In this document: in pieces, positions 1 to 64,000 of the stretch
Numbering within the stretch: position 1 is the first letter of the stretch
Layout of the letters: each line of letters opens with the position of its first letter
The notes under the pieces: model-generated
Database searches by the model: none
What the model was told of the DNA's origin: nothing
The model's input: the letters and a program-made list of their open reading frames with translations, nothing else
Program-made: the position numbers and the translations under genes
Assembly: GCA_012401045.1 (NCBI GenBank)
Contig: GCA_012401045.1_4704.1
Source: a phage
Length of the DNA stretch: 64,000 bases
Reading direction: 5' to 3' (one strand)

Positions 1-1674
1 GTAACGCATTGCCCAGCCGGTTTGTTCCCAGCTACCAGACAGAACACGATCGATGATTTCGTGACGAGCGACAACACGCTGAGACATCGTCATATCGGTA
101 CGGTCGAAGCTGTCTTCCCAAGCTTCTACGGTATCCGGGTTAGTGATGTTCATCATGTACAGATCGTCCATATCACGAATATCGTGACGGTGACCATCCT
201 GGTGGTTGTAGTGACCCAGCGGGATACGGTTACCGGTAGCGTAGACCAGCGGTTGGCCGTATTGATATTTCTTGCTGAAGCAACCCAGGGTAACATCATC
301 GAACGCACGGAAGAGGGCTTTGTAACCTTCGGAGATTTCACGGACTTCACCTTCAACTTTGCCCGTATAGATCTTCTCAGCCGCCGGGATCATACGCAGC
401 AGCCAGCTGTACTCACCTTCTTCCGGTACGTCGATAGAAATCAGCAGAGACGGATACAGTACCTGTTGCAGGAACTTGTAAATCTGCTCGTTGGTTTGAG
501 TAGACAGATCCAGCGGTGCGGTAACTTCCGGATCCAGTACCATCGCCAGAGCACCCGGGTTATGCGGACCAATACCACGGGCAGCGTTGCTGATTAAAGA
601 CTGTGCCCACGCCATACCGCTGTTCAGCGTAGCGATGGTGCCAATCAGACCCAACACGAAAGTGTTCGGTGTGAACGCATCCAGCTCCAGCGGGTAAGCG
701 CTGGTCATCACGTAACGCGGCTGGTATTGTACAGTCGGCGGTACCGGATAACCGTTAACCAGAACAGGGCCTTGGTTGAAGGTCGGGTTCTGCGGGCTGT
801 AAGTCAGGTCAATGTAACCGGTGGTGGCGACCAGACGCTGTTGACTATCGTAATCGCTCATCGCTTGACGGATGCGGTTAGAGATAGTTACAGTGATGTC
901 AGAACGCACAGGGTTACCAACAATATCGCTGTCCTGCATACCGCTGGTGTTGTACTGAACGCTGCTGATTGGCTGATCGCTTGCCATCATGCCCAGGTTG
1001 AACTGCGGCAGACCCAGTTTATCACCGAGACGGATTTCGATCGCGGTTTGGATTGCGTTATCTGCAGCAGACAGCAGGGTGGTTGCCAGATGCGCAGATT
1101 CAGCGGTGATTTCATTGGTCACCACAGCCAGACCAGCGATACGAACAGTACCGTTAGACTTACCGCCAATAGCTGAGTACATTGCCGCCATGACTTCGTT
1201 GATGAACGTACCGTTCAGGTTATCAACCCAGGTACGCGGTACCAGAATGTTACCATGCGGACCTTGTTCTTCACGACGCGGCAGCGGAGCCAGACCAGCA
1301 ACCAGCGGAAGCACATAACCAAAGAAGTGGTTATGGTCACCAACTTTTGCACCACTCATAACGACCAGGGTCGGATACGGTACGCTGTACTGGTTCGGGT
1401 CAACCGCAACAAAGATGAAGTCGTTTTTGAACTGGGTATCTTCCAGATATTTCTCCATCAGACGACGGAGATTCAGTACCTGCTCGGAGCCAGTATTACG
1501 GCTAATACGACGGCTCAGTGTACGGTTGATCGTACGCATCGTATGAGTTACTTTAGGCTGGCCAGCAAAATCTGCAGCGGTTTCCAGCGCCTCATCAGCA
1601 CGTTGTGCGGTGCGGGTTTCAGCTGCACGAATTTCTACATTATCGTTACCGTTATTACGTACGTCTAAGCCCAT
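1..1674 (-). CDS. chmA: Candidate chimallin (phage-nucleus shell protein), N-terminal 558 aa; the C-terminus runs off the window start
   Basis: The minus-strand frame is open from ATG 1674..1672 (SD AGAGGAA 7 nt upstream) to base 1. It is missing from the ORF track because no stop lies in the window. It starts MGLDVRNNGNDNVEIRAAETRTAQRADEALE. Codon bias is extreme (CGT, CTG, GGT, ACC, AAC). A TATATTACC promoter lies upstream and phuZ is ~8 kb away. Identity is inferred from size, expression signals and context, not from a motif. Confidence 0.6.
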   Translation of the reverse strand, partial: MGLDVRNNGNDNVEIRAAETRTAQRADEALETAADFAGQPKVTHTMRTINRTLSRRISRNTGSEQVLNLRRLMEKYLEDTQFKNDFIFVAVDPNQYSVPYPTLVVMSGAKVGDHNHFFGYVLPLVAGLAPLPRREEQGPHGNILVPRTWVDNLNGTFINEVMAAMYSAIGGKSNGTVRIAGLAVVTNEITAESAHLATTLLSAADNAIQTAIEIRLGDKLGLPQFNLGMMASDQPISSVQYNTSGMQDSDIVGNPVRSDITVTISNRIRQAMSDYDSQQRLVATTGYIDLTYSPQNPTFNQGPVLVNGYPVPPTVQYQPRYVMTSAYPLELDAFTPNTFVLGLIGTIATLNSGMAWAQSLISNAARGIGPHNPGALAMVLDPEVTAPLDLSTQTNEQIYKFLQQVLYPSLLISIDVPEEGEYSWLLRMIPAAEKIYTGKVEGEVREISEGYKALFRAFDDVTLGCFSKKYQYGQPLVYATGNRIPLGHYNHQDGHRHDIRDMDDLYMMNITNPDTVEAWEDSFDRTDMTMSQRVVARHEIIDRVLSGSWEQTGWAMRY

Positions 1675-1741
1675 TTGGGATTCCTCTTTTCTTAAACTTT
1701 ATTAAATGACGTCATTGAATCAGCTTCTACTCGCTCATTCA

Positions 1742-1777
1742 CCTAGGTAATATAACCCTGAAATTTTTTTCAATATT
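1742..1777 (-). promoter_or_regulatory. Early-type promoter, copy 1
   Basis: The minus strand reads AATATTGAAAAAAATTTCAGGGTTATATTACCTAGG. The core TATATTACC (1754..1746) is 72 nt upstream of ATG 1674. It aligns position-for-position with the copies at 30706..30741 and 53410..53445. Confidence 0.7.
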
Positions 1778-1928
1778 GGTGTAACCACATTGAACGATAT
1801 AAACCCCTAGGCGAACGCTGCCGAGAAGCAACATTCTTTCTACATATAATCAGGATATGTCTGTAAACTTTTACTTCTCTTATTGAGAGTAAAGTCATAT
1901 CCGTTTACTACCTTCTTACGGAGTTCGT

Positions 1929-3023
1929 ATGTTTCGTGTTTTAAATAACCTCCCGCGAACATCATCGGGTGTGCAGCCCGTCCCTCAGAAAGACTATCTA
2001 ATACGCGAAGTTCAAAGAAACCTACAGACAATCCAGAACCACTATCAAGGTTTTACCTTCGCGGTTCAGAGCGATCACATCCTTGCGTTACTGCTCGCAC
2101 AGCTCCCTATGAGATACGACATCTCAGTACAAACTTACTACGATATGATTCTCGATCTTACTCCAGAATTGGGTAATCGTGTTAAGTTGACAACATCAAG
2201 ATACGCGGGTAAGTTATTCGACGGTGCTTTCTATCCGGGATTGCACGAAGCTATTATCGCAACCGGTGAAAGTCGTCTTATTTCACGTGACGTTCTTGAC
2301 AACTGGCGTAATTGGTCGCCGGTTAGAATCGTGACACACCCATACGCAAATCTTCGTTACATTCCTCTTCACCGAAAGCAGGTTGAAGAAGGACGAGGTT
2401 TTGCGGTCATTATGGTTGATGTACCTTTATTAGCACTACAGTATCGAATGTGGTCTTTGGTCATGGGTCATAACGTCGACGGTAAATGGGTGGTTAAAGA
2501 ACCGGTTACAAGCTTCCTTGCGAGTTTTCCGTTGGTCAACGCATTATATTCACACAACGATGTTGTTATACGCAATCGTTGTTTGTGGGTATCTCCGGCT
2601 AAGAATCCACTCAAATCACCAATTTACGTTAACGACCTTGATAACGTATTCAGCCAAGTCGTTCTGTCCGTACAGCATCATTTATTACGAAGAAGACGAA
2701 GCTACACCGATATGCTTAAACAGATACCGAGTTTATACGGGGATCAGTACCAAGCAACCCGAATGGGTTACACCGTCGATCTTCGACAAACCCGATGGGC
2801 AAGGGATCTGGGCTGTCTGTCGTTATGGCAACAACTCGTCACACTACAAAACGTATCTGAAAGCGTCGGGTTCAGCAGCCAGATCGATAACGACCTGTAC
2901 CGTGCTGCCGACCGTAGTCTAAAAGAAGGTAACTGGGAGTCCTCTCCGTTACCTGGCGATTTAAGACGTGAAGTTATCGCACAGGTTGCCGACCTCTTAA
3001 AAATTCTTCCCGCTGGTGCATAA
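1929..3023 (+). CDS. Hypothetical protein (364 aa)
   Basis: Long ORF with SD GGAG 6 nt before the ATG. No motif recognised. Confidence 0.75.
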   Translation: MFRVLNNLPRTSSGVQPVPQKDYLIREVQRNLQTIQNHYQGFTFAVQSDHILALLLAQLPMRYDISVQTYYDMILDLTPELGNRVKLTTSRYAGKLFDGAFYPGLHEAIIATGESRLISRDVLDNWRNWSPVRIVTHPYANLRYIPLHRKQVEEGRGFAVIMVDVPLLALQYRMWSLVMGHNVDGKWVVKEPVTSFLASFPLVNALYSHNDVVIRNRCLWVSPAKNPLKSPIYVNDLDNVFSQVVLSVQHHLLRRRRSYTDMLKQIPSLYGDQYQATRMGYTVDLRQTRWARDLGCLSLWQQLVTLQNVSESVGFSSQIDNDLYRAADRSLKEGNWESSPLPGDLRREVIAQVADLLKILPAGA

Positions 3024-3042
3024 TAACCTCCCTCCTCCCTTG

Positions 3043-3074
3043 CATCCTCCCAACCCGTAAGGGAAGGGAGGATG
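3043..3074. terminator. Stem-loop between convergent genes (bidirectional terminator candidate)
   Basis: CATCCTCCC (3043..3051) pairs with GGGAGGATG (3066..3074), embedded in a longer C-rich/G-rich inverted repeat. Confidence 0.6.
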
Positions 3075-3089
3075 GGGTGGTGGGTTATG

Positions 3090-5243
3090 TTACTCTGCGG
3101 TTTCTTGCTTCGGTAAATAACTTGCTGCGATGTCTTGGGCTAACAATGTATTGTTTTTATTCGAGATGAAAATACCATAACTTTCCATTAACGCGTAATA
3201 CGAACGCACGAGCGTAGAGATCAATCGACGAATATCCATACCTTGAATAAAGATATCAGGAAGCCCGGAGGCTTCGATCACCGGTAATGGTATCGTTAAG
3301 TTGCTTATCGTTTTCTTATCGTTACGTACAATCCAATCACGGAAACGTTGTTGTAACCCTTTATCCTCCCAGGAATCAATCCAATCGTTAAGAAGCGTTT
3401 TGTTCTTCGTCGCCAACGGCACACGAACCCCAACATAGGGTGGTTCAGGGCAATGGCCGTACGATTGAGCAAACACCTCTTCCCACATATCGTAAGACTG
3501 TTTCGTTACTGCAACATGCGGTTTCACTTTAACACGCGTTAAGAAATCAGGATCACCACGTTTCATAGACTCAACGATTTCGTTTTCTAACGAGATAATA
3601 TCGTCAAGAACCAATCGAATGCTGATCTTCTCGTTACGTAACAGCTTATCCATGATACCACACATCATGCGTTCAACACGTTTGACGATCATTTTTGGTG
3701 CTGACGCATCACGCATAACCGGACCTTTCAATTCCAGCTTCGGTGGATTGATAGGAACCCCCTCACGCATGGTCATGTAACCGTAATAGTTTTTACCCAT
3801 CGAGGTTAACGACAGAATCAAGAACATATATTCGTTCTTCATTTCCATCACGTACATATGCTCTTTCGCCACACCGATATTACCAGAACACATCGCCATC
3901 AGATGAACCGTAATCTGCGTAACCAGATAGATAAGCGTGTTTGCTAAGCGCGTCGAAACTGGATTGATCTCCATATTTCCAAATCGCCACTGAACCCACT
4001 CCTGGCAGGTAAACACCGTCGAGTCGGTATCAGACAACACACCCACTTCACGGATTGCTGATGGGAAAGCATAAACACCAGCCGGTTGGTTCTCGGTACG
4101 CCAGAACGCCATAATCAAATCAGCATAGCTTTGAATACGCTGTAGCATTAATTTTGTCGTTGCTGCAGTAAGACGATAACCAAGCTCATTTCCTTTTTCT
4201 AGCGCTACGTAAATCGCTTCCCCATTCAAGAACTCCGTACATTGTGCTGTAATCCAAGCGACCGTGTTGTTATCCATGGAAGCAATAATGGCTTTAGCCT
4301 CTTCCATCGTTTCAACAGGTTCGGATGCCAGCTCGCATAACGAATCAAGAAAATCTCGAACAAATTCAGGATTAAGCTCACGTAACGAGTACAGGTTATT
4401 GCTGTACATGTAGCAGGCACGTTCCAACGGTGTTAAACCAGTAATTAACTCCCGGATAGTCAGTTCTTTCTCTGGGTCGAAAGTATATCGATGCAAGCAT
4501 TTCGATACGTTAGCCCAAACCTCTTCCGGCGTAGGGTAATGTAGTTTGTATTTTACCATTACCTGTTCAATGGCTTTACGATCGCTGTTGCGGACAATAC
4601 TCACGATGTTTTCAATTGCGATATCACAATCGTAATAATGGAAATTGCCCGCAAGGAAGCGTTCGTTGTTCGCATTGGCTGAACCTGAAGCACAGCGACA
4701 CGTTGTCGTTAAACTTGGATGCGCAATTGGATTATAAAAAGGGTTAAACTTGGACGCCTGGGTTCCTGACAAACTGTTGTTATCTAACTTGGTGTTGGTT
4801 TGTCGTTTATCGTGTAACTCAGCTTCATCTTTACGTCCGTGTGCTTGCGCTATCGACATTTGTTTCTTTTGTTTCTTACGCAACTTACCGTTTTCAACCG
4901 CAAAGTCGCTTAGCACACTGGAACGTGTTTCACGTGGATAACAGTTAGCCCACACCGGCGTGATAATTAAATTATTTTCTTTAATATCATTGAAGTATTG
5001 GCTGAACTTGATGACTTCTTTTTCTCGATTTCCTTCGGTGCGCTGTGTTAATACAAGGCAGTCGGGATCAACCATCCCGTATTTTCCACCAGGACGAACC
5101 GTATCAAGGACAAACTGCAACGCTTCCTGCTGTGATATCCCACGCATGCGCATTAAGAACAGGGTATAATCCTGTACCGCTTCTTTGGTCATATCCAACG
5201 TACGGCCATATCCGTTTTCATCGTAAAAGAACGGATTTTCCAT
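3090..5243 (-). CDS. Large conserved-looking protein with PolB-like palm motifs (possible divergent family-B DNA polymerase catalytic fragment lacking an exonuclease domain)
   Basis: 717 aa with SD GGAGG before the ATG. GVLSDTDSTVF (DTDS at 4031..4020) resembles PolB motif C (YGDTDS). GKNYYGYMTMREG lies 78 aa later and resembles the KKRYA (KxY) motif at PolB-like spacing. Motifs A and B are not convincingly found. Confidence 0.4.
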   Translation of the reverse strand: MENPFFYDENGYGRTLDMTKEAVQDYTLFLMRMRGISQQEALQFVLDTVRPGGKYGMVDPDCLVLTQRTEGNREKEVIKFSQYFNDIKENNLIITPVWANCYPRETRSSVLSDFAVENGKLRKKQKKQMSIAQAHGRKDEAELHDKRQTNTKLDNNSLSGTQASKFNPFYNPIAHPSLTTTCRCASGSANANNERFLAGNFHYYDCDIAIENIVSIVRNSDRKAIEQVMVKYKLHYPTPEEVWANVSKCLHRYTFDPEKELTIRELITGLTPLERACYMYSNNLYSLRELNPEFVRDFLDSLCELASEPVETMEEAKAIIASMDNNTVAWITAQCTEFLNGEAIYVALEKGNELGYRLTAATTKLMLQRIQSYADLIMAFWRTENQPAGVYAFPSAIREVGVLSDTDSTVFTCQEWVQWRFGNMEINPVSTRLANTLIYLVTQITVHLMAMCSGNIGVAKEHMYVMEMKNEYMFLILSLTSMGKNYYGYMTMREGVPINPPKLELKGPVMRDASAPKMIVKRVERMMCGIMDKLLRNEKISIRLVLDDIISLENEIVESMKRGDPDFLTRVKVKPHVAVTKQSYDMWEEVFAQSYGHCPEPPYVGVRVPLATKNKTLLNDWIDSWEDKGLQQRFRDWIVRNDKKTISNLTIPLPVIEASGLPDIFIQGMDIRRLISTLVRSYYALMESYGIFISNKNNTLLAQDIAASYLPKQETAE

Positions 5244-5308
5244 AAATCCTCCAAAAGTTATTTAGTCTGTCTACATCATCTCGTATATCTGTTAAAAAAG
5301 AAGGACGG

Positions 5309-5346
5309 CATAAAAAAGAACCGATCCAGCCGAAGCCAGATCGGTT
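5309..5346 (-). terminator. Rho-independent terminator with UUCG loop, followed by TTTTTTATGCCGT
   Basis: AACCGATC (5319..5326) pairs with GATCGGTT (5339..5346). On the minus strand the hairpin is followed by CTTTTTTATGCCGT (TATG at 5312..5309). Confidence 0.75.
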
Positions 5347-5541
5347 AAAAAGGATAATAACTGACAGAAAGATATCGATGATGTTCGTGAAACAAGATCT
5401 TCTCTCGTGTACAATGATGCTAGATCAGAGGGAGGTTGTAACACGAGAGGTGGTCCGCCAAAGAAGGAATAAAAACACGAACCTATCTTATTTCACTGAT
5501 GGCACTAACCACTCAAAATATATAGTACCGTATGTAAAAGT

Positions 5542-5955
5542 TTACTGATTAATCAAGTCGTTAGCAACAATCTTGGTGTAACCTGCCTGATTAAGAATTT
5601 GATTAATTTTCGTCACGTCGGTCGCATCCTCAATAACGATGCTGGGTTTATAGATCAGCGTCTTGGTAACGACGATTGTACTCTCCTTAATCCAAGGAAT
5701 CCCTAGAATCACATACTCACCATCGGCTGTAATGACCTCGACGTAATTGTATTTCGTCGGATCGTTCGGTACACTAGACGGGAGCCGGGAATAAATCTGT
5801 TGGTGAATGGCGTCTACATCACGGCCGTTACGCACAGCCGTACGATAGTTGTACACGGCACTAATTTCTACTCCGTTGAAGTTAACCCCAAGTTCTGGGG
5901 CGTACACATCAAAACTCACAACAGAGCCAATCTTTTCTAAATCAGAAGCTGGCAT
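5542..5955 (-). CDS. Hypothetical protein (137 aa)
   Basis: Clean ORF with protein-like composition, followed by a long 3' UTR and a terminator. Confidence 0.7.
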   Translation of the reverse strand: MPASDLEKIGSVVSFDVYAPELGVNFNGVEISAVYNYRTAVRNGRDVDAIHQQIYSRLPSSVPNDPTKYNYVEVITADGEYVILGIPWIKESTIVVTKTLIYKPSIVIEDATDVTKINQILNQAGYTKIVANDLINQ

Positions 5956-5966
5956 AATAGCATCCT

Positions 5967-6365
5967 TTATTTAAAAATGTATTCATATCCGAAAGTCGTC
6001 GCTGACCAGACCCGGATAGATGATAGTGTTCCGCCACGATAAAACGTTTTTGTGAATTCCATATCCTGGACAACACGATAATAAACACGTCCGATAATAC
6101 GCACGATAAGGTTTCGTGATAACGATCTCTCCTCGCAGTATTCATCGATAAAGTCATCGTCGATATCCGATAAGACAACATCCGCAATTTCTTGCAGTAG
6201 ATTCCTCATCAGCATCTGCCTTCCTTCGGTACCCCACCCAGACAAACAGTAATCGTCTTCTGCCTGACTATAGATGTCGTTAACCGCCTGTTCGAGCAGT
6301 TGCTCAAGATAGTAGTCATCGCGTTTTATAACGTGGCGACGGCGCTCAGTGGCGTATTTTTCCAT
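5967..6365 (-). CDS. Hypothetical protein (start chosen at internal ATG, 132 aa)
   Basis: The track ORF is 5967..6488. Its N-terminal 41 aa overlap the upstream gene and look non-protein-like. MEKYATERRR starts at 6365. Confidence 0.55.
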   Translation of the reverse strand: MEKYATERRRHVIKRDDYYLEQLLEQAVNDIYSQAEDDYCLSGWGTEGRQMLMRNLLQEIADVVLSDIDDDFIDEYCEERSLSRNLIVRIIGRVYYRVVQDMEFTKTFYRGGTLSSIRVWSATTFGYEYIFK

Positions 6366-6814
6366 CCTGTGTTTCTCTTGTTCGGCGTATGTATTAACGA
6401 CGCCACAGTCTTTTCTGGATCGTCCCACAATGCACGACGAAAACTGGATACTACCATAACGGTAGGATAGATTTGTACAACCTCCCATCCGTAACGATGT
6501 GCGTTAGTCGTACGTCCGACATTGAACAGACATAGCTGATTTAAGAAACAGAGCTGCATCTTCGTAAACAACACCATGTCTTCACGTTTAACGTATCCGA
6601 GGATATATGCATTCTCGAACGCCTCGCGTGACAAGACGGGACGATTAAGATACCGTAACGCTAATACCAACAACGTTGTTATGCGCAACGGATCTTCTGG
6701 GTCATTCATGGTGCTCAGCTCTGCTTGTAACCAGTCAGGGATAGTAACCGTCAGACGATAGGTATCTGTTCCACGATCAACCACATTCAATGTTGAAAAA
6801 GGCAACATATCCAT
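6326..6814 (-). CDS. Hypothetical protein (162 aa)
   Basis: ATG 6814 is preceded by AGAAGGAAT (SD). It overlaps the upstream gene by 38 nt. Confidence 0.65.
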   Translation of the reverse strand: MDMLPFSTLNVVDRGTDTYRLTVTIPDWLQAELSTMNDPEDPLRITTLLVLALRYLNRPVLSREAFENAYILGYVKREDMVLFTKMQLCFLNQLCLFNVGRTTNAHRYGWEVVQIYPTVMVVSSFRRALWDDPEKTVASLIHTPNKRNTGWKNTPLSAVATL

Positions 6815-7271
6815 GAATTCCTTCTAGCTCGAGGTTGTTCTCGCCGGTCTTCGGTAATAACCCACTGGCCGTTAACATCTGTGTCATCGAGTAGTCAAAG
6901 CACGGGAATATCAGGTTAACGGTTTCCTGGATCGCGTCAACATAACTATAAATGGCTTCATAATACTCACCGTCATGATCTACGCTAACCAGTTCCTGAC
7001 ACAGTTCTTCGCTTATCATTTCATATACCGGCGGATACCACGATTGAAATGGTCGCTGCATACGTAACGACCAATACTCGTACGTCGTATACTGAAGCAC
7101 GTCGTAAGCCGATACGTTAATGCGGTCGAAGAAAGCATACTTGTCCATATGCTGATACAACATCGCCAGCACGGTTTCCAAGCACACCGATATCCGCACG
7201 CCGTCATCTTTCCCGTTAAGAAAATTAGGTTTCTGCCGATAACGCACAAATGCCGACGGCTTTGATTGCAT
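6777..7271 (-). CDS. Hypothetical protein (164 aa; start at internal ATG)
   Basis: MQSKPSAF starts at 7271 in a TAATG stop/start overlap with the upstream gene. The track's longer N-terminus overlaps that gene. Confidence 0.65.
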   Translation of the reverse strand: MQSKPSAFVRYRQKPNFLNGKDDGVRISVCLETVLAMLYQHMDKYAFFDRINVSAYDVLQYTTYEYWSLRMQRPFQSWYPPVYEMISEELCQELVSVDHDGEYYEAIYSYVDAIQETVNLIFPCFDYSMTQMLTASGLLPKTGENNLELEGIHGYVAFFNIECG

Positions 7272-7756
7272 TATTCCACCACCAACCATAACGTCATACT
7301 CGTATCTAACGTAAAATTGAAATGCCACCAATCTTCTACACGTGGAATCCACGTACGAAGGATTTGGTTAACTTCGCTTCGCATCACCGATAAACGACAA
7401 CGAAAATCGAACTTCTCATCGTGGCCGTAGTCTTCATGCATGAAAACTTCATCCAAAACGAACTCAAGTTGCATGTCGACATCACGGCCAGAGATATTCC
7501 GTTTGTACAGATACAGTTCAATCGTGTCGTAAAGCAACGTGTGAATATCATAATTTCCGTTCGGTGAGAAATAAGGTAATCGCTCATCGAGCATCGTAAA
7601 CAGATATTCGCTGTAGTTTAATAACGGGATGATGTACCGACGCCCTGTCTGTGGTGTGCGAATATGTATCGAAACCTGACTTGGGCGCGGAATAACCGAC
7701 GGCTTAGAATCGTCTCTCTGAAATTGCTCTAAAGATCGCAACAAAGGTGGCCGCAT
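7271..7756 (-). CDS. Hypothetical protein (161 aa; start at internal ATG)
   Basis: The N-terminal part of track ORF 7271..7954 overlaps better-looking coding sequence in another frame. ATG 7756 has GGAGAG 7 nt upstream. Confidence 0.5.
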   Translation of the reverse strand: MRPPLLRSLEQFQRDDSKPSVIPRPSQVSIHIRTPQTGRRYIIPLLNYSEYLFTMLDERLPYFSPNGNYDIHTLLYDTIELYLYKRNISGRDVDMQLEFVLDEVFMHEDYGHDEKFDFRCRLSVMRSEVNQILRTWIPRVEDWWHFNFTLDTSMTLWLVVE

Positions 7757-8135
7757 TGTAACTCTCCAACGCCCAATTGTAAGGCCCTTCCAACATGTGT
7801 TCCCATACGTGAATAAACTCACTACCGAAGACAGGCTCCAGCGCCATGGTGAGATTCGTAAGTTCTGACGCAGCCGCATGGTAAGCATCAACATGTCTTT
7901 CCATTGACGGATCGTCTTCATTGAAAATACGTTCTGTGTCGCCAGCCCGCTCAATAAGTTCGGTAATGAGATCTGTCCATGTCTCGTGACACGTCATCAT
8001 TTCCTGTTCTCGACTTAGTATGCCGATGTCTGCGTGGACGCTGGACTCGAACCGGTCTAAAAGGACCCGAAGAACGTGCACCTTGTCGATGTATTTCACC
8101 GTTATCCAGGAAAGCGGTTGCCACCGACTCAGCAT
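7704..8135 (-). CDS. Hypothetical acidic helical protein (start uncertain: ATG 8135 or GTG 8099)
   Basis: The C-terminal ~140 aa of track ORF 7704..8333 look like genuine protein (ITVKYIDKVHVLRVLLDRFESS...). The upstream 66 aa overlap the good part of 7951..8928. Confidence 0.5.
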   Translation of the reverse strand: MLSRWQPLSWITVKYIDKVHVLRVLLDRFESSVHADIGILSREQEMMTCHETWTDLITELIERAGDTERIFNEDDPSMERHVDAYHAAASELTNLTMALEPVFGSEFIHVWEHMLEGPYNWALESYNAATFVAIFRAISERRF

Positions 8136-8928
8136 CCATCCGGTACTCGGGAACCCCAAACTCATATAGTACGGGTTGCACCGGACCGAAGACGGAGCGA
8201 CGTTGTTTAAATCGCTCCTTAAGGGCAAGGCCTTGTTTAATATAAACGGGTTCATTGGCGAGTTGTTCCGCTTTTCGTTTTGCGTGAGCCAATCGAAGTT
8301 CTTCCAATTGCCCAAGCCATTCAAATTGTTCATCTGTTAGCTCCTGGGGACGTTCAACAATCGCGCCAGACGGGCAGATATTGATCGTAATGTTAATTGA
8401 CGGCATCGCCATCACTCGAGGATTACTATTACGTACGCGGACAACATGTTCGGTTGCTGATTTACGATCGACGCAATACTCTGTTTCTTGGAACTCAAAT
8501 GCTTTTAACGGCGTTGGTTTTGTTTGACGTTTAGGAACGCGGCCAAGATCAACAATATAGGCATAATCGCACACACGTTCTATTCCGTAAATACGGTTAT
8601 CCGACCAGTTCTTACCAAACAGCTTGTTGTGATGATAAGACAAATATTCGGTTACCATACCCTGGACAACATCGAAATCTTCTCGAAATTCAGGTTGGTA
8701 CCAAATCGGGCCGAGAATATCTGCGAACGATTCATGACGATATCGAGGATCATGTCGAGTCCAGGTCATTCTCTGGTTAAGATCGAAATCCACCAACAAC
8801 TCGGTTAATTGCAATTTTTCCTTCGGAGAAAGCTGGCGTTGATGATGCAAACTCAGACAATCGATAAGCGGTAATGAAACCCACGATGCTAATGTGTACA
8901 AATCGATCCTGGCTAATCTCTTGGTCAT
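7951..8928 (-). CDS. Hypothetical protein (325 aa as tracked; the last ~45 aa are an Arg-rich tail of doubtful reality)
   Basis: The sequence is protein-like up to ...ATAFLDNGEIH (~8089). After that comes RQGARSSGPFRPVRVQRPRRHRHTKSRTG, which overlaps the next gene's frame. Confidence 0.6.
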   Translation of the reverse strand: MTKRLARIDLYTLASWVSLPLIDCLSLHHQRQLSPKEKLQLTELLVDFDLNQRMTWTRHDPRYRHESFADILGPIWYQPEFREDFDVVQGMVTEYLSYHHNKLFGKNWSDNRIYGIERVCDYAYIVDLGRVPKRQTKPTPLKAFEFQETEYCVDRKSATEHVVRVRNSNPRVMAMPSINITINICPSGAIVERPQELTDEQFEWLGQLEELRLAHAKRKAEQLANEPVYIKQGLALKERFKQRRSVFGPVQPVLYEFGVPEYRMDAESVATAFLDNGEIHRQGARSSGPFRPVRVQRPRRHRHTKSRTGNDDVSRDMDRSHYRTY

Positions 8929-8986
8929 ACTCTTTTCCTAAGTCCCCATTGTTTATACACACGATATCTGGGAATAGTTAAAATAT

Positions 8987-8994
8987 ACGGCGTA
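8987..8994 (-). promoter_or_regulatory. TACGCCGTATAT motif upstream of gene 7951..8928
   Basis: The minus strand reads TTTTACGCCGTATATTTTAAC. The same 12-mer TACGCCGTATAT recurs at 31554..31565 (octamer core at 31558..31565). Confidence 0.35.
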
Positions 8995-9019
8995 AAACGA
9001 AGCAGGAGAGTTTCTGACG

Positions 9020-9340
9020 TCATTTTCTCCCTCTTCGAATACTACCGATACCTCTTTCGTCTAAGACGTCCCAGGCACGCTTTATTTCATCCTCCGTTGC
9101 TCTGGTATCTGGAGGGACAACCATAACACAGTCGTGGAACGGCCAATGTGTAGGTCTGGGGTTAGCGAACAAATCATCCCATTCAAATGTCCATTCTTTC
9201 TTTGAGCGATTGTAGTAGAGTGTAAGGTACGTGTTGGTATACGCCGGATAACCGCGCATAACTTCAATATCCTTACGATCTTGCCGTTCCTGATTCCAAT
9301 CGTTAAACCGCTTTCTTATTTTCTCCCACCACTTTCCCAT
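9020..9340 (-). CDS. Hypothetical protein (106 aa)
   Basis: SD AGGAG lies before the ATG. No motif recognised. Confidence 0.7.
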   Translation of the reverse strand: MGKWWEKIRKRFNDWNQERQDRKDIEVMRGYPAYTNTYLTLYYNRSKKEWTFEWDDLFANPRPTHWPFHDCVMVVPPDTRATEDEIKRAWDVLDERGIGSIRRGRK

Positions 9341-9352
9341 GCTTTCTCCTAC

Positions 9353-9384
9353 ACGGCATAAAAGCCTGCCCCGAAGGACAGGCT
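9353..9384 (-). terminator. Terminator with UUCG loop, followed by TTTTATGCCGT
   Basis: The minus strand reads AGCCTGTCCTTCGGGGCAGGCT TTTATGCCGT. TATG (9360..9357) is 18 nt before ATG 9340. Confidence 0.75.
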
Positions 9385-9393
9385 CGATAGAAC

Positions 9394-9594
9394 TTAACGA
9401 CCATCCAATTTCAATGAAGGATGGTTGACGATATGTGCGTGTTTTGCTGGGTCATATAGCTGATATGGAAAATAGCCATGCCATTGACGGCCTTGGCATT
9501 TCGTACACAGGAACTGACCAACACCTTGTCGATTCTCGTAAGCGAGTTCGGTACTATCAACATGACCGCAACGTTCGCAGATAAACAGCGACAT
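9394..9594 (-). CDS. Small zinc-ribbon protein (66 aa)
   Basis: Two CxxC pairs: CERCGH ... CTKCQG. Confidence 0.65.
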   Translation of the reverse strand: MSLFICERCGHVDSTELAYENRQGVGQFLCTKCQGRQWHGYFPYQLYDPAKHAHIVNHPSLKLDGR

Positions 9595-9631
9595 AGCGCA
9601 TCCCCATTCACTTGAACCTTTTGGTTCGGCA

Positions 9632-10612
9632 TTAGAAAAGCAAGAAACCGCTATTCTTCGCTTCCGCTACAGTTTCGTCACCAACTTTCGGTGCCTGTTG
9701 ACGCGCGTTACGATGTTCGATGTAACGTTTCGCTTCGTCAGCGATTTGTTTGATAATACCCCCTAAACGATCGGTACTTAAAACAAACGACGTCGCTTCA
9801 CGAATTGGGCTGCTTTCAGGCACAAAACCATCGCAGCTGTAAATAGCGCTAACGCCCATGACTTTTGTCGCGTCTTTCGGATAAAGCGTACAGAAAGCAA
9901 TCGGGCTATCGTTCTCTTTCGTCCAATCGTATCCCATGAACGTATTCAGTTCGGTGATCGTTGGTTCCAAACCGGTAACACGTGGATGGTTTAAGAAGTT
10001 TTCCAGGTCGGCGCTGTCAAGACGACGGTTCTCGCCAGAAAACAGAACACAAAGCTGGCTAATAACAACCTGCACGTCCAGGTTGACATCCTGCTCCGAT
10101 TTCCCATTTTCGCCATTCATGTGATAGCTAACAATCACTGGACGTTTCAACCCTTCTGCAGCCGCCATCAGTCCTTTGAAGGTGCGATCGGCGTTGATCG
10201 TTTGACGCTCATCATCGAACGAGGCAACGATGCAACACACCACACGTTCACCACGTTCCAGCAGGTTAGCAACCAACGCAGGACCTGCAACAGAACCTGA
10301 ACCACCGCTCAGACTAAAGACCACGATATTAAATTTACCTGGCGTATGCTTATTCAGAATACCCGGGATTTGTGAACAGATCAGTTCAGCGTTCTCATCA
10401 CGCTTCTTACCAGAACCGTCTAACTCACGACCGGCTGCATCTTTAAAGATGTAAATATGATCGTCACCCAGTGTGCTATCGCGTAGGTTAGCGCGGCTGG
10501 TATCGACATACGTCATGCTGTGTAATCCTTTCGCGACTTCGCCTTCAAATGCTGAGCCGATTTCGCCACCACAACCACCGACAGCCCAAATATGTACTTG
10601 GTTCTCTTGCAT
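9632..10612 (-). CDS. phuZ: PhuZ-type phage tubulin
   Basis: 326 aa. The N-terminal AVGGCGGEIG is like the tubulin T1 loop. VVFSLSGGSGSVAGP is like the tubulin signature GGGTGSG. Overall layout and the C-terminal tail match PhuZ as I remember it from 201phi2-1. SD AGGAG. Confidence 0.8.
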   Translation of the reverse strand: MQENQVHIWAVGGCGGEIGSAFEGEVAKGLHSMTYVDTSRANLRDSTLGDDHIYIFKDAAGRELDGSGKKRDENAELICSQIPGILNKHTPGKFNIVVFSLSGGSGSVAGPALVANLLERGERVVCCIVASFDDERQTINADRTFKGLMAAAEGLKRPVIVSYHMNGENGKSEQDVNLDVQVVISQLCVLFSGENRRLDSADLENFLNHPRVTGLEPTITELNTFMGYDWTKENDSPIAFCTLYPKDATKVMGVSAIYSCDGFVPESSPIREATSFVLSTDRLGGIIKQIADEAKRYIEHRNARQQAPKVGDETVAEAKNSGFLLF

Positions 10613-10622
10613 GTGAACTCCT

Positions 10623-10634
10623 AACTTAATATGT
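10623..10634 (+). promoter_or_regulatory. AACTTAATATGT promoter-like motif
   Basis: An exact 12-mer is shared with 14622..14633 on the minus strand. In both cases TATG lies 41-44 nt upstream of the start codon. Confidence 0.5.
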
Positions 10635-10676
10635 ATTTAACGTACAATGAATCTTTCTTTGCTAAAGGGGTGACCC

Positions 10677-11519
10677 ATGGGTGCTATTGACTACAGTGTA
10701 GATCGTATCTGTCGTACAATACCGGCAGATATCCTACAGTATTGCTATATCGATCGTTACGACTGGCGTAATCGCTATCCTCGTTCCGTAGAAGACATCA
10801 TTACCGATTGGGTAATCCGTAAACGGGTTATCGGCGACATCGATATCTACGGGGGACTACAAACCGTTATTCCCCTTGATGATGCAGGTGTCACAATCGA
10901 AGAAGTCACCATTAACTGTTATGTTTTCCACATTCCGTTGGAAGCCACACAGGGACGTTATATCACGTCCGCATTATCCATTATTTCAGGGAGCGTGAAC
11001 AACTACGGAATAAACTATAACGGGCAATGGGGCGCTTTCAACCAAACCCAATTTCAACGTCAGCTTTGTGGGTGGAACCCCGCAAGCAACACGTTACAGC
11101 AAGGGATGAACGCGTTCGGTCCCATGAACGTTCTTAGTACAGCCAACGTTGATATCATCGCCCCTAACACCATCATGGTGAACAACGTCACGCCTGTACA
11201 ATTTCCCCTGAGCCTACGCTGTTTCCTTGCCCACGATCCGGAACTTACCAACCTCAGCATGGAGGTTTGGAACGACTTCTACAAACTCTGTTTATACGCC
11301 ACGCAAAGTGACATCTACAACAGAACCGTTATCCGTCTCGATAGAGGTGTTACAGCACAAGGACAAGAAGTCGGTGCATTCAAGGAATACATCGATCGCT
11401 TTGCTGATGCTGAAAACACATATCAGGAATTCCTGAACGAAACGTGGGCAGGCGTTGCTGCCTGGAACGATCCGCAAACTAAACGTCGCGCCATTCGACT
11501 ACAAACCGGTTACTTCTGA
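10677..11519 (+). CDS. Hypothetical protein (280 aa)
   Basis: Clean ORF preceded by AAAGGGG. No motif recognised. Confidence 0.75.
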   Translation: MGAIDYSVDRICRTIPADILQYCYIDRYDWRNRYPRSVEDIITDWVIRKRVIGDIDIYGGLQTVIPLDDAGVTIEEVTINCYVFHIPLEATQGRYITSALSIISGSVNNYGINYNGQWGAFNQTQFQRQLCGWNPASNTLQQGMNAFGPMNVLSTANVDIIAPNTIMVNNVTPVQFPLSLRCFLAHDPELTNLSMEVWNDFYKLCLYATQSDIYNRTVIRLDRGVTAQGQEVGAFKEYIDRFADAENTYQEFLNETWAGVAAWNDPQTKRRAIRLQTGYF

Positions 11520-12046
11520 TTAACGACAGCTTCCTCCCTCGGTGTTTTCGAGGGAGGTATTTGCCGTTTAAACACTTTCAGCACGTTCGCAAATTCAGCG
11601 GCAATAATACAGGCCGAGGTTGATAGCTTATTACTGAAAATGAGATCGTCCGGTAAACAATCGAACTGAATACCGTATTGCGTCTTTGTCTCATCAACGA
11701 TCAATGACGGTGTCGATCTTGTCTTCGCGATGTCGGTGATATACAAACGTAGAAATAATTCACCGTCTTCGCTATCCATAAAACGATAGGCGTTACCAGA
11801 AAACGCAACACATGGCGTAACGATAAATTGAACACGATCGTCGGTCGGATGGATATTTAACCAACGTTCGATATCATTACTACTCACATTTCGCATATTT
11901 ACTACGGTAAAAGCAAATAGCGTATCGTGATGTTTGGAATAATGCAGCACGTACGCCGCACCTTTCTTTTTGTGAATCCCTTCAATGTATTCTATTGTCG
12001 TATAGCCGGATTTATATAGCTTTACTTGCGGTTTATCACTCATCAT
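11510..12046 (-). CDS. Hypothetical protein (178 aa; start at ATGA overlap)
   Basis: MMSDKPQV starts at 12046 and overlaps the TGA of the upstream gene. The track's longer N-terminus lies inside that gene. Confidence 0.65.
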   Translation of the reverse strand: MMSDKPQVKLYKSGYTTIEYIEGIHKKKGAAYVLHYSKHHDTLFAFTVVNMRNVSSNDIERWLNIHPTDDRVQFIVTPCVAFSGNAYRFMDSEDGELFLRLYITDIAKTRSTPSLIVDETKTQYGIQFDCLPDDLIFSNKLSTSACIIAAEFANVLKVFKRQIPPSKTPREEAVVNQK

Positions 12047-12342
12047 AACAACCCTTCCCGTTTCATCGCGGCACGCATACTTGCGTAAAGCGCATTCTTC
12101 ATTGCACCCGGACGCAACGGATAACAAATCTCATATCGACGTCCTTGTTTTACAGCAATTTTCCTTCCATTCAGAAACAACGTGCCATTATCCAGCAACA
12201 ACTCACCTTGTAGTACCATGAGTCCTGCTTTAACATGACGTCCTTCTTCTTTCGTTAAGACCTTATAGCCGTGTTTATCCAATAACCACAATTCGTAGAT
12301 ACCATGCGCAGCCTTCGGCATTACTTTCTTCTTCGTCGTCAT
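12043..12342 (-). CDS. Hypothetical protein (99 aa)
   Basis: ORF with protein-like composition in an operon-like array. Confidence 0.65.
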   Translation of the reverse strand: MTTKKKVMPKAAHGIYELWLLDKHGYKVLTKEEGRHVKAGLMVLQGELLLDNGTLFLNGRKIAVKQGRRYEICYPLRPGAMKNALYASMRAAMKREGLL

Positions 12343-12354
12343 GGAAGATCCTCC

Positions 12355-12729
12355 TTAAACTCCTTGTCGGATCATCACCAACCGGAGCATGTTGTATTCC
12401 AATGTAGCGCTTTCTAATTCGAATTCATATCGATACCAGAAATTCGGCTCTAATTGACCTACAACACATTTACGAACATCTGTCTGCACCTTCCTCGACA
12501 ACACCTGTAACAGTTGTGTTATCTCCGGCTTGAAGTAATGCGCCAAACCTAACTGATCAGAATAAAACAGGCCACAATCAAAGATGGCCTGTAAAATAAC
12601 ATATTCAACCATCAGGTGACGCGCATCGGGGTCAGGGAATGGCGAACGTAAAGCGAGATCTAACACATCGACGATTGGGCCGACATAAATGGCGGCACGG
12701 TACTCACGAATAACACTGATGTTATCCAT
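12355..12729 (-). CDS. Hypothetical protein (124 aa)
   Basis: ORF in the same array. Confidence 0.65.
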   Translation of the reverse strand: MDNISVIREYRAAIYVGPIVDVLDLALRSPFPDPDARHLMVEYVILQAIFDCGLFYSDQLGLAHYFKPEITQLLQVLSRKVQTDVRKCVVGQLEPNFWYRYEFELESATLEYNMLRLVMIRQGV

Positions 12730-12742
12730 GATAACCTATTCG

Positions 12743-13567
12743 TTAACTGTCGCTTTCTGACGTATCGACGTAGTTGAAAATACGATCCCGTAAACACTCG
12801 TAACGAGGCAACGCGCTAAGAATGATCATCTTCAACTGCATCGCGATCGATACACGTTCTTCATCCGATGCATCGTCTCCCCATTTACCCGGCTTAACCT
12901 GAATGGGTTCGTGCGGATCCTGCGGGAATATAAAGCTTAACAACAGATAATCCGTGCGGAACTCCCACACTTCTCGACCGTCGTTATCGGTTTCCTTACG
13001 CAACGTGAAGAGTTGACGTTCGGTGGTTGGATCCAACATCAGCGGTCGGCCACGAACAATCTCCAGTTTACGTGGGCTGACGAACGTCGTACGTTCAGGA
13101 AGGTATTTTTCAACATCATCCGTATCCAACAAGAACAAAATGATGTCGTCGAAATACTTCGGTGCGTACGTGTGTATCGGTTCACCGTCGCTATACGAAG
13201 AGATCTCTTGAAGTATTGGTGTCTTACACGAAAAGTTCTGGCATGAGCCGCGGGTGATCGGTAAGGTGGTCCATTGATGTTCTGTAGACAATTCAACAGG
13301 CACTAACGGATAGTCATCAATGAAAACCACACACGTTGTACTAATGGGTATTCTTCCATCATTACCGGGTTCAAAAACCAAACGTATCTTACCGGTAATC
13401 AACGCCATCTCATCTGGCATTAAATGGCTTGCTGAACGGGCAAGTCTGAAACCGGCCGCCTGTTTATAAGGTTCGGGTTTATAGCCACGGACAATAAGAG
13501 AGACATCCGCAAGTTCAACGCTCACGAACGCATCTTTGGTGTCTTCATTGTTCGTCGTTAACGTCAT
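12743..13567 (-). CDS. Hypothetical protein (274 aa)
   Basis: Long ORF; no motif recognised. Confidence 0.75.
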   Translation of the reverse strand: MTLTTNNEDTKDAFVSVELADVSLIVRGYKPEPYKQAAGFRLARSASHLMPDEMALITGKIRLVFEPGNDGRIPISTTCVVFIDDYPLVPVELSTEHQWTTLPITRGSCQNFSCKTPILQEISSYSDGEPIHTYAPKYFDDIILFLLDTDDVEKYLPERTTFVSPRKLEIVRGRPLMLDPTTERQLFTLRKETDNDGREVWEFRTDYLLLSFIFPQDPHEPIQVKPGKWGDDASDEERVSIAMQLKMIILSALPRYECLRDRIFNYVDTSESDS

Positions 13568-14582
13568 TGTTCATTTTCTCCATTGCAACGAATCGTTCAA
13601 GCTCGCGTAATAAACGCTCTTTTAACGCAGGATCAACTTCCGGAGCATGTTTATCGCGATACCATTCGGTCCCGTTGTATTGCAGGCTAACATGCCATGT
13701 TCCTAACGGGCTTTCCTCTGCAGCGGCGATGAAATTCTTAACGCCGGTTTTGGTAGGATACTCCATGATAGGAATAGCCTGCTTCAGATCCATTACGGTA
13801 AGATCCTGGAAGTTATAATCCAGGAGCGTTAATGCACGTTTGTCGCGTAACAGTAACCCGCAATCCAAGATAGTGAAATCGATACCCCAAAATTGTAGCT
13901 TACCGCCCGTACTGATAGGAATATGACCGCGATAAACCGCGAGATAAATCTCACCTTTATCGGTTTCTTTATTGTATCCTGCGATGAATGCTGCGGTAAT
14001 TAACGGCTGATCGCCTTTCGCAAAGAAAACAGGATGCGTACGATAAAGCCAATCATTACGGATTAAATCGGATACCTGACCTAAACGTGCCGTGGGCACC
14101 ATTGTCGATCCTAAGTCACTATTACTAACTTCGAATTGGTAATATTCAAACAGAACACCGTCGACTTCTTCTTTAGCGTATGGTTCACGATCCGGATTAG
14201 CGAGTATATAACGCAACTTATTATCGATTTCGGCTACGCGTTCCTCATGGGTATCCATAAGGCTAGTGACGACGAAAGCAGCCAGATTACGTACGCTAAG
14301 GAACACGTCGTCTTTCTCCTGGTCGCTTAGTCCTTCTTCATCTGCTAGCGTTGTCCAATGCAGTGGTCCCTCCACCATTTTCAACCATTTGTCTTCACGC
14401 TCTGGGTAAACAAAGGGCTTGTGTACAGGAACGCTGGTATGCTGCACACGCAATAGTAACGAACAAGGGGATTGCATTATCGACTCCCATGGCACTATAC
14501 CACTCGTGACAGCGATGACGTGACGATTAAGAACAAGAGAAGCTGAATAAGTAATGTTATCTAATCCTGGTAATTGATCCAT
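13545..14582 (-). CDS. Hypothetical protein (345 aa)
   Basis: Long ORF; first gene downstream of the 308-nt AT-rich intergenic region. Confidence 0.75.
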   Translation of the reverse strand: MDQLPGLDNITYSASLVLNRHVIAVTSGIVPWESIMQSPCSLLLRVQHTSVPVHKPFVYPEREDKWLKMVEGPLHWTTLADEEGLSDQEKDDVFLSVRNLAAFVVTSLMDTHEERVAEIDNKLRYILANPDREPYAKEEVDGVLFEYYQFEVSNSDLGSTMVPTARLGQVSDLIRNDWLYRTHPVFFAKGDQPLITAAFIAGYNKETDKGEIYLAVYRGHIPISTGGKLQFWGIDFTILDCGLLLRDKRALTLLDYNFQDLTVMDLKQAIPIMEYPTKTGVKNFIAAAEESPLGTWHVSLQYNGTEWYRDKHAPEVDPALKERLLRELERFVAMEKMNNDVNDEQ

Positions 14583-14621
14583 GATAGAAATCCTTAGTAT
14601 GTTTGATATGTTGTTTAATTA

Positions 14622-14633
14622 ACATATTAAGTT
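14622..14633 (-). promoter_or_regulatory. AACTTAATATGT promoter-like motif (minus-strand copy)
   Basis: The reverse complement of ACATATTAAGTT is identical to 10623..10634. TATG lies 41 nt upstream of ATG 14582. Confidence 0.5.
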
Positions 14634-14837
14634 TAAAAGAGGTTATGTTTTACGTATTGTTAATAACGTATTCTTATCTCTATTAAGTTATGTTCTATCT
14701 AAAGATAGTAAACAGATATAATGCTCCCCACCTCCCCATTCTCCCAAGTAATACTGGCCTACCGGCTCTCTCCTTTTTAAGGGAGAGAGTAAGCATTCAG
14801 TATTGCTCAAATGAATAAGCAAAACAGTATAAACTTA

Positions 14838-14861
14838 CCGTCTCGAGTTATCTCGAGACGG
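14838..14861 (-). terminator. Perfect 10-bp stem-loop after gene 14891..15244
   Basis: CCGTCTCGAG ttat CTCGAGACGG. The minus-strand downstream tract is GTAAGTTTATACTGTTTTG. TACGCCGT overlaps the 5' arm on the minus strand (14865..14858). Confidence 0.5.
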
Positions 14862-14890
14862 CGTAGTAGTATCTGTTTATCTCTTTTATG

Positions 14891-15244
14891 CTAACAGCCT
14901 ATTTCTGCATGAACCTTTAACGATTCGAATACATCTTGCTTCTTTATCATCGTCTTGTATAAACGTGATTGAGCAATGATCTTTATCCATTGTTGTGGAT
15001 CGCGTAAATTCACATTTTCAAAACGGGGTGGGGTATTATCTCCGTCGAGTCGGATATACCCTAAGAGCAATCCTTCATGGTCTCCTCGACGGATTTCGAT
15101 ATGCGGTTTGAGGAAGACATGATTGTCTGGTGGATACCAGCTTACGGTGTAGTAATGGTTTCCTGAAACAACGAATTCGTGAACGGCTTTTGTCTCATCG
15201 TCAATGACCGCATTTACGCTGGGAATCATTAATTTTTGAAGCAT
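14891..15244 (-). CDS. Hypothetical protein (117 aa)
   Basis: ORF with GGAGG 10 nt upstream. An alternative start at 15229 gives a TAATG overlap. Confidence 0.65.
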   Translation of the reverse strand: MLQKLMIPSVNAVIDDETKAVHEFVVSGNHYYTVSWYPPDNHVFLKPHIEIRRGDHEGLLLGYIRLDGDNTPPRFENVNLRDPQQWIKIIAQSRLYKTMIKKQDVFESLKVHAEIGC

Positions 15245-15828
15245 GGGACATAAACCTCCATCAACATCGCATAAAGCGCACCAAGCCCATGCAGGACTTG
15301 GTTAGGTGCAAAGGTCGGAGTGTAGCATACTTGTTCGGTTGGTGCTTGTTGACGTAAGTCTAACGGATCTCCGTTGATAAGCATCTGCAGGAGATCAGCA
15401 TCATCTTGCAATGTGTCTTCATCGATATACGCATCAACACAAAGCAGTCGGTGTAACTGTTCTGGTTTAATTGAAATACCTACAACCATGCAGTTGTTGT
15501 AGGTGGCGTTGTCCAGAAAGAAGTGAATGACGCCCGCTTGAGGATCGCCACCGTAGTGGAGCCAACGCGTAAAACCAGCCGACATCATCCATAGCGGGTT
15601 GTGTTGTAACGCACTGACGACGCGGGTCTCGAAATCCAAACCAAACTTCTGGAAGATTGCGCCCATCTGGAAACGATCTTCATCGAGACGGTAACGGAAT
15701 ATACAGGCATCCGATCCCGTTGAGTTATCATACACCGAAAGATACCCACGATGGATTTCCACGGTAACATTGTTGTCGTCAAGCGTGGCGCTCGCAACGC
15801 CGTTAGAAAAGGTTGGAACAAAGCTCAT
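15229..15828 (-). CDS. Hypothetical protein (199 aa)
   Basis: ATGA overlap with the upstream gene at 15825..15828. Confidence 0.7.
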   Translation of the reverse strand: MSFVPTFSNGVASATLDDNNVTVEIHRGYLSVYDNSTGSDACIFRYRLDEDRFQMGAIFQKFGLDFETRVVSALQHNPLWMMSAGFTRWLHYGGDPQAGVIHFFLDNATYNNCMVVGISIKPEQLHRLLCVDAYIDEDTLQDDADLLQMLINGDPLDLRQQAPTEQVCYTPTFAPNQVLHGLGALYAMLMEVYVPCFKN

Positions 15829-16376
15829 CTTGTAATCCTTAATTTACCTGAATGAATTATCGTTGATGGGTCCACGACGCGACCGTATTTCGCGTTACGT
15901 AATACACGATGCCCAAAGAAGTCAGCGGTTTCCAAAACAACCGTGTAACAACCCAGCTGATGTTGATGTCCCCAAAACCGTTCAATGGGAATCCAGCAGG
16001 GCGACATGCCTTTGTGTCGCCAATCCGTAACACAGCCGAATTCAGCAAACTGTTCAGTAAACCACTCGTCAATGTCGGTATCCGTAAAGAGAAACACGTG
16101 GTTTTTAACCAGATAAGCGAACCCAGGATAAAAAAGCTGAGGGTCATCTGGGTCACGGAGATAAACACGAAGTTTGTCTAGCGTACCCTCGACAACGATT
16201 GTATCGGGTAATCCTGGCGGCGTGAACCGAAGTTGGAAGTTATCCTCGTTTGCCGAGGCGTTAACCAAATACCCCAGTTGAAGGGGTCGATGCAATTCGA
16301 AAAGGTTAAACGTTAATGCATATTCGATATACTCTAATCCTATATTCATGTCTGACCTATGTGGTATGGACGGCAT
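15825..16376 (-). CDS. Hypothetical protein (183 aa)
   Basis: ORF whose SD (GGAAGG) lies in the 3' arm of hairpin 16379..16413. Confidence 0.7.
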   Translation of the reverse strand: MPSIPHRSDMNIGLEYIEYALTFNLFELHRPLQLGYLVNASANEDNFQLRFTPPGLPDTIVVEGTLDKLRVYLRDPDDPQLFYPGFAYLVKNHVFLFTDTDIDEWFTEQFAEFGCVTDWRHKGMSPCWIPIERFWGHQHQLGCYTVVLETADFFGHRVLRNAKYGRVVDPSTIIHSGKLRITR

Positions 16377-16378
16377 TG

Positions 16379-16413
16379 CATTGCCTTCCGCGAGTGTAAT
16401 CAGGAAGGTAATG
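16379..16413 (-). promoter_or_regulatory. 11-bp hairpin sequestering the SD of gene 15825..16376
   Basis: The minus strand reads CATTACCTTCC-N13-GGAAGGCAATG, then CA, then ATG. The stem has one G.U pair. Confidence 0.4.
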
Positions 16414-16481
16414 TAGGTTTATTTTAATCTCCATTTCGCGATGATATGACAGTCTTTATTACGTTTACCATCTGAGGGAGC

Positions 16482-17726
16482 ATGCTCATGTCTTCTATTT
16501 TACAGGTGTTTAATGCGCATGCGGAAGGCATTGACATCGACGAGTATTTTGTTAATCAGGTTATCCGTTACGCGACACGCTTCCGTACGCAAGACCAAGA
16601 ACACATGCGTTTTTTCGGTGGGGTTCTGTTAGGTGTACAGAAAATCCGATTCACAACAAGACATAACGATACATGGTTTTCAGACGTCTTGATGATGGAT
16701 GAAGAAAGCTTACGACGCGATTTGAGTAAACTACCCTTCTACAATACGCAGACCAACCGTGTTGCCTCAAACGCCTTTAACCTAAGTTGCTGTTGGTTGC
16801 TTTATGCGATCTTCCACAGCAAACAAATCAAAAAAGAAAAGGTTCGTGAAGCCGGGATGCTTGCAGCAATGCAAGTCCTCCATTATAAATTCATTTGCGG
16901 TCTGGTAGCACGACGTTATCCTTATAACGCCGATCCGGCTATCGCCATTAAGGCGTACGATGAGTTAACCCTCAAATCAGGCATCAAGCGCATGAATAGC
17001 TGGAATGAGTACATCGACGAACGCTGTAACGCCATCATTGCGCGCAATAGCACGCATTTCAGTCGCTGGTCAACCCTGGAACCAGATAGTGTCGCCGAAC
17101 GTTTTGTGCGTGATGTGAATACCGGAATCCGTAAGGTTATCAACCGTATCACCGATACGTACTATGCGATGTATGAAGAGGGTAAGAAGATAGGCACGTC
17201 CTCTCAAACTGTAGAATTAGACGACGGCCTCGCTGTTCGCGATATCAAACGCAACGAAACCACTTATCGTCAATATCTGTTCGAAATCGCTTATGACCGA
17301 ACAAGTTTCGTTAAACGTGAACTCATGGTCGTCATCCTCGACGTGCATCATACTACCAATCTTTTATCCCTTGAGCGAGCGTTAAGCTATATCAGCGCTA
17401 ACGTAGAACGACCGACAAGAGACGGAAAACAGGTCTCTCAGATGTTGCGGCTTGTAATGGAGCATGCTATCGAGTATATCATCTTGAATAAGGTCGATAT
17501 GCGCGATCTTACGTTCTTATTCTACATGCGTAACGTGTACACGTCCAACCGTACCAGCAACCCGAAACTGTTAGAACTGCGTAAACTTGGCTCTGAAGTC
17601 ATTAAGAAAGCAACCAACGCGAGAAACGACGCTGAAGCTGCAGCGACACGTACCGGTGTCTTTCTGTATATCCTGCTTCGTGTGTTTAGCCGTAACTATT
17701 ACGTTCGACGTGCGATGTCACGTTAA
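16482..17726 (+). CDS. Hypothetical protein (414 aa; start may be the second ATG at 16488)
   Basis: GAGGGAG lies upstream and spacing favours ATG 16488. No motif recognised. Confidence 0.75.
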   Translation: MLMSSILQVFNAHAEGIDIDEYFVNQVIRYATRFRTQDQEHMRFFGGVLLGVQKIRFTTRHNDTWFSDVLMMDEESLRRDLSKLPFYNTQTNRVASNAFNLSCCWLLYAIFHSKQIKKEKVREAGMLAAMQVLHYKFICGLVARRYPYNADPAIAIKAYDELTLKSGIKRMNSWNEYIDERCNAIIARNSTHFSRWSTLEPDSVAERFVRDVNTGIRKVINRITDTYYAMYEEGKKIGTSSQTVELDDGLAVRDIKRNETTYRQYLFEIAYDRTSFVKRELMVVILDVHHTTNLLSLERALSYISANVERPTRDGKQVSQMLRLVMEHAIEYIILNKVDMRDLTFLFYMRNVYTSNRTSNPKLLELRKLGSEVIKKATNARNDAEAAATRTGVFLYILLRVFSRNYYVRRAMSR

Positions 17727-17744
17727 CAATGTAACGGTAAAACT

Positions 17745-17876
17745 TTACTGACGTTGGTTATTATTTGAAGCATAGGGCTTCACCCAGGAGTACCATCCCT
17801 TTAAGTCGTTTATCCTCTCCTGGTTAACTGTCGTTCTCTCACAGTGCTCGACAGACCAAAAATGCTCAGGCCTCAT
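17745..17876 (-). CDS. Possible small protein (43 aa)
   Basis: An internal ATG of track ORF 17745..18011 is preceded by AGAGGAGG. The longer version overlaps gene 17920..18228. Confidence 0.3.
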   Translation of the reverse strand: MRPEHFWSVEHCERTTVNQERINDLKGWYSWVKPYASNNNQRQ

Positions 17877-17919
17877 AGCCTCCTCTGGGAATGGAACCCA
17901 GAGGAGGACTATGTTTGCC

Positions 17920-18228
17920 TTAAAATTCAACGCGACCTTTTGTCGTAAACAATACACCTCTTTGCCAACAGAAAAGATCCTCCGATTGAGCGCAAACACG
18001 AATACCCGCATCGAATAGATGTTTTGTTCTAGCGCTTAAACAATCAGGATCTTCTACATACAACAGAAGACGTTGGCATTTATTTTGAATGCGTTCGACA
18101 AGGATGTTCTTATCGCTTAAAATAAAATGCGCGTTATCTGTTAAGTTATCGTCGGTTTCCAGCTGCTTGACAAGTTTGATTAAAATACGTAATTGCTCAA
18201 GTGTGTCATGATCAAGTGAATCACCCAT
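17920..18228 (-). CDS. Hypothetical protein (102 aa; start at MGDSLDHD)
   Basis: GAGGT lies 7 nt upstream of ATG 18228. Confidence 0.6.
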   Translation of the reverse strand: MGDSLDHDTLEQLRILIKLVKQLETDDNLTDNAHFILSDKNILVERIQNKCQRLLLYVEDPDCLSARTKHLFDAGIRVCAQSEDLFCWQRGVLFTTKGRVEF

Positions 18229-18275
18229 GGCGTACCTCAACGTTATACGTCGTTTGTATTATAATACGCTATCGT

Positions 18276-18299
18276 CTCCCCGCCAGTATTAACGGGGAG
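18276..18299 (-). terminator. Stem-loop after terL
   Basis: CTCCCCG (18276..18282) pairs with CGGGGAG (18293..18299). There is no clear U tract. Confidence 0.4.
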
Positions 18300-18313
18300 T
18301 CTGCAGACTACTC

Positions 18314-20545
18314 TTAGAAAAAACCGCCCGGGCGGTATTGACCCATCGTCATCCACGCATTACGAGAAATATTCCGTTCATTCGAAGAGCGGCTTATTTG
18401 ACGATAAGTATTCGCTCGTTCCTCCCTTGCTTTCGTGATCATCGCATCAATAGAAACAGCCGCTGAATCCTCCCCACGTATTTTTCCTTTATACGTAAGA
18501 AGCTCTGCCTCCAATCGATCCAAGATAAGGCCGTTGGTTTCGGTCTTAAGCAACTCATAGATTTCAGCAACGCGTTGACGTAGCTTCGCCTGCTGTTGGT
18601 TAAGATACGCTTCATACGGATCGATTTCACCCGTTACAGATGCTGGTAAACGACTCATGACTTTAAGTGGATCGATACCGTAATGGATCTGTTTCTTAGC
18701 ACGCTTGATGAACCACATCGCTAACATCCATGCGAACGTCATGTCATCGTGCATTCCATCCTGGTGATCGACACGCCCATCTTTGATAACCAATCCGAGG
18801 ATCTCGGAACACAGCATCTTGTCACGTAACTGCCCGCGGGTTTCTACAATACCTTCCATCAAGATGTCGGAATACAACTCCATACGTTTGCGCGCATCCG
18901 TTGTGAAGCCTAAATGCCGTTTACGTTGAGCATACCAACTTTCATCACGCATGCTCAATGGTAATTTCAGGTCTTCGAACATCGCTGGATTATCAGCATG
19001 CCTGTCTACAATCGTGTTGTATACGCGTTTGAACACGTCGATGCCCGCTTGCCGCAAGAACTCTTCAATTGCGTCTAACAGCATGATTGCACTGCTTTTA
19101 CGTTCAGGAATCAACGTAACGTTCTTAAAACGCATCATGAAGTTGGCCATCCAACGAGCAAAAGAAAGCAGACTCAGTTTATTAAAACGTCCTGTCGCAA
19201 CAACTTCTGCTGTTTCTACATCCACCATCACCAAACCGATAGCGTCACGACCTATTGCATCGCTGGTGTCTAAACCAGCAACCACCTTATTGTTCTGCAT
19301 GTATGTCTCGATTTTACCTCGAGGTATATACCAGTTAATGCAGTAGCCTTCAGGTGAGATCTCGATATGGTCGATTTCACGTTGTCCCGCCATGATCATC
19401 TCAACCATCTCAGCGGTTAACGGGCTTTCTGCTGAACCGTTGGTCCAGATGTTCATGTAGTCGCGGTCTTTCTGAAGTTTATCACCTTCCGTTTCGTTCA
19501 TGGTTTTTGCTAACCATTCATCACTGAAGCCCAGCTGAGCGTGGTTCCATTGTGCCCCGATCCTGACGGTTGCTTTGCTGAGCTCGCACGGCACGTTGTT
19601 CAATACCGTCTGATGCAGATGCTTTTCATTACGGCAGTCAAAGAAACTTTCAGAGAACGGCGCTGAACGCATGAAAACTTCATAAGCCCATTTGCCTTCG
19701 CGTTTATCCAATTCACCTGCTGTTGTCGTATAGATGATACTCGTCAGGTCGCCGTTGCTTAATGCTTCATCGCGTGCCGCACCCATCGCACCGATACCAG
19801 CAGGAACAATGATTTCGATGTATTTCGTAAACGCGGTTTCGTCGCTATGAAATAGCGGGGTTGTTAGACCACGGCCGATGTTTGTTGCTTGTTTCTTATC
19901 CGAACGTGGAATCTTTACCGATAACTTGTTCTTGAAACGTGTGTAGGTTACGTTCTCTTTGTTCGATGAATCACGGCTATCCAGCGTCCAGAGATACGCA
20001 GGCAGCAGATCACGTATACTACGCACATCTTCTACTGTTTTCGTACGGGCATCACCGTCTTTTGTTAACTGAATAACCTCGGTGTTTCGACTACGAACAT
20101 AGGTTAGATAGCAGAACAATCCTAACATGGTCATGGATTTACCCGTCTGACGTATCTGTATCTGATACCAGTTCGTTCGGGTAAATATTCCCCAGAGCAT
20201 CGGAATGTTACCGCGGTTAGCACGGAATGAAATTTTGTTATCACCCGCTTTAGCCGGAACACGCATCACTTCACGGAAGAAGTACCATGGATTAAGATAG
20301 CATTCCGCACTGATCATCTGAATCTGTTCTGACGTCAAATTCGGTGCGTGGGGATCAACACCAATCAATCTTGGGTTTAATAACGCCATGAAAAACGCAG
20401 AGTTCCGGACACCGAATTCACGACGATATAAGATCGCTAAATCACGCCAACTTGTGTTTGTTGTTTCCCAGTGTGGAACAGCCTGAGGAAAATAATCCCA
20501 ATCTTCCTCAAACAAGATGATTTTCTTCGGATCGACAATCGACAT
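18314..20545 (-). CDS. terL: Terminase large subunit
   Basis: 743 aa. Motifs are Walker A-like QIRQTGKS, Walker B-like LFHSDE, and C-terminal nuclease-type acidic motifs AGLDTSDAIG and DHQDGMHDD. SD GGAGGAG. Confidence 0.85.
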   Translation of the reverse strand: MSIVDPKKIILFEEDWDYFPQAVPHWETTNTSWRDLAILYRREFGVRNSAFFMALLNPRLIGVDPHAPNLTSEQIQMISAECYLNPWYFFREVMRVPAKAGDNKISFRANRGNIPMLWGIFTRTNWYQIQIRQTGKSMTMLGLFCYLTYVRSRNTEVIQLTKDGDARTKTVEDVRSIRDLLPAYLWTLDSRDSSNKENVTYTRFKNKLSVKIPRSDKKQATNIGRGLTTPLFHSDETAFTKYIEIIVPAGIGAMGAARDEALSNGDLTSIIYTTTAGELDKREGKWAYEVFMRSAPFSESFFDCRNEKHLHQTVLNNVPCELSKATVRIGAQWNHAQLGFSDEWLAKTMNETEGDKLQKDRDYMNIWTNGSAESPLTAEMVEMIMAGQREIDHIEISPEGYCINWYIPRGKIETYMQNNKVVAGLDTSDAIGRDAIGLVMVDVETAEVVATGRFNKLSLLSFARWMANFMMRFKNVTLIPERKSSAIMLLDAIEEFLRQAGIDVFKRVYNTIVDRHADNPAMFEDLKLPLSMRDESWYAQRKRHLGFTTDARKRMELYSDILMEGIVETRGQLRDKMLCSEILGLVIKDGRVDHQDGMHDDMTFAWMLAMWFIKRAKKQIHYGIDPLKVMSRLPASVTGEIDPYEAYLNQQQAKLRQRVAEIYELLKTETNGLILDRLEAELLTYKGKIRGEDSAAVSIDAMITKAREERANTYRQISRSSNERNISRNAWMTMGQYRPGGFF

Positions 20546-20557
20546 ATAAACTCCTCC

Positions 20558-20584
20558 GATGGAGGGTGCCGAGCACCCTCCATC
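20558..20584 (-). promoter_or_regulatory. 12-bp perfect hairpin abutting the terL SD
   Basis: GATGGAGGGTGC cga GCACCCTCCATC. On the minus strand it is followed directly by GGAGGAGTTTATATG (terL start). There is no U tract. Confidence 0.45.
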
Positions 20585-20595
20585 GTTGTATTACC

Positions 20596-22335
20596 TTATG
20601 CGACTTTACTAATAACGACTGCTGTGATACCGAGATGTAGGTCGACGCCATTCTGTACTTTAATCCAGCGGATATACAGGTTAGCGTTATCCTGTCCCGT
20701 ACCACCTGGGACGTTATTGTTCCTATTCCATTGCGAGATTTCGAAACGTTTCTGCACGTTAGGACCAACCATGATTTCAAAGTGGGTCGGTTCTGGTGCT
20801 TTCGATTCCGTTTTCTCAAGATAGAGCGGATGTGTCGCGTAGTAAAGTTGGTTCAACCATTCACCCAGATCTGAGTGTTTGTTCGTCAAGTCAACATACG
20901 CGTTACCAGCAACATCGTAAGTAAACAACGCTTTCGTGTTACGACCGTACACATCCGTTGTCGTCGGCGTTGTTTGCGAGCTGAACGTTACTGTCCAGTA
21001 ATCACCGGATGTTGCCGAACCTGCTTGCAATAGCGTCATTCGAATAGTCTGCGTATGACGTACGCGTTTGTAAACGGTAGGATCGACTTCATCTAACCAG
21101 ATGTTGTACGCAAATTCCTGAGGTTGTCCGTATTTCTTCGGATTAAACTCAGGGCTGTTCAGTGCCAATTGTACTTTATCGGTTACGTTGTAGTAACGTT
21201 CACGGTCGACGTTGTACAACCAGAACACCAGCTCGTATCCCACAGCATCAGATACCCATTGCGGATAGCAGAACAGTTTAACACTGTAAGCCCCTTTCGC
21301 TTCTTTAGAAACGACGGTATAAGGCACACTGATGTGTTTCACCGCTCCTGGTAACGCGTAGGATGTGTCCTCATCGTCGTCCAGGTAGTAGTGTAACGCC
21401 AGCGGATGTTTGCTGTTGATGACCTGGGACGTGAAGACGTTAAGGCCGTCCAACACAACCTTGTTACCAGTAACCGGCCAATGTTTAATGGAACCATCAC
21501 TGTAAGTGACTTCAGCCTGAAGGTCGACGGAATCCAGGTTGACGTTGATCGGTAACTCAAGCAGTTTGGTATCGCTGCTGCTCAGCCACGTTGATTTCAG
21601 TCGTACCCCGTCTTCCAGAATATATTTAATACCCTGGTCTGGGGTGCGTACATAGTCAGTGATACGAACGATCATGCGTTTCATGGATAGCGGCTGCGGA
21701 CCGTCACCATAACCTACTACCATCACCTGCTCAAAATCTTCGACAGGCTTAATGCAGTAACCTTCACGAGGTGCCCAGATAGCTTTATTCGTTCCGTCTT
21801 TGTAAGCGATAAGCTGACACGGAATGAAATCGCTGATCTTATTCCCGCTGTTGTCATACATCGCACTGATGATTTCGCCTTTGGCGCTGATATCAGAACC
21901 GCGGAACACTGCGATACGTCGAATATCCGAGCCATGCAGATGGAAACGACGATCGATGTTCATTGTAGCAGGGATCGTGTTCGTATTAATCAATACACGC
22001 CATGTATCGTACGACCACGTCGGGTCAATACCTTCAAAGGTTGTCGTCCCATCGCCCTGACCATCGAACGGAGCAGACAGCTGACCGATAAGTTTAAGGG
22101 TACTTAGTTTTGTGCGATCGTCTACGGCGATAACACGGTACACCGCATTCGTATCCCAGTCTTCAACTTTATCGTCCACGTTGGGGACGTAAAGTTTCCA
22201 GTCTTCTTCAACGCCATTATAGATCTCTTTATACGCATAGGTGGTATAGCGTCTGTCGAGATCCTGAATAGCGAGTTTATCCGGATGCTGTTGTGCATAA
22301 AGCACCGGATTGGTAATCTCTCTTCCCATTATCAC
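20596..22335 (-). CDS. Large hypothetical protein, probably virion/tail-associated (context only)
   Basis: 579 aa with beta-rich composition and an ATGA overlap with the upstream gene. It lies between terL and the sheath gene. Confidence 0.7.
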   Translation of the reverse strand: MIMGREITNPVLYAQQHPDKLAIQDLDRRYTTYAYKEIYNGVEEDWKLYVPNVDDKVEDWDTNAVYRVIAVDDRTKLSTLKLIGQLSAPFDGQGDGTTTFEGIDPTWSYDTWRVLINTNTIPATMNIDRRFHLHGSDIRRIAVFRGSDISAKGEIISAMYDNSGNKISDFIPCQLIAYKDGTNKAIWAPREGYCIKPVEDFEQVMVVGYGDGPQPLSMKRMIVRITDYVRTPDQGIKYILEDGVRLKSTWLSSSDTKLLELPINVNLDSVDLQAEVTYSDGSIKHWPVTGNKVVLDGLNVFTSQVINSKHPLALHYYLDDDEDTSYALPGAVKHISVPYTVVSKEAKGAYSVKLFCYPQWVSDAVGYELVFWLYNVDRERYYNVTDKVQLALNSPEFNPKKYGQPQEFAYNIWLDEVDPTVYKRVRHTQTIRMTLLQAGSATSGDYWTVTFSSQTTPTTTDVYGRNTKALFTYDVAGNAYVDLTNKHSDLGEWLNQLYYATHPLYLEKTESKAPEPTHFEIMVGPNVQKRFEISQWNRNNNVPGGTGQDNANLYIRWIKVQNGVDLHLGITAVVISKVA

Positions 22336-24926
22336 TCACCTTTGATTGTGTAAAACTTCGTGAAGTCCACGCGATCTTTCAAGAACTCACGACTGACGCG
22401 TTCTAAGAACCGCAGTTGTTTAACCGTAACTTCAAGCGGCGTCCAACTGTCGTGTGGATGAATAGAGACCATCCGCCAATCGTAATTACGTAACGCAGGA
22501 TCGTAGTCATAGAACCATTTATACGGCTCCATGAAATCCATCAACTTAACGTCCTGCATATCAGGATCGGGATCGATAACACCGTTGATAAGATCGTACG
22601 TTACCGCCATCAGCGTTGGACTGATCAGCTGATATTTGTTTTCGATTGTGACCGGCGTATCGTACTTCACGCGAGGGAAATACAACGACATATAGTCTTC
22701 AACGCGTTTGTCGGTTTCAAGACTCTTATCGCGTAGGTAATACGTGTCTGTATTAACCAGACCACGGATGGGGGCAATAACACGGTAGATCGCATAAGGC
22801 ACCCCATCGTTGACTTTGATGTCGGCAGGGTATTGCGTGTCCTCTGCGGTAACCACTTCGCTACGATCGTAAATACGTCCACCAACCACAATACGAACAA
22901 CATGGTCGTCACGAACATTAAACACGTCGTCGTAAGAAAGCTGATTATGCATCGTCCAACCGGTATCGTAAACGGTTTCACCGGTTAAGTCCGTACGTGG
23001 AAAACCAGTACATCTCACGGTAACCGTGTGCGTGTTCCCTTCACTGAAATACCGTTTCGCGTTGATCATGATCGTTGGCCATTTTACGATATAATCGATA
23101 TCGCGTACCAAGCTGTAGCTTTTGGTTGCTCGCTCGTCACCTAACCATACTTCGATTTGACCAGGTTCGAAAGGCAGCGGATATTCAACATCAATACCCG
23201 TCGTAACATCCAACCATACGGTGTGGTTACGATGTTGTATTGTGGTCTTATACGCTAAGAAGTAGGTGTCGAACAATACTAAACCGGTTTGCTTTCTTCC
23301 ATCCAACGACCATTTTATTACCCCGTTCTCTTCCGTTACCACAGAAGCATCGTCGGTAACATCCTTCCATGTGTTCGCGACAGGTTGTCCGTTACGAAGA
23401 TTTACGCTATAACAGCGGTAACTCGCCCATTCACGGATTGGGACGTCGGCAACACCCATCACGTAATCAAGCGTTCTCCCACCAACACCCGATCGACCCT
23501 CAACATAGGACGTGGTTTCATATTGCGGATAAAAATGTCGGCCTGCCGGATGTTGCGTGATACCCAATAATAGACCGTCACTGTCGTACTCAAAGAACGT
23601 CGCATTTGCACGTAAACCCCATGGTACTTCAGCGGTAGGGGTACCCATATCGTCAGTAACGCGTTGTGGACTATCTGCAACCAGTTTTGCCATCGCGTTA
23701 TACCCGTAAGCGGAGGTCACCATGTCGATCGTGATATTGCTTTCCTTATTACGCATGATGCGTGTATAATCACTGGCTTCAAGCGTGCGTGCAAAGAACT
23801 CGGGTATATTAGCGTTCTGTTCTAACATCGCACCGACGATGATGTCGTCTGGAAGTTTATACAATTCGTGGATGCGGTTATGTTCAAAGGTTAACTGCGT
23901 TTTCAAACCGCTATCACGGACAACCACTTCCAGGGTTAAATCACGAAGCGATTCTGCTCCATCAACCCGTTCAACGAAGTAGCTGACATAATCAACAGGA
24001 ATCCCGTAATCACGATGTGTGAGCATGCGGATACTATTTTCCTGGTTGGTGTGGTAATAACGTCCTTTTCCGTTAGGCCCTTTCACGTAGATATCAACGT
24101 CATCACGATACCGGATTTTAGTATCCGCTTCATCTTTCGGCGGATGAATAAGATACTTCACTTTTTTGTCCAGATCGCTGTTGTACGTTTTAAGATCTTC
24201 TACACGGAAGCTGTACCGATGAACAACGGTACCATCATAGACGACCTGAATGCTATCACCGATCTTAAAACTTGACGGTGGAATGTCTTCAACCGCTTCA
24301 CCATTGATACTGCAGTGCGTCCAGCCGATACCGGTTTCCTGAATCTTTTTACGCCAGGCGTATAGCTGACGCTGCCACTGTAGAACCTGTGTCGAGCTGG
24401 TTACAATCCCCCCAAGGACATGCACTTCACGCCCCGTCGGTTTCGTGTATGACGGATAGCCTTCTGCGAAGTCGGCGTTGAGATAGGTGCGCCAGTAATA
24501 ATCACCAACGCCAAGGTCAGCGATATTCGGTTGGTCGAGCACACAGACCAGCATCGTTTCGTTTTCCAGATTACCCGTCCACGTTAATGTCAACGGGAAT
24601 TCTTTACCGTCCTCGGTATAGATATTGTAATACGATCCCTTCACCTCACAGAACTTGCTGAGTTCTCGCCACCACAACCGACCCGCCCCGACATTAAAAT
24701 CCTCCCCCATATGTCGTCCAATAACAAACACATGGAACGTATTGGTATCATCAGGAAGATTGAATGTACGATGCCAAGCCGTAAAGTTTTTTACTGCGCC
24801 GGTCTTTCCGGTAATACGACGCATCTTGATACGATGCTGGTTGTCCATTAATGGACGGCAGTTCACATTCAGCGCAGCATGATTTATCAAGTATTGCGCT
24901 GTAGGATTAGAAGCGTTCAACACCAC
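22332..24926 (-). CDS. Large hypothetical protein, probably virion/tail-associated (context only)
   Basis: 864 aa. The GTG start at 24926 is preceded by GGAGG 7 nt upstream. Confidence 0.7.
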   Translation of the reverse strand: MVLNASNPTAQYLINHAALNVNCRPLMDNQHRIKMRRITGKTGAVKNFTAWHRTFNLPDDTNTFHVFVIGRHMGEDFNVGAGRLWWRELSKFCEVKGSYYNIYTEDGKEFPLTLTWTGNLENETMLVCVLDQPNIADLGVGDYYWRTYLNADFAEGYPSYTKPTGREVHVLGGIVTSSTQVLQWQRQLYAWRKKIQETGIGWTHCSINGEAVEDIPPSSFKIGDSIQVVYDGTVVHRYSFRVEDLKTYNSDLDKKVKYLIHPPKDEADTKIRYRDDVDIYVKGPNGKGRYYHTNQENSIRMLTHRDYGIPVDYVSYFVERVDGAESLRDLTLEVVVRDSGLKTQLTFEHNRIHELYKLPDDIIVGAMLEQNANIPEFFARTLEASDYTRIMRNKESNITIDMVTSAYGYNAMAKLVADSPQRVTDDMGTPTAEVPWGLRANATFFEYDSDGLLLGITQHPAGRHFYPQYETTSYVEGRSGVGGRTLDYVMGVADVPIREWASYRCYSVNLRNGQPVANTWKDVTDDASVVTEENGVIKWSLDGRKQTGLVLFDTYFLAYKTTIQHRNHTVWLDVTTGIDVEYPLPFEPGQIEVWLGDERATKSYSLVRDIDYIVKWPTIMINAKRYFSEGNTHTVTVRCTGFPRTDLTGETVYDTGWTMHNQLSYDDVFNVRDDHVVRIVVGGRIYDRSEVVTAEDTQYPADIKVNDGVPYAIYRVIAPIRGLVNTDTYYLRDKSLETDKRVEDYMSLYFPRVKYDTPVTIENKYQLISPTLMAVTYDLINGVIDPDPDMQDVKLMDFMEPYKWFYDYDPALRNYDWRMVSIHPHDSWTPLEVTVKQLRFLERVSREFLKDRVDFTKFYTIKGE

Positions 24927-25854
24927 GGCATGCCTCCAGGAGGTATTTCATGTTGGCTTGGAAATCATTGACGTCACGCGCCATACGACGCTGATCCGCC
25001 ATGAGACGAGCCAACACGGTATCACGGTAACCACGATCGTGGTCAGCAGCAGAGCATAAAAGAATAAATGTTGGTGGATGCTCTAAAGCAATCCCAGCAA
25101 CTTCTTTACTATAACCCCCAACCCAGCTGTAAGCGGTGATTTCAAACAACAACGCTTGGGTTAACGTGTTCAAACGGGGACTAATATTACTTTCTTTTAA
25201 TGCTGTTACGAAAGCTGCCATGTTAGGGATATAACCCAGGTTTTCGGTTACGATACCGATGCTCGCAAAATCGTAACGAAGCGTTGTCTGGATGGTGCGC
25301 ACCATAGTTAGTCTTTCATTATTTGTAAGGCTATCTTTAAACAGGCAAAGATAATACCATGCTGTTATGATGGCAACATCACGACGTTGTTGAAGGTCCA
25401 GCCCTAAACGTTGTGTGATTTGTCCGCTAATCCAATCACAAAAGACACGCATCGGGATAGGGCCAAGACGTTCAAAAGGACGTGTGCCCAAGGATTCCCA
25501 TCCTACCTGAAGATACGCACGTGATTGAAGAAAGTTATATTCACGTTCGTTAACAACGGTAGTACGCGATCCTGGGCGTGAAGTATCTGTTGGGGTGCGC
25601 GCGTAAGCGCGTTGGTCGATAACAACGCGCTGTCCGTCCATCACTGTTTTAATGACCAACGGATGACCAAAAGAAGGGATATCGTCCAACGTATTTTTGT
25701 TGCCGATGACTTCGAGAACGGGAGTGTTTACGCCACTTTCTTCACCGGGTGCACTTAACAATCCGCCGACGTAAGCAACTTCGATAGCGGTTCGGATACG
25801 GTCAATGCCTTTTAGTTTTGTTCCAACAGTTGTGTCGTAAGGAGAGATGAACAT
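24907..25854 (-). CDS. Hypothetical protein, probably virion-associated (context only)
   Basis: 315 aa. TATGCCGT lies 20 nt upstream of the ATG. Confidence 0.7.
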   Translation of the reverse strand: MFISPYDTTVGTKLKGIDRIRTAIEVAYVGGLLSAPGEESGVNTPVLEVIGNKNTLDDIPSFGHPLVIKTVMDGQRVVIDQRAYARTPTDTSRPGSRTTVVNEREYNFLQSRAYLQVGWESLGTRPFERLGPIPMRVFCDWISGQITQRLGLDLQQRRDVAIITAWYYLCLFKDSLTNNERLTMVRTIQTTLRYDFASIGIVTENLGYIPNMAAFVTALKESNISPRLNTLTQALLFEITAYSWVGGYSKEVAGIALEHPPTFILLCSAADHDRGYRDTVLARLMADQRRMARDVNDFQANMKYLLEACRGVERF

Positions 25855-25870
25855 ATGTAATTCCTTTATT

Positions 25871-25878
25871 ACGGCATA
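25871..25878 (-). promoter_or_regulatory. TATGCCGT motif upstream of 24907..25854
   Basis: The minus strand reads CTTATATGCCGTAATAAAGGAATTACATATG. Confidence 0.4.
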
Positions 25879-25960
25879 TAAGAAAACGGGTTAAGCACAC
25901 AGATTTACGCATAATTGTAATATTTTACGTTATGCCTATGACATTGTGTCACGTGTGCAA

Positions 25961-25968
25961 TTATGTCA
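25961..25968 (+). promoter_or_regulatory. TTATGTCA motif upstream of the sheath gene
   Basis: GCAATTATGTCATAC lies 30 nt before ATG 25998. The same octamer is on the minus strand at 30044..30037. A TTATGCCT variant is at 25930..25937. Confidence 0.4.
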
Positions 25969-25997
25969 TACAATTTCCTTAAATTAAGGAGAGTTCC

Positions 25998-28070
25998 ATG
26001 AGGCTTAAGAATAGCACGCCTCGCGCGATTTTTACGGGCTTTAAAGAGGGTCTTACCACGGATCCGGTTACAGCCCCAGAGATCACGCCCATTCACCTCC
26101 CGTATGTTTTCATTCAGGGTGGTCGTGGTAAAGAGGACACCTTGCTGTTAACAGGGGACGCCCTGTCTACAGTCTACGGTGAAGATATGCTGAACTACCG
26201 CAGTAAGTACGCTTCTCCAGCAACACTGATTGCTCGCCAGGCGGCTTCTACAGGTAGCGCGATCTTCACAAAACGTTTGGTTGCGCCGGATGCAACGGCA
26301 GCACGCATCCGTATCGGTGTTGAAGTGGTCGCCGATAAACTGGTCGTTTACCAGCGTAACGCTGACGGGTCCTTTATGAAGGACACCGACGGCAACAAAA
26401 TCCCTGACGGCGATAAAACCGTTGACGGGGTGAAAATGCGTTGGATTGTTAACCACGACAAAGATGCCGTAGCGCCTAACGCCTTCGGTAAAGATGAAGT
26501 GGTTATCGGACAAATGACCGCAGCTGATGGTACCCAGAGCAACTACTATCCTATTCTGGATGGAATGGTGAGCTGGCGTGGTGCCGAAGGGGACAACATC
26601 GGCTTACGTCTGGAAGCACCGACCGCGCTGAGCAGCAACCCTACCCGTACCGATATCATCGAACGTATCGGTGCTTTCCTGTACCGCATTCAGTTCGTGG
26701 AACGTAAGTCTTCACGAACTGCGCCGACGGTCATTCGTACGATCAGCGGTATGGAACAAGAAACCTTCGCGTTGCAGGAAGGTGTTATCCAGCCTGATGA
26801 CGAAACCGATCTGTCCTTCGGTAAAGTGGTCGTTGATGCCTACGAGTATAATGAAACGGGTAACACCCCGATCTTTGCTCCGATGGATCAGATGCATCTT
26901 TATCAGAAGAACATCGATGAAGTCGTCAAGAAGCTGTACGAATCTGAAAGCAAAGTTAACAAAGATCTGTTAACCGACGTTGAATTCGTCGAAGGTCAGA
27001 TGAACATCTTCACCGGTGTCGATTACAACGGCATCCCGTATCAAACCATCGAAGTTCTCGATGCGGATCAGGGCGGCGTCATCTTTGATGGTACCAGCAC
27101 CTTCTACGCAATTGATGGTAGCGACGGTGACGTCGACTGGGATACCTTCGACGCGTTAGCGAAACAGCAGTTCGAATCGTTCGGCAGAATGGGCGAAGAT
27201 CTGGAAGACATGGCTTTCTATCCGTTCTCCATCGTGTATGACATTGGTTACAAAGTCGACACGAAGAAAGCGATGGCAAACGTCTTGTCTCTGCGTCCGG
27301 ATGTCATGATCATTGCGTCAACCCATACCTGGAAGGGTGTGGAACTGAATGTCGATGAAGAAAGCTCCATGGGCGCGATGCTGCGTAACTACTATCGTCT
27401 GCATCCAGAAAGCGTGCTTTACAATACCCCGGCTTGCCGTGCTGCGGTATTCATGCAATACGGTGAAAGCATCGAAGCGCCAAGCCTGGGTAAAGTTCCG
27501 TTGACGCTGGAAGTTGCTAATAAACTTGCAACTTACATGGGTGCTTCGGATGGTGTTATCCGCGGTACCCGCATCGATAACAACCCCGGTAACGTTGTCA
27601 CAACGATGCGTAAAATCAACAAGACGTATCGTAACGCAACGGTCCGCGATCGTGATTGGGAAAACGGCTTGAACTATGTTCAGACCTACAACCGTAATTC
27701 CAACTTCTTCCCGGCTTGGGGCACGATCTACAATAACGACCGTTCGGTATGGCGTTCGTTGATCAACGTGATCATCGGTTGCGATCTGACTCGCGTGTGC
27801 TATCGTCTCTGGGCAGAAACCACCGGTACTACAGGAATGGATGAAACCCTGTTCCTGAAACTGATGGGCGAACGCTTCCTGGAATACACCACGGGCCGTT
27901 ACAACGACCATGTGACTGTTAAGGGACGTTTCTACCTGGATAAAGAAGACGGTTACAACGGCTTCAGCTATCACGGCGATATCAGCCTGATCGGCGATCC
28001 AGGCATGACCGTGGGTACGTTTACCATCACCGGGCTGCGTCGTAACACCGAAGCAGCAGAAGCGGCGTAA
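25998..28070 (+). CDS. Tail sheath protein (inferred)
   Basis: 690 aa with strong codon bias and SD AAGGAGAG. A 296-aa ORF follows 15 nt later. Size and order match phiKZ gp29/gp30 as I remember them. No diagnostic motif recognised. Confidence 0.55.
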   Translation: MRLKNSTPRAIFTGFKEGLTTDPVTAPEITPIHLPYVFIQGGRGKEDTLLLTGDALSTVYGEDMLNYRSKYASPATLIARQAASTGSAIFTKRLVAPDATAARIRIGVEVVADKLVVYQRNADGSFMKDTDGNKIPDGDKTVDGVKMRWIVNHDKDAVAPNAFGKDEVVIGQMTAADGTQSNYYPILDGMVSWRGAEGDNIGLRLEAPTALSSNPTRTDIIERIGAFLYRIQFVERKSSRTAPTVIRTISGMEQETFALQEGVIQPDDETDLSFGKVVVDAYEYNETGNTPIFAPMDQMHLYQKNIDEVVKKLYESESKVNKDLLTDVEFVEGQMNIFTGVDYNGIPYQTIEVLDADQGGVIFDGTSTFYAIDGSDGDVDWDTFDALAKQQFESFGRMGEDLEDMAFYPFSIVYDIGYKVDTKKAMANVLSLRPDVMIIASTHTWKGVELNVDEESSMGAMLRNYYRLHPESVLYNTPACRAAVFMQYGESIEAPSLGKVPLTLEVANKLATYMGASDGVIRGTRIDNNPGNVVTTMRKINKTYRNATVRDRDWENGLNYVQTYNRNSNFFPAWGTIYNNDRSVWRSLINVIIGCDLTRVCYRLWAETTGTTGMDETLFLKLMGERFLEYTTGRYNDHVTVKGRFYLDKEDGYNGFSYHGDISLIGDPGMTVGTFTITGLRRNTEAAEAA

Positions 28071-28085
28071 TGAGAGGAGTCCATA

Positions 28086-28976
28086 ATGCGTCCTGATAAT
28101 ACCCTACTCGGTGAACAGGGTGTTGGTGCTCTTAGCAACGCGGCTATGGTCGATATTCGTGCAGGTGCCCAAAACGGGTACATCAGCAATATCGGTACGT
28201 ACGTTGCTAACGCCAACTACATTCCGAACCAAATGTTCTGTCTCCTGCTGGAGGCACCACGTGGTTTCAACTATCTACCTAACCCGGATGTACAGATTGG
28301 TTATCTGAAGGCGTTGGTAGAAGAAGTTGCGCATTCGATTACCGGTCTGCAACGCGGATTGGAAGTTGAATTCGTTAGCGTCCCGGTTTCTGGTTCCGGT
28401 GAAATCCAGGAAGAAGTCTCTGACGTTAAACGTCCTCGCTCTAACCCGACTTTCGGGATCTATGAGAAAGAAGGTCGTTCCGTTAGTTACTTCCTGGAAC
28501 AATGGATCACGTATCTGTTGATGGATCCGGATGCCAAATACCCGATGTTGTCGTCTATCGTATCCACTGGTGGTCCAACCGACCTGCTGGCGGATTATCG
28601 TAGCGCAACAATGCTGTTCGTTGAGCCAGACCGCCAACACAAAAAAGTGGTTAACGCCTGGCTGTGCACGAACATGATGCCTCACGGTACCGGTGACTGG
28701 ACATCACGTCGTAACAAGAACGATGCGCCAAACGTGGTAGAATTGAGCATTCAGTTCACAGCGTTAACACAGACCAACTACGGCGTGCGTGCTTTTGCAC
28801 AACGTCTGCTGGATAAGATGAACCTGCTCAAAGTGAACCCGGATTTCCGTCCGGCTTATCTGAGCGACATCGATCCGGCTGTGGCAGCGCAGAAGGTTGG
28901 CTACACCTTCGACTTTGATAACAACGATACCTTTGAGGTACCGAATACTTATCAAAACGTAACACCTCGCGTGTAA
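28086..28976 (+). CDS. Tail tube protein (inferred)
   Basis: 296 aa with strong codon bias and SD GAGGAG, immediately downstream of the putative sheath gene. Confidence 0.5.
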   Translation: MRPDNTLLGEQGVGALSNAAMVDIRAGAQNGYISNIGTYVANANYIPNQMFCLLLEAPRGFNYLPNPDVQIGYLKALVEEVAHSITGLQRGLEVEFVSVPVSGSGEIQEEVSDVKRPRSNPTFGIYEKEGRSVSYFLEQWITYLLMDPDAKYPMLSSIVSTGGPTDLLADYRSATMLFVEPDRQHKKVVNAWLCTNMMPHGTGDWTSRRNKNDAPNVVELSIQFTALTQTNYGVRAFAQRLLDKMNLLKVNPDFRPAYLSDIDPAVAAQKVGYTFDFDNNDTFEVPNTYQNVTPRV

Positions 28977-29002
28977 CGTAAAAAAAAAAGCATATTAACC
29001 TC

Positions 29003-29039
29003 CCTTCCTTCCCCGGCCTTGACGGCTAGGGAAGGAAGG
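29003..29039. terminator. Bidirectional terminator
   Basis: CCTTCCTTCCC (29003..29013) pairs with GGGAAGGAAGG (29029..29039). It is flanked by a run of A residues upstream and TTTATGGTTTATTTA downstream. Confidence 0.8.
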
Positions 29040-29051
29040 TTTATGGTTTAT

Positions 29052-29591
29052 TTACTGTTTGTTCGTGGCTTCACGAATGAAAATGACATCAGGATATTCT
29101 TGAGATTCAATGAATTCAGGATTACGATAACGACGAATATGACGCATCGTTGTACAAGCAAGTTTGTAAAGATGTTCCTCCTCACGTTGTGTTAATAACA
29201 TCAGTTGCGCGTCTGGAATCACGAATGGGAGTCTTTCATTCACGTATTCCCGAAGGTCATCGAGATCATCGTGATGAATGCCCTCTGAGAGCTTATATAA
29301 CGCTTCCAGCAATTCTAATCCACCGAACTGGTAACTTCCTATTGTCGTCTTAAACAATGCGCCAGAACGCGTGGTGGATGCTCTATCGGCGACATCGTAT
29401 TGTTCTAACATATATCCGTAGACCATGCTACGTCGATCCAGTGTATCCGTAACGAGATTACGCCACCGTTCCAGTCTTTCGAGCGCTTTGTCGATAGAGT
29501 AAACGATCATGCCATGTTCATCCAACTCTTCCGCAATACCCAATAGTTCATTGTTGTTAGGTTTTGCTGCACCGATAAGAAAAACACTCAT
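29052..29591 (-). CDS. Hypothetical protein (179 aa)
   Basis: Clean ORF with a stop/start overlap with the upstream gene at 29591. Confidence 0.7.
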   Translation of the reverse strand: MSVFLIGAAKPNNNELLGIAEELDEHGMIVYSIDKALERLERWRNLVTDTLDRRSMVYGYMLEQYDVADRASTTRSGALFKTTIGSYQFGGLELLEALYKLSEGIHHDDLDDLREYVNERLPFVIPDAQLMLLTQREEEHLYKLACTTMRHIRRYRNPEFIESQEYPDVIFIREATNKQ

Positions 29592-30004
29592 TACTCAAAC
29601 TCCTTATTCCAAAACTCGATTAATGAATCGAGCTGTTCCTTACTGGTTATCTCACCTCCCCTAACAAAATGAAATCGTTCTTGAATGGCGATCTTTTCAA
29701 GGATATCGGTAAGCAAATGACGGTGACAGAAATTTCCTGCAGGACAATAACACCCTAACACCACAACCGGATGGGAGAATAAAGCCAACCATTCCGGTGT
29801 ATGATCAACAAAGCTTTTGCGCATAAGCGCGTAGTAGCCTGTGGTATATTCATCCTCGGTTAACGTTTTTGATTTGATTCCTGTAACAAGTTCCCATGAA
29901 GGTGCGAAGAGTGGGTTACCTGTTTTCACCGTCGTGTCCAGTAGGAACGCTCGTGTGTCTGAAAGCCAACGATATTTGGCTAATTGAAGGGTGTATAAAA
30001 ACAC
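29591..30004 (-). CDS. DUF488/DUF4326-like protein
   Basis: 137 aa with a GTG start. LFAPSWELV...TEDEY...VVVLGCYCPAGNFCHRHLL matches the remembered DUF488 pattern (APS.eL ... LlC.E....CHR.l). Confidence 0.45.
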   Translation of the reverse strand: MFLYTLQLAKYRWLSDTRAFLLDTTVKTGNPLFAPSWELVTGIKSKTLTEDEYTTGYYALMRKSFVDHTPEWLALFSHPVVVLGCYCPAGNFCHRHLLTDILEKIAIQERFHFVRGGEITSKEQLDSLIEFWNKEFE

Positions 30005-30036
30005 AGCGCTAACCCCAAAGGATAAAAATAAAACCT

Positions 30037-30077
30037 TGACATAACCACCACCGCAACCCCATACAGGGCTACGGTGG
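30037..30077 (-). terminator. Terminator after the 159-aa gene, followed by TTATGTCA
   Basis: CCACCG (30048..30053) pairs with CGGTGG (30072..30077), with an inner CCC/GGG stem. The minus-strand downstream tract is TGGTTATGTCAAGGTTTTATTTTTA. Confidence 0.55.
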
Positions 30078-30107
30078 GGTCATACAGAGAGACGTGTTAA
30101 GTTACAA

Positions 30108-30587
30108 TCAGTCTTTCAGCAGCTCAGCTGCATACGCACTGATGTTGTCGCGAATATGCTTAACCTGAGTTGTTGGGAAAGATTTCTTATACGCGGTGGT
30201 CAGGCGTCCGTAAACCTGTTTCTTCTCGTTAGAGCCGAAACCAACTTCAGCGCTACGTTGAACCGTTGCGGACACAACGTCTTTGCCCAGCGGCAGGGTT
30301 ACAGAAACAACGTCAACCTGCTTGTTATCCGCCATGAACTGCGCGCCAACGCGACCTACCGCCAGACCATGAGCCAGACCGATATCGGTGGTCAGTTTCT
30401 GTGCTTTTTCCAGGATTTCTTTTTCTTCCGGCGTTACCAGAGTACCCAGGAAATCACTGCCTAACTTCTGGCTACCAGATTCGTCCAGTTTAATACCAGC
30501 GGCGATTTTATCAGAAAGAGCCTGAACTTCCGGACGTACGTTAGAAGTGGTTTCAGTCGCTACGGTGGTTTCTACAGCTTCAGACAT
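30108..30587 (-). CDS. Highly expressed early-type protein of unknown function (159 aa, acidic N-terminus)
   Basis: Strong codon bias like the shell gene. It is a monocistronic unit bounded by TATATTACC promoter copy 2 and a terminator. No motif recognised. Confidence 0.8.
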   Translation of the reverse strand: MSEAVETTVATETTSNVRPEVQALSDKIAAGIKLDESGSQKLGSDFLGTLVTPEEKEILEKAQKLTTDIGLAHGLAVGRVGAQFMADNKQVDVVSVTLPLGKDVVSATVQRSAEVGFGSNEKKQVYGRLTTAYKKSFPTTQVKHIRDNISAYAAELLKD

Positions 30588-30705
30588 GTTAATACTCCAA
30601 TTAGTTTTTTCGATCGATCAAAAGGATAAAATCAGAAGATTCTTTCTTCATAGGGAAAACACAAGTCGGTTAAGGTTTACTTCTTAAACTCCTTGCGTTC
30701 TATCA

Positions 30706-30741
30706 GTTAGGTAATATAGACCTCAACTTTTTTCCAATAAT
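30706..30741 (-). promoter_or_regulatory. Early-type promoter, copy 2
   Basis: The minus strand reads ATTATTGGAAAAAAGTTGAGGTCTATATTACCTAAC. The core (30718..30710) is 123 nt upstream of ATG 30587. The upstream half overlaps the stop of gene 30723..31523. Confidence 0.7.
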
Positions 30742-31523
30742 GCTGCAACGTTCCGCGCGAAACGAATTACCTTGTAATTGCGGGTCTGTTTGATATCTTC
30801 TTCCCCATCACTGTCACCTTCAGACGGATCTTCCCACATGAAGTCTTGTTCGTCCGCTTTCTGTAAGTAGCGGTATAACTGCACCATGCTGCGTGCGGTC
30901 GGAGAGATAGCGCGAAGCTCATCCAATTCTTCATCCGTGAGCAGAACATGCGGTGAACGCAGTGGTTCCATTGTTGTATTACACAACAGACGAATCAGCA
31001 GATCGACGCACGGAATAACCGAACCTGGTGAGGCGATTTCTGGGTGTAATGTATAACCCCAATATACGGTGTTAAAATACGTCAAAACAGCAGGTAGTGA
31101 CGGATGTTCCATCGCACGGCCAATTTGCTGTCTTACGATAGATGCACGATCGTTCAATACATCGAAAGTAATCTGCTGCGGTTCCATAACCGCAAGTGAA
31201 ATACCGTATGCGTCAGCCACACCCAGGATTTCATGAAGGGCCGAACGTTCTTCTTCGGTGGATATTGTCCCGATTGCCTTACGCCCTGCAAGGTCAATCA
31301 GCATCGGTGAAACAGCTTCTTTAACCGCATTAAAAGAAGCCTGGTAAGCGTGTTTGTGAATATACAGTGTCCACGCTAATGCGCGCTCAGCCGCATGAAG
31401 CAGATCGACATAAGACAGTTCTTGATGGCATGGGCCATACACACTCACAGCAAGCTTGGTGGCTTTCTCAGAGGCTTGCATAATAACATCTGGTGATTTA
31501 GGCATATCGCGTTCTTCTTGCAT
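30723..31523 (-). CDS. Hypothetical protein (266 aa)
   Basis: Clean ORF with an acidic C-terminal region. No motif recognised. Confidence 0.75.
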   Translation of the reverse strand: MQEERDMPKSPDVIMQASEKATKLAVSVYGPCHQELSYVDLLHAAERALAWTLYIHKHAYQASFNAVKEAVSPMLIDLAGRKAIGTISTEEERSALHEILGVADAYGISLAVMEPQQITFDVLNDRASIVRQQIGRAMEHPSLPAVLTYFNTVYWGYTLHPEIASPGSVIPCVDLLIRLLCNTTMEPLRSPHVLLTDEELDELRAISPTARSMVQLYRYLQKADEQDFMWEDPSEGDSDGEEDIKQTRNYKVIRFARNVAALLEKS

Positions 31524-31557
31524 CTTTTAAATTCCTACTTAACAATAAAGTTCATAT

Positions 31558-31565
31558 ACGGCGTA
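31558..31565 (-). promoter_or_regulatory. TACGCCGTATAT motif 35 nt upstream of ATG 31523
   Basis: The minus strand reads CATACGCCGTATATGAAC. The 12-mer is shared with 8983..8994 (octamer core at 8987..8994). Confidence 0.35.
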
Positions 31566-31611
31566 TGTATCCGTAGAATAATGGGTTCTGGTAAGATCTT
31601 ACATCAAAATG

Positions 31612-31653
31612 ACGGCATAAAAAGTACCTCCTTACCCATGTGGGTAAGGAGGT
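31612..31653 (-). terminator. 13-bp terminator, followed by TTTTTATGCCGT
   Basis: ACCTCCTTACCCA tg TGGGTAAGGAGGT (31626..31653). On the minus strand this is followed by ACTTTTTATGCCGT (TATG at 31619..31616). Confidence 0.8.
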
Positions 31654-31805
31654 TCGTCCATCACGACGAAAGGACGTTATGTGACGCGGTGTCCATAACG
31701 GCCCTGGTAGCAGGCATCAAAGATAACAAAAAGGATGTAAGTTGAGCTAAACCACCTAAATACGGTAACGATTACTTCCGTACACAATATAACGCAACAT
31801 CTTTT

Positions 31806-32615
31806 TTACCAATGATTAAAGCTGCCCGCTTTAACGACATCACAACGTAGGTGGTTACGTAACTGATCCAGGAAGACAACCGGACTGTCGCCAGACAACA
31901 TAGCCAGCGCGTGTTGGCCACCGGAACGAACAACAAGCTCATCGACCATTGGTGCTGTAATCGGGAGATCATACGCATCCATGATTGCTTTGGCTTCCTG
32001 TTCTACGTCTTTCTGGAACCCTTCCATCGTCGGAGAGTCATATTTGGTTGCAAACTCGATCCCAGGCAAGTTAACGTAATCGTAAGTCATGACACGGGTC
32101 ATAACACGACGGCGCTCACGTTGCCAGATCTGAGGATCGGTTAACGCGCGAACCGAAAAACACACGTTCACCAACGGCGTTTCAAAATCTTTACGTAATG
32201 GATCACCGTACGGCCCGCAAGGAATAACATCCCCCATCACCATCACGACAGGACGACCACGACGATCGCGTCCCGCTTCTTCTAACCAAATCTTAGAAAA
32301 GCAATGGCTTACCTTCGTTTCTTCGATTCGTAACGCTCGCTGCAAAAAGCTGGTTGCATCCTGACCGATCTCTGGTTTAGGGTGACCGTATTCACCTTTC
32401 AACGAACGATTGCGTGCGTTTGTTTGCAGTAAGCTGTTTTCCAGAAACAGCGGTTTCGAACGCTCAAGTTCGTAATATTCTTCGGTATTGTTAAAACAGT
32501 TAAATCCGCCGATAACACAGGTGTAGGCACCGTCAGCATTAGGACGGATAATACCTTTCTTATTCACACCAAGATAACTGGTGCAAACAAGATTACTAAT
32601 TGGTGGTTGCATCAT
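31806..32615 (-). CDS. Prohead (head-maturation) serine protease, T4 gp21 / phiKZ gp175 type
   Basis: LKGEYGHPKP aligns with T4 gp21 LGELNHPPR (catalytic His). CGPYGDPL aligns with HGPGDKL. CFSVRAL aligns with VSSRGL (catalytic Ser). 269 aa. Confidence 0.75.
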   Translation of the reverse strand: MMQPPISNLVCTSYLGVNKKGIIRPNADGAYTCVIGGFNCFNNTEEYYELERSKPLFLENSLLQTNARNRSLKGEYGHPKPEIGQDATSFLQRALRIEETKVSHCFSKIWLEEAGRDRRGRPVVMVMGDVIPCGPYGDPLRKDFETPLVNVCFSVRALTDPQIWQRERRRVMTRVMTYDYVNLPGIEFATKYDSPTMEGFQKDVEQEAKAIMDAYDLPITAPMVDELVVRSGGQHALAMLSGDSPVVFLDQLRNHLRCDVVKAGSFNHW

Positions 32616-32693
32616 AACCCCTTTATAAGCAACTGAATGAAAAAAGCGTTACATTCCCGCTTTTACGTCAGAAGGTGACGCGTAAGCGTTATA

Positions 32694-33425
32694 TCACCAT
32701 TCATACGATCCGGCGCACTGATGCCCCAACAGTACCAACGCGTCGTCTTTGGCAGCTAGGTATTTCTCTAACGTTATCCGTGAAACAGACACATTAGAGA
32801 AATCCATCACACCTAAGCGATGATCGTAATGGTTAATTTGCATCCGGTAATAACCTTTCTTTACCACCAGAAACTCGCCTTGACGCAACCATAGCGGAAC
32901 GTTATCAACCTCCGCATGGATATAAAACACCGGACATTCTGTCGTAACGGAGTTTTCCTTCCCATCGCTATCTGTAATCTTCCCTTTGGGAACAGCCGCG
33001 ATAAAACATTCTCCGATACGCTCGGTTTGATACCCGTTTGGATAGCGCGGATCGTGAAATAACCAGTGCTCATCGCTAATATCAACATCGGATAATAACG
33101 TACGATGTGGACGTAAGGCGATATCAAACGGAACACGATAAATAACGTACCCGCCTAACCAATGGGCTAAGTGACCGCCAGAAAAATACTGCTTGATTGC
33201 GGTACTGTAACCGTATATACAACCCATCAAACTGCTGGACACACAGATCCTTGGAAACGACCCGTCTTCCATACGCAAGGTACGTTGAGGGATACGTGGC
33301 ATCATCGTTTTCAGTTCGGTATCGGTGCTAATATGCAATAAACCGAAAGGAAGCGTTTTGCTCGGCACCCACGCACAACGTTCCATAATCGCTCTTGGGA
33401 CAATAGTCTCGATAGACGATAACAT
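32694..33425 (-). CDS. Hypothetical protein (243 aa)
   Basis: Clean ORF in the head-gene array. Confidence 0.7.
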   Translation of the reverse strand: MLSSIETIVPRAIMERCAWVPSKTLPFGLLHISTDTELKTMMPRIPQRTLRMEDGSFPRICVSSSLMGCIYGYSTAIKQYFSGGHLAHWLGGYVIYRVPFDIALRPHRTLLSDVDISDEHWLFHDPRYPNGYQTERIGECFIAAVPKGKITDSDGKENSVTTECPVFYIHAEVDNVPLWLRQGEFLVVKKGYYRMQINHYDHRLGVMDFSNVSVSRITLEKYLAAKDDALVLLGHQCAGSYEW

Positions 33426-33426
33426 A

Positions 33427-34137
33427 TCACCCCCTCAGAATCGCTTCTGTTTCGCTGATCGTATCCGCAGGATAAACCAAACTACTATCGATTGCGTTAT
33501 TCACGTAACCACCCATTAAGTTGGTGATGGTGTTTGTACCACTATCGATAATGTTTCGTAATCCGATATCGATGGCTTTTAACGTGCTGCGTTCCTCATC
33601 CGAAAGCAAACGCCATGCTCGACGACGATCGTTGGGGTCACGTGTGGTGATAGAAGCCAGAACAGAATAGATGCTGCTATCCGCATTCAGTTTAACGCCT
33701 GCCAATTTCGCTGACGTGTAGAGCAGCTGATATTTTTCTTTCTCAGTGTACCACCATGGCACTTTACCGAGCGTATAGATCTCGTTATACATCAGCCATG
33801 GGAAAGAGTTTCGCATCACGACATCGGTTGACACCAACACCGTGTCACCGGGAAGAAACACAAACTCATAAAACGGCTGGCCATCCATGGTAATTTCACG
33901 GATGTCAGACGGGTCGATATGGAGCTGGGTCAATGCGTGGCTGACACCATACTGACCATCGGGAAGAATAATCGGGCAGCACGCACAAACCCGGTTCTCA
34001 CTCCCGATGATAGATAAACCCAATCCCTCGTAACGGACGGGTGTCAGAATCGAACACCCGCCACGAGTAACAACAGATTTATCTTCTTGTATGTCCCAGT
34101 CCGCAAGCACCGCAGCACCGTTGCGGACAAGCGCCAT
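33427..34137 (-). CDS. Hypothetical protein (236 aa)
   Basis: Clean ORF, tightly packed. Confidence 0.7.
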   Translation of the reverse strand: MALVRNGAAVLADWDIQEDKSVVTRGGCSILTPVRYEGLGLSIIGSENRVCACCPIILPDGQYGVSHALTQLHIDPSDIREITMDGQPFYEFVFLPGDTVLVSTDVVMRNSFPWLMYNEIYTLGKVPWWYTEKEKYQLLYTSAKLAGVKLNADSSIYSVLASITTRDPNDRRRAWRLLSDEERSTLKAIDIGLRNIIDSGTNTITNLMGGYVNNAIDSSLVYPADTISETEAILRG

Positions 34138-35661
34138 TTACACCTCGCTAATCTGGATAACGTAAAGCTGCTGGGCCACGTAATCGGTGGTCAGATGCAT
34201 CGTTGCGATGGTCGCTGCTTCGAACACCGTGAGTTCAGGACGTTCACGCATAATCAAATCGATCTCATCGATGAGACGGTTAACGCCTTGAGCGTCTTCG
34301 TGATGCATGGTTTTCACGTACAGCGTACGGAAATACTGCTGGAAGTTAGCTACGTCGGTATCGGTAAGGGTAGCAACTTCACCACGTACGATTTCCATAA
34401 CCTTCTTACGGGTATCTTCATCGAGGTCCACTGTAATCAGGTCAGCAAATACGCCCTGCAATGCCAACGCGTATGCACGTAAGCGGTTTGCGGCCTGCTG
34501 ACTGGCTTTCATGTTGATGTAGTTACGGTAATGCTGCATGAAGCCTGCACCGTTAGCCAACAGCTCATCTTTACTGATGAGTTCACGTTCTAACAGGACA
34601 GCTGCGGTCAGTGCTTCCGGCGAACCACCTTCTTGCAGATAACCCATGTAGACATCTGCGTTAACGAAAATCGTCATCGTTGACGCATCTTCAGCACGTT
34701 GAATCTGAGAAGCCGACGGTGCAGAAAGAATCAGCTCACCACGCTCCATACGCAGGATACGATCACGACCGACGCGGGCCATCCCGTTGATCGCCGCAGC
34801 GCGAGCTTGTTGCATTTTAGCGCGGTAGTTTTCAAGCATCATGTCGTTGCCGTCCTGGATATCTTCCAGCAGGTTAACGGCCCACATATAGCAGAGGAAT
34901 GCAGGAGTTGCCGCAGCGCGGGAACCGTGGAATGCAACGTTATCGCTATCCGGATATGTAATCAGATAAGCGGTGTTGTTCGAAGAAGGAGCGGAACCAC
35001 GGAAGAAATAGTTGTAGATGTCTTCCAGTGCCTGATCGCTCATCCCTTCCGTTGCTTGCTGTACAAAACGATCCAGGTTTTCATTACCGGTATACAGCAA
35101 CGTACGCAGCTTATCGCCGGTGATAAACGCAAGCTTTTCGGTTGGGGTGAAATCGTTATTAATCGAAATCAAGCCATTGAGATCGTAATCGCTAACTAAG
35201 GCCTGGTATTCTTCGGAGTTATAAAACTCAGGGTAGTAACTCAGACTTACTGTCGGGATCAGTTTCGGTGCCAGGATGATCGAATCGATGCGTTTTTCCA
35301 GTTCCGGGTACAGTGCACGGCATTTCGGCAGGATGGTATTACGCGCCAACTCTTTGGCATACACCACTTTTTCCACCACGTCTTGAACTGCGGTCTGTAA
35401 AACTTCATCGTGGATATAAACCTCGCGTTCGCTGGCAGGTGCTACAGCGCCATCTTCGGTTTCATCAAGTGTTTCAGCAACAACCATACGTTCAGCACTA
35501 AGCTGCACCAACGCATCTGCGTCTTCCGGTGGCTGGTTCCAATGCATGGTTTCACAAACCGCGGCTAACGGCGTGCCCGGAATGGCTGCGACGATTTGAT
35601 TACGTTTGATAAACCCTTCGACAATGGGCTCAACAGCATAGACGGTTTTATTGGTGATCAT
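34138..35661 (-). CDS. Abundant hypothetical protein, probably virion/head-associated (context and codon bias)
   Basis: 507 aa with strong codon bias, lying between the protease and the RNAP genes. Confidence 0.7.
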   Translation of the reverse strand: MITNKTVYAVEPIVEGFIKRNQIVAAIPGTPLAAVCETMHWNQPPEDADALVQLSAERMVVAETLDETEDGAVAPASEREVYIHDEVLQTAVQDVVEKVVYAKELARNTILPKCRALYPELEKRIDSIILAPKLIPTVSLSYYPEFYNSEEYQALVSDYDLNGLISINNDFTPTEKLAFITGDKLRTLLYTGNENLDRFVQQATEGMSDQALEDIYNYFFRGSAPSSNNTAYLITYPDSDNVAFHGSRAAATPAFLCYMWAVNLLEDIQDGNDMMLENYRAKMQQARAAAINGMARVGRDRILRMERGELILSAPSASQIQRAEDASTMTIFVNADVYMGYLQEGGSPEALTAAVLLERELISKDELLANGAGFMQHYRNYINMKASQQAANRLRAYALALQGVFADLITVDLDEDTRKKVMEIVRGEVATLTDTDVANFQQYFRTLYVKTMHHEDAQGVNRLIDEIDLIMRERPELTVFEAATIATMHLTTDYVAQQLYVIQISEV

Positions 35662-35894
35662 TACTGCGCTCCCTCCAACGCATTACTACCTACGGGTTCT
35701 TTGGTTTCCAGACGGCTGTTTAAGCGCGCAGCAACCGCATCTTCCAATCCCAACGGCATAACCTTTTTGTTCACGTCAGGATCGGCGGCATCATTACCAA
35801 CGGTTTGACGTACGACCTCAGCAACCAACGTTACCGCGTTCGTCAGCGCAACAAAGCTCGCTGCCCGAGCCGTGTTAAGTTGTTCTTGGTTCAT
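35661..35894 (-). CDS. Hypothetical small protein (77 aa)
   Basis: TAATG overlap with the downstream gene. Ala-rich. Confidence 0.6.
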   Translation of the reverse strand: MNQEQLNTARAASFVALTNAVTLVAEVVRQTVGNDAADPDVNKKVMPLGLEDAVAARLNSRLETKEPVGSNALEGAQ

Positions 35895-35969
35895 TCACTT
35901 TTCCTTTTAATGTCAGAGCATCGCATTCTTGACGTACGTCAAGAAGGTACTGCGTTCAGCGAAATAAAC

Positions 35970-35995
35970 GAGCAGGGGCATGAAGCCCCCTGCTC
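35970..35995 (-). terminator. Terminator directly after the RNAP beta fragment
   Basis: GAGCAGGGG (35970..35978) pairs with CCCCTGCTC (35987..35995). The minus-strand downstream tract is GTTTATTTCGC. Confidence 0.65.
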
Positions 35996-38900
35996 TTATT
36001 TAGCGTCGTTAAAGTAAATATCAACAGCTCGTTCCGTTGCGTAGAGGAGACCAAGATTCACAGTCCCAACCACTTCCGGTGAACCGATGATACGGTTAGC
36101 GATACTGGTGCCACTGAAGATAGCATCAAGGGTGTGCCCGTCTTCGGTTTTGTTCACACCATGACCCACGGAAGAGACAACGGATTTCGCTTGAGCTGCG
36201 AAGGTACCTTTATCGCCCATCCCCGCACCAAGGTCGTAACGCATGAAAATACGGATTGCGATCTGGTTCTCGCCTAACGGATTACCGTCTATTCTCACGT
36301 TACTGTTATTGATACGCCCCGTAGCTGCTTCGTTGAGTTTCAGTTCCTTAACGCGTTTAGCTCGCGCTTTATCTGCATCACCGACGAGCGCCGCCATGGT
36401 TTCACTCATATCCTCAATCTGAGCGCGGTACAACACATCGATCTGTACAACTTCACCATGAACGTCAGCACGTGGGTTATACTGACTCATACGACGTAAT
36501 GCTTCAACGGCTTCCTGACTCTCATCACTCAGATCGGTCGCAATCGGTTCTTCCAGTGTTGCAAGGATCGTTCGTGGTTCAACATGATCGCCGATTTTCA
36601 CGAGACCACGAATGTTGAGATGGGCGTCAACGATGAGCGTACGGCTCTTAATCGATGGTGTTACGAGACGATCGGCAAGATTGTCGAAGATATACGAACT
36701 GTCCTCGTGAGTCTCTGGAATATCCAGAATACCGACAAGAGACAGAACACCTGCGCGCCAAACAACCTGACCTGGGTTCCACCAATCGCGTTTAAAATAA
36801 AGACGATGGAAGACCACCACATCCTGATCCTTAACGCGATCCCCGACTTTATAATCGGTAATAAGATCGTGAGGATAATACTTACCTGGTCCTTTCCCGA
36901 TTATCGTGCCGAGTTGGAAAACCTCTTCTCCTAACTCTGGATCGTCGTATTGTATCGTAAGCGCAGTTTTGGTGACCTTCTTAACAACACCATCGCCTTG
37001 GGCAGCTGCTGCGAAGAGCTTACCAACACGATGCGCGATAACGGTCTCACCGCCGGTGCGCCACGGTTGTACATCGTAACCCTCAGCGGCAATCATGCGG
37101 TTGTGTTGGATCCCGACGAAGACCAGACGTTTTCCATCATCACGGTCTACGGCTGGAACAGCTAACGCCGACGTACTCATTACCGATGAGATACCGTCTG
37201 TCTTTTCATCGAATGGTCGTGTTTCACCATACACCGACACGATATTAGCATTAGGTGCAAGGTAAGCTGAGATACCCACATCCCCACTATCTTTCGTACC
37301 CTCTGACACAATACCAACATCGGACTTGTCGTATTCACGATCACGTGCGCGTCGAAGCGATGTCTTTGAACGACCCCCGATACCGGTCATCGTTGCTTCT
37401 TCACCCTGCTTGATATCCAGCATCGGGTTGGTTTCATCGATCACGATGGACGCGCTGTCGTCGAGAATTTGGTTCCAGACGCTTACCGGACTGATTGAGA
37501 TTTTCTGGCGATTTCCTTGACTGCTGTTCTCATTCTGACGAATAGCGCCAACCAGATCCTTATACACCAATTCAGCGAACTTATCGTACGTTTTAAAACG
37601 TTGGTAGTTCACATCGTTGGTGTTAGGTGCCCAGTCATCCAGAAGCAGTTCAACAGCACGCAGTAACAACATGGCGAAATCGGTAGGTTCTCCCATGTTC
37701 TGTAGCAACGTACGGCTTACCGGATCAACGAAAAGACGCTCCATGAGTTCAAGTTCGCGTAAATGGCGAACCTTAAGTCCAGCACCATCAACAACGTTAA
37801 AATAGATATCTCGATTGTCGAAAGCACCGCGAGCGTAACCGATGTAGTTACGGTATTCGTTAAACCCACCCAGCAACAACGTCGTCATGCGATCGTCTTT
37901 ACTGAAGATCAAACTTTCGTCATCAAAGCTCACCGCGAATTCATCGGGTGCTAATCCCATACGAGAACCGCGAGGTACCGTACGATAGTTCGCTTTAAGA
38001 TGTTCTAATAACGGGGTAAGTCCACCCAGATAACTTAGAACGACACCAACCGGAATACGTACACCCATGAATTCAAGATCGGCGGCTTCGATCGGCATCT
38101 TAGCCGCATTGATACCGAAGAAATCAGGGAACGTCCCTACAGGTGTTGGTGTTTGTCCTGACTGACAGATATAGAGCTGATTGCGTTTATCGATTGCTAA
38201 GAATTCACCCAGCGTGTTACGCGCAAACGTCAGGAGCCCTTCGGCTAACTGTTCGTTGAACCGATCTTCCCCGATGAACTCCGGCAATGTCTTTGTATCG
38301 AGACGTATATCCCAATCAGCAAATTGGATTTGGGTATAGTTGCGTGCAAGCACAGCGAAGTAATACGGGACTTTGACGGCCGGATCAAAGACGTTACCAC
38401 GTTTTAACGTGGTTAAGGGTGAGGACTTATCGTAATACATCGCTGTAAGTTGGCGTGTTAACCAACGACCGGCGTTATTAACGACACGCTCTGAACGTTT
38501 AACAAACACCTTACCGTAGGCGGTACTCAACGCAACTTCGGATGATGATACCTTTCTAATAGGTTTATCAACACGTTGTTTACGCATCCGGTATTTGATG
38601 CCGTTAACGACATAAATGCCGTCCTTACGAACCTTCGGCAACATCACCGGGAACGTGGTTGGGACACCGCCTACAGGGGCCAGTTTAATCGTGATAACTT
38701 GATAATCCCCCATCACGTCAACAACATCTTCAACTTTATATCCCGTGACAGGGTAACCTGCCTGTTGTACGGCAACAACAGCGGCTGCGATGTCCTTTTG
38801 CATCACGTGTTCAACGTAATGTTTATCCCACACCGCAAGCGTCGATTTACATAGGCTCTTATCGACGATAACATCCGCTTCCGGCATAACCTTTGCTGGC

Positions 38901-40342
38901 GCTAATTTCGCGGCTTTTGGTTTAACTTCAACATACTCAGCAAGTGTTAATCCAGAACCGTCGGGTGCTTCGATTTCATGGATGGCGTCGGCATTACGCA
39001 TCGCTGCTTTATATTGGACACCGCTTAACTGACCCGCATCCGCCAGATCGCTCGCGCGCACCAACACCGCATCCGATAACGACTGAATATATTCACCGTG
39101 TGTTTTTGGTAACGTTGCCGCGTCAAAGACATCAACCTTTTCTTCTTCGGTATCGTCGGTAACGACCTCGAAGAGATCGTCGGTAATGTCCTGATCTTCA
39201 TCGGGTTGGAAATCCGGCTGTACTTCTACCCCGGGTACTTCACGGACATCTTCGAACGAGCGTTCTACAATGGCGTTCCACGCATCAGCGTCATCGTCTT
39301 CATCCGACCCACCAACCAACTCCGCTTCTAACTCATCGGGATCAAGAACAGTGGCCAGATCCTCACCGTTAGGAAGCACGACGTCGCGATCATCGTACTC
39401 TGCATCCGGGCTGTCCGCAAGAATATCTCGCTCTTGACGAAGAACCTGTTCCTCTTCTTGTTTCTGTTCTTCTTCATTCGCGCTCTGCGACCATAGACGT
39501 GTTACCGCCATCATCCAACGACGCTGGAAGGTTTCGAGTGTCGTTTTATCGAGTTCTTCCCCTTCCTTTACAAGCCCGGTACGCCATTCTTCCAACAGGC
39601 CGAGATTCAGCGTAAAGAAGTACACGCCGTCTGTAAATACAACGTTAAGCTTATCCAGCGTGGCTCTGTCTAACGAAGCCATCGTGCTGTTCTCACGATC
39701 GGTTCCCAGCCAGCGGAAGAAGTCAAAGAACGACAGCTCCTCCGGCGTAGCGAAATTCATGAGGTTGTTACGGGTCGGTGCCTGTTGCGTGGTACGCATC
39801 AACGAAATCTTCGGCAATGTTGACGGTATACGGAACAACAGAAAGTGTTGGCGATCGCTTTGCTGCGCGATTTCGTTGGCTTTCGACCAAATTGTTTTAC
39901 GTACGTTGAACCATTCATCATACCAACGGGTGAGCGTTGGACGATAGATGTACATGTGGTTAAGATGTGCGTAGTTAGCAACGATCTGAGCGTTGATGTT
40001 TTTCTCCACCGTACTTAGATCGGTAACCAAACGAAAACGACGATGTGACGCACGATAATCCAATTTCGCTCGTGGGAGCTGGAATCGCTGATCACGTCGA
40101 GGTGCACCCTGTTTGGTTGCGAGATCATCAGCAAACGAAATCCATAGTTGAGCACTTTCTTTACTCAACATGTATTCGTTTTCTGGAGGACCTATCAATG
40201 AAGGATCCGTTGCGGTGTAATGATAGACAGCATAACGTGGCAGCTGCAATAGCTGCACTAAACGTAATCTCGGTGACAATAGCTCTTGGTAGCGTCTGAC
40301 GCCAAACTGTCGGTAGTAATCAAGGTATTTAAGTTTTGCCAT
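35996..40342 (-). CDS. Multisubunit RNAP beta-subunit fragment (large N-terminal/major part), probably of the virion RNAP
   Basis: 1448 aa. MTGIGGRS...SEGTKDSGDVGISAYLAPNANI resembles beta ALGPGGL...ETPEGPNIGLI. GIQHNRMIAA resembles NMQRQA. MGDKGTFAAQAKSVVSSV...EDGHTLDAIF resembles GDKxAGRHGNKGVxS...EDGTPVDIVLNP (GDKG at 36217..36206). The protein ends before a GEMEVWA-type region. Confidence 0.8.
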   Translation of the reverse strand: MAKLKYLDYYRQFGVRRYQELLSPRLRLVQLLQLPRYAVYHYTATDPSLIGPPENEYMLSKESAQLWISFADDLATKQGAPRRDQRFQLPRAKLDYRASHRRFRLVTDLSTVEKNINAQIVANYAHLNHMYIYRPTLTRWYDEWFNVRKTIWSKANEIAQQSDRQHFLLFRIPSTLPKISLMRTTQQAPTRNNLMNFATPEELSFFDFFRWLGTDRENSTMASLDRATLDKLNVVFTDGVYFFTLNLGLLEEWRTGLVKEGEELDKTTLETFQRRWMMAVTRLWSQSANEEEQKQEEEQVLRQERDILADSPDAEYDDRDVVLPNGEDLATVLDPDELEAELVGGSDEDDDADAWNAIVERSFEDVREVPGVEVQPDFQPDEDQDITDDLFEVVTDDTEEEKVDVFDAATLPKTHGEYIQSLSDAVLVRASDLADAGQLSGVQYKAAMRNADAIHEIEAPDGSGLTLAEYVEVKPKAAKLAPAKVMPEADVIVDKSLCKSTLAVWDKHYVEHVMQKDIAAAVVAVQQAGYPVTGYKVEDVVDVMGDYQVITIKLAPVGGVPTTFPVMLPKVRKDGIYVVNGIKYRMRKQRVDKPIRKVSSSEVALSTAYGKVFVKRSERVVNNAGRWLTRQLTAMYYDKSSPLTTLKRGNVFDPAVKVPYYFAVLARNYTQIQFADWDIRLDTKTLPEFIGEDRFNEQLAEGLLTFARNTLGEFLAIDKRNQLYICQSGQTPTPVGTFPDFFGINAAKMPIEAADLEFMGVRIPVGVVLSYLGGLTPLLEHLKANYRTVPRGSRMGLAPDEFAVSFDDESLIFSKDDRMTTLLLGGFNEYRNYIGYARGAFDNRDIYFNVVDGAGLKVRHLRELELMERLFVDPVSRTLLQNMGEPTDFAMLLLRAVELLLDDWAPNTNDVNYQRFKTYDKFAELVYKDLVGAIRQNENSSQGNRQKISISPVSVWNQILDDSASIVIDETNPMLDIKQGEEATMTGIGGRSKTSLRRARDREYDKSDVGIVSEGTKDSGDVGISAYLAPNANIVSVYGETRPFDEKTDGISSVMSTSALAVPAVDRDDGKRLVFVGIQHNRMIAAEGYDVQPWRTGGETVIAHRVGKLFAAAAQGDGVVKKVTKTALTIQYDDPELGEEVFQLGTIIGKGPGKYYPHDLITDYKVGDRVKDQDVVVFHRLYFKRDWWNPGQVVWRAGVLSLVGILDIPETHEDSSYIFDNLADRLVTPSIKSRTLIVDAHLNIRGLVKIGDHVEPRTILATLEEPIATDLSDESQEAVEALRRMSQYNPRADVHGEVVQIDVLYRAQIEDMSETMAALVGDADKARAKRVKELKLNEAATGRINNSNVRIDGNPLGENQIAIRIFMRYDLGAGMGDKGTFAAQAKSVVSSVGHGVNKTEDGHTLDAIFSGTSIANRIIGSPEVVGTVNLGLLYATERAVDIYFNDAK

Positions 40343-40345
40343 GGG

Positions 40346-41992
40346 TTAGGCTCCACGAGGTCCCGTTAAGTTGCGTAATAGGAACGCAACCGTATCGTAA
40401 CCAATATCGATGTTGAATTTATTTTTACCACTTACCCAGAAAGCTCGCTTCTTGTGCGAGTTGGTAATTTCGTCAATAGCTTCCATGGAATAAAGAACGT
40501 TAACCGAGACCGTATCACCATCAAAGTCCCCACCAAGTCCGGCGAGGTATGGCGCAGGGACAATAGTCGTTTCTACGAACGAAGCATTAGGTAACCAGTC
40601 GGGGTATTCCCATGCGATAAATCGTTCATCCGTTATTGGTTCCCAGTTACTATCCAGTTCGGTTTTCGGTTTTGCGGCGACGGTTGTACGTGCGTAACAG
40701 GTTAACGGGATAACGGATTGCATACCTGATACCGGATAACGTGTTACCATCGCAGCCAGGTTATTCCAGTACTTATATCCGGCAATATAGATAAGCTCGG
40801 TGTAAGTAATGGGGTGAACATCCGCGCCAGGTTTATTCAACATCTCCGGGGGTAATTCACTCATGCCACGGAATAACCGAAACGAATCGTTGTTCACATA
40901 GACGAGGCAAAGATATCGTCCATTGACCATGATAGGCTCGTTACGCACGCCAGGATCGCTTAAGGTGTTCAGTAAACGTTCTATTCCGTCCCATGTTGTA
41001 AAGTCATCGATGGTGTCTGGATCAAGCGTGACGCGCTCACGTTCCATCGTTTCGGTATCAGTAAGTTCAACTTCTGTAACATCACGGACAAATATTTCCT
41101 GCAAAATACCGGTACGTAACGCATGTTGCGTTACTGGGAGAGCGGCTTTACTCATCTGGTATAACCCTAACTGAACCGCGGTACAGGAAGGCTGGTTAGG
41201 CGACCCTAATACCTCCGTTGTGGGGTTAATTGCCGAAATAACGTTACGGGTTGAGTTCCAAACGCGACGTGAACCAAACTTACCTTGGAAGATCCCTTTC
41301 TTACCCTGGAACATATCCAACAGTAAAGCGTAGATATCGTTGAATGTTCTCTGTAAGCTCCAGCGCTGGCCGTCGTAAACGGGATCGGAATAATCTTTTA
41401 ATCCATCAGGGACGGTGTTAGAAATTGCAAGGAAACGACGATACAACTCCGTGATTTCTTGCTCGCTTTCATACCCACCTTCTTTTACTTCTATTTCACG
41501 TAAGCCTGCAGGCAATACCAGTAAGTGACGGGTCATCGCTTTGAACATGTTCTCTTCGACAACTTTAATTCGTAGCTCTCGTTGAGCTGAACCCGTTGAA
41601 ACGAACTTGATATCCGCGACGTGTTGTGCAAAGAACCCGTATCCTGTTTGTCCTGTTAATGCATCAGACGCAACGAAGTCGCGTTGTTCGGGATCCCACC
41701 GAGCGTACGCCTTCCCCGACATGATATCGCCATAGAGGTGTTTTAATCGAATGAGACGGTCGTAAATGACAGGATGCAGGATTTCAACCTTGCATTCAAT
41801 CACCGCAAATCGACGGTCTCGATCTTCACTACCCGCACTACCAAAGATGGTGTAAGAATAGAAACCATCATCGTGGAAATTACCGGTGCTTGGGTCACGA
41901 ATGCTCATGCTCGTGATCTTGGGGAGAAAACGTAACTGCTGTTTATCGAGGTGTAAAATACTAATATTAAACGGCTCTCTGACTTTAGCCAT
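40346..41992 (-). CDS. Multisubunit RNAP beta' N-terminal fragment (contains the catalytic DFDGD loop)
   Basis: LAGLGGDFDGDTVSVNVL has DFDGD at 40528..40514, 55 aa before the stop. The start is chosen at MAKVREPF (ATG 41992, with AAGAGGAG upstream) rather than the track start at 42034. Confidence 0.8.
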   Translation of the reverse strand: MAKVREPFNISILHLDKQQLRFLPKITSMSIRDPSTGNFHDDGFYSYTIFGSAGSEDRDRRFAVIECKVEILHPVIYDRLIRLKHLYGDIMSGKAYARWDPEQRDFVASDALTGQTGYGFFAQHVADIKFVSTGSAQRELRIKVVEENMFKAMTRHLLVLPAGLREIEVKEGGYESEQEITELYRRFLAISNTVPDGLKDYSDPVYDGQRWSLQRTFNDIYALLLDMFQGKKGIFQGKFGSRRVWNSTRNVISAINPTTEVLGSPNQPSCTAVQLGLYQMSKAALPVTQHALRTGILQEIFVRDVTEVELTDTETMERERVTLDPDTIDDFTTWDGIERLLNTLSDPGVRNEPIMVNGRYLCLVYVNNDSFRLFRGMSELPPEMLNKPGADVHPITYTELIYIAGYKYWNNLAAMVTRYPVSGMQSVIPLTCYARTTVAAKPKTELDSNWEPITDERFIAWEYPDWLPNASFVETTIVPAPYLAGLGGDFDGDTVSVNVLYSMEAIDEITNSHKKRAFWVSGKNKFNIDIGYDTVAFLLRNLTGPRGA

Positions 41993-42237
41993 GGAGACAC
42001 TCCTCTTTACCACCACCGGCTGCGGCGGTATCATCTGAACACACGAGAGACGTAATGGGTGATGGCGTCACCCATCGCTTCCTTGCTTGAGGCGAGGAAG
42101 TTATTAGGTTACGTACCTGCCTGATTTTATCAGGTGGGCGATGTGTGAAGTTACGCTTCAACATTATCAATGCCGAAGGTAAACTTCGTGCATCACGTTC
42201 CAACGTAACATGGGAACGTATCGAACTGGAGGTATAC

Positions 42238-45200
42238 ATGGTAGATAAAACCCGTGTTGAGGGTGATGATAATTGGGACAACTGGGATGAAGACTTCTCC
42301 CTGGATCTCGATTTTAACGAACCCAAAGACGATCGTAAACCGATAACACGCTTTGCGATAGGAGCGGTTAAAGGTGCTGCTGAGGATCTTACTTCCTACG
42401 AAAGAATGAAGGAGATCGCCAGAAACGCATTGCCTAAGGGCTACAGCGACGGTATGGATCTTATTGATTCCGCCGTCGGATCCACGAAGGAACTATACAA
42501 TGAAGCCGTTCGTGACGTTCTTCCTAAGGTCCAAAGCTCAAAACGGTTAGCCGCACAACTGACCAAGAAATACCGTGCGAGCATGCCCGATTTCTCGAAG
42601 AAAATTCTTGAGCAATGGGAGCGAGAAGCCAAGGAAGAAGACGAACGTAAACAAGCTGAAGAAACCCTTCGTCAACGCATGGCGAGCGCGGGGGACGATG
42701 AGATCGCCCGCAAGGTTGCCGAGGCATTAGGCGAATCAGCAAACCAAAGCGCGGATCAGTTCGCTGAACAGCAAGCGAAAGAGAGTATCCGTGACGATAT
42801 CGCTGACAAACGGTACGCTGTAACCAACAAACAAATGAGTGCGATGCAAGAAGGCGTCGCCAAGATGGTTGGTTTCAACAATGAATTCGCTGCACGCTAC
42901 ATGCGTAAAAGCCTGGAACTGAAATATCGTTCCTTAGCGATTCAACGTGCAAGTTTTGATCAGCATAAAAAGTTAGCCGAAGTCTATATCGGTTTATTAC
43001 AAAACATCCAGAAGAATACGGCTTTACCTGATGCGGCTAAAGCAAAAATGTCGGAAGAATTCCGCCGTAGCGCGTACCAACGTTTCTTTGGTAATGCGTT
43101 AGATGCGATGAGTTCTTTCGAGAACCGTTTCTTTGCCGATGTTAAGAAAAACCTTGCCACCAACGCATTAGGTGCTTTAAAAGGCGTCGTGTCTGGCGCA
43201 AACGATGCGTTATACGGTTTAAACGAAGCACGTGACTCGATATCCATGATGGATGGGATGGGGTCAGATGGCGATATTAAGGAAATGCAAGGAAAGATGT
43301 TGGGTCAGTTCATTGGCTCAACTGTCGCACCATGGATGGCTAATAAAGGCAGGATGGCGTTACGCGATTTAGCAAAACGTCACCCCAATGCTAAATTCGC
43401 TAGCGCGTTAAAAGCCGTGGATCAAGGTGGTGAGGCTGCCGCTTACACAACGCGTAATCTCGGTAAACTGCTCCAGGAAGATATTCGTAAGAACGAATTC
43501 AATCTTAGCGATCCGTTTTACAAGCAATTGTTACGCGGTGCAGGGCGTTGGGCGTTCAACATGGACAGCGGACGTAACTTCCGCGTGATGAACGACACCG
43601 CTGAAACACTGGCAGAGCAAACATCTTTCGACGGTTTAACCTACCGCAGCATCAACGAGGTTATTCCAGGCTTTCTTGCACGCATTCTGAAAAGCAGTGA
43701 AGGCATCCGCACCGGAAACAGCGATCCTGACTACGAGGTCTATGACGGCATCAGCGGGCAATTCGTGTCTCAGCGCACGCGTGAGCAAAGCGTCAACGAC
43801 ACGCTGTTTAACAAACGTTCATTTGGTTATTACGCCAGCCGTTTCAACGAGGTTATCTCGGTCATCGATCCCGATAAGCAATTATCGGAAAAAGCCAGGA
43901 AGGCACTGGCTAAACAGTTGGCACGAGATAGCGACGCGAACATCGCATTCGACCCGGCTCGTTTTACGGATGAAAGCAACTTCGATCGTAGTATCGACCG
44001 TGACGCTATTAAGGAACTTTCCACGTACTTTCGTGACCGTTACGGTATTCGTGACGATATCAACGATAAGGGGGAACGTCATCAGGTCATTGGAAACCGC
44101 GGGCAATATTACACGGAACGTAACCGAGCCGATCTTCGTTACGGTAATCTGAAATCTTTACAACCGGATATCCAGCGTAACCTTAACCTGCTGAAACGTA
44201 CTGGTGACGTCCAATATCTGGAACGGATCGGGATTGTAACGAGAAATAGCGACGGAAGTTACTCGGTTAATCACGATAGGTATTTCTCTGAAATCGATCG
44301 GTACATCGACCGGCCGGAGTACGCTGACCGCGGCGATGTTAATACGCGATTAACCGCTCAGGAAACAAGAGCGCTGGCGCTGGGTTATCGTGACGCAAAA
44401 CCATCAGCTGGTGACGTCCAAAATGTCGGCCTGCCGAACATCGGTCGTAAGGCTGCTGGAACAGTAACCGTTGATGAAAACATCGGCTACGATAAATGGT
44501 GGAACGACACAGGTGTTATCACCACATCGCTTGAAGAACAGAATCGAGCGTGGCAAGAGCTTTATCTCGAGGCGTTGTCCGAAGCATCCGAACAACGTGT
44601 TGAAATGCTTGCGCTGCTGAAAGCCATTTCTGAGAAAGACTGGTCTAATAACGTTTCGCTGGATGGTGAAGATGTACCTGAAGGTACAGCACCCATTTCA
44701 TTTATCGATCGTGCCAAACAAAAACTCGGCGGACGCAACCTGTTTAAAGGCGGCCGCAATCTCCTCTGGAAAGGAATTAAAAATACCGCACGTTTAGGTG
44801 TTAAAGGCGCACGCTGGGGTGCAGAACGCACGTTGGGTAGTTTGGTAAATTCTGGCCGACGCATTATCAATTTCAACCGCTTCGTGTTCGGCGCATTATC
44901 CAAGGTTGATCAGGTTCCGTTTGACATTTACGTTAAAGGGGAATCCCAACCACGCATATTGGTTGCTAAACTTCGTCAGGGGTTATACTTCGATGAAGCG
45001 ACAGGAAAAGCCGTAAAACGGATGAAGGATATCAAAGGCCCACTCGTTGATGCGGATGGAAACATCGTAATCAGCAACGAGGATATCGAGAAAGGGTTGG
45101 TCACTCGCGCTGGTCGTGCCTTTGAGAATTCAGGACTTAAAGCATGGGCACGTGAAGGTCTTAATGGAATAACGACGGCATTAAGTCTCCCACGGATGTT

Positions 45201-48200
45201 AAAACGCGGTGCGGTTGAGATCTACAAACAGCTTGACAAAACACCCGACGTTTACGTCAAGGGAGAATCAACGCCTCGTCTGTTGTCCATGGTGTTAGCA
45301 GCGGGTGGGTATTTCCGTCGCTCGGATGGACAAGTCATCAAAAATCTTGAAGACATCGATGGTGATGTTGTTGATGCACAAGGTAACGTCGTACTTACGC
45401 TTGCCGACATGCAGAAAGGACTTGTCGATAAATACGGTAAAGCGATTCGTCGTTTAAAAGAAAAGCTCATCAACTTCGGTGTAAAAGCTTTTACGTTACC
45501 GTTAACGTTGCTACGTAAGACAAAGGACATCCTTAAAGCCCTTCCAGGTAAAACCGTTAACGGTCTACGGCGGATGGGATTAAATTTCCAATCACCTGAC
45601 GCGTTACTGGTGGGAACAACGTCGAGCATGGTAGATCGCCTCGATGCTATTTACCAGCTTCTTGACCAGCGTATGCCGGGAGGTGATAAGGATTACCGCG
45701 ATTGGAATGGCGATGGTGTTCGAGAAGGATCGTTGGAAGACCTGAAACGTAAGCGTGAAGCCAAGGAAAACGGTAAGGATGACATCGGCAAAGATTCCAA
45801 TAAAGGAGAAGAAAAGGAGAAGAAACGAGGGTTACTCGGAAGCCTTTTCGATATGCTCGGTGATACCGCAATAGGTAAACGTCTCATGGCGAGTCCGCTT
45901 GGAAAAATTCTGGGTGGTCTTGGGGCGGTGTTAAGCGGCGGTGCGTCGTTAACTGGGTTGTTGGGCAAAGGTCTCATTAGAGGAACCGGCGCGCTGGTCA
46001 AGGGAGGACTAAGTGCGGCAGGATGGTTAGGACGTGGTGCGTTAATGGCGGGTGGGGCCGCGTTGAACGCCGTTGGTGGGTTATCGGGATTAGGTGCATT
46101 CCTCATCTCACCTGTTGGGCTTGCTATCGCTGGCGGTGCGTTGGCTGCTTATGCTGGATGGAAGATCTATCAGCATTTCGCCGAGAAGCCTGACCCGATG
46201 CAGAAGCTCCGTCTTATTGCATACGGTGCAAAAGGGGACGATAAAGACTTCAATAAGAAGCTGCTTGCGACAGAAACATACCTCACCGACCATGTGGTTA
46301 TGACCGGGGATACCATCGGATTCGATCCGAAAGCCGACTCGGAAAAGATTCTCGAAATCTGGGAATTGTCTCTGGAAGATTCCGACCGAATGAACGAATG
46401 GAAACGCTGGTATCTGCATCGTTTTATTCCTGTTTTCGCTCGCGCGTACAAACTCTGGAAAGAGCATATGCCGGACGAGAAGAAATACATGGAAATGGAT
46501 AAATATCCGAACGGTGAGAACAAAGTGAAATGGTCGGAAGCGTTTATCTGGCCTTCCGATAGTCCTGATGGTCCGTATTACGTCGAAGCTAACCCGTTGG
46601 GTTCTTCTGGTGCGACGCGTTATATTGCTGGTCAAGACGTCAAAACCTTGATGCTGAAACAACTCGAAGCCATCAAGAAAGAGTACCAGAATCAGATTAA
46701 GCAATACACTCATGATGAGGCTATTGCTGATTGGTCACGGATGTCTGACACACAACGTAAATCCGTTGCGCCTAACGCATTACGTGGTCAGAAAGCGTCA
46801 TTACGTTTTAACGATAAACGTTACAACAGCGCTGGTGCTAAAGGACGACAGAAACTGGATGCAACCGCGGTTATTGAAAGCGTAGACCGCCGTGGTAGGA
46901 AATGGGTTGCCGGTGGATACATCGATGAACTCACCAGTCTTCGTGTTCGTGCGTACGGTATTAAGGTTCCGTTGTTAAGTCAGATAAAAGTGCTGATGGA
47001 ACTTGAAGACGCTGTAGAACCTGGCGTTGTCGCTGAAGGTAAAGGTGTTAAATACGGTGGCGATCTTGTCGCGCTCTACAAGAAATTCGCGACGAAGTTC
47101 GGAAGAGACGTTAACAGCAAGCATGATCAGGATATCTGGTTTGCTTGGATGAACAACCGTTTCCTGCCCGTCTTTTTAACCTATTACCAACAAGTTAGCG
47201 ACATGGGCGGTCAAGGACTTCTGTCCGACGTGGTACAGAACCTGAAAGACAGCCAACGCTGGGAAATCGGTGAAGCACTTGTCGCAACGCAATACCGTGA
47301 TGAGAAAGGTACACTGCAGCCTGTATGGTCCTGGAATAGTTGTGGTTTCTCCGGTACTGAAGCTAACACCACCAGCAGTTCAACAAAGAGCCAACTCGAT
47401 CTGTTAAAAGAATATGCGGATAAAGAGAAGGTTCGTGAGAAGAACGCGGAAGCATCGCAAGAGGATACCGATAAATTATCGAAGATCCAAGAGCTGATGA
47501 TGAAGCAGGCTGGGTACGAGAAGAAAGACGGTGTCTGGCAGAAGAAATCTCGCATTACCGGCGGGATGAGTAACTCCGAAGCGAATTACAACCCCAATAG
47601 GAATAAGGTCGGTGAAAGCAGCTTTACGGCTTCGGCTACTTCCAATGCGGGATTAGGGTCAACCGGCGATCTTACCGGATTGCCTAACATGGGCTTACAG
47701 AAACCTGCAATGGGACCAGGTCCTGAAGCTGGACGTCGTGCGCTTGTTAAATCCGCTGTAAAACGCGGCATTACCGATCCGATGGAAATGGCGATGTTCC
47801 TTGCGAACATCGAACATGAATCGGGGAACTACACTCACGTACGTGAGGGGAACTATAAGACACCAGAGCGTCTTAAACAGGTCTTCCCTTACAAATTCCG
47901 TGATGTGCAGGATGCCGCACAGACGATCAGCATGGGTCCGGAAGTGGTATTCGAACGTGTGTATGGTAATCGTAAAGATCTCGGAAACACACAGAAAGGA
48001 GACGGGGCGAAGTATTTAGGACGTGGCTTCATTCAGGTTACCGGTAAAGCTAACTACGCTCGTCTGTCCAAGACCTTGAATAAGGATCTTGTCAGCGATC
48101 CGACCTACCTGGAAACGCCGGAAGGTGCAGCGGAAGGTAGTGTCGCATGGTGGCTCAACCGAGGTAACGTATTACGCGATCCCGCAAAACGGGGTGACGT

Positions 48201-48903
48201 ACGCCAAGTTCGTTATCTAGTTAACGGTGGCTATAACGGATTACGTGATGTTGAACAACGTTCTGCATATTGGATTCAGGCAGCTAAGAATGGCACCCTG
48301 AAGAAAATGATGGACGAGTTATCAGGGTCAACATCAGACGATCAAGCTGAAGGACCGACCACTGCCGAACAGGTGAAGAACGAAGCAGCACAAGAGGCAA
48401 ACGGAACACCTGCTGTAAGCAACGATCCGCAAGCCCCAGTATCTTCTACCACCCCTGAAGCTAAACCGTCTGCGGCTGCCGGGACGGCCCCAGCACCTGG
48501 GGAAGCATCACCAACGCCTGGAAGTTTCGAAACAGCAAAAGCCGCGGCAGGACAACCGACATCAACTCCAGCACCTAGCGATTTGCCGTCAAACCCAGGC
48601 GCAAATCGAGGGATATCGGTTCCGAATACACCTGCACAGGTTGCGCAGTCTGCGACACAAACGTCGGCTGCAAGTGAGAACTTCTACGGTAGCGCAGGTG
48701 AAATTCTCCGACAGCAGCTGACCACACAGCAGAACATCGAGAAGAACACCGGTAGAACGAATGAACTTATTTCGGAATTAATCCAAGCCGTTAAGGGTTC
48801 TTCTATCGGTAAGGGTTCTGCAAGTCCTTCTCAACAACAGACGATGTCACTACCTAATCGTCCGCAAGGAATCTCTCCAACACGGACAAGGTACGCACAG
48901 TAG
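42238..48903 (+). CDS. Giant tape-measure-like virion protein with a C-terminal muramidase domain (phiKZ gp181-like by context)
   Basis: ~2221 aa from ATG 42238 (GGAGG 5 nt upstream). The track's GTG start at 42145 lacks an SD. Features are coiled-coil-like regions, an internal 68-aa duplication, a Gly-rich hydrophobic segment, a GH19-type domain and a P/A/T/S-rich tail. Confidence 0.8.
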   Translation: MVDKTRVEGDDNWDNWDEDFSLDLDFNEPKDDRKPITRFAIGAVKGAAEDLTSYERMKEIARNALPKGYSDGMDLIDSAVGSTKELYNEAVRDVLPKVQSSKRLAAQLTKKYRASMPDFSKKILEQWEREAKEEDERKQAEETLRQRMASAGDDEIARKVAEALGESANQSADQFAEQQAKESIRDDIADKRYAVTNKQMSAMQEGVAKMVGFNNEFAARYMRKSLELKYRSLAIQRASFDQHKKLAEVYIGLLQNIQKNTALPDAAKAKMSEEFRRSAYQRFFGNALDAMSSFENRFFADVKKNLATNALGALKGVVSGANDALYGLNEARDSISMMDGMGSDGDIKEMQGKMLGQFIGSTVAPWMANKGRMALRDLAKRHPNAKFASALKAVDQGGEAAAYTTRNLGKLLQEDIRKNEFNLSDPFYKQLLRGAGRWAFNMDSGRNFRVMNDTAETLAEQTSFDGLTYRSINEVIPGFLARILKSSEGIRTGNSDPDYEVYDGISGQFVSQRTREQSVNDTLFNKRSFGYYASRFNEVISVIDPDKQLSEKARKALAKQLARDSDANIAFDPARFTDESNFDRSIDRDAIKELSTYFRDRYGIRDDINDKGERHQVIGNRGQYYTERNRADLRYGNLKSLQPDIQRNLNLLKRTGDVQYLERIGIVTRNSDGSYSVNHDRYFSEIDRYIDRPEYADRGDVNTRLTAQETRALALGYRDAKPSAGDVQNVGLPNIGRKAAGTVTVDENIGYDKWWNDTGVITTSLEEQNRAWQELYLEALSEASEQRVEMLALLKAISEKDWSNNVSLDGEDVPEGTAPISFIDRAKQKLGGRNLFKGGRNLLWKGIKNTARLGVKGARWGAERTLGSLVNSGRRIINFNRFVFGALSKVDQVPFDIYVKGESQPRILVAKLRQGLYFDEATGKAVKRMKDIKGPLVDADGNIVISNEDIEKGLVTRAGRAFENSGLKAWAREGLNGITTALSLPRMLKRGAVEIYKQLDKTPDVYVKGESTPRLLSMVLAAGGYFRRSDGQVIKNLEDIDGDVVDAQGNVVLTLADMQKGLVDKYGKAIRRLKEKLINFGVKAFTLPLTLLRKTKDILKALPGKTVNGLRRMGLNFQSPDALLVGTTSSMVDRLDAIYQLLDQRMPGGDKDYRDWNGDGVREGSLEDLKRKREAKENGKDDIGKDSNKGEEKEKKRGLLGSLFDMLGDTAIGKRLMASPLGKILGGLGAVLSGGASLTGLLGKGLIRGTGALVKGGLSAAGWLGRGALMAGGAALNAVGGLSGLGAFLISPVGLAIAGGALAAYAGWKIYQHFAEKPDPMQKLRLIAYGAKGDDKDFNKKLLATETYLTDHVVMTGDTIGFDPKADSEKILEIWELSLEDSDRMNEWKRWYLHRFIPVFARAYKLWKEHMPDEKKYMEMDKYPNGENKVKWSEAFIWPSDSPDGPYYVEANPLGSSGATRYIAGQDVKTLMLKQLEAIKKEYQNQIKQYTHDEAIADWSRMSDTQRKSVAPNALRGQKASLRFNDKRYNSAGAKGRQKLDATAVIESVDRRGRKWVAGGYIDELTSLRVRAYGIKVPLLSQIKVLMELEDAVEPGVVAEGKGVKYGGDLVALYKKFATKFGRDVNSKHDQDIWFAWMNNRFLPVFLTYYQQVSDMGGQGLLSDVVQNLKDSQRWEIGEALVATQYRDEKGTLQPVWSWNSCGFSGTEANTTSSSTKSQLDLLKEYADKEKVREKNAEASQEDTDKLSKIQELMMKQAGYEKKDGVWQKKSRITGGMSNSEANYNPNRNKVGESSFTASATSNAGLGSTGDLTGLPNMGLQKPAMGPGPEAGRRALVKSAVKRGITDPMEMAMFLANIEHESGNYTHVREGNYKTPERLKQVFPYKFRDVQDAAQTISMGPEVVFERVYGNRKDLGNTQKGDGAKYLGRGFIQVTGKANYARLSKTLNKDLVSDPTYLETPEGAAEGSVAWWLNRGNVLRDPAKRGDVRQVRYLVNGGYNGLRDVEQRSAYWIQAAKNGTLKKMMDELSGSTSDDQAEGPTTAEQVKNEAAQEANGTPAVSNDPQAPVSSTTPEAKPSAAAGTAPAPGEASPTPGSFETAKAAAGQPTSTPAPSDLPSNPGANRGISVPNTPAQVAQSATQTSAASENFYGSAGEILRQQLTTQQNIEKNTGRTNELISELIQAVKGSSIGKGSASPSQQQTMSLPNRPQGISPTRTRYAQ
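44923..45450 (+). repeat. Internal protein-level duplication (two 68-aa units, 108 codons apart)
   Basis: DIYVKGESQPRILV...GPLVDADGNIVISNEDIEKGLVTRAGRA (44923..45126) matches DVYVKGESTPRLLS...GDVVDAQGNVVLTLADMQKGLVDKYGKA (45247..45450). Confidence 0.8.
45828..46172 (+). other. Glycine-zipper-like hydrophobic segment of the giant protein
   Basis: GLLGSLFDMLG...GGLGAVLSGGASLTGLLGKGL...GGAALNAVGGLSGLGAFLISPVGLAIAGGALAAYAGW. Confidence 0.6.
47740..48300 (+). other. GH19 (chitinase-like) lysozyme domain of the giant protein
   Basis: MFLANIEHESGNY (EHESG at 47812..47826) ... LGNTQKGDGAKYLGRGFIQVTGKANY ... AWWLN. Confidence 0.7.
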
Positions 48904-48913
48904 TCATTAGTTA

Positions 48914-48934
48914 AGGGCGGGAATCTCCCGCCCT
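48914..48934 (+). terminator. 9-bp stem-loop between the giant gene and the next gene (weak terminator or attenuator)
   Basis: AGGGCGGGA atc TCCCGCCCT, followed by CTTCTT. Confidence 0.45.
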
Positions 48935-48952
48935 CTTCTTGAGGAATGTTAC

Positions 48953-51094
48953 ATGGGTATTCTTGTTCAAAACGCCCTAATCACCAAACAAGCGTTTTTA
49001 TTACCAGGCGATAGCAGCACTCTGAGCGCCGACATGATTAAAGCGAGACATACACCGTATTCCTACGATAACGTCGATGATACCACCTTAGGTGGGAACT
49101 GGGTGCTTAACCCGCCGCCGCAATATACAAAATTTGCCGACATCAAAGAACGCCGACGTGCGGTTATGCCGGGATCAACGGGCATGGGTCGAGGCTATAG
49201 TGAAAGCATTAACAGCTTTAAAGAGGTCGTTACATTACGATTCGGTAAACCTCGCTTTACAGGCGCAAGTATCTTCTTTACTGATTTCTACGATGCGGAT
49301 GTTGCCGTAACGGTTAAAACCGGTCGCGATCCCGGTATTCTTTATTACGCAGCCAAAGCGTATACCACCGTTCTTTCTTACCTCACACCTCTACCCTACT
49401 TGTATATGGTTGGACGTATCGGTCGATATTTCCTGGGTAAGCCTACCAGTCAATATTACTATCAAGTACCAACCATGCACGTGTATTGGGCGTCTTTCCA
49501 AACACTGGTAAACCAAACAGCGATAAACATGGGTCTTATCGCCGGTGCCGGTAAAGATAAAGGCTATGTGGAAGAAGGGGGTACCGTACTCCACCAATAT
49601 TCAATCGGTGGTCAGAACGTTGAAGAATTCATCAACTACGCCTCTAAGACGCTACCGGGGATTTATAAGAAAGGTGGTGGGATCGATATCTACCAGATCG
49701 CAACACGACGTCAGCGCATACAGAACGCATGGGTACGTCGTATTCAATCCATGATGGAAAACGATTACTCGTCTTACGAGGAGTTCTGGAACGATCTTGA
49801 TAAACGACTTGATAGCGGAGCATTTCCATCGGATGTAACCGGCCGTACGTTAACGCAGTATCTCGCCGACACGCAGAAGTCTGCTGTTTACAGTGCGACA
49901 GCTGGTGATAATAAACAAACGATGGACGACCTTTTATTCGGAAGGGCCTCATACACCAACAAGGACGCTGATGCCAACTTCAATGTCTCTGCAGTCACCT
50001 CCGACGGCGGTACGTCAACACAAAGTCAGGGTACAACAGCCAATGTCGGTAATTCGACATCAGGGACAACGCAAGCTTCAACAGCAGCATCGACGGCTGG
50101 AGGTGCGAACGTACAGAGCAAAGGAATCGGGCAAACGAACGCAGCCGAAGAAGCTACATTTCTTGATCTGATGGATGCTGAACTGGCTGACGGTGCCCAG
50201 TTTATCAGTTTTCGAGTCGATTCTGTCACCAGTGTAACCGAAACGTTTTCAAACAGCGCTTCAGAAAGTTCTATTGCACAGACGATGAATAGCCGTGCAC
50301 AAGCGAACATCGAACGTCGTTTCACCCTTTCCGGTGGTAATACAGGTTGGGCTGTACTAGACGAAGCAATCAAAGCCGGTTCCGATCTCGTCAACGGTGC
50401 TATTTCCGGGATGGGTCTGGATGGTATTTTTGGGGCCTTCATGGGTTCCGGCTTCGCTGACATTCCGAAATTCTATTCTGGATCGTCAGTAAGTCTACCG
50501 CGCGCCGATCTGACGATGGAATTGCGTTCCTGGAGTGGGGATCGTTGGTCGATCTTTACGAACCTCATGGTGCCTCTTTTAGCTATCCTTGCAGGTGGTT
50601 TACCTCAGGCTACCGGTAAATCGTCCTACGGGATGCCGTTCATGTGTGAATGTTATATCCCTGGTAAAGTCCAGATTAAAATGGGTCTTATCGACAACAT
50701 CACTGTGACGCGTCACGTTGGAAACGTGCCATCAACACGTGAGCGGTTACCGTTGGGTATCGATGTCAGCTTCAGCGTTTATGACCTGTCGTCCATCGTC
50801 GCCATGCCGATCACAACGACGGCCGCATCGATCGCAAAATTGGATCCTCGTGGCTTCTTAAGTGATCTTCTTGCTGACGATACCCCACTCAACAACTATC
50901 TTGCTGTATTATCAGCATTGACGCTTACGGAACAAGTTTACATGATTCCTGATTTAAGTCGTCGCATGCATAAAACCATGGCTGATATCGATAGTTTCTG
51001 GAGCAAAGGTAATTTTGCTAGCTGGTTGTCTGACACCATGCCTGGCAGGATAGCATCAGGGCTGTTATGGAAACGTACAGAACGTCCGTTCTGA
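48953..51094 (+). CDS. Large hypothetical virion-type protein (713 aa)
   Basis: SD GAGGAA. It has an S/T/G/Q-rich low-complexity linker and follows the tape-measure-like gene. Confidence 0.75.
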   Translation: MGILVQNALITKQAFLLPGDSSTLSADMIKARHTPYSYDNVDDTTLGGNWVLNPPPQYTKFADIKERRRAVMPGSTGMGRGYSESINSFKEVVTLRFGKPRFTGASIFFTDFYDADVAVTVKTGRDPGILYYAAKAYTTVLSYLTPLPYLYMVGRIGRYFLGKPTSQYYYQVPTMHVYWASFQTLVNQTAINMGLIAGAGKDKGYVEEGGTVLHQYSIGGQNVEEFINYASKTLPGIYKKGGGIDIYQIATRRQRIQNAWVRRIQSMMENDYSSYEEFWNDLDKRLDSGAFPSDVTGRTLTQYLADTQKSAVYSATAGDNKQTMDDLLFGRASYTNKDADANFNVSAVTSDGGTSTQSQGTTANVGNSTSGTTQASTAASTAGGANVQSKGIGQTNAAEEATFLDLMDAELADGAQFISFRVDSVTSVTETFSNSASESSIAQTMNSRAQANIERRFTLSGGNTGWAVLDEAIKAGSDLVNGAISGMGLDGIFGAFMGSGFADIPKFYSGSSVSLPRADLTMELRSWSGDRWSIFTNLMVPLLAILAGGLPQATGKSSYGMPFMCECYIPGKVQIKMGLIDNITVTRHVGNVPSTRERLPLGIDVSFSVYDLSSIVAMPITTTAASIAKLDPRGFLSDLLADDTPLNNYLAVLSALTLTEQVYMIPDLSRRMHKTMADIDSFWSKGNFASWLSDTMPGRIASGLLWKRTERPF

Positions 51095-51107
51095 TATTCA
51101 CCGCATA

Positions 51108-51145
51108 AACCCCTCTCCCTTCCCTGATGGGTTGGGAGAGGGGTT
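51108..51145. terminator. 12-bp bidirectional terminator between convergent genes
   Basis: AACCCCTCTCCC (51108..51119) pairs with GGGAGAGGGGTT (51134..51145). Confidence 0.75.
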
Positions 51146-51148
51146 ATG

Positions 51149-52216
51149 TTAACCCAACGTCACCGTCGGTAAATCAGGATAAAGTTTCTTCAAGCCTGCC
51201 ATCGTGGTGGCAGTTGTATAATTCTTACCCATCGCAGCAAGAGATGCGTATTTCCTACTGCGGGAGAAAAGAGAATAGAACCCACTGGATGTTTCCATCC
51301 ACATCGTGAGGAGTTCTGCATCATTACCGTGATAGTTCGTTTTACTCCATCCTGGTTTAAACGCATCAGCAAAATCAATTAAACGCGATGCTTCAGCGTC
51401 GTATTCTTTAAGGGTAATATACGATGGGATACGGTAGTTACGAAACAATAACGTAATGAGTTCAGGGACAACGCTACGGGCACGTTCAGCAGTAATAAGT
51501 TCGGTGATAACGGCAGCTGTACGGAAATCGCCGTTAAGGCCAACGCTGCTTAACGATTCCGCTAAAGTGGTTGCCATCGCCACTTTATCCTCCGCTGATC
51601 CAGAGTCATACAGACTACGTACGTCGATATAGTTGCCCGCTAATGCGGCTTGACGAATCAACGATGTGACAACCGTCCGGTTCGTCTTATAGTCGTTGTA
51701 GCTGAATTCGGTTCGCGTTTTCCCTTGATCGTCGAGATACCGATCAACAATCGTCGACAGTTTATAATACTCGTCGCCAGACATCAGACTATCGAGAAGC
51801 TTAACGTTTCCATCTTTATCAATAAGCTTCCCTAACGCACCATTGGATTGCTGGTTAATGGTACTGTAAATCTGGTCTTTTACTTGCGATAGAATGTTAT
51901 CGGTTGACGATATATTCAGGCCAGTAACATCTTTGATCTTATTCATCAACGCGTTTTCATTCAGGGAGATTTTGCCTCCGCTGATATCGATGAAAGAATT
52001 AAGATCGCTTATGGAAATCAGGTTTCCTGTTAACGCCGATAATGTACTATTGATACTGTTCGTAATACTGCTGCGAAAACTGGTTAACGCATCCGCCGCT
52101 GAAACAGCGGTACCGCTAACCGCTTTAAGGAGCGTATCACGCCCTGTCGAAAAATCGCTGGTGATGGTTTTGATCTTGGACGTATCTATACTCGGCAGTT
52201 TGTCGTAAAGACTCAT
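51149..52216 (-). CDS. Hypothetical protein (355 aa; start at MSLYDKLPS)
   Basis: AGGAGG lies 6 nt upstream of ATG 52216. The track's extra 17 aa (MWVGFMPYFFFLF...) fall in the U-rich leader. Confidence 0.7.
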   Translation of the reverse strand: MSLYDKLPSIDTSKIKTITSDFSTGRDTLLKAVSGTAVSAADALTSFRSSITNSINSTLSALTGNLISISDLNSFIDISGGKISLNENALMNKIKDVTGLNISSTDNILSQVKDQIYSTINQQSNGALGKLIDKDGNVKLLDSLMSGDEYYKLSTIVDRYLDDQGKTRTEFSYNDYKTNRTVVTSLIRQAALAGNYIDVRSLYDSGSAEDKVAMATTLAESLSSVGLNGDFRTAAVITELITAERARSVVPELITLLFRNYRIPSYITLKEYDAEASRLIDFADAFKPGWSKTNYHGNDAELLTMWMETSSGFYSLFSRSRKYASLAAMGKNYTTATTMAGLKKLYPDLPTVTLG

Positions 52217-52245
52217 CACGTCCTCCTGAAAAAGAAAAAAGAAAT

Positions 52246-52282
52246 ACGGCATAAAGCCTACCCACACAATGGTGGGTAGGCT
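52246..52282 (-). terminator. 11-bp terminator, followed by TTTATGCCGT
   Basis: AGCCTACCCAC (52255..52265) pairs with GTGGGTAGGCT (52272..52282). The minus strand continues TTTATGCCGTATTTCTTTTTTC, and TATG (52253..52250) is ~35 nt before ATG 52216. Confidence 0.8.
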
Positions 52283-52298
52283 AAGATCAACATCGATG

Positions 52299-52811
52299 TT
52301 AAACTTCTTCGTTTTCTGAACCTAATGATTCAGCATCTGGATCGTCAACAGGAATGGTTGCATCAAAATACCGTTTCGTATGCGTGGTTGTATATCCTAC
52401 GCTATCTGTGATGGAAATCGTAAACGTGACTTCCCTTGCACGGATTAAGCGTAGTTTATTCATGAAGTTACGGAACGGCATCGATCCCCGATTCAACTCC
52501 TTAATGACGTTTCCCCGAATACTGGAAATGTCTTTATTCGTTTTATCAGGGTGTCGTTTCTTCACATCACGCATATGTCGGGTAATATACGAATTGAGCT
52601 GATTTGCGCCGATCCCTCTCTCCGTATAAATCTGCAACAGGAACTCCGTAAGGAAATCCTGTCTACCCGTAGGCGTCCAGAAATTGTTACCGTGATTGTA
52701 GTTAGTCGCTCGTCCTCGATTGCTTTGAGGATTTTCATCATCGCTTTCATCACGACGCTTAAGCGGATTAATGCGTGCGCGGAAAGAGACTTCATTATAT
52801 TTATTTGTCAT
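52299..52811 (-). CDS. Hypothetical basic protein (170 aa; start at MTNKYNEV)
   Basis: ATGA overlap with the upstream gene at 52808..52811. Second gene of the promoter-copy-3 unit. Confidence 0.65.
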   Translation of the reverse strand: MTNKYNEVSFRARINPLKRRDESDDENPQSNRGRATNYNHGNNFWTPTGRQDFLTEFLLQIYTERGIGANQLNSYITRHMRDVKKRHPDKTNKDISSIRGNVIKELNRGSMPFRNFMNKLRLIRAREVTFTISITDSVGYTTTHTKRYFDATIPVDDPDAESLGSENEEV

Positions 52812-53323
52812 AATACACCAGTGTACTGACTGAGTGCGAAGGTTAGGAGTTCGCAACAGTCTCTCGCTAGTTTCCTTGTTTTGCGTAATCCATAAGCCGC
52901 ATCCAAATCGTCACGTTCCGCCAGCGCGTCTAACCACGTCGCAAGTATGCGTCCATACTCGATAACGTCACGCATGAGAACGTCGAACCGGATAACACGA
53001 CCATCGGCATCAGCAAGCCAACGATTGAACGTGATTTGTGGTGCTAGTATTGCATATGTTCTCTCCTCTAATGCGATTATGTTTATGTTGCCTTCGTTAT
53101 CGAACGCTTGATGCCAACGGCGAAGGTCAAGCATCAACGACTCAGCGTCCATATACCACAACGGTAAATACGTTTTACGTGCAACGCGTATATCGTAGAT
53201 GTTGTGAACCCAGGACGTTGTTTTGTAAAGCAACAAGAGTTCGTTTAACCGTTGCCTATCATCTTGAAACGTCTTCCTTTTATAACGTTGGAACGCACGC
53301 CTCAAGAAAAAGCGATGTAACAT
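52808..53323 (-). CDS. Hypothetical protein (171 aa), first gene of an early-type unit
   Basis: ATG 53323 lies 91 nt downstream of the promoter copy 3 core. Confidence 0.7.
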   Translation of the reverse strand: MLHRFFLRRAFQRYKRKTFQDDRQRLNELLLLYKTTSWVHNIYDIRVARKTYLPLWYMDAESLMLDLRRWHQAFDNEGNINIIALEERTYAILAPQITFNRWLADADGRVIRFDVLMRDVIEYGRILATWLDALAERDDLDAAYGLRKTRKLARDCCELLTFALSQYTGVL

Positions 53324-53409
53324 GGCATCACCTATGTATCATTCTTGCAGGCATCAATGAAGCCATCACAAGAAGGTAACGTTATACGTCGCCTTCATGA
53401 CTGTCATCA

Positions 53410-53445
53410 TGAAGGTAATATAGTCCTGTTATTTTTTTCAATACG
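53410..53445 (-). promoter_or_regulatory. Early-type promoter, copy 3
   Basis: The minus strand reads CGTATTGAAAAAAATAACAGGACTATATTACCTTCA, with the core at 53422..53414. Confidence 0.7.
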
Positions 53446-53456
53446 GAGAATGTAAA

Positions 53457-54086
53457 ATGAGCGAATATGGTGTTGCCCCCGTAGATGATGAACCGCAAGA
53501 AGCACCTGATAAATTCGAGGTCCGTCTTGACGAAACCCGTAATATCCGCCAACGATTTATTCAACGCCTTGAAATGCTGTTAGATAGCGAATTCAAAGAT
53601 TTCGAGCTTAATCCTGGCGCTGATAACAAAGCCATCGTCGACGTCGAAAACGTCGACCGAATAGGTAAGCTGTTGTTGAAATCGTTGGGCGATAACGACA
53701 AAGTCGACTTAACGTTGAAACGTATCAGTGCCGACCAGGCCATGAATGACAGCGCACTGAAAACAGCACAAGCCCTAACCGAAACCATGCTGCGCCGCTT
53801 AGGTCAGATGGATCAACATCCTCTCGCAGCAGGGGCTGTTTATGAAGGCGAAGTCGTGAAGCCAGTCACGCCTGAAGAACGTGATCGTCGACTTGGTTTT
53901 GCGTCATTGGAAGAGTTCGATAGCAAGGAGTTCTCACCAGGCGTTCTCATCCAGGGACGTGTCGAAGAAACCAGCGATGCTTTCTATGCTAGAATGGCTC
54001 AACTGACGGCGTCGGTTCGTGAGGAGGTATCTCAGAAGATGGCTGCAGATCATCAGTCTTCGGAGGCGTCACACGAGGAGGAATAA
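53457..54086 (+). CDS. Hypothetical acidic protein (209 aa)
   Basis: SD GGAGAA. The 3' end overlaps the convergent gene 53989..54777 by 98 nt. Confidence 0.7.
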   Translation: MSEYGVAPVDDEPQEAPDKFEVRLDETRNIRQRFIQRLEMLLDSEFKDFELNPGADNKAIVDVENVDRIGKLLLKSLGDNDKVDLTLKRISADQAMNDSALKTAQALTETMLRRLGQMDQHPLAAGAVYEGEVVKPVTPEERDRRLGFASLEEFDSKEFSPGVLIQGRVEETSDAFYARMAQLTASVREEVSQKMAADHQSSEASHEEE

Positions 54087-54777
54087 AATAACTGAACCAT
54101 TTTATTCCAAAGAACCGCATGAACATCACAGGCGCGTTAGAAAGTTCGATTGCTTCGTAAAGTTTGTCATAAGCCAGATCGGAATCAGGGATGGTTTCAC
54201 TGATTCGTCTGGCTACAACCAATACGTTACAAATCGGATTGTCTTCTAACAGCATCTGATTGGGGAGGTGCCAGCGTTTGAAATCGTAAAAGAACATCGC
54301 ATTATACGTCTTACGGATTTCTGACGGATGCAGTGTGGCCGGATGACGGTAAATAATCTCAACGCTATCTTGCGCGCCGAGGTATTGCTGGATGCCTTCT
54401 TTTAACGCAATTGCAGCATCTCCCACAAATTCAAACGGGTACGTATTCACATGAACCGAAAAATCCGGTGCGGCAATCCCTGTCAAGCGGTCTTTCATGT
54501 AGTCCGCAACCACGTAACATAATCGCCACATCAACTCCGTCGGAATACATTTATCAAGAATGGTTTCATCGATATTTGCCAACGCACCCTTAAACTCTTC
54601 GTAAGTGTAAGTAACACCCGCCTGCTTTTCCGGCTCCAGGTTATAGGGTCGGTAATGCCATTTCTTCCCCCACTTTCTGATAGCCTCAGGATCCAACGTT
54701 GTTGCTACCGCCATTTCGATATCAAGCAGCGCCTCGAGTTCTACGTACACCGTCACTAACGCCGCATTTCCAGTCAT
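53989..54777 (-). CDS. Hypothetical protein (262 aa)
   Basis: ATGA overlap with the upstream gene. The Pro-rich C-terminal 30 aa lie in the convergent overlap. Confidence 0.7.
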   Translation of the reverse strand: MTGNAALVTVYVELEALLDIEMAVATTLDPEAIRKWGKKWHYRPYNLEPEKQAGVTYTYEEFKGALANIDETILDKCIPTELMWRLCYVVADYMKDRLTGIAAPDFSVHVNTYPFEFVGDAAIALKEGIQQYLGAQDSVEIIYRHPATLHPSEIRKTYNAMFFYDFKRWHLPNQMLLEDNPICNVLVVARRISETIPDSDLAYDKLYEAIELSNAPVMFMRFFGIKWFSYFIPPRVTPPKTDDLQPSSEIPPHEPTPSVEPF

Positions 54778-55481
54778 CGTTGCTCTCCAGCTTCACCGGT
54801 TAACATCTGCATATCGGGAGACGTTTTAATTTTCTTCTCGTACTCTTTTGTTTGTTTGAATACCAACTCACCGATTTCTTCCAATTCTTCAACGGTGACG
54901 GTATGCAAATAAAGCAACGGAATAATCCAGGTATTCGCACGAAGCATATCCCGAATATCATCAACGGTGGGTAATTCCGTAAAGAACTGTTCGTCTACCG
55001 CGAATAAATCCCGGGCGATACCATCCACCAGTTTATGATTGCTTTCATGGATCCATGCAAAACTTCCAGCAAGATGATCGATAAGCATATCGATGTCATC
55101 GACCGTTGAGAACACTGTACGCCGAACGTGCGTTGTGAGGTCCATCGTAAAACCCATTAACGAAGGGGTTTCCTCAGAACGGAGTTCACGCCAAAGACGG
55201 ATCATGTTTTCAGGGATAAACAAATCATGGATGAACGTCACACTGAATTTCGTAACCCAGTCACGAATTGTTGCACCTTTGGAATATTGTTGCGGTGGGG
55301 AATACAAATACACCCAACGTTTTGTGTACGCGATAACTTCCTTTCGCATCGCCGCATCTAAAACAAGCACGTAACGATCGGAAGCAAGCTCTTCTAATAA
55401 AAGCTCGAACGCAGTATCACTCTCTGGGGAGAACGATCGTTTTATTTCTGCGATACGTCGTGATAACCGACCACGTAACAT
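54774..55481 (-). CDS. Hypothetical protein (235 aa)
   Basis: Clean ORF in the array. Confidence 0.7.
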   Translation of the reverse strand: MLRGRLSRRIAEIKRSFSPESDTAFELLLEELASDRYVLVLDAAMRKEVIAYTKRWVYLYSPPQQYSKGATIRDWVTKFSVTFIHDLFIPENMIRLWRELRSEETPSLMGFTMDLTTHVRRTVFSTVDDIDMLIDHLAGSFAWIHESNHKLVDGIARDLFAVDEQFFTELPTVDDIRDMLRANTWIIPLLYLHTVTVEELEEIGELVFKQTKEYEKKIKTSPDMQMLTGEAGEQR

Positions 55482-55483
55482 AA

Positions 55484-56158
55484 TTAGCCCTCATCAAGGT
55501 TATTCTGGAGATGCATCGCGGTGAGGATAACGCCAACCGCCGAAACCGATTTTGCCTTGCTGTCTTCAGGGAGCTGCTCCAAGCTTACGGTACCTGTTTC
55601 TAACAGCATGCGGTTCATTGCGTTGAACTTCTTATCGTCACCACCACGAGCCTGCATCAGCTCTCGGTTCACGTTCGGCATCGACCGTCCTAACGTCGCT
55701 TGCATTTCCGGCTGGCTCCAAGTGGAACCTTTACTATCACCCGTCGGCTGATTGGTGAGCTGGTCCTTGGTGTTGTTGTTTTTCGGAATCGAAATTTTAG
55801 CACTCAACGTTTCGGCTTGTCGGCGGTTTGGAATCAGGTACAATCTGGTTGGGCGGTCACGAAGCACCAATTGCCCTGTTTTCTGGTCGGTGAGATAAAT
55901 GCGTTGGAAGAAAGGGAAACCGTATTTCTTACCGACTTCCAACGCACGTTTTATCGTCACCTCGTTTTTGTTCATGTTGGGTACCCAGATGGGTAGAATC
56001 TCTTTCTTATCCCGACATAAACGCATATAGGCATCAAACGTCTCATCATCGATTTCAGCAAAACGTTTTTTGTAAATAGCGTAAGTCGGGCTCGATTCAC
56101 CCACCAGGTCTTTGATATACCCAAGAATGAATTTTTCTGCTGCAGCGCGGTTGGACAT
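55484..56158 (-). CDS. Hypothetical protein (224 aa)
   Basis: Clean ORF; no motif recognised. Confidence 0.7.
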   Translation of the reverse strand: MSNRAAAEKFILGYIKDLVGESSPTYAIYKKRFAEIDDETFDAYMRLCRDKKEILPIWVPNMNKNEVTIKRALEVGKKYGFPFFQRIYLTDQKTGQLVLRDRPTRLYLIPNRRQAETLSAKISIPKNNNTKDQLTNQPTGDSKGSTWSQPEMQATLGRSMPNVNRELMQARGGDDKKFNAMNRMLLETGTVSLEQLPEDSKAKSVSAVGVILTAMHLQNNLDEG

Positions 56159-56167
56159 AAACGTCTC

Positions 56168-56509
56168 CTATTGTCGTGTCTGTTGCGGAAATACCCGAAA
56201 CACCTGGACAATGATGTTCTTGTCCTCGCGGTTGGCGATGTCGATCATGTGTTTTGTTCCAGGACTTTTGAAATCCCAGAACGCAATTAAATGCGTAATG
56301 ACATCGCCCATCCACTCATTGCGTCTGAATCCAGCACCTTTACGATAAGGACCATCCCAATCGGCAGGAAACGTGGTGTATTTAAACCCGTAATCCTTCG
56401 CGTAGCGGCGCACATGCAAATCAGCGCCTGAATGCGCACCGCCAGCAATGAGATGAACTTTGTCGTGAGGAAGGTTGTGTAACATCTGGTTCATACGCTT
56501 TTCGAACAA
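56168..56509 (-). CDS. SLOG/DUF2493 (YspA-like) domain protein; the true N-terminus probably lies upstream of the tracked TTG start
   Basis: HLIAGGAHSGADLHVRRYA...FPADWDGPYRKGAGFRRNEWM...IAFWDFKSPGTKHMIDIA matches the DUF2493 pattern. The in-frame upstream codons encode RVGVSGSRYWDDYP, which looks like the family's first strand plus GSR motif. No ATG, GTG or TTG precedes them. Confidence 0.6.
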   Translation of the reverse strand: MFEKRMNQMLHNLPHDKVHLIAGGAHSGADLHVRRYAKDYGFKYTTFPADWDGPYRKGAGFRRNEWMGDVITHLIAFWDFKSPGTKHMIDIANREDKNIIVQVFRVFPQQTRQ

Positions 56510-56562
56510 GGGATAATCATCCCAGTAGCGTGATCCCGATACCCCTACACGATAGGGTTCGC

Positions 56563-56883
56563 TTATCTTCCACCGCGCAATGACTTTACGTTGCGTGCGA
56601 TAAAGGGTGCAACGTAATCACGGAAATTATGGATCCATCCTTTAATGGGTTGGTTGTCTAGTAAGCACTCACGTACCGAAAACGTACTTACTTCTAATAC
56701 ACCAAACTGTAGTCGCCAATAGCGATTGATTTCAGCTTGGGTATGTTCTAATGTCATGTACTCAGGAACACGAGCCAATAGGTCGTGTTTAAATTGCTCA
56801 GCAATCGCTGGTTGATGTGACGCAATTGTCTGCGTGATAACATCAATCAGTTCATGTGCATGCTTGATAGCAGGTGCGGTCAT
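56563..56883 (-). CDS. Hypothetical protein (106 aa)
   Basis: Clean ORF directly upstream of the SLOG gene. Confidence 0.65.
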   Translation of the reverse strand: MTAPAIKHAHELIDVITQTIASHQPAIAEQFKHDLLARVPEYMTLEHTQAEINRYWRLQFGVLEVSTFSVRECLLDNQPIKGWIHNFRDYVAPFIARNVKSLRGGR

Positions 56884-56895
56884 TTATTTAGCCTT

Positions 56896-58386
56896 TTATT
56901 TTTTACTCGGACGATTCAATGCGGGTACCGGGTTCTTTGGTTGCTTTGTCTTTTCATCCATCCAGTACGGGAAGTACTCACCAGTACGCATACGCAATAA
57001 GTCCATTGTGGACAGGAACGGCAGCGGGTTAGGATCGTCCAGATACGTCCAGTAACCACGCGTGTTTAACAATACATCCCAATCGAAACCTTTTGCTTTA
57101 AGATCGTCGTACAGTTCCTGTGGGGTGCAATACAGCTGTGGGTTTTCGTAAACCTCTTGACGCCAGAGATTATGCATTTGACACAGCTCCGACGTAATTT
57201 CCAGAGCACGCTGTAAATACTCATCCTCTTCGCAGAGTGAACGAATGGTCGTACGCTGCAACGCAACATCCGGATAAATATCCAAATATACCGTTGAAGC
57301 ACCATCAGCTGACTTACCACCTGACGCATGCATACCCCAACCACGCATCCAATCTTTATCACGCAGGTAGTGGTATTCCGTTAATGATGGTTTAACCCCT
57401 TCGCTCTGACTAACCACAATCGGGAACGGTAAGCCGGTGGGTCCGTTTTTAGCGCGCATGTTAAAGACTTGAATCAACTGCAGATCGGTATCCCCGATAA
57501 GGTTGTCACCAGGCCCACGCGGATAAAGGACGCGTTTATCCGCGTTCTGAAGAATCGTCAGTTTATCGATTTTCCAGAGGTTATTCGTATAAAACGTGAA
57601 GCGTTCCGGGACGTTCTTAAACTTCTCATCGCCCTTAAACCCTTTCAGTTTTCGTACCGGTTGCTGTCCCGGCATACCACCAACGTTTACACCGTCACCA
57701 AGGTGGGCGGTCATGGTAATGTAGATACCCGCCGACGCTGTGAGTACTGGCATCTGTGATAGAATCTGGCTTTTCGCAGCTGCTGAACGCATCGCTTCAG
57801 CATTCAGTTTTGCGCCACCCGCGGTTTCTTTATCGAACAGTGCATCAACGGCATCGATTGGTAATCCAGAGAAACTGTCGATGAGTACAACGGTCGGCAA
57901 CCACCAGGTATAGTTCTCACCATGTTTATTAATAAACGGAACGGCTTTGCGTTGAGATTTATCTTTGACCTTATCGTCACGGAATTTCTTAATCGCATCA
58001 AACCAAATGTTACCGCTCATCTGAACAGCATCGGTGATAAACACACGTTCTTCTTCGAAAAGATCAACACCTGCGATATTAGACATGTTCATCGCAAGCG
58101 TTAAGATACGTGTTGTCGTTAACGACATTTCGGTGTCGTAAACGCTACTATTGCTGTTTGCGTAACGATCGATAACGCGTAACAAGCGAAACATTATGAA
58201 CGTGGTTTTGTTCATGTTGCCGCGAGCGCCTGCGCCCTCAACAAGCATCATGCCGCCGTTACAAATGCTTTCACCGTGTTTACCGATATAGTACCGACCG
58301 CCAGATGTGGGAATATCCATTAAGCAACCAATGTTGAGATTAAAACGCATCTCTTCACCGGGAGAAAGGTACTTATTAAGATTCAT
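56896..58386 (-). CDS. RecA-superfamily ATPase (UvsX/RecA-like recombinase candidate)
   Basis: 496 aa. LVEGAGARGNMNKTTF is a deviant P-loop, VVLIDSFSGL is Walker B-like, and ITMTAHL follows. No stronger signature recognised. Confidence 0.5.
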   Translation of the reverse strand: MNLNKYLSPGEEMRFNLNIGCLMDIPTSGGRYYIGKHGESICNGGMMLVEGAGARGNMNKTTFIMFRLLRVIDRYANSNSSVYDTEMSLTTTRILTLAMNMSNIAGVDLFEEERVFITDAVQMSGNIWFDAIKKFRDDKVKDKSQRKAVPFINKHGENYTWWLPTVVLIDSFSGLPIDAVDALFDKETAGGAKLNAEAMRSAAAKSQILSQMPVLTASAGIYITMTAHLGDGVNVGGMPGQQPVRKLKGFKGDEKFKNVPERFTFYTNNLWKIDKLTILQNADKRVLYPRGPGDNLIGDTDLQLIQVFNMRAKNGPTGLPFPIVVSQSEGVKPSLTEYHYLRDKDWMRGWGMHASGGKSADGASTVYLDIYPDVALQRTTIRSLCEEDEYLQRALEITSELCQMHNLWRQEVYENPQLYCTPQELYDDLKAKGFDWDVLLNTRGYWTYLDDPNPLPFLSTMDLLRMRTGEYFPYWMDEKTKQPKNPVPALNRPSKK

Positions 58387-58484
58387 TGGGTAAAGACTCC
58401 TTCGATTCTTCGACTAATTCTTAGTGTTCAGAGAATAACTATTTTTAGTTAAGACTGACAACCGCTATTTCCACGAGGACAATC

Positions 58485-59327
58485 ATGCATAAATTTACCA
58501 TTCCTGAAGACCCGATTACACTGCAGACCCTTTGGGATTCACATCGTGCTTTATCAATGGAAGGCTTTGCGCAAGACTTCGCTTCACTTACCGCAGTAAC
58601 GAATCTTCGCAGTATGTTTACCAACGGTAAGAAGTTTGTTACCGATTGGCTTAAGAAACGTGATGTGACGGTTTATCCTAAAGTTTTCGATGACCTCGAT
58701 ACGATTTTTAGCAACAACGCTTACAGCGATCTCATTGGGTATCGTGCTTTTATTCCGAATGGTTTAAATGCGCCGATGTCAGATTATGTTGTTGCTTTAA
58801 CTCAGAGCCTGGATAGCGTGATTGGCACCATCCTACCTGATTTGGATAAGTTGACCGTAACGTGCGCTAAAGCCGTCAACGACGTTAACTTCCGTCGTAG
58901 TAGTGGTATGGCTCAAACGCTACCTAAAAACGATCCAGAGAACGTTCTAGAGACGTTACGTGCGATGTTCAAACAAGGGACGGTAACACAGACCACTGTA
59001 GGCCGTGCATATAAGAACGAAGATGATATTCGTCAGATCGGAAAAGATCTGGATGCTTCCCGTATCCGTGCGCTTGACGTTAATCCTAAAGACGTGAAGA
59101 AGGCAATCGAACGTTTCATGGAGGTAGCTGACCGTTTAACCGAAATCCTGGTTCAAGACTACAATGAAGGTGCGGTGAGCAACGCGATGATTCGCGATAT
59201 TAGTGACGCTATCTACCAAACAGCCAAGCAGGCTGAACTGTATGCGTTTCTCGTGAACGCTTTGGCTGAGGCGATCATCGCATATAACGACACTTGGGAC
59301 GCCGTTAAAAAGAACGCGAAAAAATAA
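58485..59327 (+). CDS. Hypothetical protein (280 aa)
   Basis: SD GAGGA; clean ORF. Confidence 0.7.
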   Translation: MHKFTIPEDPITLQTLWDSHRALSMEGFAQDFASLTAVTNLRSMFTNGKKFVTDWLKKRDVTVYPKVFDDLDTIFSNNAYSDLIGYRAFIPNGLNAPMSDYVVALTQSLDSVIGTILPDLDKLTVTCAKAVNDVNFRRSSGMAQTLPKNDPENVLETLRAMFKQGTVTQTTVGRAYKNEDDIRQIGKDLDASRIRALDVNPKDVKKAIERFMEVADRLTEILVQDYNEGAVSNAMIRDISDAIYQTAKQAELYAFLVNALAEAIIAYNDTWDAVKKNAKK

Positions 59328-59335
59328 CATAATAA

Positions 59336-59371
59336 CCCACCCTACTACCCCGTTAAGGGCGGTAGGGTGGG
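59336..59371. terminator. 10-bp stem-loop between convergent genes
   Basis: CCCACCCTAC (59336..59345) pairs with GTAGGGTGGG (59362..59371), with an inner CCC/GGG stem. Confidence 0.7.
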
Positions 59372-59378
59372 ATAAGGT

Positions 59379-59810
59379 TTATTTGCCGTATAGTTGTACC
59401 ACTCGTTGTGTCGTAGGAACGCAGACTCTTACCAGAAGCTTTTTAATCTCCTGACGAATCGTTGCTTTATCATCATAATAAAGCCATGGTGGAACGCGTT
59501 GCATTATGCACTGCACGGCTTCATCGTAGTTCGTCGTCCCATTAAGTAACGTCTCACTATCCAGATCTTTCCATGCAGTAATACCAAGTCGCGCAGCAAA
59601 CATCAACGCTGAAACCGACTCAGCTATCTCCAATCGCTCATTCATATCCGCAAGACCTTTTAGCATGATGTAATTATCATCATGCTGATGTAAGGTGCCA
59701 TACAAACTTCCGAAGAGAAGTATACGTTTAGCTTTTGCGGTTAAGAGGAACGACAGGAGAGCGTATTTCAACGGTTGTTTCTCACGTTCTACCTGTTCGA
59801 CCATCACCAT
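59379..59810 (-). CDS. Hypothetical protein (143 aa)
   Basis: Clean ORF 3 nt after the RNase H gene stop. Confidence 0.65.
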   Translation of the reverse strand: MVMVEQVEREKQPLKYALLSFLLTAKAKRILLFGSLYGTLHQHDDNYIMLKGLADMNERLEIAESVSALMFAARLGITAWKDLDSETLLNGTTNYDEAVQCIMQRVPPWLYYDDKATIRQEIKKLLVRVCVPTTQRVVQLYGK

Positions 59811-59813
59811 TGA

Positions 59814-61340
59814 TTACTCCAACACATAACGTGGGTTACTGTATATGTTAGCCCATATACCAACGTCGTCCCCCGATTCAATAATCACGGCGAAACGAAA
59901 CGCAATATCAGATTCACGATAAGTTACCGCGTACGCTTTCGTTTCTGGCGATGCTAAATAGCTCAAGTTCAGACGTTGAGGTAGGTCTAACCCCAAGGAC
60001 ATGGTACAAGACGTAACGCCCTGCTTATCAGGGTTCAGTCTGTAATTCACATCCACCTTCAGGCTTTTCGTAACCTGCGTAATCTCACTATGCACTTTGG
60101 TCACCGTTTTGCCTTTCTTATCCTTTTCTGTTTCGAAAAGAACATCGGTAATTTCGGTTACAACCAGACGCGGTGTGGATTCGCGGTTAGCATCCAGCCA
60201 TTCATCCAGTAACGTCTTTAAGAAGTTCAAGGAATCAATCGCGCGCCAAGCAAGGTTAGGTGGATTACACGCTTCCATTAGAATGGCTGTGTTGGATCCA
60301 CCTAGCGGAAGATGCACGCTCTTACCGAGGCCCGTAGGACGCATCGTAAGATCGCACTCGCCCTCAAGAATATCGCGATGATATTGGCGATGATGAAGGT
60401 TATCTGTGTATGCGATATACACTGACTCCGTTGTCCCATGCTCTAATACCCGAGATGCATGCGTACGCATAATCTCAACAGCATCATCCGGCTTGCTTAA
60501 ATAGATAACACTGTACGCACTATCGCTAATCCTTTTCCCTAACTCAAGACGTCCCTTGTTGTCTTTATCGGTGTTACCACCGAAATAGATGTAGCGGCCA
60601 TCTTTCGCACGCTCTTGCTGCTGGTTGGTGGTAAAGTAGCAGCGTGAGAACGTAAAGAACGGGCTTATTTCCGGTTCGGGACTCCAATATCCCTTAGCCG
60701 GAAGTTCGCGGCGTATTTGGGTTCTTACAGCCCAGTCCTGGTTTTGTGACAGATATGTTCCACGCGTTGCCAACATATCCGCACGTTCGTTACCAACATT
60801 GCCCTCATGTCCAGGAACGTAGCGCAGCGAAATATCGATAGCGTCGCGCTTCGCATCCCTTATCGCACTATCGAGTTTCCGCCACCGTTCCGCATTCATT
60901 AACGGTTTATTGTCGGATTTAACCCAGTTGTTCTCTCGCCAGTTAGCGAGATGGTTGGTGGCACCTACAACAACATATTGGCTGTCCGACAACAGCTGGA
61001 TCCGTTTTGCCCCCTTTGCTTTTCCAAGTTCAATCGCACGTATTGCAGCATCCAACTCAGCCTGATTGTTCGTTACGTTGAAACCCAAAGCCTCTAACTC
61101 ATCCACGTATTCCTTGGGTTCGACCAGCACAGCGTCTTTAGGAAAGTCGAGTTTAGGGTCAACATAACCGTATTGCGTTGGTTTGGGCTTCCCACTTTTT
61201 GAGGGTTCCAAGGTGCCTTTTATTTCTTTCACCATATCGTAGGTGTAGCCGTGCACGCCGTAGCCACCATACCCACTCGATGTTGGACGGGATCCTCCAT
61301 CGCAGTAGAAAACGGCACCGAGCTCAGTATTTCCTGCCAT
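59814..61340 (-). CDS. RNase HI domain fused to a ~300-aa C-terminal domain of unknown function
   Basis: FYCDGGSR, TNNQAELDAAIRAIE, LLSDSQYVV and VPGHEGNVGNERADMLA match the RNase HI D-E-D-(H)-D pattern. The start is chosen at MAGNTELG (GAGG 8 nt upstream); the track start is 61352. Confidence 0.8.
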   Translation of the reverse strand: MAGNTELGAVFYCDGGSRPTSSGYGGYGVHGYTYDMVKEIKGTLEPSKSGKPKPTQYGYVDPKLDFPKDAVLVEPKEYVDELEALGFNVTNNQAELDAAIRAIELGKAKGAKRIQLLSDSQYVVVGATNHLANWRENNWVKSDNKPLMNAERWRKLDSAIRDAKRDAIDISLRYVPGHEGNVGNERADMLATRGTYLSQNQDWAVRTQIRRELPAKGYWSPEPEISPFFTFSRCYFTTNQQQERAKDGRYIYFGGNTDKDNKGRLELGKRISDSAYSVIYLSKPDDAVEIMRTHASRVLEHGTTESVYIAYTDNLHHRQYHRDILEGECDLTMRPTGLGKSVHLPLGGSNTAILMEACNPPNLAWRAIDSLNFLKTLLDEWLDANRESTPRLVVTEITDVLFETEKDKKGKTVTKVHSEITQVTKSLKVDVNYRLNPDKQGVTSCTMSLGLDLPQRLNLSYLASPETKAYAVTYRESDIAFRFAVIIESGDDVGIWANIYSNPRYVLE

Positions 61341-61390
61341 TGTAAACCTCATTAATCATTGTCCGTATGATAGCCCAAAGTTGTACGGTA

Positions 61391-61942
61391 TTACCGATTA
61401 CCATCGGTTGACGTTGGTTGATCGCGATTGACTTTCATTGACCGCAGTTTTCCGCCGTTAATGACGCATTGATTGCGTTGTTTGGCGGAGGTCAGACTAT
61501 TACAGACGTAATAGGTATCGATAAAACGTTCAACGCGTTCTTGAAACTCCCTCTCGTCAACTTTCTCTTTTTCAAAAGTTCGTAACGCTCGATCAACCTC
61601 ACCCTGGAGAATCCGATTCTGTTCAATCATACTGTCGATTAAACGGCCTCGTACTTCGTTCGATGTGTAGAGTTGATGAATCAGTTCTCGGTTGGTGTCT
61701 CGCGCATAACGCAATGTTGCATTTTCCTGACGTAAACTAGTCACGTCAGCCATCAAGGTAATGATTTTTTCGCCAGCAAATAACGTCACGATACCCAATA
61801 CGATGAAAAAGCCCGTAACCAAGAATATCGAGGACTGTCGAGCTCCATCTCGACGAAAACGTGAAGGCGGTCGCTTACTTCGCCGAAACAACTCGCGAAG
61901 AAAAGGGAAAAGCCAGGGCAACGCCTTGAGTGTAGTAAGCAT
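61391..61942 (-). CDS. Single-pass membrane protein with a coiled-coil ectodomain (183 aa; start at MLTTLKALPW)
   Basis: A basic N-terminus is followed by SSIFLVTGFFIVLGIVTLFAG (TM helix) and then heptad-like sequence. AAGGA lies 8 nt upstream of ATG 61942. The track's longer N-terminus overlaps the divergent gene. Confidence 0.6.
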   Translation of the reverse strand: MLTTLKALPWLFPFLRELFRRSKRPPSRFRRDGARQSSIFLVTGFFIVLGIVTLFAGEKIITLMADVTSLRQENATLRYARDTNRELIHQLYTSNEVRGRLIDSMIEQNRILQGEVDRALRTFEKEKVDEREFQERVERFIDTYYVCNSLTSAKQRNQCVINGGKLRSMKVNRDQPTSTDGNR

Positions 61943-61996
61943 GCGTGTGTCCTTGATAGTATGAAATTTCCAATACAACTTAACCGAGGACGTCGA

Positions 61997-63337
61997 ATGA
62001 TTAGTATTTTTGGTTTTTATACGTACAAAGGGTACGCTAATAACCACCCAAAAACCACGGCGAAATTCGGTGAGTTCAGTCAGCACAGTGCTACGTTCAG
62101 TCGCGAAATCGGCATCTATACCAACACGGCGTACGCACGTACGACCTTATTAGTGTTGAATGCCGAAAACGAAGCTGGTGAAGCACAAACGCTGAATGAC
62201 GACACCGCAGGCCGCATTCTTCAGGTTGGTCAATGGTTGCTGGAAAAAGCCGCATCGGGCGAAATCCAGGACGACAGAGACCAGGTTATCGACTACCTAA
62301 AAGACGACTTCACAACGTATTTGGATTCTATCGACATCCCAACACCCACCACCGATGGCACAGTCTATCTACCGGCGTGGATCAGTTTCAAGATAACAGC
62401 CACCGGCGATGTTGTCAAGATTTGGTTGTCTGATAGCGTATTCCAAAGTCAATATCCAAAATACGAATATGAAGTCGTTCCCCCTGTTCCTAAGGATCAG
62501 TTAGATACCTTCTTCGAAGATCTGGCAACATTGAAGGAACTGGTTGACAGTCGAAGCAGCGAGAAACTGACCGAAGAAATCAACGAGGTGCGCGACCAAT
62601 TCCCAGACACACAATTGTGGACGAAAACCTATAAAGCGTACGATTACACCGACGATTCGAAATACATTAATACCGATTGGACGGTGATTATCTACGGTGC
62701 AGCAGGTAACAATATTGATAATATCAAGGAGTTCCTGCAAAACTGGATTCTTAGCAATAGCACACACGGACGTCCAGACTGGGAAATCGTTCTGCCGGAT
62801 CTTTTTATTCCGACGGAACACATCTTCATCCCGATCTGGAACCGCCACAGTGCTCCAGAAATGACCAATCAGGCACGTATCTATAGTCCTATCTTCGATG
62901 ATTCGTTGATGGATACCTACCTGAAAAACTTTGCTGATGGTTACGGCGAAACCGCCGAAGTCCGTAAGTCGCTTCAAGCGGTGCCGACGTTGTGGCGCTC
63001 GATCGGTTTCTTAAGTGTCGGTAACTCACGTAACCGAGACGGTAAACTTAAGTTCTACGATCGTTGGCCACAATACGCGCTCATCAGCACAACCAGTATC
63101 GACATTAACCGTATCGACGATGCGACACGTGAATTCATCACGTTCACTTACGAAATGCTGAAACTGGCGGAATCGCTCACTGAAGACGACCCAGTACCGT
63201 TGGGTTATAGTCGTGTTACACGTGGTAGCAATAGCTTCTTAGCGAAAAGCCACAACGATGTTCAGTATCTCTTCTTAACAAAAGAAGCGTTCCTGAAGAA
63301 AATGCCGGATGATGCCGACACGCCTGTTGGAGGTTGA
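61997..63337 (+). CDS. Hypothetical protein (446 aa; start at MISIFGFY)
   Basis: GAGGA lies 7 nt upstream of ATG 61997. The track start at 61961 has no SD. Confidence 0.7.
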   Translation: MISIFGFYTYKGYANNHPKTTAKFGEFSQHSATFSREIGIYTNTAYARTTLLVLNAENEAGEAQTLNDDTAGRILQVGQWLLEKAASGEIQDDRDQVIDYLKDDFTTYLDSIDIPTPTTDGTVYLPAWISFKITATGDVVKIWLSDSVFQSQYPKYEYEVVPPVPKDQLDTFFEDLATLKELVDSRSSEKLTEEINEVRDQFPDTQLWTKTYKAYDYTDDSKYINTDWTVIIYGAAGNNIDNIKEFLQNWILSNSTHGRPDWEIVLPDLFIPTEHIFIPIWNRHSAPEMTNQARIYSPIFDDSLMDTYLKNFADGYGETAEVRKSLQAVPTLWRSIGFLSVGNSRNRDGKLKFYDRWPQYALISTTSIDINRIDDATREFITFTYEMLKLAESLTEDDPVPLGYSRVTRGSNSFLAKSHNDVQYLFLTKEAFLKKMPDDADTPVGG

Positions 63338-63966
63338 TTATGGCTGTAACACGCATGACGCCGAGTCCCGGTGCGGTCGGGGTATTCACAGTATCAGCGC
63401 CGTTTTCCGTTGGTGCGTCAACGCTATATACCGTTACAGCGTTGCGAAGATTCAGCGAAGTCATCGGTAGTGGAATCGATCTATTTACGGAACTGTACGA
63501 ACCGTTATCAATAGACAAATCCACTTTCGAAGCGCATCTCGAAGCGAATGCTTATCTCGTCACGTTGCAACCGGATTACGGTGCACCCGTACTGGTACCT
63601 GATACGTATATCACGTCGTACCCAAAGAACGATTCCTTGCGGTATCGTCGCATTATTCTGGGTATCGATTTCGGGCCTCTTCCTCCCGGTCTTGACCTTT
63701 CGTATTTAACAACGATATTGAAAGGTAAGGCTAGTGATATTCTTGGTGTCGAACCTGAAGTTAAAACGATGGAAATCACTCTCGATGATACCGTTACTCA
63801 GGAACAACATCAGATAAACGAAGCCCGTCGTCAGGCTGCGATAAAAGAGCGAGATACCATATACGCACGTTGTGAAACGCAAGAGAAGCAGATAACGGCT
63901 TTACTTGCAACCCAAAAGCAACTTATCAAATTGCTTCAAGACGCCGGTATCAATCCGACACCTTAA
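63334..63966 (+). CDS. Hypothetical protein (210 aa) with a C-terminal coiled-coil-like region
   Basis: ATGA overlap with the upstream gene. The first arm of a C-rich terminator-type hairpin follows, cut by the window end. Confidence 0.7.
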   Translation: MIMAVTRMTPSPGAVGVFTVSAPFSVGASTLYTVTALRRFSEVIGSGIDLFTELYEPLSIDKSTFEAHLEANAYLVTLQPDYGAPVLVPDTYITSYPKNDSLRYRRIILGIDFGPLPPGLDLSYLTTILKGKASDILGVEPEVKTMEITLDDTVTQEQHQINEARRQAAIKERDTIYARCETQEKQITALLATQKQLIKLLQDAGINPTP

Positions 63967-64000
63967 CATATTCCCTCCTCCTTCCCCGATGGGTTGGAGG

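Follow-up and report, generated by a model that had tools for sequence, protein, structure and literature searches.

The phuZ locus

The window analysed here is a 64,000-nt (64-kb) stretch of phage DNA. Its genes are named after their counterparts in Escherichia phage vB_EcoM_Goslar (hereafter Goslar), with which the whole 64-kb window is collinear at ~97.5% nucleotide identity. The gene under study, phuZ, lies on the minus strand between a zinc-ribbon-like ORF and a portal-adaptor gene, and the features of this region are as follows.

9358..9384, minus strand: terminator-like hairpin (AGCCTGTCC-TTCG-GGGCAGGCT, then a T-run), read from the sequence
9394..9594, minus strand: 66-aa ORF, zinc-ribbon-like (CxxC...CxxC), homologue of Goslar gp235, recognised from its sequence
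9632..10612 (stop codon within), minus strand: phuZ, 326-aa tubulin/FtsZ-superfamily GTPase, from the ORF and its translation
10618..10622, minus strand: phuZ Shine-Dalgarno sequence AGGAG, 5 nt 5' of the ATG, read from the sequence
10677..11519, plus strand: portal-adaptor gene, homologue of Goslar gp233, Pfam DUF7484 match

The minus-strand translation of 9632..10612 starts with MQENQVHIWAVGGCGGEIGSAF, has GGCGGEIG as residues 12-19 and SLSGGSGSVAG as residues 100-110, and ends in a C-terminal tail (residues ~295-326) whose final residues are NSGFLLF. An earlier note on this DNA had the coordinates, the length of 326 aa and both motifs right and left the minus strand unsaid. The Shine-Dalgarno sequence is placed inside the 64-nt gap between phuZ and the divergently transcribed portal-adaptor gene, whose Goslar homologue, gp233, is identified as the portal adaptor by the structure of the virion (preprint 10.64898/2026.04.21.720040). 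On the other side, the 66-aa ORF starts 37 nt downstream of phuZ and precedes the terminator, and the two genes are probably co-transcribed. The GC-rich hairpin coincides with an annotated terminator of Goslar (record positions 180588..180607) and, as read from the sequence, has the features of an intrinsic terminator that would close the phuZ/zinc-ribbon transcription unit; it is absent from the output of a simple consensus terminator scan. A sigma-70 promoter scan around phuZ gave background levels (5 sites for 3.9 expected), which is unsurprising in a phage whose genes are read by polymerases of its own.

Relationship of the window to Goslar and its relatives

Megablast searches with the phuZ region and then with the first 25 kb of the window retrieved Goslar at 97.7-98.3% identity. 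In local alignments, the correspondence is made up of two blocks: window 1..40519 matches Goslar 171225..211747 (97.6%) and window 40527..64000 matches Goslar 213799..237273 (97.3%). The gene order is therefore collinear with Goslar throughout the 64 kb, which was one of the comparisons suggested in the earlier note. That note also attributed the DNA to a nucleus-forming jumbo phage of the chimallivirus type, and the attribution holds: the window carries chimallin and virion RNA polymerase genes (see below) and is collinear with the 237-kb genome of Goslar, a demonstrated nucleus-forming phage (PMC9891218).

The PhuZ proteins of the window and Goslar are identical at 325 of 326 residues. The Goslar protein is annotated as 'tubulin PhuZ' in RefSeq (HOV27_gp234, which corresponds to GenBank gp201, the numbering used by Birkholz et al.). 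Their sole difference, D229 in the window and E229 in Goslar, is conservative and falls in a variable segment. At the DNA level, the two genes differ at 19 nucleotides, 18 of them in third codon positions. Within the assembly collection, some 850 blocks encode exactly the window protein, and contigs of 237-241 kb account for many of them; six contigs encoding it differ from the window by 1.7-3.4% of their DNA over 20.6 kb. Eight public Goslar-like contigs were sampled, and every one of them differs from the window, with nucleotide identities of 96.0-98.3%. The genus Goslarvirus has grown from 1 to 237 genomes through Escherichia, Shigella and Salmonella assemblies (PMC12768965), and the window is a further variant of this large and globally distributed population.

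Identity of the PhuZ protein

The closest profile to the window protein is PHROG 4733, 'tubulin PhuZ' (E=2.9e-68), which aligns residues 1-323 with profile positions 1-321 of 323. Among proteins of known structure, it matches chain C of PDB 9pm9, a 'Tubulin/FtsZ GTPase domain-containing protein', with a single mismatch (E=4e-220); a literature search for the code 9PM9 found no paper describing this structure. The same PDB search recovered phiKZ gp39 (3zbp, E=8e-29, residues 5-292) and the PhuZ of 201phi2-1 (3r4v/3rb8/3j5v, E=6e-15). The Pfam Tubulin GTPase domain PF00091 aligns to residues 9-151 (model positions 5-173 of 190) with E=8.3e-7 and 29.9 bits. Since the gathering cut-off of this family is 33 bits, the protein falls just short of it and Pfam alone would leave it unannotated. 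Its membership in the tubulin/FtsZ superfamily, as judged from sequence comparison, rests on the solved PhuZ homologues and not on the PF00091 gathering score. The proposal of the earlier note that this is a PhuZ-type tubulin thus agrees with the matches to PHROG 4733, PF00091 and the PDB entries.

The nucleotide-binding and catalytic loops can be aligned with those of the solved structures. In T1 (G12-G13), GGCGGEIG of the window protein pairs with GGAGFRIG of phiKZ gp39. In T4 (SGGSGS, residues 102-107), SLSGGSGSVAGP of the window protein pairs with SMGGASGSTIGP of phiKZ gp39 and SLGGGSGSVLGP of 201phi2-1. In T7 (D199 and D202), RLDSADLENF pairs with SLDLMDITNW of phiKZ gp39 and RLDVHDVANW of 201phi2-1, and the catalytic D202 corresponds to D190 of the 201phi2-1 PhuZ (chain 3rb8). 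An alignment of seven PhuZ sequences (the window, phiKZ, PhiPA3, RAY, PCH45, PhiEaH1 and EL, with 23-31% identity to the query) contains 18 invariant positions, namely G12, G13, D37, N42, G66, G68, K69, N95, I96, G103, G106, N140, L190, D199, D202, P237, G262 and G322. The reading of the two motifs as GTP-binding loops in the earlier note is consistent with these alignments, in which T1, T4 and T7 are matched both to the solved structures and across the seven proteins. In the tail, all seven sequences have an aromatic or hydrophobic residue after the invariant glycine G322. In the 201phi2-1 structure, the C-terminal tail of PhuZ is used for contact between subunits. Homologues of PhuZ occur in 173 phage records, every one of them of 209-309 kb.

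Taken with the near identity to the Goslar protein, the gene at 9632..10612 is almost certainly the phuZ of an Enterobacteriaceae chimallivirus of the Goslar-like type (genus Goslarvirus), and its product a PhuZ GTPase of the vortex type seen in Goslar. Its Goslar counterpart, one residue apart, has already been studied by imaging, mutagenesis and structure determination. As a discovery the gene counts for little, given that characterisation and the 237 genomes already assigned to Goslarvirus (PMC12768965). Its value is rather that of an anchor, which fixes the window as belonging to a Goslar-type chimallivirus, so that most of the other genes can be assigned by orthology.

Selection on phuZ and the zinc-ribbon ORF

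Selection was estimated as pN/pS from the comparison of the window with seven other Goslar-like sequences. The value for phuZ is 0.002, a figure that is partly biased by the choice of six of the seven comparison contigs for their exact PhuZ identity. The unbiased comparison is that with Goslar only, which comprises 18 synonymous differences and 1 non-synonymous difference. This pattern of substitutions indicates that phuZ is under purifying selection. In the natural variation among Goslar-like genomes, the PhuZ protein is almost frozen despite its 'accessory' status.

The 66-aa ORF is intact in the window and in six other Goslar-like contigs. Among these seven Goslar-like genomes, its product changes only at residues 33, 34 and 66, with a pN/pS of 0.68. 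The protein has no PHROG match and nothing meaningful in the PDB search, and all its matches to Pfam zinc-ribbon families are below threshold. In PCH45, a distant chimallivirus, there is no conserved zinc-ribbon gene beside phuZ, and the ORF is specific to the Goslar lineage. According to a 2025 review, the factors that choose between a vortex and a bipolar spindle are not known (PMC12908238). It could be imagined from the adjacency of the two genes that the 66-aa protein is a PhuZ-associated factor, a nucleator or an anchor, that favours the vortex over the bipolar spindle, but this is a long shot.

Chimallin and the genes between chimallin and phuZ

The window begins within the gene for the nuclear shell protein, and eleven genes lie between it and phuZ. 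Besides the 66-aa ORF, they and the shell gene are the following.

1..1674, minus strand: gene of the nuclear shell protein chimallin (ChmA), represented by codons 1-558 of 631 (5' part), the 3' end lying beyond the window start
gp245 homologue: 364 aa, PHROG family of unknown function
gp244 homologue: 717 aa, divergent family-B DNA polymerase (PF20286, E=1e-204)
5542..5955, minus strand: gp243 homologue, 137 aa (PF20287, E=1e-36)
5967..8928, minus strand: gp242-gp237 homologues, six consecutive genes of 98-325 aa
gp236 homologue: 106 aa, PHROG family of unknown function

Searches with the 558-aa chimallin fragment gave 'Chimallin' of PDB 7sqt (1257 bits, E=0), the Pfam family PF25677 and PHROG 4795, 'nuclear shell protein', and the Goslar annotation agrees. 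The candidate shell gene of the earlier note is thus indeed the 5' part of chimallin. The same note counted PhuZ among the hallmarks of nucleus-forming phages, which cannot be maintained: PhuZ is non-essential, and about one third of Chimalliviridae lack it (PMC12908238; PMC12768965). Chimallin is the defining gene of the family and serves as its marker, and PhuZ is accessory.

The chimallin fragment has a pN/pS of 0.12, with ~88 non-synonymous differences summed over the seven comparisons. In the same genomes, PhuZ, the portal adaptor and the DNA polymerase all evolve noticeably more slowly as proteins.

The earlier note had described about eleven small genes of no recognisable function, conceivably nucleus-associated, between the shell gene and phuZ. 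The number was correct, but the set includes the 717-aa DNA polymerase, an SH3DP protein and proteins of 364 and 325 aa. The gp243 homologue adjoins the DNA polymerase gene and matches PF20287, defined as an 'SH3 fold domain associated with phage DNA polymerases'. A protein numbered gp243 has been put in the lower baseplate wedge of Goslar (preprint 10.64898/2026.04.21.720040). That number should designate the gene at 5542..5955, because gp218, gp234 and gp246 of the preprint all match the RefSeq tags, and the PF20287 annotation and the baseplate-wedge assignment are possibly in conflict. The gp242-gp237 homologues partly overlap, by up to ~50 nt, and none of the six matches Pfam or PHROGs. 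Their pN/pS of 0.00-0.07 reflects strong purifying selection and argues that these six ORFans are real, constrained genes, and they are specific to this lineage.

Virion RNA polymerase genes and the missing intron

Five virion RNA polymerase (vRNAP) subunits, gp78, gp196, gp205, gp207 and gp210, have been found in Goslar particles (preprint 10.64898/2026.04.21.720040). The genes for four of the five map into the window, among them the following.

35996..40342, minus strand: vRNAP large subunit, homologue of Goslar gp207, 1448 aa (PHROG 3148, E=0)
40346..41992, minus strand: vRNAP beta'-N-like subunit, intron-less allele of Goslar gp205, 548 aa (PHROG 2986, E=4e-179)
55484..56158, minus strand: vRNAP small subunit, homologue of Goslar gp196, 224 aa (PHROG 3233, E=1e-65)

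The region 35996..41992, previously described as a split multisubunit RNA polymerase, does encode RNA polymerase subunits; it consists of two separate ORFs, 35996..40342 and 40346..41992. The product of the latter carries an uninterrupted DFDGD catalytic motif and has a weak PDB match to the beta' subunit of AR9.

The junction between the two alignment blocks falls in this gene. Goslar positions 211754..213797 (2044 nt) are without counterpart in the window, where the junction lies at ~40520..40527. Within this Goslar segment, RF00028 recognises the core of a group I intron (67.7 bits), and an ORF that corresponds to the HNH endonuclease gp206 has the domains HNH_3 and NUMOD1. A scan of the whole window with Rfam gathering thresholds returned nothing, including no group I intron, and this empty result is informative about the missing intron. 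A tRNA scan of the whole window also found none. The Goslar intron, which is preceded by U and has G as its last base, splits the beta'-like gene as ...GGC GGT GAT / TTC GAC GGT GAT, that is, G-D | F-D-G-D. The intron-less window reads GGTGGGGACTTTGATGGTGAT at the site coding for DFDGD, and the spliced exons of Goslar read GGCGGTGATTTCGACGGTGAT. When Goslar gp205 is spliced in silico, it gives a 548-aa protein with two residues different from that of the window. Its last ~60 residues come from Goslar 211574..211753, downstream of the intron, where they are left unannotated, and the RefSeq CDS of gp205 (HOV27_gp205) appears to stop artificially, inside the intron.

The window and Goslar differ by five synonymous changes within ~13 nt around the insertion site. 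The divergence on the 5' side of the site reaches 10% over 400 nt, compared with 2-3% elsewhere, and the 3' side has a single difference in 180 nt. This pattern suggests co-conversion during intron homing or selection for endonuclease-resistant targets. Both intron-bearing and intron-less alleles are found in IMG/VR contigs. The polymorphism resembles the system of PhiPA3 gp210 and phiKZ gp178 (PMC11620839), which involves another RNAP subunit gene. The intron-less window and Goslar make up a pair that could be used to study intron-endonuclease competition, as was done with PhiPA3 and phiKZ (PMC11620839).

Function of PhuZ and alternative interpretations

The function of the window protein can be considered in the light of the work on Goslar (PMC9891218; review PMC12908238). 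Goslar GFP-PhuZ forms filaments once it is above a critical concentration, and in infected cells PhuZ makes a vortex-like array that surrounds the phage nucleus and reaches the membrane. The D202A mutant of the T7 loop, which is dominant-negative, assembles at much lower expression and forms no vortex, and the proportion of rotating nuclei falls from 97% to 29%. The Goslar nucleus is not centred and shows no midcell enrichment, and D202A leaves its positioning unchanged.

Since the window protein has 325 of 326 residues in common with Goslar PhuZ and keeps every catalytic residue, we infer the same mechanism for it, and the window variant would be expected to behave as Goslar PhuZ does. The monomer would bind GTP through T1 (GGCGG) and T4 (SGGSGS), and monomers would polymerise head to tail. 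The T7 aspartates D199 and D202 would then complete the GTPase site of the neighbouring subunit, and the resulting hydrolysis would make the filaments dynamic. The polymer is probably stabilised by a tail (...NSGFLLF, at the C-terminus) that extends onto the adjoining subunit, a contact that we infer for the window protein. Arranged in a vortex-like array, the filaments would surround the chimallin-shelled nucleus, push on the cell membrane and rotate the nucleus. The proposed benefit of this rotation is that capsids dock, and DNA is packaged, over more of the surface of the nucleus. By analogy with Goslar, the PhuZ of the window lineage would not centre the nucleus, and its gene would be accessory and non-essential.

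Several other interpretations may be considered. The window PhuZ could form a bipolar, pole-anchored spindle that brings the nucleus to midcell, like those of the Pseudomonas phages 201phi2-1, phiKZ and PhiPA3. The proteins of these phages belong to the same family and have the catalytic loops in common with the window PhuZ, and the centring of the nucleus by a spindle has been described for Pseudomonas phages (review PMC12908238). Nevertheless, the window protein is only 23-26% identical to those of phiKZ and PhiPA3 and 99.7% identical to that of Goslar, for which imaging shows a vortex, no midcell enrichment and no positioning defect in D202A. A spindle is therefore very improbable here, and the statement of the earlier note that the nucleus is centred by a tubulin spindle has to be replaced: Goslar PhuZ forms a vortex that turns the nucleus and has no positioning role. 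More remote still is the idea of a DNA-partition tubulin of the TubZ type, which would use a centromere and its TubR adaptor to segregate a plasmid or prophage. In the superfamily, PhuZ has TubZ as a sister branch, and the fold is shared by PHIKZ039 (3zbp), which is tubulin-like. Yet the best profile is PhuZ over the full length, all 173 phage homologues are in jumbo phages, and the gene is found in a lytic chimallivirus genome, adjoining structural and replication genes. Its immediate neighbours are the portal adaptor and the 66-aa zinc-ribbon ORF, and neither a repeat centromere nor a TubR-like DNA-binding gene is annotated or detected beside it. These observations make a partition function extremely improbable.

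Finally, the gene might be a remnant, decaying or without catalytic activity, of a lineage that is heading towards the loss of phuZ, as happened in several chimallivirus genera. The dispensability of PhuZ and its loss from about one third of Chimalliviridae would make such a fate conceivable. Still, the phuZ ORF is intact in all the genomes examined, its nucleotide-binding and catalytic residues are all kept, nearly all the DNA differences are synonymous, and Goslar PhuZ forms dynamic filaments in vivo, which leaves this interpretation a negligible probability.

Comparison with known systems

The phuZ locus of Goslar is like that of the window, with which it shares the neighbours, the gene order, the ribosome-binding site, the downstream 66-aa ORF and the terminator. 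Goslar PhuZ (PDB 9pm9/9pmk) differs by its E229 and is encoded by a genome that is a separate variant, at ~97.5% identity. The PhuZ proteins of 201phi2-1 (gp59; 3r4v, 3rb8, 3j5v) and PhiPA3 (gp28) have the family, T4 and T7 and the conserved G-F of the tail in common with the window protein, but they are only ~23-27% identical to it and assemble into a nucleus-centring bipolar spindle, in contrast to the Goslar-type vortex. The same distinction between spindle and vortex separates it from phiKZ gp39 (3zbp/3zbq), which has ~26% identity and comes from a phage with a Pseudomonas host. With FtsZ, TubZ and eukaryotic tubulin (PF00091), the window PhuZ shares a recognisable GTPase domain and the logic of a GTPase coupled to polymerisation. 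Nevertheless, the signature GGGTG[ST]G of these proteins is replaced by SGGSGS in the window PhuZ, and whereas the FtsZ/TubZ/tubulin class serves in cell division or plasmid partition, PhuZ moves a viral compartment.

Follow-up and report, generated by a model that had tools for sequence, protein, structure and literature searches.

A 12-mer shared by two gene leaders of a Goslar-like jumbo phage: probable phiKZ-type TATG start sites, not a new promoter class

An identical 12-mer, AACTTAATATGT, lies at similar distances upstream of two unrelated genes on opposite strands of a 64,000-nucleotide stretch of phage DNA (hereafter the window). Comparison with sister phages showed that only the TATG(T) end of this sequence is conserved, so that two ordinary TATG sites, and not a new promoter class, are the most likely explanation. 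By analogy with phage phiKZ, we consider it somewhat more probable than otherwise that both copies are ordinary phiKZ-type TATG start sites for the non-virion RNAP (nvRNAP) of the phage. The sequence-only reading that drew attention to the repeat had taken it for a third promoter flavour sharing the TATG core, possibly of a middle or late class. One part of that proposal, a TATG-centred start that precedes each gene by about 40 nt, is plausible, given the likeness to phiKZ, the positional enrichment of TATG and the presence of a neck gene behind one site; the other part, a separate 12-mer flavour, found no support.

The closest reference to the window is Escherichia phage vB_EcoM_Goslar, to which positions 9500-15500 are 97.4% identical, and over its full length the window runs collinear to Goslar 171225-237273, except for a 2051-bp segment that it does not contain. 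Judged by its sequence, the phage is a Goslar-like Escherichia coli jumbo phage of the nucleus-forming Chimalliviridae. The Goslar annotation contains several genes for fragments of the RNAP beta and beta' subunits; gp247 carries the label nvRNAP, with separate entries for the vRNAP subunits. By way of this annotation the phage counts among those with a non-virion multisubunit RNAP; the nvRNAP genes themselves lie outside the window and are known from Goslar, the 97%-identical reference genome. Seven Goslar-like genomes were compared: the window, Goslar, two contigs from IMG/VR (UViG 3300045988 and UViG 3300011560) and three from Logan (L027, L028 and L029). The segment missing from the window is the counterpart of Goslar 211748-213798 (2051 bp), absent at window positions ~40519-40527; in Goslar this region, flanked by genes for virion RNAP subunits, carries annotations for a group I intron and for the HNH homing endonuclease gp206. 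The window sequences that flank the missing segment form one unbroken 548-aa ORF (40346-41992, minus strand), which looks like an intron-less allele.

The repeat is real. The 12-mer occurs exactly at 10623..10634 on the plus strand (copy 1, site 1) and at 14622..14633 on the minus strand (copy 2, site 2), and these are the sole exact copies in the 64-kb window. The genes on opposite strands that were named as lying downstream, 10677..11519 (plus) and 13545..14582 (minus), are indeed there, with starts that agree with the Goslar annotation, and at both sites the TATG is on the coding strand upstream of its gene. The spacing is similar, as had been said: the G of TATG is 44 nt ahead of the start codon at copy 1 and 41 nt ahead at copy 2. 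The two downstream proteins are unrelated (BLASTP E = 7.6), and homology of the two downstream genes was thereby ruled out.

Copy 1 lies in a 64-nt divergent spacer between the gene for the tubulin PhuZ (Goslar gp234; 9632..10612, minus strand) and the portal/neck adaptor gene (Goslar HOV27_gp233; 10677..11519, plus strand), which encodes a virion structural protein with the Pfam domain DUF7484; cryo-EM has identified gp233 as a 12-copy portal/neck adaptor. The adaptor gene is a lone plus-strand gene amid a minus-strand cluster and must therefore have its own promoter. Since gp233 is a 12-copy neck protein, late expression would be expected, and the adaptor gene likely belongs to the late class. 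The TATG core of copy 1 occupies 10630..10633, and transcription is predicted to start at G10633 (Goslar 181857, plus strand), giving a 44-nt leader. A second AATATGTA occurs at 10589-10596 on the plus strand, 39 nt upstream of that in copy 1 and antisense within the PhuZ coding sequence; it is probably due to chance.

The location of copy 1 also raises the question of the opposite strand. Copy 1 is one base from the PhuZ Shine-Dalgarno sequence (CTCCT at 10617-10621, which is AGGAG on the minus strand) and 10 nt from the PhuZ start codon. One could thus envisage that copy 1 was shaped as ACATATTAAGTT, a part of the 5' leader and translation-initiation region of PhuZ, and that its likeness to copy 2 is incidental. 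No PhuZ promoter motif was found within the spacer, which argues that the PhuZ mRNA starts further upstream and includes the copy 1 sequence. However, positions in copy 1 vary among strains, so the sequence is not tightly constrained, and copy 2, which has no opposite-strand gene, is left unexplained. We regard this explanation as improbable, and it would in any case be compatible with a TATG start site at copy 1.

Copy 2 lies in a 308-nt spacer, past two hairpins behind the gp227 homologue. Its TATG core occupies 14623..14626 (minus strand), with a predicted start at G14623 (Goslar 185847, minus strand) and a predicted 41-nt leader. The gene that follows, the gp228 homologue (13545..14582, minus strand), is an ORFan confined to Goslar-like phages; neither Pfam nor PHROG gave a match for it, and it is the first of a co-directional run from gp228 to gp232. 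Mass spectrometry has detected gp228 in virions at ~1.4-3 copies each. Because it is located behind terminator-like hairpins and heads the gp228-gp232 run, gp228 needs a promoter of its own. PhuZ, which has been reported as early-expressed, follows the gp228 run on the minus strand and has no early-promoter motif of its own; if it were co-transcribed from site 2, a strict "late" label would not fit that site.

Several further features of this region were observed. A partial third copy of the 12-mer, AACTTAATAgag, matches at 9 of 12 positions and shares the spacer of copy 2, from which it lies 56 nt upstream (14678-14689, minus strand). This partial copy is unconserved, reading AACCTAATA or GTAAGTAATA in relatives. 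The N-terminal half of the gp228 homologue (14085-14582, minus strand) has only 58-73% nucleotide identity to two IMG/VR relatives, in which the intergenic region directly upstream is 97-100% identical. The boundary of this divergence is sharp and coincides with the start codon, which suggests that the N-terminal domain of gp228 is hypervariable or has been swapped by recombination.

We examined the genome for additional copies. In the 64-kb window, the 12-mer with up to two mismatches gave 6 matches against 6.9 expected, indicating that the loose pattern is not enriched. The 237-kb Goslar genome has one exact copy (site 2) and one single-mismatch copy (site 1), and a third is lacking at this level of one mismatch or fewer; matches with two mismatches fall in coding sequence or away from gene starts, and in Goslar, too, the loose pattern is not enriched. 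Thus the genome-wide motif scan, which the sequence-only reading had itself proposed, yielded no more copies at gene starts in Goslar at one mismatch or fewer, one of the two outcomes that this reading had named as speaking against it, and there is no sign of a distinct 12-bp family that recurs at gene starts. When motifs were sought de novo in 132-149 Goslar upstream regions, by k-mers and by expectation-maximization (EM), those that emerged were ribosome-binding sites, a terminator arm (GGGGAGGG), TTTATGCCGT and the early-promoter core TATATTAC, with nothing similar to the 12-mer. The 6- to 9-mers within the 12-mer showed no specific enrichment, reflecting only the general AT-richness of spacers, and EM seeded with the 12-mer on the Goslar upstream regions drifted to a noise-level or different motif, with no family emerging.

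The sister genomes were then compared at both sites. At site 1, AACTTAATATGT is present in the window and L029, AATTTAATATGT in Goslar and UViG 3300045988, AATTTACTATGT in UViG 3300011560 and L027, and AACTTGATATGT in L028. At site 2, the window, Goslar, UViG 3300045988 and L029 carry AACTTAATATGT, UViG 3300011560 carries GACTTAATATGT, and L027 and L028 carry AACCTAATATGT. The match between the two sites, taking the seven genomes in turn, is 12, 11, 11, 9, 9, 10 and 12 of 12; full identity is confined to the window strain and L029, and the other five of the seven genomes match at 9-11 positions. The 12-mer as a whole is therefore not conserved among these relatives, its match between the sites ranging from 9 to 12 of 12 over the 7 genomes. 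Within the 12-mer, it is positions 1, 3, 4, 6 and 7 that differ among these near-identical genomes. The 64-nt spacer of site 1 has five variable columns, of which three are located in the 7 nt before TATG (hypergeometric p = 0.008), and this substitution hotspot argues that the 5' part of the 12-mer is not under purifying selection. TATGT was unchanged in all 14 instances (7 genomes, both sites), although with an overall divergence of 1-3% this invariance is weak evidence of constraint. Among distant chimalliviruses, a sense TATG is found upstream of 8 of 14 adaptor orthologues at variable distances, which is too weak to count as conservation; in SL2, a phiKZ-like phage, the region upstream of the adaptor orthologue has no sense TATG.

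Site 2 showed an additional property. A block of ~50 nt (14607..14656, minus strand), roughly -33 to +17 relative to the predicted start, is near-unchanged in L027 and L028, and beyond it the further-upstream sequence of these two genomes has been replaced or interrupted, with many substitutions and a 58-nt insertion. This insertion, which is AT-rich, and the diverged hairpin region of L027 and L028 are bounded by the terminator hairpins of gp227 on one side and by the conserved TATG block on the other.

The likelihood of the coincidence was estimated in two ways. In ~3% of mononucleotide shuffles, two of the 35 upstream regions of the window shared a 12-mer at distances that differed by no more than 5 nt. 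When 39 upstream TATG sites were anchored on their TATG, identity at 8 of 8 flanking positions was obtained in 0.7-3% of null sets, and a 7 of 8 flank match, which is Goslar's own state, in 26-41%. The assertion that a chance repeat placed in this manner is unlikely thus holds in part: as a 12/12 match in this strain the repeat is marginally unusual (~3%, post hoc), but in the relatives it is unremarkable (26-41%). These numbers lend some weight to a pure coincidence, in which two AT-rich leaders have 12 nt in common by accident, transcription does not start at the TATGs and the repeat has no function. Also in agreement with coincidence are the existence of two copies only, the freely varying flanks among relatives (the Goslar match being 11/12) and the lack of an overall excess of TATG upstream of genes. 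Against it, TATG is the top positional tetramer exactly where both sites fall, 30-49 nt upstream, the adaptor gene and gp228 both need a promoter, and the site 2 block is kept in divergent relatives. Taking both sides together, we consider a functionless coincidence possible but unlikely.

The positional signal of TATG in Goslar was as follows. Of 66 sense TATGs in upstream regions, 24 precede the start codon by 30-49 nt (p = 6e-4; background fraction 0.188), and TATG ranks first among the 256 tetramers for enrichment in this interval, followed by the overlapping ATGT and GTAT. The association with positions just upstream of genes persisted when the hairpin-linked TATGCCG class, described below, was removed (18 of 49 TATGs at 30-49 nt, p = 0.0025). 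Overall, TATG is not over-represented in Goslar upstream regions (66 observed versus 73 expected), and its position alone is enriched. The antisense control, CATA, gave no peak at 30-49 nt. Mis-annotated start codons were ruled out as the cause of the peak, as AATG and GATG were unenriched; just 7 of the 24 peak TATGs are in frame, and in just 2 of these 7 is the frame open as far as the annotated start. The members of the peak include sites upstream of the major head, tail sheath, gp188 and adaptor genes, and by our reading of the annotation and the site list about half of the operon-leading structural genes have no nearby TATG. The 33 non-hairpin TATG sites share no flanking consensus; together with the strain-to-strain variation of the 12-mer flanks, this leaves no conserved sequence beyond TATG.

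These properties fit those of phiKZ late promoters. As described by Ceyssens 2014 (cited via PMC7598289), Yakunina 2015 (PMC4666361) and de Martin Garrido 2024 (PMC7618050), the phiKZ late promoter is T(-3)ATG(+1) and is read by a five-subunit nvRNAP. All four TATG bases were needed by the purified nvRNAP in vitro, and the neighbouring bases were substitutable. The late promoters of phiKZ have no flanking consensus, and its TATG promoters are known to require additional, undefined sequence. The sites described here likewise have a TATG with unconserved flanks a few tens of nucleotides upstream of genes, they belong to a nucleus-forming jumbo phage with homologous RNAPs, and one of their targets is a virion structural gene. 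There is also a parallel with the mutagenesis of phiKZ P119L: the flanks of the 12-mer tolerate substitution whereas the TATG does not, the substitutions here being natural variants. The two systems differ in that the +2 T of TATGT never varies here although +2 was not critical in phiKZ, and in that the starts have been mapped in phiKZ, whereas here they are predicted from sequence. No promoter or TSS map or 5'-end data for Goslar were found in the searchable literature.

Other promoter and terminator classes do not account for the two sites. No sigma-70 promoter (-35 and -10 hexamers with 16-18 nt spacing) directed toward either gene was detected at the 12-mer sites, and the overall scan gave 7 matches against 13.4 expected. 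A scan for intrinsic terminators revealed nothing relevant at the 12-mer sites, and Rfam gave no matches in the whole window. Goslar contains 13-14 copies of an early-promoter-like family, TTTCACGGCTATATTACCTnnGTGA, which has an AT-rich, phiKZ-like TATATTAC core. Its copies are all minus-strand, and one is ~70 nt ahead of the chimallin (chmA) gene; a position weight matrix located window copies at 1737, 30701 and 53405 (strong) and at 16398 (weak), all on the minus strand. Thus the family of phiKZ-type early vRNAP promoters is present in the genome, but the 12-mer sites do not match it: the weight matrix built from the Goslar copies of this early promoter, TTTCACGGCTATATTACCT..GTGA, found no match at either site, even at a permissive threshold.

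The strongest motif of Goslar intergenic regions is a GC-rich hairpin followed by TTTATGCCGT, with at least 15 clear copies in Goslar and window copies at 5306-5314, 9354-9362, 31613-31621 and 52247-52255 (all minus strand). The hairpins are terminator-like, with fold energies of -17 to -23 kcal/mol, the stem is often CCCTCCC...GGGAGGG, a conserved T(T)TATGC(C/T)GT tail follows immediately, and usually 30-70 nt separate the element from the gene that follows. Such an element could join a terminator to a TATG re-initiation site in a single cassette, or could signal termination to one particular polymerase. The 12-mer sites resemble this element in the TATG tetramer and in a similar distance to the downstream start codons; unlike it, they have no preceding GC-rich hairpin and no CCGT after TATG.

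We also considered whether the 12-mer, or a longer element that includes it, is a specific recognition site: it could define a separate subclass of middle or late promoters, or be the operator through which a phage DNA-binding protein controls the adaptor gene and the gp228 run together. Such a site would account for the exact identity and similar start-codon distance in the window strain and L029 (P ~0.01-0.03 for the 12/12 match) and for the ~50-nt conserved block at site 2, which exceeds TATG alone, and it would fit the need of phiKZ TATG promoters for additional undefined sequence. However, the lack of a third copy in 237 kb at one mismatch or fewer, the variation at positions 1, 3, 4, 6 and 7 with its hotspot at site 1 (p = 0.008), the drift of the 12-mer-seeded EM and the absence of specific enrichment of its sub-k-mers all argue against it. 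In addition, the site 2 block has no counterpart at site 1, where the corresponding sequence holds the PhuZ ribosome-binding site and start codon. We judge a specific site to be distinctly improbable. The third promoter flavour lacks support for the same reasons: there are two copies genome-wide, their identity decays in five of seven genomes, and neither a motif family nor a flank consensus was detected.

The reading we favour, two ordinary TATG start sites, predicts the following. By analogy with phiKZ, the G of each TATG would be the first transcribed base, namely G10633 on the plus strand and G14623 on the minus strand. Transcription would then produce an adaptor mRNA with a 44-nt leader and an mRNA of the gp228-gp232 run with a 41-nt leader. 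The functional core would be TATG, possibly TATGT. The 7 nt before TATG would be AT-rich sequence that is identical by chance in this strain and is itself unrecognised.

If both TATGs are real starts, the TATG late-promoter rule of phiKZ would extend to Goslarvirus. The 12-mer itself adds nothing beyond TATG, and the main value of the comparison is negative: a strain-specific coincidence need not enter the catalogues as a promoter class of its own. It is very improbable, in our estimate, that the 12-mer or the ~50-nt block is an extended element of an nvRNAP promoter subclass, or the target of a phage regulator, that couples the adaptor gene, gp228-gp232 and possibly PhuZ; were this so, it would be the first determinant beyond TATG for the non-virion RNAP promoters of chimalliviruses. 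Goslar is the E. coli model chimallivirus, and the two TATG sites provide concrete coordinates for comparison with RNA-seq.

What the first reader, a model, noticed from the sequence alone, without database searches (positions are those of the whole stretch)
30108..30587. A monocistronic, shell-gene-like expression unit encodes an unknown 159-aa protein
Promoter copy 2 is followed by a 123-nt leader, a 159-aa ORF and a terminator at 30048..30077. The ORF has the same extreme codon optimisation as the putative chimallin gene, so it is predicted to be among the most abundant early proteins. The sequence (MSEAVETTVATETTSNVRPEVQALSDKIAAG...) has an acidic, probably disordered N-terminus and no motif I recognise. 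An abundant early protein of unknown role in a nucleus-forming phage could be a shell-associated, DNA/RNA-binding or anti-defence factor.
Basis: inference. Interest (0 to 1): 0.65.

Follow-up and report, generated by a model that had tools for sequence, protein, structure and literature searches.

The report
Chimallin-style early gene, orphan-fold abundant protein
This is a real, very strongly expressed early gene of a Goslar-like nucleus-forming phage; its small protein has no known relatives outside these phages, matters for replication in a related phage, and turns up in large amounts in purified Goslar particles, but what it does is still unknown.

Summary
The 159-aa ORF at 30108..30587 (-) follows a 31-nt promoter motif shared with the chimallin gene, a 123-nt leader and a good Shine-Dalgarno site. 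A stable hairpin follows it. Its codon adaptation (CAI 0.637) tops 50 window ORFs, level with chimallin (0.622).

The window is 98.4% identical to phage Goslar. The protein is identical to Goslar_00221 (GenBank), which is HOV27_gp214 (RefSeq). It belongs to a family seen here only in jumbo phages of known chimallivirus lineages: phiKZ gp186, PhiPA3 gp222, 201phi2-1 gp283, RAY gp173. The AlphaFold2 model is confident (pLDDT 92) but matches no solved structure.

Published data on orthologues:
- phiKZ gp186 mRNA matches chmA in level and kinetics over the first 10 min.
- Antisense knockdown of phiKZ gp186 scores +++ for plaque loss.
- PhiPA3 gp222-GFP is diffuse in the cytoplasm.
- A 2026 preprint finds Goslar gp214 at more than 200 copies per purified virion.

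"Early and abundant" is supported; "shell-associated" and "nucleic-acid-binding" are not. My best reading is a high-copy, non-enzymatic early cytoplasmic protein that is also carried in virions. The function is unknown. The gene is already annotated, but these datasets use different gene numbers.

The parts
30709..30739 (-). Early-type promoter motif, copy 2 (TATTGGAAAAAAGTTGAGGTCTATATTACCT; core TATATTAC at 30711..30718). It overlaps the stop codon of the upstream gene.
   Evidence: Three copies of the 31-nt motif occur in the window and 0 are expected by chance. Copy 1 precedes the chimallin gene. The sequence is identical in Goslar. An A-run plus TATATTAC or TATATAAC also lies 74-109 nt upstream of the orthologues in RAY, Eowyn, SA002 and sm033.
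30588..30710 (-). 123-nt leader with the Shine-Dalgarno sequence GGAG at 30595..30598. It contains a 16-codon upstream ORF (30601..30651) that has no Shine-Dalgarno site.
   Evidence: Read from the sequence. No unusual RNA structure: z -0.72, and the SD region is unpaired in the centroid fold. No significant Rfam match. 100% identical to Goslar.
30108..30587 (-). 159-aa ORF. It equals Goslar_00221 (GenBank, QBO64013.1) and HOV27_gp214 (RefSeq, YP_009820905.1), and belongs to the phiKZ gp186 family.
   Evidence: CAI 0.637. All 8 nucleotide differences from Goslar are synonymous. AF2 pLDDT 92.2. HMM and hhalign link to phiKZ gp186.
30044..30080 (-). Stable stem-loop 28 nt after the stop codon; a terminator and/or 3'-end stabiliser.
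   Evidence: dG -35.7, z -5.2. The differences from Goslar fall in the loop or turn Watson-Crick pairs into G-U pairs. A strong hairpin follows the stop codon directly in 10 of 11 orthologous loci.
30020..30035 (-). U-rich tract (GGUUUUAUUUUUAUCC) 9 nt downstream of the hairpin.
   Evidence: Read from the sequence. The consensus terminator scan did not call the site, because the U run is not adjacent to the stem.
1745..1775 (-). Promoter motif copy 1, upstream of the chimallin gene (chmA, about 1..1674 on the minus strand, running off the window start).
   Evidence: chmA has CAI 0.622.
53413..53443 (-). Promoter motif copy 3, upstream of a 171-aa ORF (52808..53323) that is not codon-optimised.
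   Evidence: That ORF has CAI 0.193.

Best explanation
What it is: a self-contained early expression unit (chmA-type promoter, unstructured leader with a good Shine-Dalgarno site, codon-optimised ORF, 3' hairpin). It encodes Goslar gp221 (GenBank), which is gp214 (RefSeq). The protein belongs to the phiKZ gp186 / PhiPA3 gp222 / 201phi2-1 gp283 / RAY gp173 family.

The protein: a compact alpha/beta domain behind a short disordered acidic tail, with three N-terminal helices, a three-stranded sheet and a C-terminal helix. Others have shown an AlphaFold 3 prediction of it as a homodimer. It has no solved structural relative. Only two Gly and one Arg are (nearly) invariant, so it has no catalytic-looking set of residues.

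Proposed working, with the status of each step:
1. The injected virion RNA polymerase transcribes the gene from the first minutes. This is inferred from the promoter it shares with chmA, and is shown for the phiKZ orthologue's mRNA.
2. It is translated at very high rate. This is inferred from codon bias, which in this window tracks the copy number of known high-copy proteins.
3. The protein stays soluble in the cytoplasm rather than joining the shell or entering the nucleus. This is shown for the PhiPA3 and phiKZ orthologues.
4. It acts stoichiometrically as a non-enzymatic binding protein needed for productive infection. The need is shown for phiKZ by knockdown. The binding mode is inferred.
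5. A large pool, between about 580 and 2140 copies per particle by label-free MS, is incorporated into or tightly bound to progeny virions. This is shown only as co-purification in Goslar. The protein would then already be present when the next infection starts.

The binding partner is not known.
For: Identity and family:
- Searches give the Goslar match and the two gene numbers.
- An exhaustive HMMER search found 56 representatives, all 144-187 aa apart from one 37-aa fragment.
- Both tblastn searches hit only jumbo phages of known chimallivirus lineages.
- The family profile hits a single phiKZ ORF, gp186, at E 2.8e-12. hhalign gives probability 96.8%.
- BFVD fold hits at E <= 0.001 are 14 small viral proteins; every one with a name in the table is an uncharacterised jumbo-phage protein.

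Expression architecture:
-.
- It is conserved in other phages: own promoter motif in 5 of 11 loci, hairpin after the stop in 10 of 11. RAY gp173 has the top CAI of its 13 neighbours.
- 8 of 8 substitutions against Goslar are synonymous, and the hairpin changes preserve pairing.

Experiments by others:
- phiKZ gp186 mRNA over the first 10 min reads 0.4/174/467/903/1749/1971. chmA reads 0.5/166/435/927/1770/1831 (PMC10914614 supplement).
- gp186 protein abundance is log10 10.02, in the upper range for phage proteins, and it sediments in the top fractions.
- ASO knockdown of gp186 scores +++ for plaques and +++ for ChmA level (PMC12571901 Table 1; preprint).
- PhiPA3 gp222 is biotinylated by both ChmA- and RecA-miniTurboID, and its GFP fusion is diffuse cytoplasmic (PMC10643120).
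- RAY gp173 was detected in crude lysates with 58-61% sequence coverage (PMC6690015).
- Goslar gp214 ranks third among ten unknown proteins at more than 200 copies per virion. The three high-copy proteins from that list that were GFP-tested were confirmed as virion-packaged.
Against: Against packaging:
- The same Goslar virion preparation also contained chimallin, ChmC and PhuZ, so large non-virion assemblies co-purify. gp214 itself was not tested by GFP or by an injection assay.
- 201phi2-1 gp283 lacks the 'identified using mass spectrometry' note that its neighbour gp280 carries. phiKZ gp186 is not flagged as structural.
- The PhiPA3 GFP fusion did not form capsid-like or bouquet-like puncta.
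- There is no propeptide: the prohead-protease motif [SAG]-x-E is not enriched in the N-terminal tails, 12 members observed against 9.1 expected.

Other limits:
- No Goslar expression value for this gene could be read.
- In phiKZ the protein signal is about 60-fold below ChmA.
- No partner or activity is known.
Confidence: 0.4

Rival explanations
1. Purely cytoplasmic early factor. The protein acts only inside the infected cell, for example as a binder of a host or phage partner during takeover or nucleus establishment. Its presence in Goslar virion preparations is then adventitious, through sticking to or co-sedimenting with particles or debris.
For: Diffuse cytoplasmic GFP fusion in PhiPA3. 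Top-of-gradient sedimentation in phiKZ. Not flagged as a virion protein in 201phi2-1 or phiKZ. Early chmA-like kinetics. The Goslar preparation demonstrably contained non-virion assemblies.
Against: Chimallin is probably the most abundant phage protein in the cell, yet it is not among the proteins above 200 copies per virion, while gp214 is. A small soluble dimer should be depleted by PEG precipitation and CsCl banding, not enriched. All three high-copy proteins from that list that were tested were truly packaged.
Confidence: 0.3
2. Mainly a head morphogenesis or internal head protein (scaffold-like or associated with the inner body). Its essential role would then be in building infectious particles, with the early promoter only pre-loading the pool.
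For: High copy in Goslar virions without being resolved in the symmetric cryoEM model. The gene lies next to or near the Peptidase_S80 head-maturation protease: immediately downstream in Vibrio phage sm033, and one gene downstream in this window. In this window, as in RAY, it also sits in the same block as the packaged proteins gp208/gp209. The protein is small and has been modelled as a dimer.
Against: It uses an early promoter and shows chmA-like kinetics in phiKZ, not late expression. It has a globular alpha/beta fold rather than an extended helical scaffold. It has no PF12699 or DUF7941 domain and no propeptide or cleavage-motif enrichment. In phiKZ and PhiPA3 the gene lies far from the protease. 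phiKZ gp186 is not among the genes whose knockdown left the phage transcriptome 'hardly altered'; those are gp120, gp155 and gp177.
Confidence: 0.15
3. One reading: a nuclear-shell-associated protein, or a DNA/RNA-binding protein working at or inside the phage nucleus.
For: Shared promoter and codon bias with chmA. The PhiPA3 orthologue is labelled by ChmA-miniTurboID in 2 of 3 trials and by nuclear RecA-miniTurboID in 1 of 3. The sheet region of the Goslar protein has net charge +4.
Confidence: 0.07

Closest known systems
phiKZ gp186 / PhiPA3 gp222 / 201phi2-1 gp283 / Erwinia phage RAY gp173 (PHROGs 9746, 16459, 32697, 28629; all 'unknown function')
   Same: Homologous by HMM, profile-profile and predicted-fold comparison. 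Similar length, 134-170 aa. Found here only in jumbo phages of known chimallivirus lineages. A terminator-like hairpin follows the gene directly. In phiKZ the gene is expressed early and matters for replication.
   Different: The Pseudomonas members are shorter, lack the acidic N-terminal tail, sit about 20 kb from the head protease, and in phiKZ lack their own TATATTAC promoter within 400 nt. High-copy virion association has been reported only for Goslar.
The chimallin (chmA) expression unit of the same phage
   Same: The same 31-nt promoter motif, a leader of roughly 70-120 nt with a strong Shine-Dalgarno site, and the same extreme codon adaptation. In phiKZ the two mRNAs have the same level and kinetics.
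   Different: The proteins are unrelated. ChmA builds the shell lattice, while the orthologue of this protein is diffuse in the cytoplasm. A third gene with the same promoter is not codon-optimised (CAI 0.193), so the promoter alone does not imply high abundance.
High-copy packaged proteins of large myoviruses: phiKZ/Goslar PF12699 'inner body' proteins, Goslar DUF7941 proteins, and T4 internal proteins (the last from general knowledge)
   Same: Hundreds to thousands of copies per purified particle, not resolved in the symmetric capsid/tail model, and possibly available at the moment of injection.
   Different: No PF12699 or DUF7941 domain. No long propeptide and no enrichment of the protease motif. 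An early rather than late promoter. Packaging not yet verified.
PhiKZ014 (early, abundant, ribosome-binding protein of phiKZ)
   Same: An early, abundant protein of unknown ancestry in a nucleus-forming phage, identified in the same Grad-seq study.
   Different: There is no sequence relationship to gp014: the family profile hits only gp186 in the phiKZ genome. gp186 is about zero in the ribosomal fractions. In the laboratory strain PAO1 the gp014 deletion phage still propagates, whereas gp186 knockdown abolishes plaques.

Membership tests
phiKZ gp186 protein family (PHROG 9746/16459) | Significant sequence or profile similarity over most of the length | tested here: met
   phrog_9746 at E 1.1e-9; all 55 aligned members hit it. 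The family HMM hits phiKZ gp186 at E 2.8e-12 as the only hit in that genome. hhalign probability 96.8%. Goslar and phiKZ queries hit the same Phabio locus.
phiKZ gp186 protein family (PHROG 9746/16459) | Same predicted fold and size | tested here: met
   BFVD Foldseek hits at E <= 0.001 are 14 small viral proteins; every one named in the table is an uncharacterised jumbo-phage protein (Eowyn, PhiEaH1, Aeromonas D6, KTN4, Phabio). RSF1 follows at E 2.9e-3. TM-scores reach 0.80.
phiKZ gp186 protein family (PHROG 9746/16459) | Restricted to chimallin-encoding jumbo phages | tested here: inconclusive
   All 34 + 63 INPHARED records with a match are jumbo phages of known chimallivirus lineages. Co-occurrence with chmA was not checked record by record. 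The 56 metagenomic representatives carry no context. The family is listed as 'non-core' in PMC12571901.
Chimallivirus early (virion-RNAP) transcription unit | AT-rich element plus TATATTAC promoter consensus, as upstream of chmA | tested here: met
   A 31-nt motif is shared with the chmA promoter and 0 copies are expected by chance. That TATATTAC is the phiKZ early-promoter consensus is my recollection of Ceyssens et al. 2014, not checked here.
Chimallivirus early (virion-RNAP) transcription unit | Transcript present within minutes of infection and independent of the phage nucleus | not tested
   This is shown for the phiKZ orthologue. The Goslar data exist (Armbruster et al., Suppl. Table 2), but the HOV27_gp214 row could not be read.
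Intrinsic (hairpin + U-tract) terminator | GC-rich stem-loop immediately followed by a U run | tested here: inconclusive
   The hairpin is very stable, z -5.2, and its position is conserved in 10 of 11 phages, many of them with adjacent U runs. In this window the U tract starts 9 nt after the stem, and the consensus scan did not call it.
Virion structural or internal head proteins of chimalliviruses | Detected in purified virions | not testable with these tools
   Literature only. Goslar gp214 is at more than 200 copies per virion, but chimallin and PhuZ were also present in that preparation. 201phi2-1 gp283 and phiKZ gp186 are not flagged as virion proteins.
Virion structural or internal head proteins of chimalliviruses | PF12699 or DUF7941 domain, or an N-terminal propeptide with S/A/G-x-E protease sites | tested here: not met
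   No Pfam hit above the cut-off. Tails average 10 aa, and the motif is present in 12 of 55 against 9.1 expected.
Nuclear-shell-associated proteins (ChmB-ChmE) | Localises to the ChmA shell in infected cells | not testable with these tools
   Literature only. The PhiPA3 orthologue is scored 'diffuse cytoplasmic', and it is not one of the six shell proteins gp2, gp61, gp63, gp64, gp148 and gp375.
HU/IHF-like DNA-binding proteins (my own lead from the helix/sheet/helix pattern) | HU/IHF fold | tested here: not met
DNA-mimic anti-restriction proteins (Ocr-like) | Strongly acidic surface | tested here: not met
   The Goslar protein has net charge -2 and pI 5.75. The family median net charge is 0, range -4 to +7.

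The most novel reading that the evidence does not exclude
The family could be a new kind of 'carry-over' early factor specific to nucleus-forming phages. It would be an orphan-fold dimer packaged at about a thousand copies, delivered with the genome, and immediately re-synthesised from a chmA-type promoter. Its job would lie in the window between injection (the EPI vesicle) and a working nucleus, for instance handling newly made chimallin or other cargo in the cytoplasm.
Probability: 0.2. Interest if true: 0.75.

Novelty: already known. Interest (0 to 1): 0.5.

Why it matters
Nucleus-forming phages are a major model for viral compartmentalisation, and most of their early proteins have no known role. 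This protein now has four separate lines of published experimental data, from three phages:
- chmA-like early expression and high abundance in phiKZ;
- strong knockdown phenotype in phiKZ;
- cytoplasmic localisation, with proximity labelling by ChmA and RecA fusions, in PhiPA3;
- high copy number in purified Goslar virions.

These sit under different gene numbers (gp186, gp222, gp214/gp221). None of the papers I read connected the Goslar protein to these orthologues. Putting them together gives a small, soluble, well-folding, experimentally tractable candidate for an unassigned step of the infection cycle. Its fold has no solved relative.

Tried and rejected
2. DNA mimic or nucleic-acid coating protein. 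Rejected on charge.
3. Propeptide processed by the head protease. No enrichment of [SAG]-x-E, and the N-terminal tails are short.
4. Oligomer inferred from the gradient peak in fraction 3. Dropped, because soluble ChmA and the tail sheath also peak in the top fractions, so the position says nothing about size.
5. 'Knockdown does not disturb the phage transcriptome, hence a late or virion role'. Dropped after reading the published version. The genes with that phenotype are gp120, gp155 and gp177, not gp186, and gp186 is also not among the strong transcriptional hits.
6. Reading Goslar RNA-seq values. The supplement uses RefSeq tags, so the row I retrieved (HOV27_gp221) belongs to a different, late gene.
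7. Weak hits that I take to be chance: DUF1016_N at E 0.035, PADLOC PDC-S02 at E 0.014, Rfam PhotoRC-I at E 0.066 on the opposite strand, MinD in the PDB at E 0.034.
8. The search for related loci with the family alignment failed because no stretch was conserved enough. The afdb50 fold library was unavailable.
9. The leader RNA shows no special structure.
10. One literature search on 'KZ186' matched only DOI strings.

Full report
**Where the window comes from.** The region 29500-31500 is 98.4% identical to Escherichia phage vB_EcoM_Goslar, a nucleus-forming jumbo phage. Window coordinate x corresponds to about Goslar x+171226. The ORF is Goslar_00221 (QBO64013.1), annotated 'hypothetical protein', and the protein is 100% identical. 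The chimallin gene (Goslar_00189) lies at window ~1..1674 on the minus strand and runs off the window start.

**The observation.**
- The 159-aa ORF is at the stated coordinates.
- TATATTAC at 30711-30718 leaves exactly 123 nt before the ATG.
- That core sits in a 31-nt motif, TATTGRAAAAAANNNNAGGNNTATATTACCT, with three copies in the window: before chmA, before this ORF, and before a 171-aa ORF at 52808-53323. None is expected by chance even with three mismatches.
- Two other bare TATATTAC octamers lie inside genes and lack the upstream part.
- The leader has a GGAG Shine-Dalgarno site and no unusual folding (z -0.72).
- After the stop codon comes a very stable hairpin (dG -35.7, z -5.2), then a U-rich tract 9 nt later. 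The simple terminator scan missed this site.
The z-score is 5.4 against the remaining 48 ORFs.
- Those next three are the tail sheath, the tail tube, and the homologue of phiKZ gp177 (RefSeq gp209). All are high-copy proteins, so codon adaptation in this phage does track copy number.

**Selection.**
- Between the window phage and Goslar, all 8 substitutions in the ORF are synonymous.
- The promoter and leader are identical.
- The six changes in the hairpin fall in the loop or turn Watson-Crick pairs into G-U pairs.

**Family.**
- Pfam, NCBIfam and PADLOC give nothing meaningful. PHROGs places the protein in phrog_9746, function unknown.
- The word-indexed protein search found only the near-identical cluster.
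- The exhaustive HMMER search found 56 representatives at E<1e-3, all 144-187 aa apart from one 37-aa fragment. I aligned 55 sequences, including the window protein, as A1.
- tblastn with the family consensus hits Erwinia (RAY, Ea35-70, Simmy50 and others), Xanthomonas, Burkholderia, Ralstonia, Klebsiella, Serratia and Salmonella jumbo phages.
- The A1 profile hits one ORF in the whole phiKZ genome, gp186, at E 2.8e-12; hhalign gives 96.8%.
- phiKZ gp186 in turn reaches Phabio, at the same locus the Goslar protein hits, and 201phi2-1 gp283.
- PhiPA3 gp222 is annotated as their homologue. RAY gp173 is the Erwinia member.

**Structure.**
- AlphaFold2 on A1 gives pLDDT 92.2 and pTM 0.73. The model has a disordered tail (1-17), helices 19-31, 44-50 and 53-87, strands 93-100, 103-115 and 123-134, and a helix at 139-157.
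- BFVD returns 14 hits at E <= 0.001; every one named in the table is an uncharacterised jumbo-phage protein.
- Only M1 and G127 are invariant, with G78 and R111 nearly so. Family net charge is near zero.
- This is an orphan fold with no catalytic signature.

**Conserved gene architecture.** I compared 11 orthologous loci.
- Five have an A-run plus TATATTAC or TATATAAC 74-131 nt upstream: this window, RAY, Eowyn, SA002 and sm033.
- Ten have a strong hairpin, usually with a U run, right after the stop codon.
- RAY gp173 has the highest CAI of its 13 neighbours, 0.564.
- In sm033 the gene lies immediately downstream of the Peptidase_S80 head-maturation protease, and in this window one gene downstream of it. 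In RAY and RSF1 it lies within three genes of annotated virion-structural genes. In phiKZ and PhiPA3 it sits elsewhere.

**What others have measured on orthologues.**
1. phiKZ expression. RNA-seq over the first 10 min gives gp186 0.4/174/467/903/1749/1971 and chmA 0.5/166/435/927/1770/1831. Neighbours gp053 and gp055 reach only about 500 and 330 (PMC10914614 supplement).
2. phiKZ protein. gp186 abundance is log10 10.02 against 11.78 for ChmA. It sits at the top of glycerol gradients and is about zero in the ribosomal fractions and the pellet.
3. phiKZ knockdown. Antisense oligomers against gp186 score +++ and ++ in the preprint. In the Nature paper the gene scores +++ for plaque/CFU effect and +++ for ChmA level, and is listed under 'non-core genome, uncharacterized'. 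It is in neither the 'strong transcriptional effect' group nor the 'hardly altered' group.
4. PhiPA3. gp222 is biotinylated by ChmA- and RecA-miniTurboID, and its GFP fusion is 'diffuse cytoplasmic' (PMC10643120).
5. RAY. gp173 and Deimos-Minion gp179 were seen by MS in crude lysates at about 60% coverage.

**The numbering trap and the virion result.** GenBank and RefSeq number Goslar genes in opposite directions. Goslar_00221 is HOV27_gp214. ChmA is 00189/gp246, PhuZ is 00201/gp234, the tail tube is gp217 and the sheath gp218. With that key, the 2026 Goslar virion preprint becomes relevant.
- Label-free MS of CsCl-purified virions lists gp214 third among ten unknown-function proteins above 200 copies per particle. 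It falls between gp23 (~2140) and gp22 (~580).
- It is not in the atomic model, and it was not followed up.
- The preprint shows an AlphaFold 3 prediction of it as a homodimer.
- The three high-copy proteins from that list that were tested were truly packaged.
- The preparation also contained chimallin, ChmC and PhuZ.
- 201phi2-1 gp283 and phiKZ gp186 are not flagged as virion proteins in their records.

**Verdict.**
- The expression unit is real, and the 'early and abundant' inference is well supported.
- The shell and nucleic-acid ideas are not supported.
- My best reading (about 0.4) is a high-copy, non-enzymatic early cytoplasmic protein, needed for productive infection, that is also carried in virions.
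- The main rivals are a purely cytoplasmic factor whose virion signal is adventitious (0.3) and a head-morphogenesis or internal head protein (0.15).
- The gene and family are already in the databases and in several screens, so the finding is not new as an object. The value here lies in joining the scattered data.

Noticed in passing
window 29591..30004 (-): The gene immediately downstream of the terminator hairpin encodes a 137-aa protein matching Pfam DUF488-N3a ('Active DUF488-N3 subclade') at E 1.7e-9, above the curated cut-off. It is annotated only as hypothetical in Goslar.
   Followed up: partly
window 53413..53443 (-) and ORF 52808..53323 (-): A third copy of the chmA-type promoter motif drives a 171-aa ORF with one of the lowest CAI values in the window (0.193). 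The promoter class and codon optimisation are therefore separable.
   Followed up: partly
window 30601..30651 (-): The 123-nt leader contains a 16-codon upstream ORF (MKKESSDFILLIDRKN) that ends 13 nt before the main ATG. It has no Shine-Dalgarno site and is identical in Goslar. It is probably not translated, but this was not examined.
   Followed up: no
window 30044..30080 (-) compared with Goslar (L001): Six of the 16 differences between the two phages in this 801-nt stretch cluster in the hairpin. They are either in the loop or convert G-C/A-U pairs to G-U pairs, so the stem is preserved.
   Followed up: yes
whole window / Goslar records MK327938.1 and NC_048170.1: GenBank (Goslar_00NNN) and RefSeq (HOV27_gpNNN) gene numbers run in opposite directions, and both are used as 'gpNNN' in papers. 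ChmA is gp189 or gp246, and this gene is gp221 or gp214. This makes it easy to miss the link between datasets.
   Followed up: yes
window 25998..28070 (+), 28086..28976 (+), 34138..35661 (-): After this ORF and chmA, the highest CAI values belong to the tail sheath (0.466), the tail tube (0.443) and the phiKZ gp177 homologue (0.439; RefSeq gp209). gp209 is reported at more than 200 copies per virion. Codon adaptation tracks copy number in this phage.
   Followed up: partly
window 31626..31653 (-): A canonical terminator-like site (12-bp stem, then ACUUUUU) lies in the 282-nt gap between the head protease gene (31806..32615, Peptidase_S80) and the upstream neighbour of the ORF (30723..31523). 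Late transcription from the protease block probably stops before this region.
   Followed up: no
L017 (Vibrio phage sm033) 1203..1365: In sm033 the orthologue follows the head-maturation protease directly. The spacer contains a terminator-like hairpin and then an A-run plus TATATAAC motif. This is an insulated unit like the one in this window.
   Followed up: partly

Follow-up and report, generated by a model that had tools for sequence, protein, structure and literature searches.

Pieces of a split virion RNA polymerase, one of them spanning an empty intron site, in a close relative of Escherichia phage Goslar

To which enzyme do two neighbouring reading frames belong that lie end to end on the minus strand of a 64,000-nucleotide stretch of phage DNA (here called the window), one resembling part of the beta' subunit of bacterial RNA polymerase (RNAP) and the other part of beta, and where is the rest of that enzyme? 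We regard it as almost certain that they encode beta'N and betaN, two pieces of the split virion RNAP (vRNAP) of a Goslar-like chimallivirus, an enzyme which phiKZ-like, nucleus-forming jumbo phages carry in their heads and inject along with the genome. The feature is real, and it is already known and experimentally proven in Goslar itself (Chimalliviridae, an Escherichia phage), which is 96% identical in DNA sequence across the locus (megablast) and has the same gene order. In this account we establish what the proteins are, how the beta core folds, where the chains break, that they are of the virion type, and where four of the five subunit genes lie; packaging and function would be expected, from the 96% identity, to be the same in the present phage as in Goslar, phiKZ and SPN3US.

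The beta'N reading frame had been listed as 40346..42034(-), giving 562 residues, but the ATG at 41992, which has the Shine-Dalgarno sequence AAGAGGAG upstream and is also the start annotated in Goslar, gives 548 residues (40346..41992, minus strand). An earlier note on this DNA had described a 548-residue beta' fragment ending 55 residues after the catalytic DFDGD loop (40528..40514), and translation confirms this. Only 3 nt separate its stop codon from the start of betaN, a protein of 1448 residues in which all of the beta motifs quoted in that note could be located (TGIGGRS at residue 986, SEGTKDSGDVGISAY at 1013, GIQHNRMIAA at 1077, MGDKG at 1375 and EDGHTLDAIF at 1400). The hairpin beyond the betaN stop codon (Table 1) has an equivalent in Goslar that carries a terminator annotation. 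Matches to sigma-70 promoters were no more frequent than in shuffled sequence, and are in any case irrelevant because the phage uses its own polymerases.

Table 1. Features of the vRNAP locus and its surroundings, in order of position within the window
Feature	Position	Strand	Basis or remarks
Prohead maturation protease, phiKZ gp175 homologue (synteny marker)	31806..32615	(-)	Pfam Peptidase_S80, 1.3e-78; PHROG 3014
vRNAP fifth subunit (beta'C), 236 aa	33427..34137	(-)	Goslar gp210; phiKZ gp176, 99 bits; SPN3US gp244 homologue; PHROG 2926
Two virion-protein genes between beta'C and betaN	34138..35894	(-)	507 aa, 34138..35661 (Goslar gp209); 77 aa, 35661..35894 (gp208)
Intrinsic-terminator-like hairpin, directly 3' of betaN stop codon	35970..35995	(-)	9-bp stem with 7 GC pairs, then T-rich tail
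vRNAP betaN, 1448 aa	35996..40342	(-)	Goslar gp207; phiKZ gp178; SPN3US gp241 homologue; PHROG 3148
betaN RNAP-beta core, residues 420-1448	35996..39085	(-)	Three Thermus beta blocks; AF2 and Foldseek
DD codons of VDRDD, betaN residues 1068-1069; second empty intron hot spot (PhiPA3 gp210-type site)	37136..37141	(-)	Family matches end here
betaN acidic linker, poorly conserved, about residues 290-420	39083..39475	(-)	Sequence; alignments
betaN N-terminal family-specific domain, residues 1-295	39458..40342	(-)	Proposed capsid-targeting or propeptide module
vRNAP beta'N, 548 aa	40346..41992	(-)	Goslar gp205 and its second exon; phiKZ gp180 homologue; PHROG 2986
Codons of catalytic Mg-binding loop DFDGD, beta'N residues 489-493	40514..40528	(-)	Direct translation
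Empty group I intron homing site, codons recoded relative to Goslar	40520..40534	(-)	Insertion point between 40526 and 40525, codons 489|490, D^F
Divergent giant tail protein with lysozyme domain, phiKZ gp181 homologue	42145..48903	(+)	PHROG 3201; endolysin PHROG 181
vRNAP betaC, 224 aa	55484..56158	(-)	PHROG 3233, 223 bits; phiKZ gp149 homologue, 133 bits

A Pfam search of both reading frames returned no RNAP domains; both being too divergent for those domains to be recognized, this is no evidence against their RNAP identity. The PHROG RNAP families are matched over full length, with 1388 bits for betaN (PHROG 3148, residues 4-1443) and 597 bits for beta'N (PHROG 2986, residues 3-543), and homologues are present in about 300 phage genomes (tblastn), at one place per genome, that of the virion gene; on both counts, the reading frames are not chance occurrences. 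BetaN aligns with phiKZ gp178 at 31% identity over residues 3-1435 (BLASTP), or with 774 bits over query residues 4-1443 (phmmer), its N-terminal extension included. In the PDB, beta'N matches the beta'N chain of the non-virion RNAP (nvRNAP) of AR9 (7S00_d/7S01_d, E about 5e-4) and, weakly, plastid and cyanobacterial beta' or gamma chains; it is collinear with E. coli beta' at 242-285 and 455-477, and its DFDGD aligns with NADFDGD at E. coli beta' 458-464. phmmer searches of the PDB with betaN, betaC and beta'C gave nothing meaningful, and for betaN only a family profile succeeded: made from 51 homologues, it found only bacterial and plastid RNAP beta (Thermus, 8.8e-15), with three collinear blocks at Thermus beta 394-464, 530-656 and 822-871. 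Pairwise comparisons with E. coli RpoB and RpoC (phmmer, Smith-Waterman) were likewise collinear, with z-scores of 0.3-6.6 that are not significant by themselves, only the DFDGD block standing clearly above shuffles. When an AF2 model of betaN residues 420-1448 (pLDDT 89.8) was submitted to Foldseek, the best 50 PDB matches were all RNAP beta (E about 1e-27, TMq about 0.5).

Why do the two proteins end where they do? The betaN core stops after the GDK...EDG block (the bacterial HGNKG region, Thermus beta 822-871), and hence, as the earlier note had it, before the GEMEVWA-type region, whose equivalent, SQPEMQATLG, is carried by the separate 224-residue betaC. Such ends fall midway in genes that are single in bacteria, as might be expected if these were decayed or frame-shifted rpoB- and rpoC-like pseudogenes with accidental break points, but we find this scarcely credible: these ends are shared with phiKZ, KTN4, SPN3US and about 300 phage genomes; betaC and beta'C, which complement the fragments, are intact genes; the 77 beta'N codons that differ from Goslar entail just two amino acid changes, a mark of purifying selection; and the start of betaN lies 3 nt past the end of a beta'N whose AR9 counterpart likewise ends about 52 residues after DYDGD.

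The earlier note had concluded that the C-terminal parts of beta and beta' must be encoded elsewhere. This is correct. BetaC lies 15 kb away, within the same window, and is 100% identical to Goslar gp196 (tblastn); pairwise, it is collinear with the C-terminus of E. coli beta, but not significantly so. As to beta', this subunit is split three ways (N, M and C), not two, and beta'C is among the 'four genes' that had been placed between the protease and betaN. These encode proteins of 243, 236, 507 and 77 residues, and the 236-residue protein, which has no match by sequence in the PDB, is beta'C and a vRNAP subunit according to the literature (HHpred E=0.05). Four of the five vRNAP subunit genes are therefore within the 64-kb window, and the gene for beta'M (Goslar gp78, phiKZ gp80) is outside it. 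The products of the two genes separating beta'C from betaN are, in Goslar (gp208 and gp209), present at >200 copies per virion, and are packaged but not injected. On the other side of the polymerase genes, the divergent giant reading frame encodes 2252 residues from a GTG, or the 2221 previously reported from the first ATG, with an endolysin-type domain at residues 1866-2089; in phiKZ, gp181 occupies the same position and is annotated as a 'tail-associated endolysin'. The order (prohead protease ... beta'C, betaN, beta'N, divergent gp181-like gene) is thus as it had been described, and it matches phiKZ gp175-gp181 and Goslar gp212-gp204; the resemblance to the phiKZ block with gp178 and gp180 as vRNAP genes, pointed out in the earlier note, is borne out by this synteny and by bit scores.

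Are these pieces of the virion enzyme, or of an nvRNAP made early and working in the phage nucleus? Both sets of enzymes consist of split beta and beta' homologues, and the only PDB sequence match of beta'N is to a non-virion chain, that of AR9, because no vRNAP structure in the copy of the PDB that was searched matched in sequence. When the comparison with the phiKZ RNAP sets suggested in the earlier note was run, each of the four window proteins matched exactly one phiKZ vRNAP subunit at full length (gp178, 774 bits; gp180 exon 1, 315; gp149, 133; gp176, 99), whereas the six nvRNAP polypeptides (gp55, gp68, gp71, gp73, gp74 and gp123) all gave E>0.1. Moreover, the 597 bits of beta'N with PHROG 2986 contrast with 25 bits for the second beta' family, PHROG 2987, and the Goslar gene that adjoins chimallin (gp247), positioned like phiKZ gp55, falls just outside the window. 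[quoted passage not shown] A non-virion origin is accordingly very improbable.

No part of the enzyme is less well understood than the N-terminal domain of betaN. The claim that several hundred residues here, including an acidic stretch, are without bacterial counterpart resolves into a family-specific domain of 295 residues, with a confidently predicted fold that has no structural relative outside its own family, and a linker at about residues 290-420 that breaks the alignments of many homologues into two stretches and leaves the consensus empty. We suppose that the domain may be a head-targeting module or a propeptide. Its homologue in 201phi2-1 is cleaved off, at TFE-275, whereas that in SPN3US is uncleaved; in the window protein, TLE-270 and ANE-290 are candidate sites for the S80 prohead protease. 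Cluster representatives matching betaN number 1994, many at full length; about 40 of the best 150 family representatives end at betaN residues 1069-1073, next to VDRDD. In a protein homologue search, full-length betaN had 3 matches, and its N-terminal fragment, or an alignment of it, none; the scarcity of full-length matches is probably due to the acidic low-complexity stretch swamping the word index.

Unlike that in the window, the beta'N gene of Goslar contains a group I intron of 2044 nt, which carries an HNH-like ORF (gp206) and follows directly on the codon for the first D of DFDGD; the gp205 annotation (502 residues) is truncated as a result. The phiKZ gene, too, is interrupted at this GAT^TTC, by the gp179 intron, likewise with an HNH-type ORF and absent from the sibling phage KTN4, while the window reading frame runs uninterrupted through D^FDGD; the Rfam model Intron_gpI found the introns of Goslar (67.7 bits) and phiKZ (92.2 bits), but none in the window. 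Since group I introns interrupt relatives' genes (inside DFDGD in Goslar and phiKZ, in betaN in PhiPA3), might the two reading frames be exons belonging to a single gene, or to one with a mobile intron or intein inserted, the break between them being a splicing junction? There is next to no chance of this, as the junction, from stop codon to ATG across just 3 nt, leaves no space for an intron, Rfam finds none anywhere in the window, the two reading frames are homologous to different bacterial subunits, and spliced Goslar beta'N is the same as the window product except at two residues.

Although the intron is missing, its site is marked by a run of five consecutive codons that are synonymously different, GGT GGG GAC TTT GAT in the window against GGC GGT GAT|TTC GAC in Goslar. 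Neither gene contains a longer run of codons that differ (P about 1e-4 for this site). At the nucleotide level the homing site reads GGTGGGGACTTTGATGGT in the window, and the spliced-exon site of Goslar GGCGGTGATTTCGACGGT. Scans for alleles yielded one further intron-less Goslar-like genome (IMG/VR), with the same recoded site, and otherwise Goslar itself; a metagenome scan for beta'N alleles found nothing. Intron-mediated competition has been demonstrated for PhiPA3 gp210, directed against phiKZ gp178, and we tentatively raise the possibility, on balance a doubtful one, that the recoded site is a naturally selected immunity allele against the endonuclease of the Goslar intron, and so a trace of such competition among jumbo phages infecting the same E. 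coli cell. Alternatively, the differences may be a co-conversion tract, dating from the acquisition of the intron by the Goslar lineage.

How does the proposed vRNAP compare with known systems? That of phiKZ (gp178, gp149, gp180, gp80 and gp176) shows full-length collinear homology at 31-37% identity, so that only about one third of residues are identical, and no alpha or omega homologues are believed to be encoded by phiKZ. In SPN3US, which is more distant (beta'N about 34% identical), the five pieces gp241, gp218, gp240, gp42 and gp244 have 1401, 222, 519, 431 and 240 residues, and betaN again has a long N-terminal region (about 400 residues) without a counterpart in cellular beta. The nvRNAPs of phiKZ and AR9 (PDB 7OGP-type, 7S00/7S01) are also split bacterial-type RNAPs, but they have the promoter-specificity subunit gp68, lack the betaN N-terminal domain, are unpackaged and act inside the phage nucleus; judging by gp123 and gp71-73, their beta appears to be split at a different point. 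In cyanobacteria and plastids, too, beta' is naturally split after the catalytic loop (gamma, or rpoC1 and rpoC2), but there the N-terminal piece has about 680 residues rather than 548, the pieces are two rather than three, and the enzyme is cellular, with alpha, omega and sigma.

The vRNAP would then be a bacterial-type multisubunit enzyme with no known alpha or omega homologue, in which two polypeptides, betaN and betaC, make up beta, and three, beta'N, beta'M and beta'C, make up beta'. To the active-centre cleft, betaN would contribute the fork/Rif region, the DD region and the GDK block, while the DFDGD Mg2+ loop would come from beta'N. Its genes would presumably be expressed late in infection, like those for other virion proteins, and the five pieces would form a complex ahead of entry into the prohead. 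BetaN would be needed for entry, and its family-specific N-terminal domain is probably what mediates this. On ejection, the enzyme would accompany the DNA into the early-infection vesicle, where early genes would be transcribed independently of host RNAP. Other workers have demonstrated, in Goslar, phiKZ or SPN3US, that the subunits are packaged, depend on one another, are injected and carry out early transcription: tagged phiKZ gp180 co-immunoprecipitates gp178, gp80 and gp149 and enters virions; amber mutations in betaN, betaC or beta'C of SPN3US deprive the heads of all five subunits, which reach the head only as a complete complex; and Goslar sfGFP-gp196 is packaged, injected and co-localizes with the injected DNA.

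What is remarkable about this enzyme is that a bacterial-type RNAP should be cut into five, assembled, packed into a DNA-filled capsid, squeezed through a tail and reassembled to start infection without host transcription, as is established for phiKZ, 201phi2-1, SPN3US and Goslar. The value of the present window is that it allows the genes to be annotated correctly: names can be given to four of the five for vRNAP, and the true 548-residue beta'N is visible without the intron that shortens the database entries of Goslar (502 residues) and phiKZ (490 residues). An intron-free Goslar-like phage with a recoded site is, in addition, a natural partner for studies of intron-endonuclease competition among the jumbo phages of E. 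coli.

Translation and the ORF listing confirmed what the earlier note had read from the sequence, namely a 548-aa fragment of RNA polymerase (RNAP) beta' (beta'N) beside a 1448-aa fragment of beta (betaN), with the catalytic DFDGD loop at residues 489–493 of the former, 55 residues from its end, and five beta motifs in the latter (at residues 986, 1013, 1077, 1375 and 1400). The beta'N start used here, with AAGAGGAG just upstream of its ATG, is that annotated in Escherichia phage Goslar. Three nucleotides separate the beta'N stop from the betaN ATG, and a hairpin rich in GC, followed by a T-rich tail, lies directly 3' of the betaN stop. The gene order is also as had been described: the protease, four ORFs (243, 236, 507 and 77 aa), betaN, beta'N and a divergent giant ORF.

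Features of the window, with scores of the proteins matched to subunits of the phiKZ virion RNAP
Feature	Position	Strand	Length (aa)	phiKZ match (bits)
Chimallin (nuclear shell) gene, most of it; expected by collinearity with Goslar	1..~1700
PhuZ tubulin gene; expected by collinearity with Goslar	9600..10600
S80 prohead protease	31806..32615
beta'C, fifth subunit	33427..34137	-	236	gp176 (99)
Two ORFs between beta'C and betaN	34138..35894	-	507; 77
betaN	35996..40342	-	1448	gp178 (774)
VDRDD site (betaN residues 1068-1069)	37136..37141	-
beta'N, ORF as listed	40346..42034	-
beta'N, from ATG	40346..41992	-	548	gp180 (315)
DFDGD codons	40528..40514	-
Run of five synonymous codon differences	40520..40534	-
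Giant ORF beyond beta'N, endolysin-type domain			2252 from GTG; 2221 from first ATG
betaC	55484..56158	-	224	gp149 (133)

Along their whole length, both proteins match RNAP families of PHROG. In the PDB, beta'N matches the beta'N chain of phage AR9, with plastid beta' and cyanobacterial gamma as weaker matches; its alignment with E. coli beta' falls at the LPVLPPxLRP block and NADFDGD. BetaN has diverged too far for searches with a single sequence. When all 1.84 billion cluster representatives were scanned, 1994 relatives emerged, and a profile built from 51 of these matched, in the PDB, exclusively the RNAP beta of bacteria and plastids (Thermus, 8.8e-15; E. coli, 7e-6). The matched blocks are collinear and three in number, at the fork/Rif region, the DD region and the GDK/HGNKG block. 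When residues 420–1448 were modelled with AlphaFold (pLDDT 89.8), all of the top 50 PDB matches were RNAP beta chains (E ~1e-27, TMq ~0.5).

The missing parts of beta and beta' had been supposed to lie elsewhere. Separate genes for betaC and beta'C are indeed present, although beta'C proved to be one of the four ORFs next to the protease, and beta' is split in three, beta in two. BetaC is 100% identical to Goslar gp196 and has SQPEMQATLG at the place of the bacterial GEMEVWALE. Beta'M (Goslar gp78) is encoded outside the window. The 236-aa protein has been placed at the beta' C-terminus by a published HHpred match (E=0.05), and gave no confirming sequence match in the PDB. The neighbouring 507-aa and 77-aa ORFs have Goslar gp209 and gp208 as their homologues, abundant head proteins (reportedly >200 copies per virion) that are packaged, not injected.

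BetaN ends about 46 residues past the GDK...EDG block (Thermus beta 822–871), and betaC starts, in a weak alignment, near E. coli beta residue 1125. The non-virion beta'N of AR9 ends about 52 aa past its DYDGD, and from this near-equality of ends the beta'N split point seems to have arisen before the virion and non-virion enzymes diverged.

Is this the virion-packaged enzyme, as had been proposed? When the phiKZ genes of both enzymes were scored against the window proteins, four virion subunits found matches (99–774 bits), whereas the non-virion gp55, gp68, gp71, gp73, gp74 and gp123 gave E>0.1 in every comparison; the synteny of phiKZ gp175–gp181 is also retained. The Goslar gene adjoining chimallin (gp247), positioned like phiKZ gp55, falls just past the window's left edge. 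In phiKZ, the virion enzyme comprises gp178, gp149, gp180, gp80 and gp176, and tagged gp180 enters virions; in Goslar, sfGFP-gp196 is packaged and co-localizes with injected DNA; and amber mutants of SPN3US in betaN, betaC or beta'C lack all five subunits from their heads. Together with the published detection of the Goslar proteins in virions, these observations support the proposal.

By megablast, Goslar matches the whole locus (100% of the query) with 96% identity, its match occupying 8.1 kb against 6.0 kb in the window. Goslar (genus Goslarvirus) is a nucleus-forming chimallivirus, and the chimallin and PhuZ genes expected in the window would mark this phage as another. The Goslar counterparts, gp207 and gp205, are each annotated 'RNA polymerase beta subunit'; between them the annotation places an intron (Intron_gpI) and an ORF of 490 aa resembling phiKZ ORF179. 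Identical protein sequences occur in one Logan assembly and one 237.5-kb IMG/VR genome.

In Goslar, an insertion of 2044 nt (13531..15574 of the Goslar segment analysed) separates the first D codon of DFDGD from the F codon; phiKZ beta'N is split at the identical GAT^TTC. The group I intron includes an HNH-type ORF in both phages; the Rfam model Intron_gpI detects it in both and found nothing in the window, where beta'N is uninterrupted and differs from spliced Goslar beta'N at two residues. Because the intron splits the gene, Goslar gp205 (502 aa; NC_048170.1, 213756..215264) and phiKZ gp180 (490 aa; AF399011.1, 187786..189258) are truncated in the databases, where both stop at the intron; missing from them is the second exon (58–59 codons) with FDGD and the C-terminal tail, and hence most of the catalytic loop.

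Straddling the empty site are five consecutive synonymous codon differences from Goslar, the longest stretch of differing codons in either RNAP gene (chance ~1e-4 at the intron site, 0.024 anywhere in the gene). This is unlike phiKZ and its sibling KTN4, which lacks the intron: their flanks are identical. The one further intron-less genome found carries the same allele as the window. The recoding may represent target-site (homing-site) immunity or a co-conversion tract.

The VDRDD site of betaN, empty in the window, corresponds to the place of intron insertion that PhiPA3 gp210 targets. Of the top 150 betaN family representatives, about 40 end at query residues 1069–1073, and the site appears to be a widespread hot spot for introns. 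In phiKZ, the non-virion beta'N, gp55, is annotated at 420 aa and followed by gp56 (the two at 9923..12205 of the phiKZ segment analysed); with its DFDGD at residues 417–421 in the published structure, the gp55 gene may carry an interruption in, or close to, the catalytic-loop codons affected in the virion gene.

According to a published proposal, the N-terminal region of SPN3US gp241 (~400 aa) directs the enzyme, once assembled, into the prohead. The prohead protease cuts the 201phi2-1 homologue at TFE-275, which fits the boundary of the betaN N-terminal domain found here (residues 1–295); the SPN3US betaN protein undergoes no processing. The function of the domain is one that we infer. The split polymerase is real, correctly interpreted and already known, since the same genes carry annotations in a 96%-identical phage, where they have also been tagged and found in virions. 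Loose ends are confined to the unexplained domain at the N-terminus of betaN and the empty, recoded homing site.
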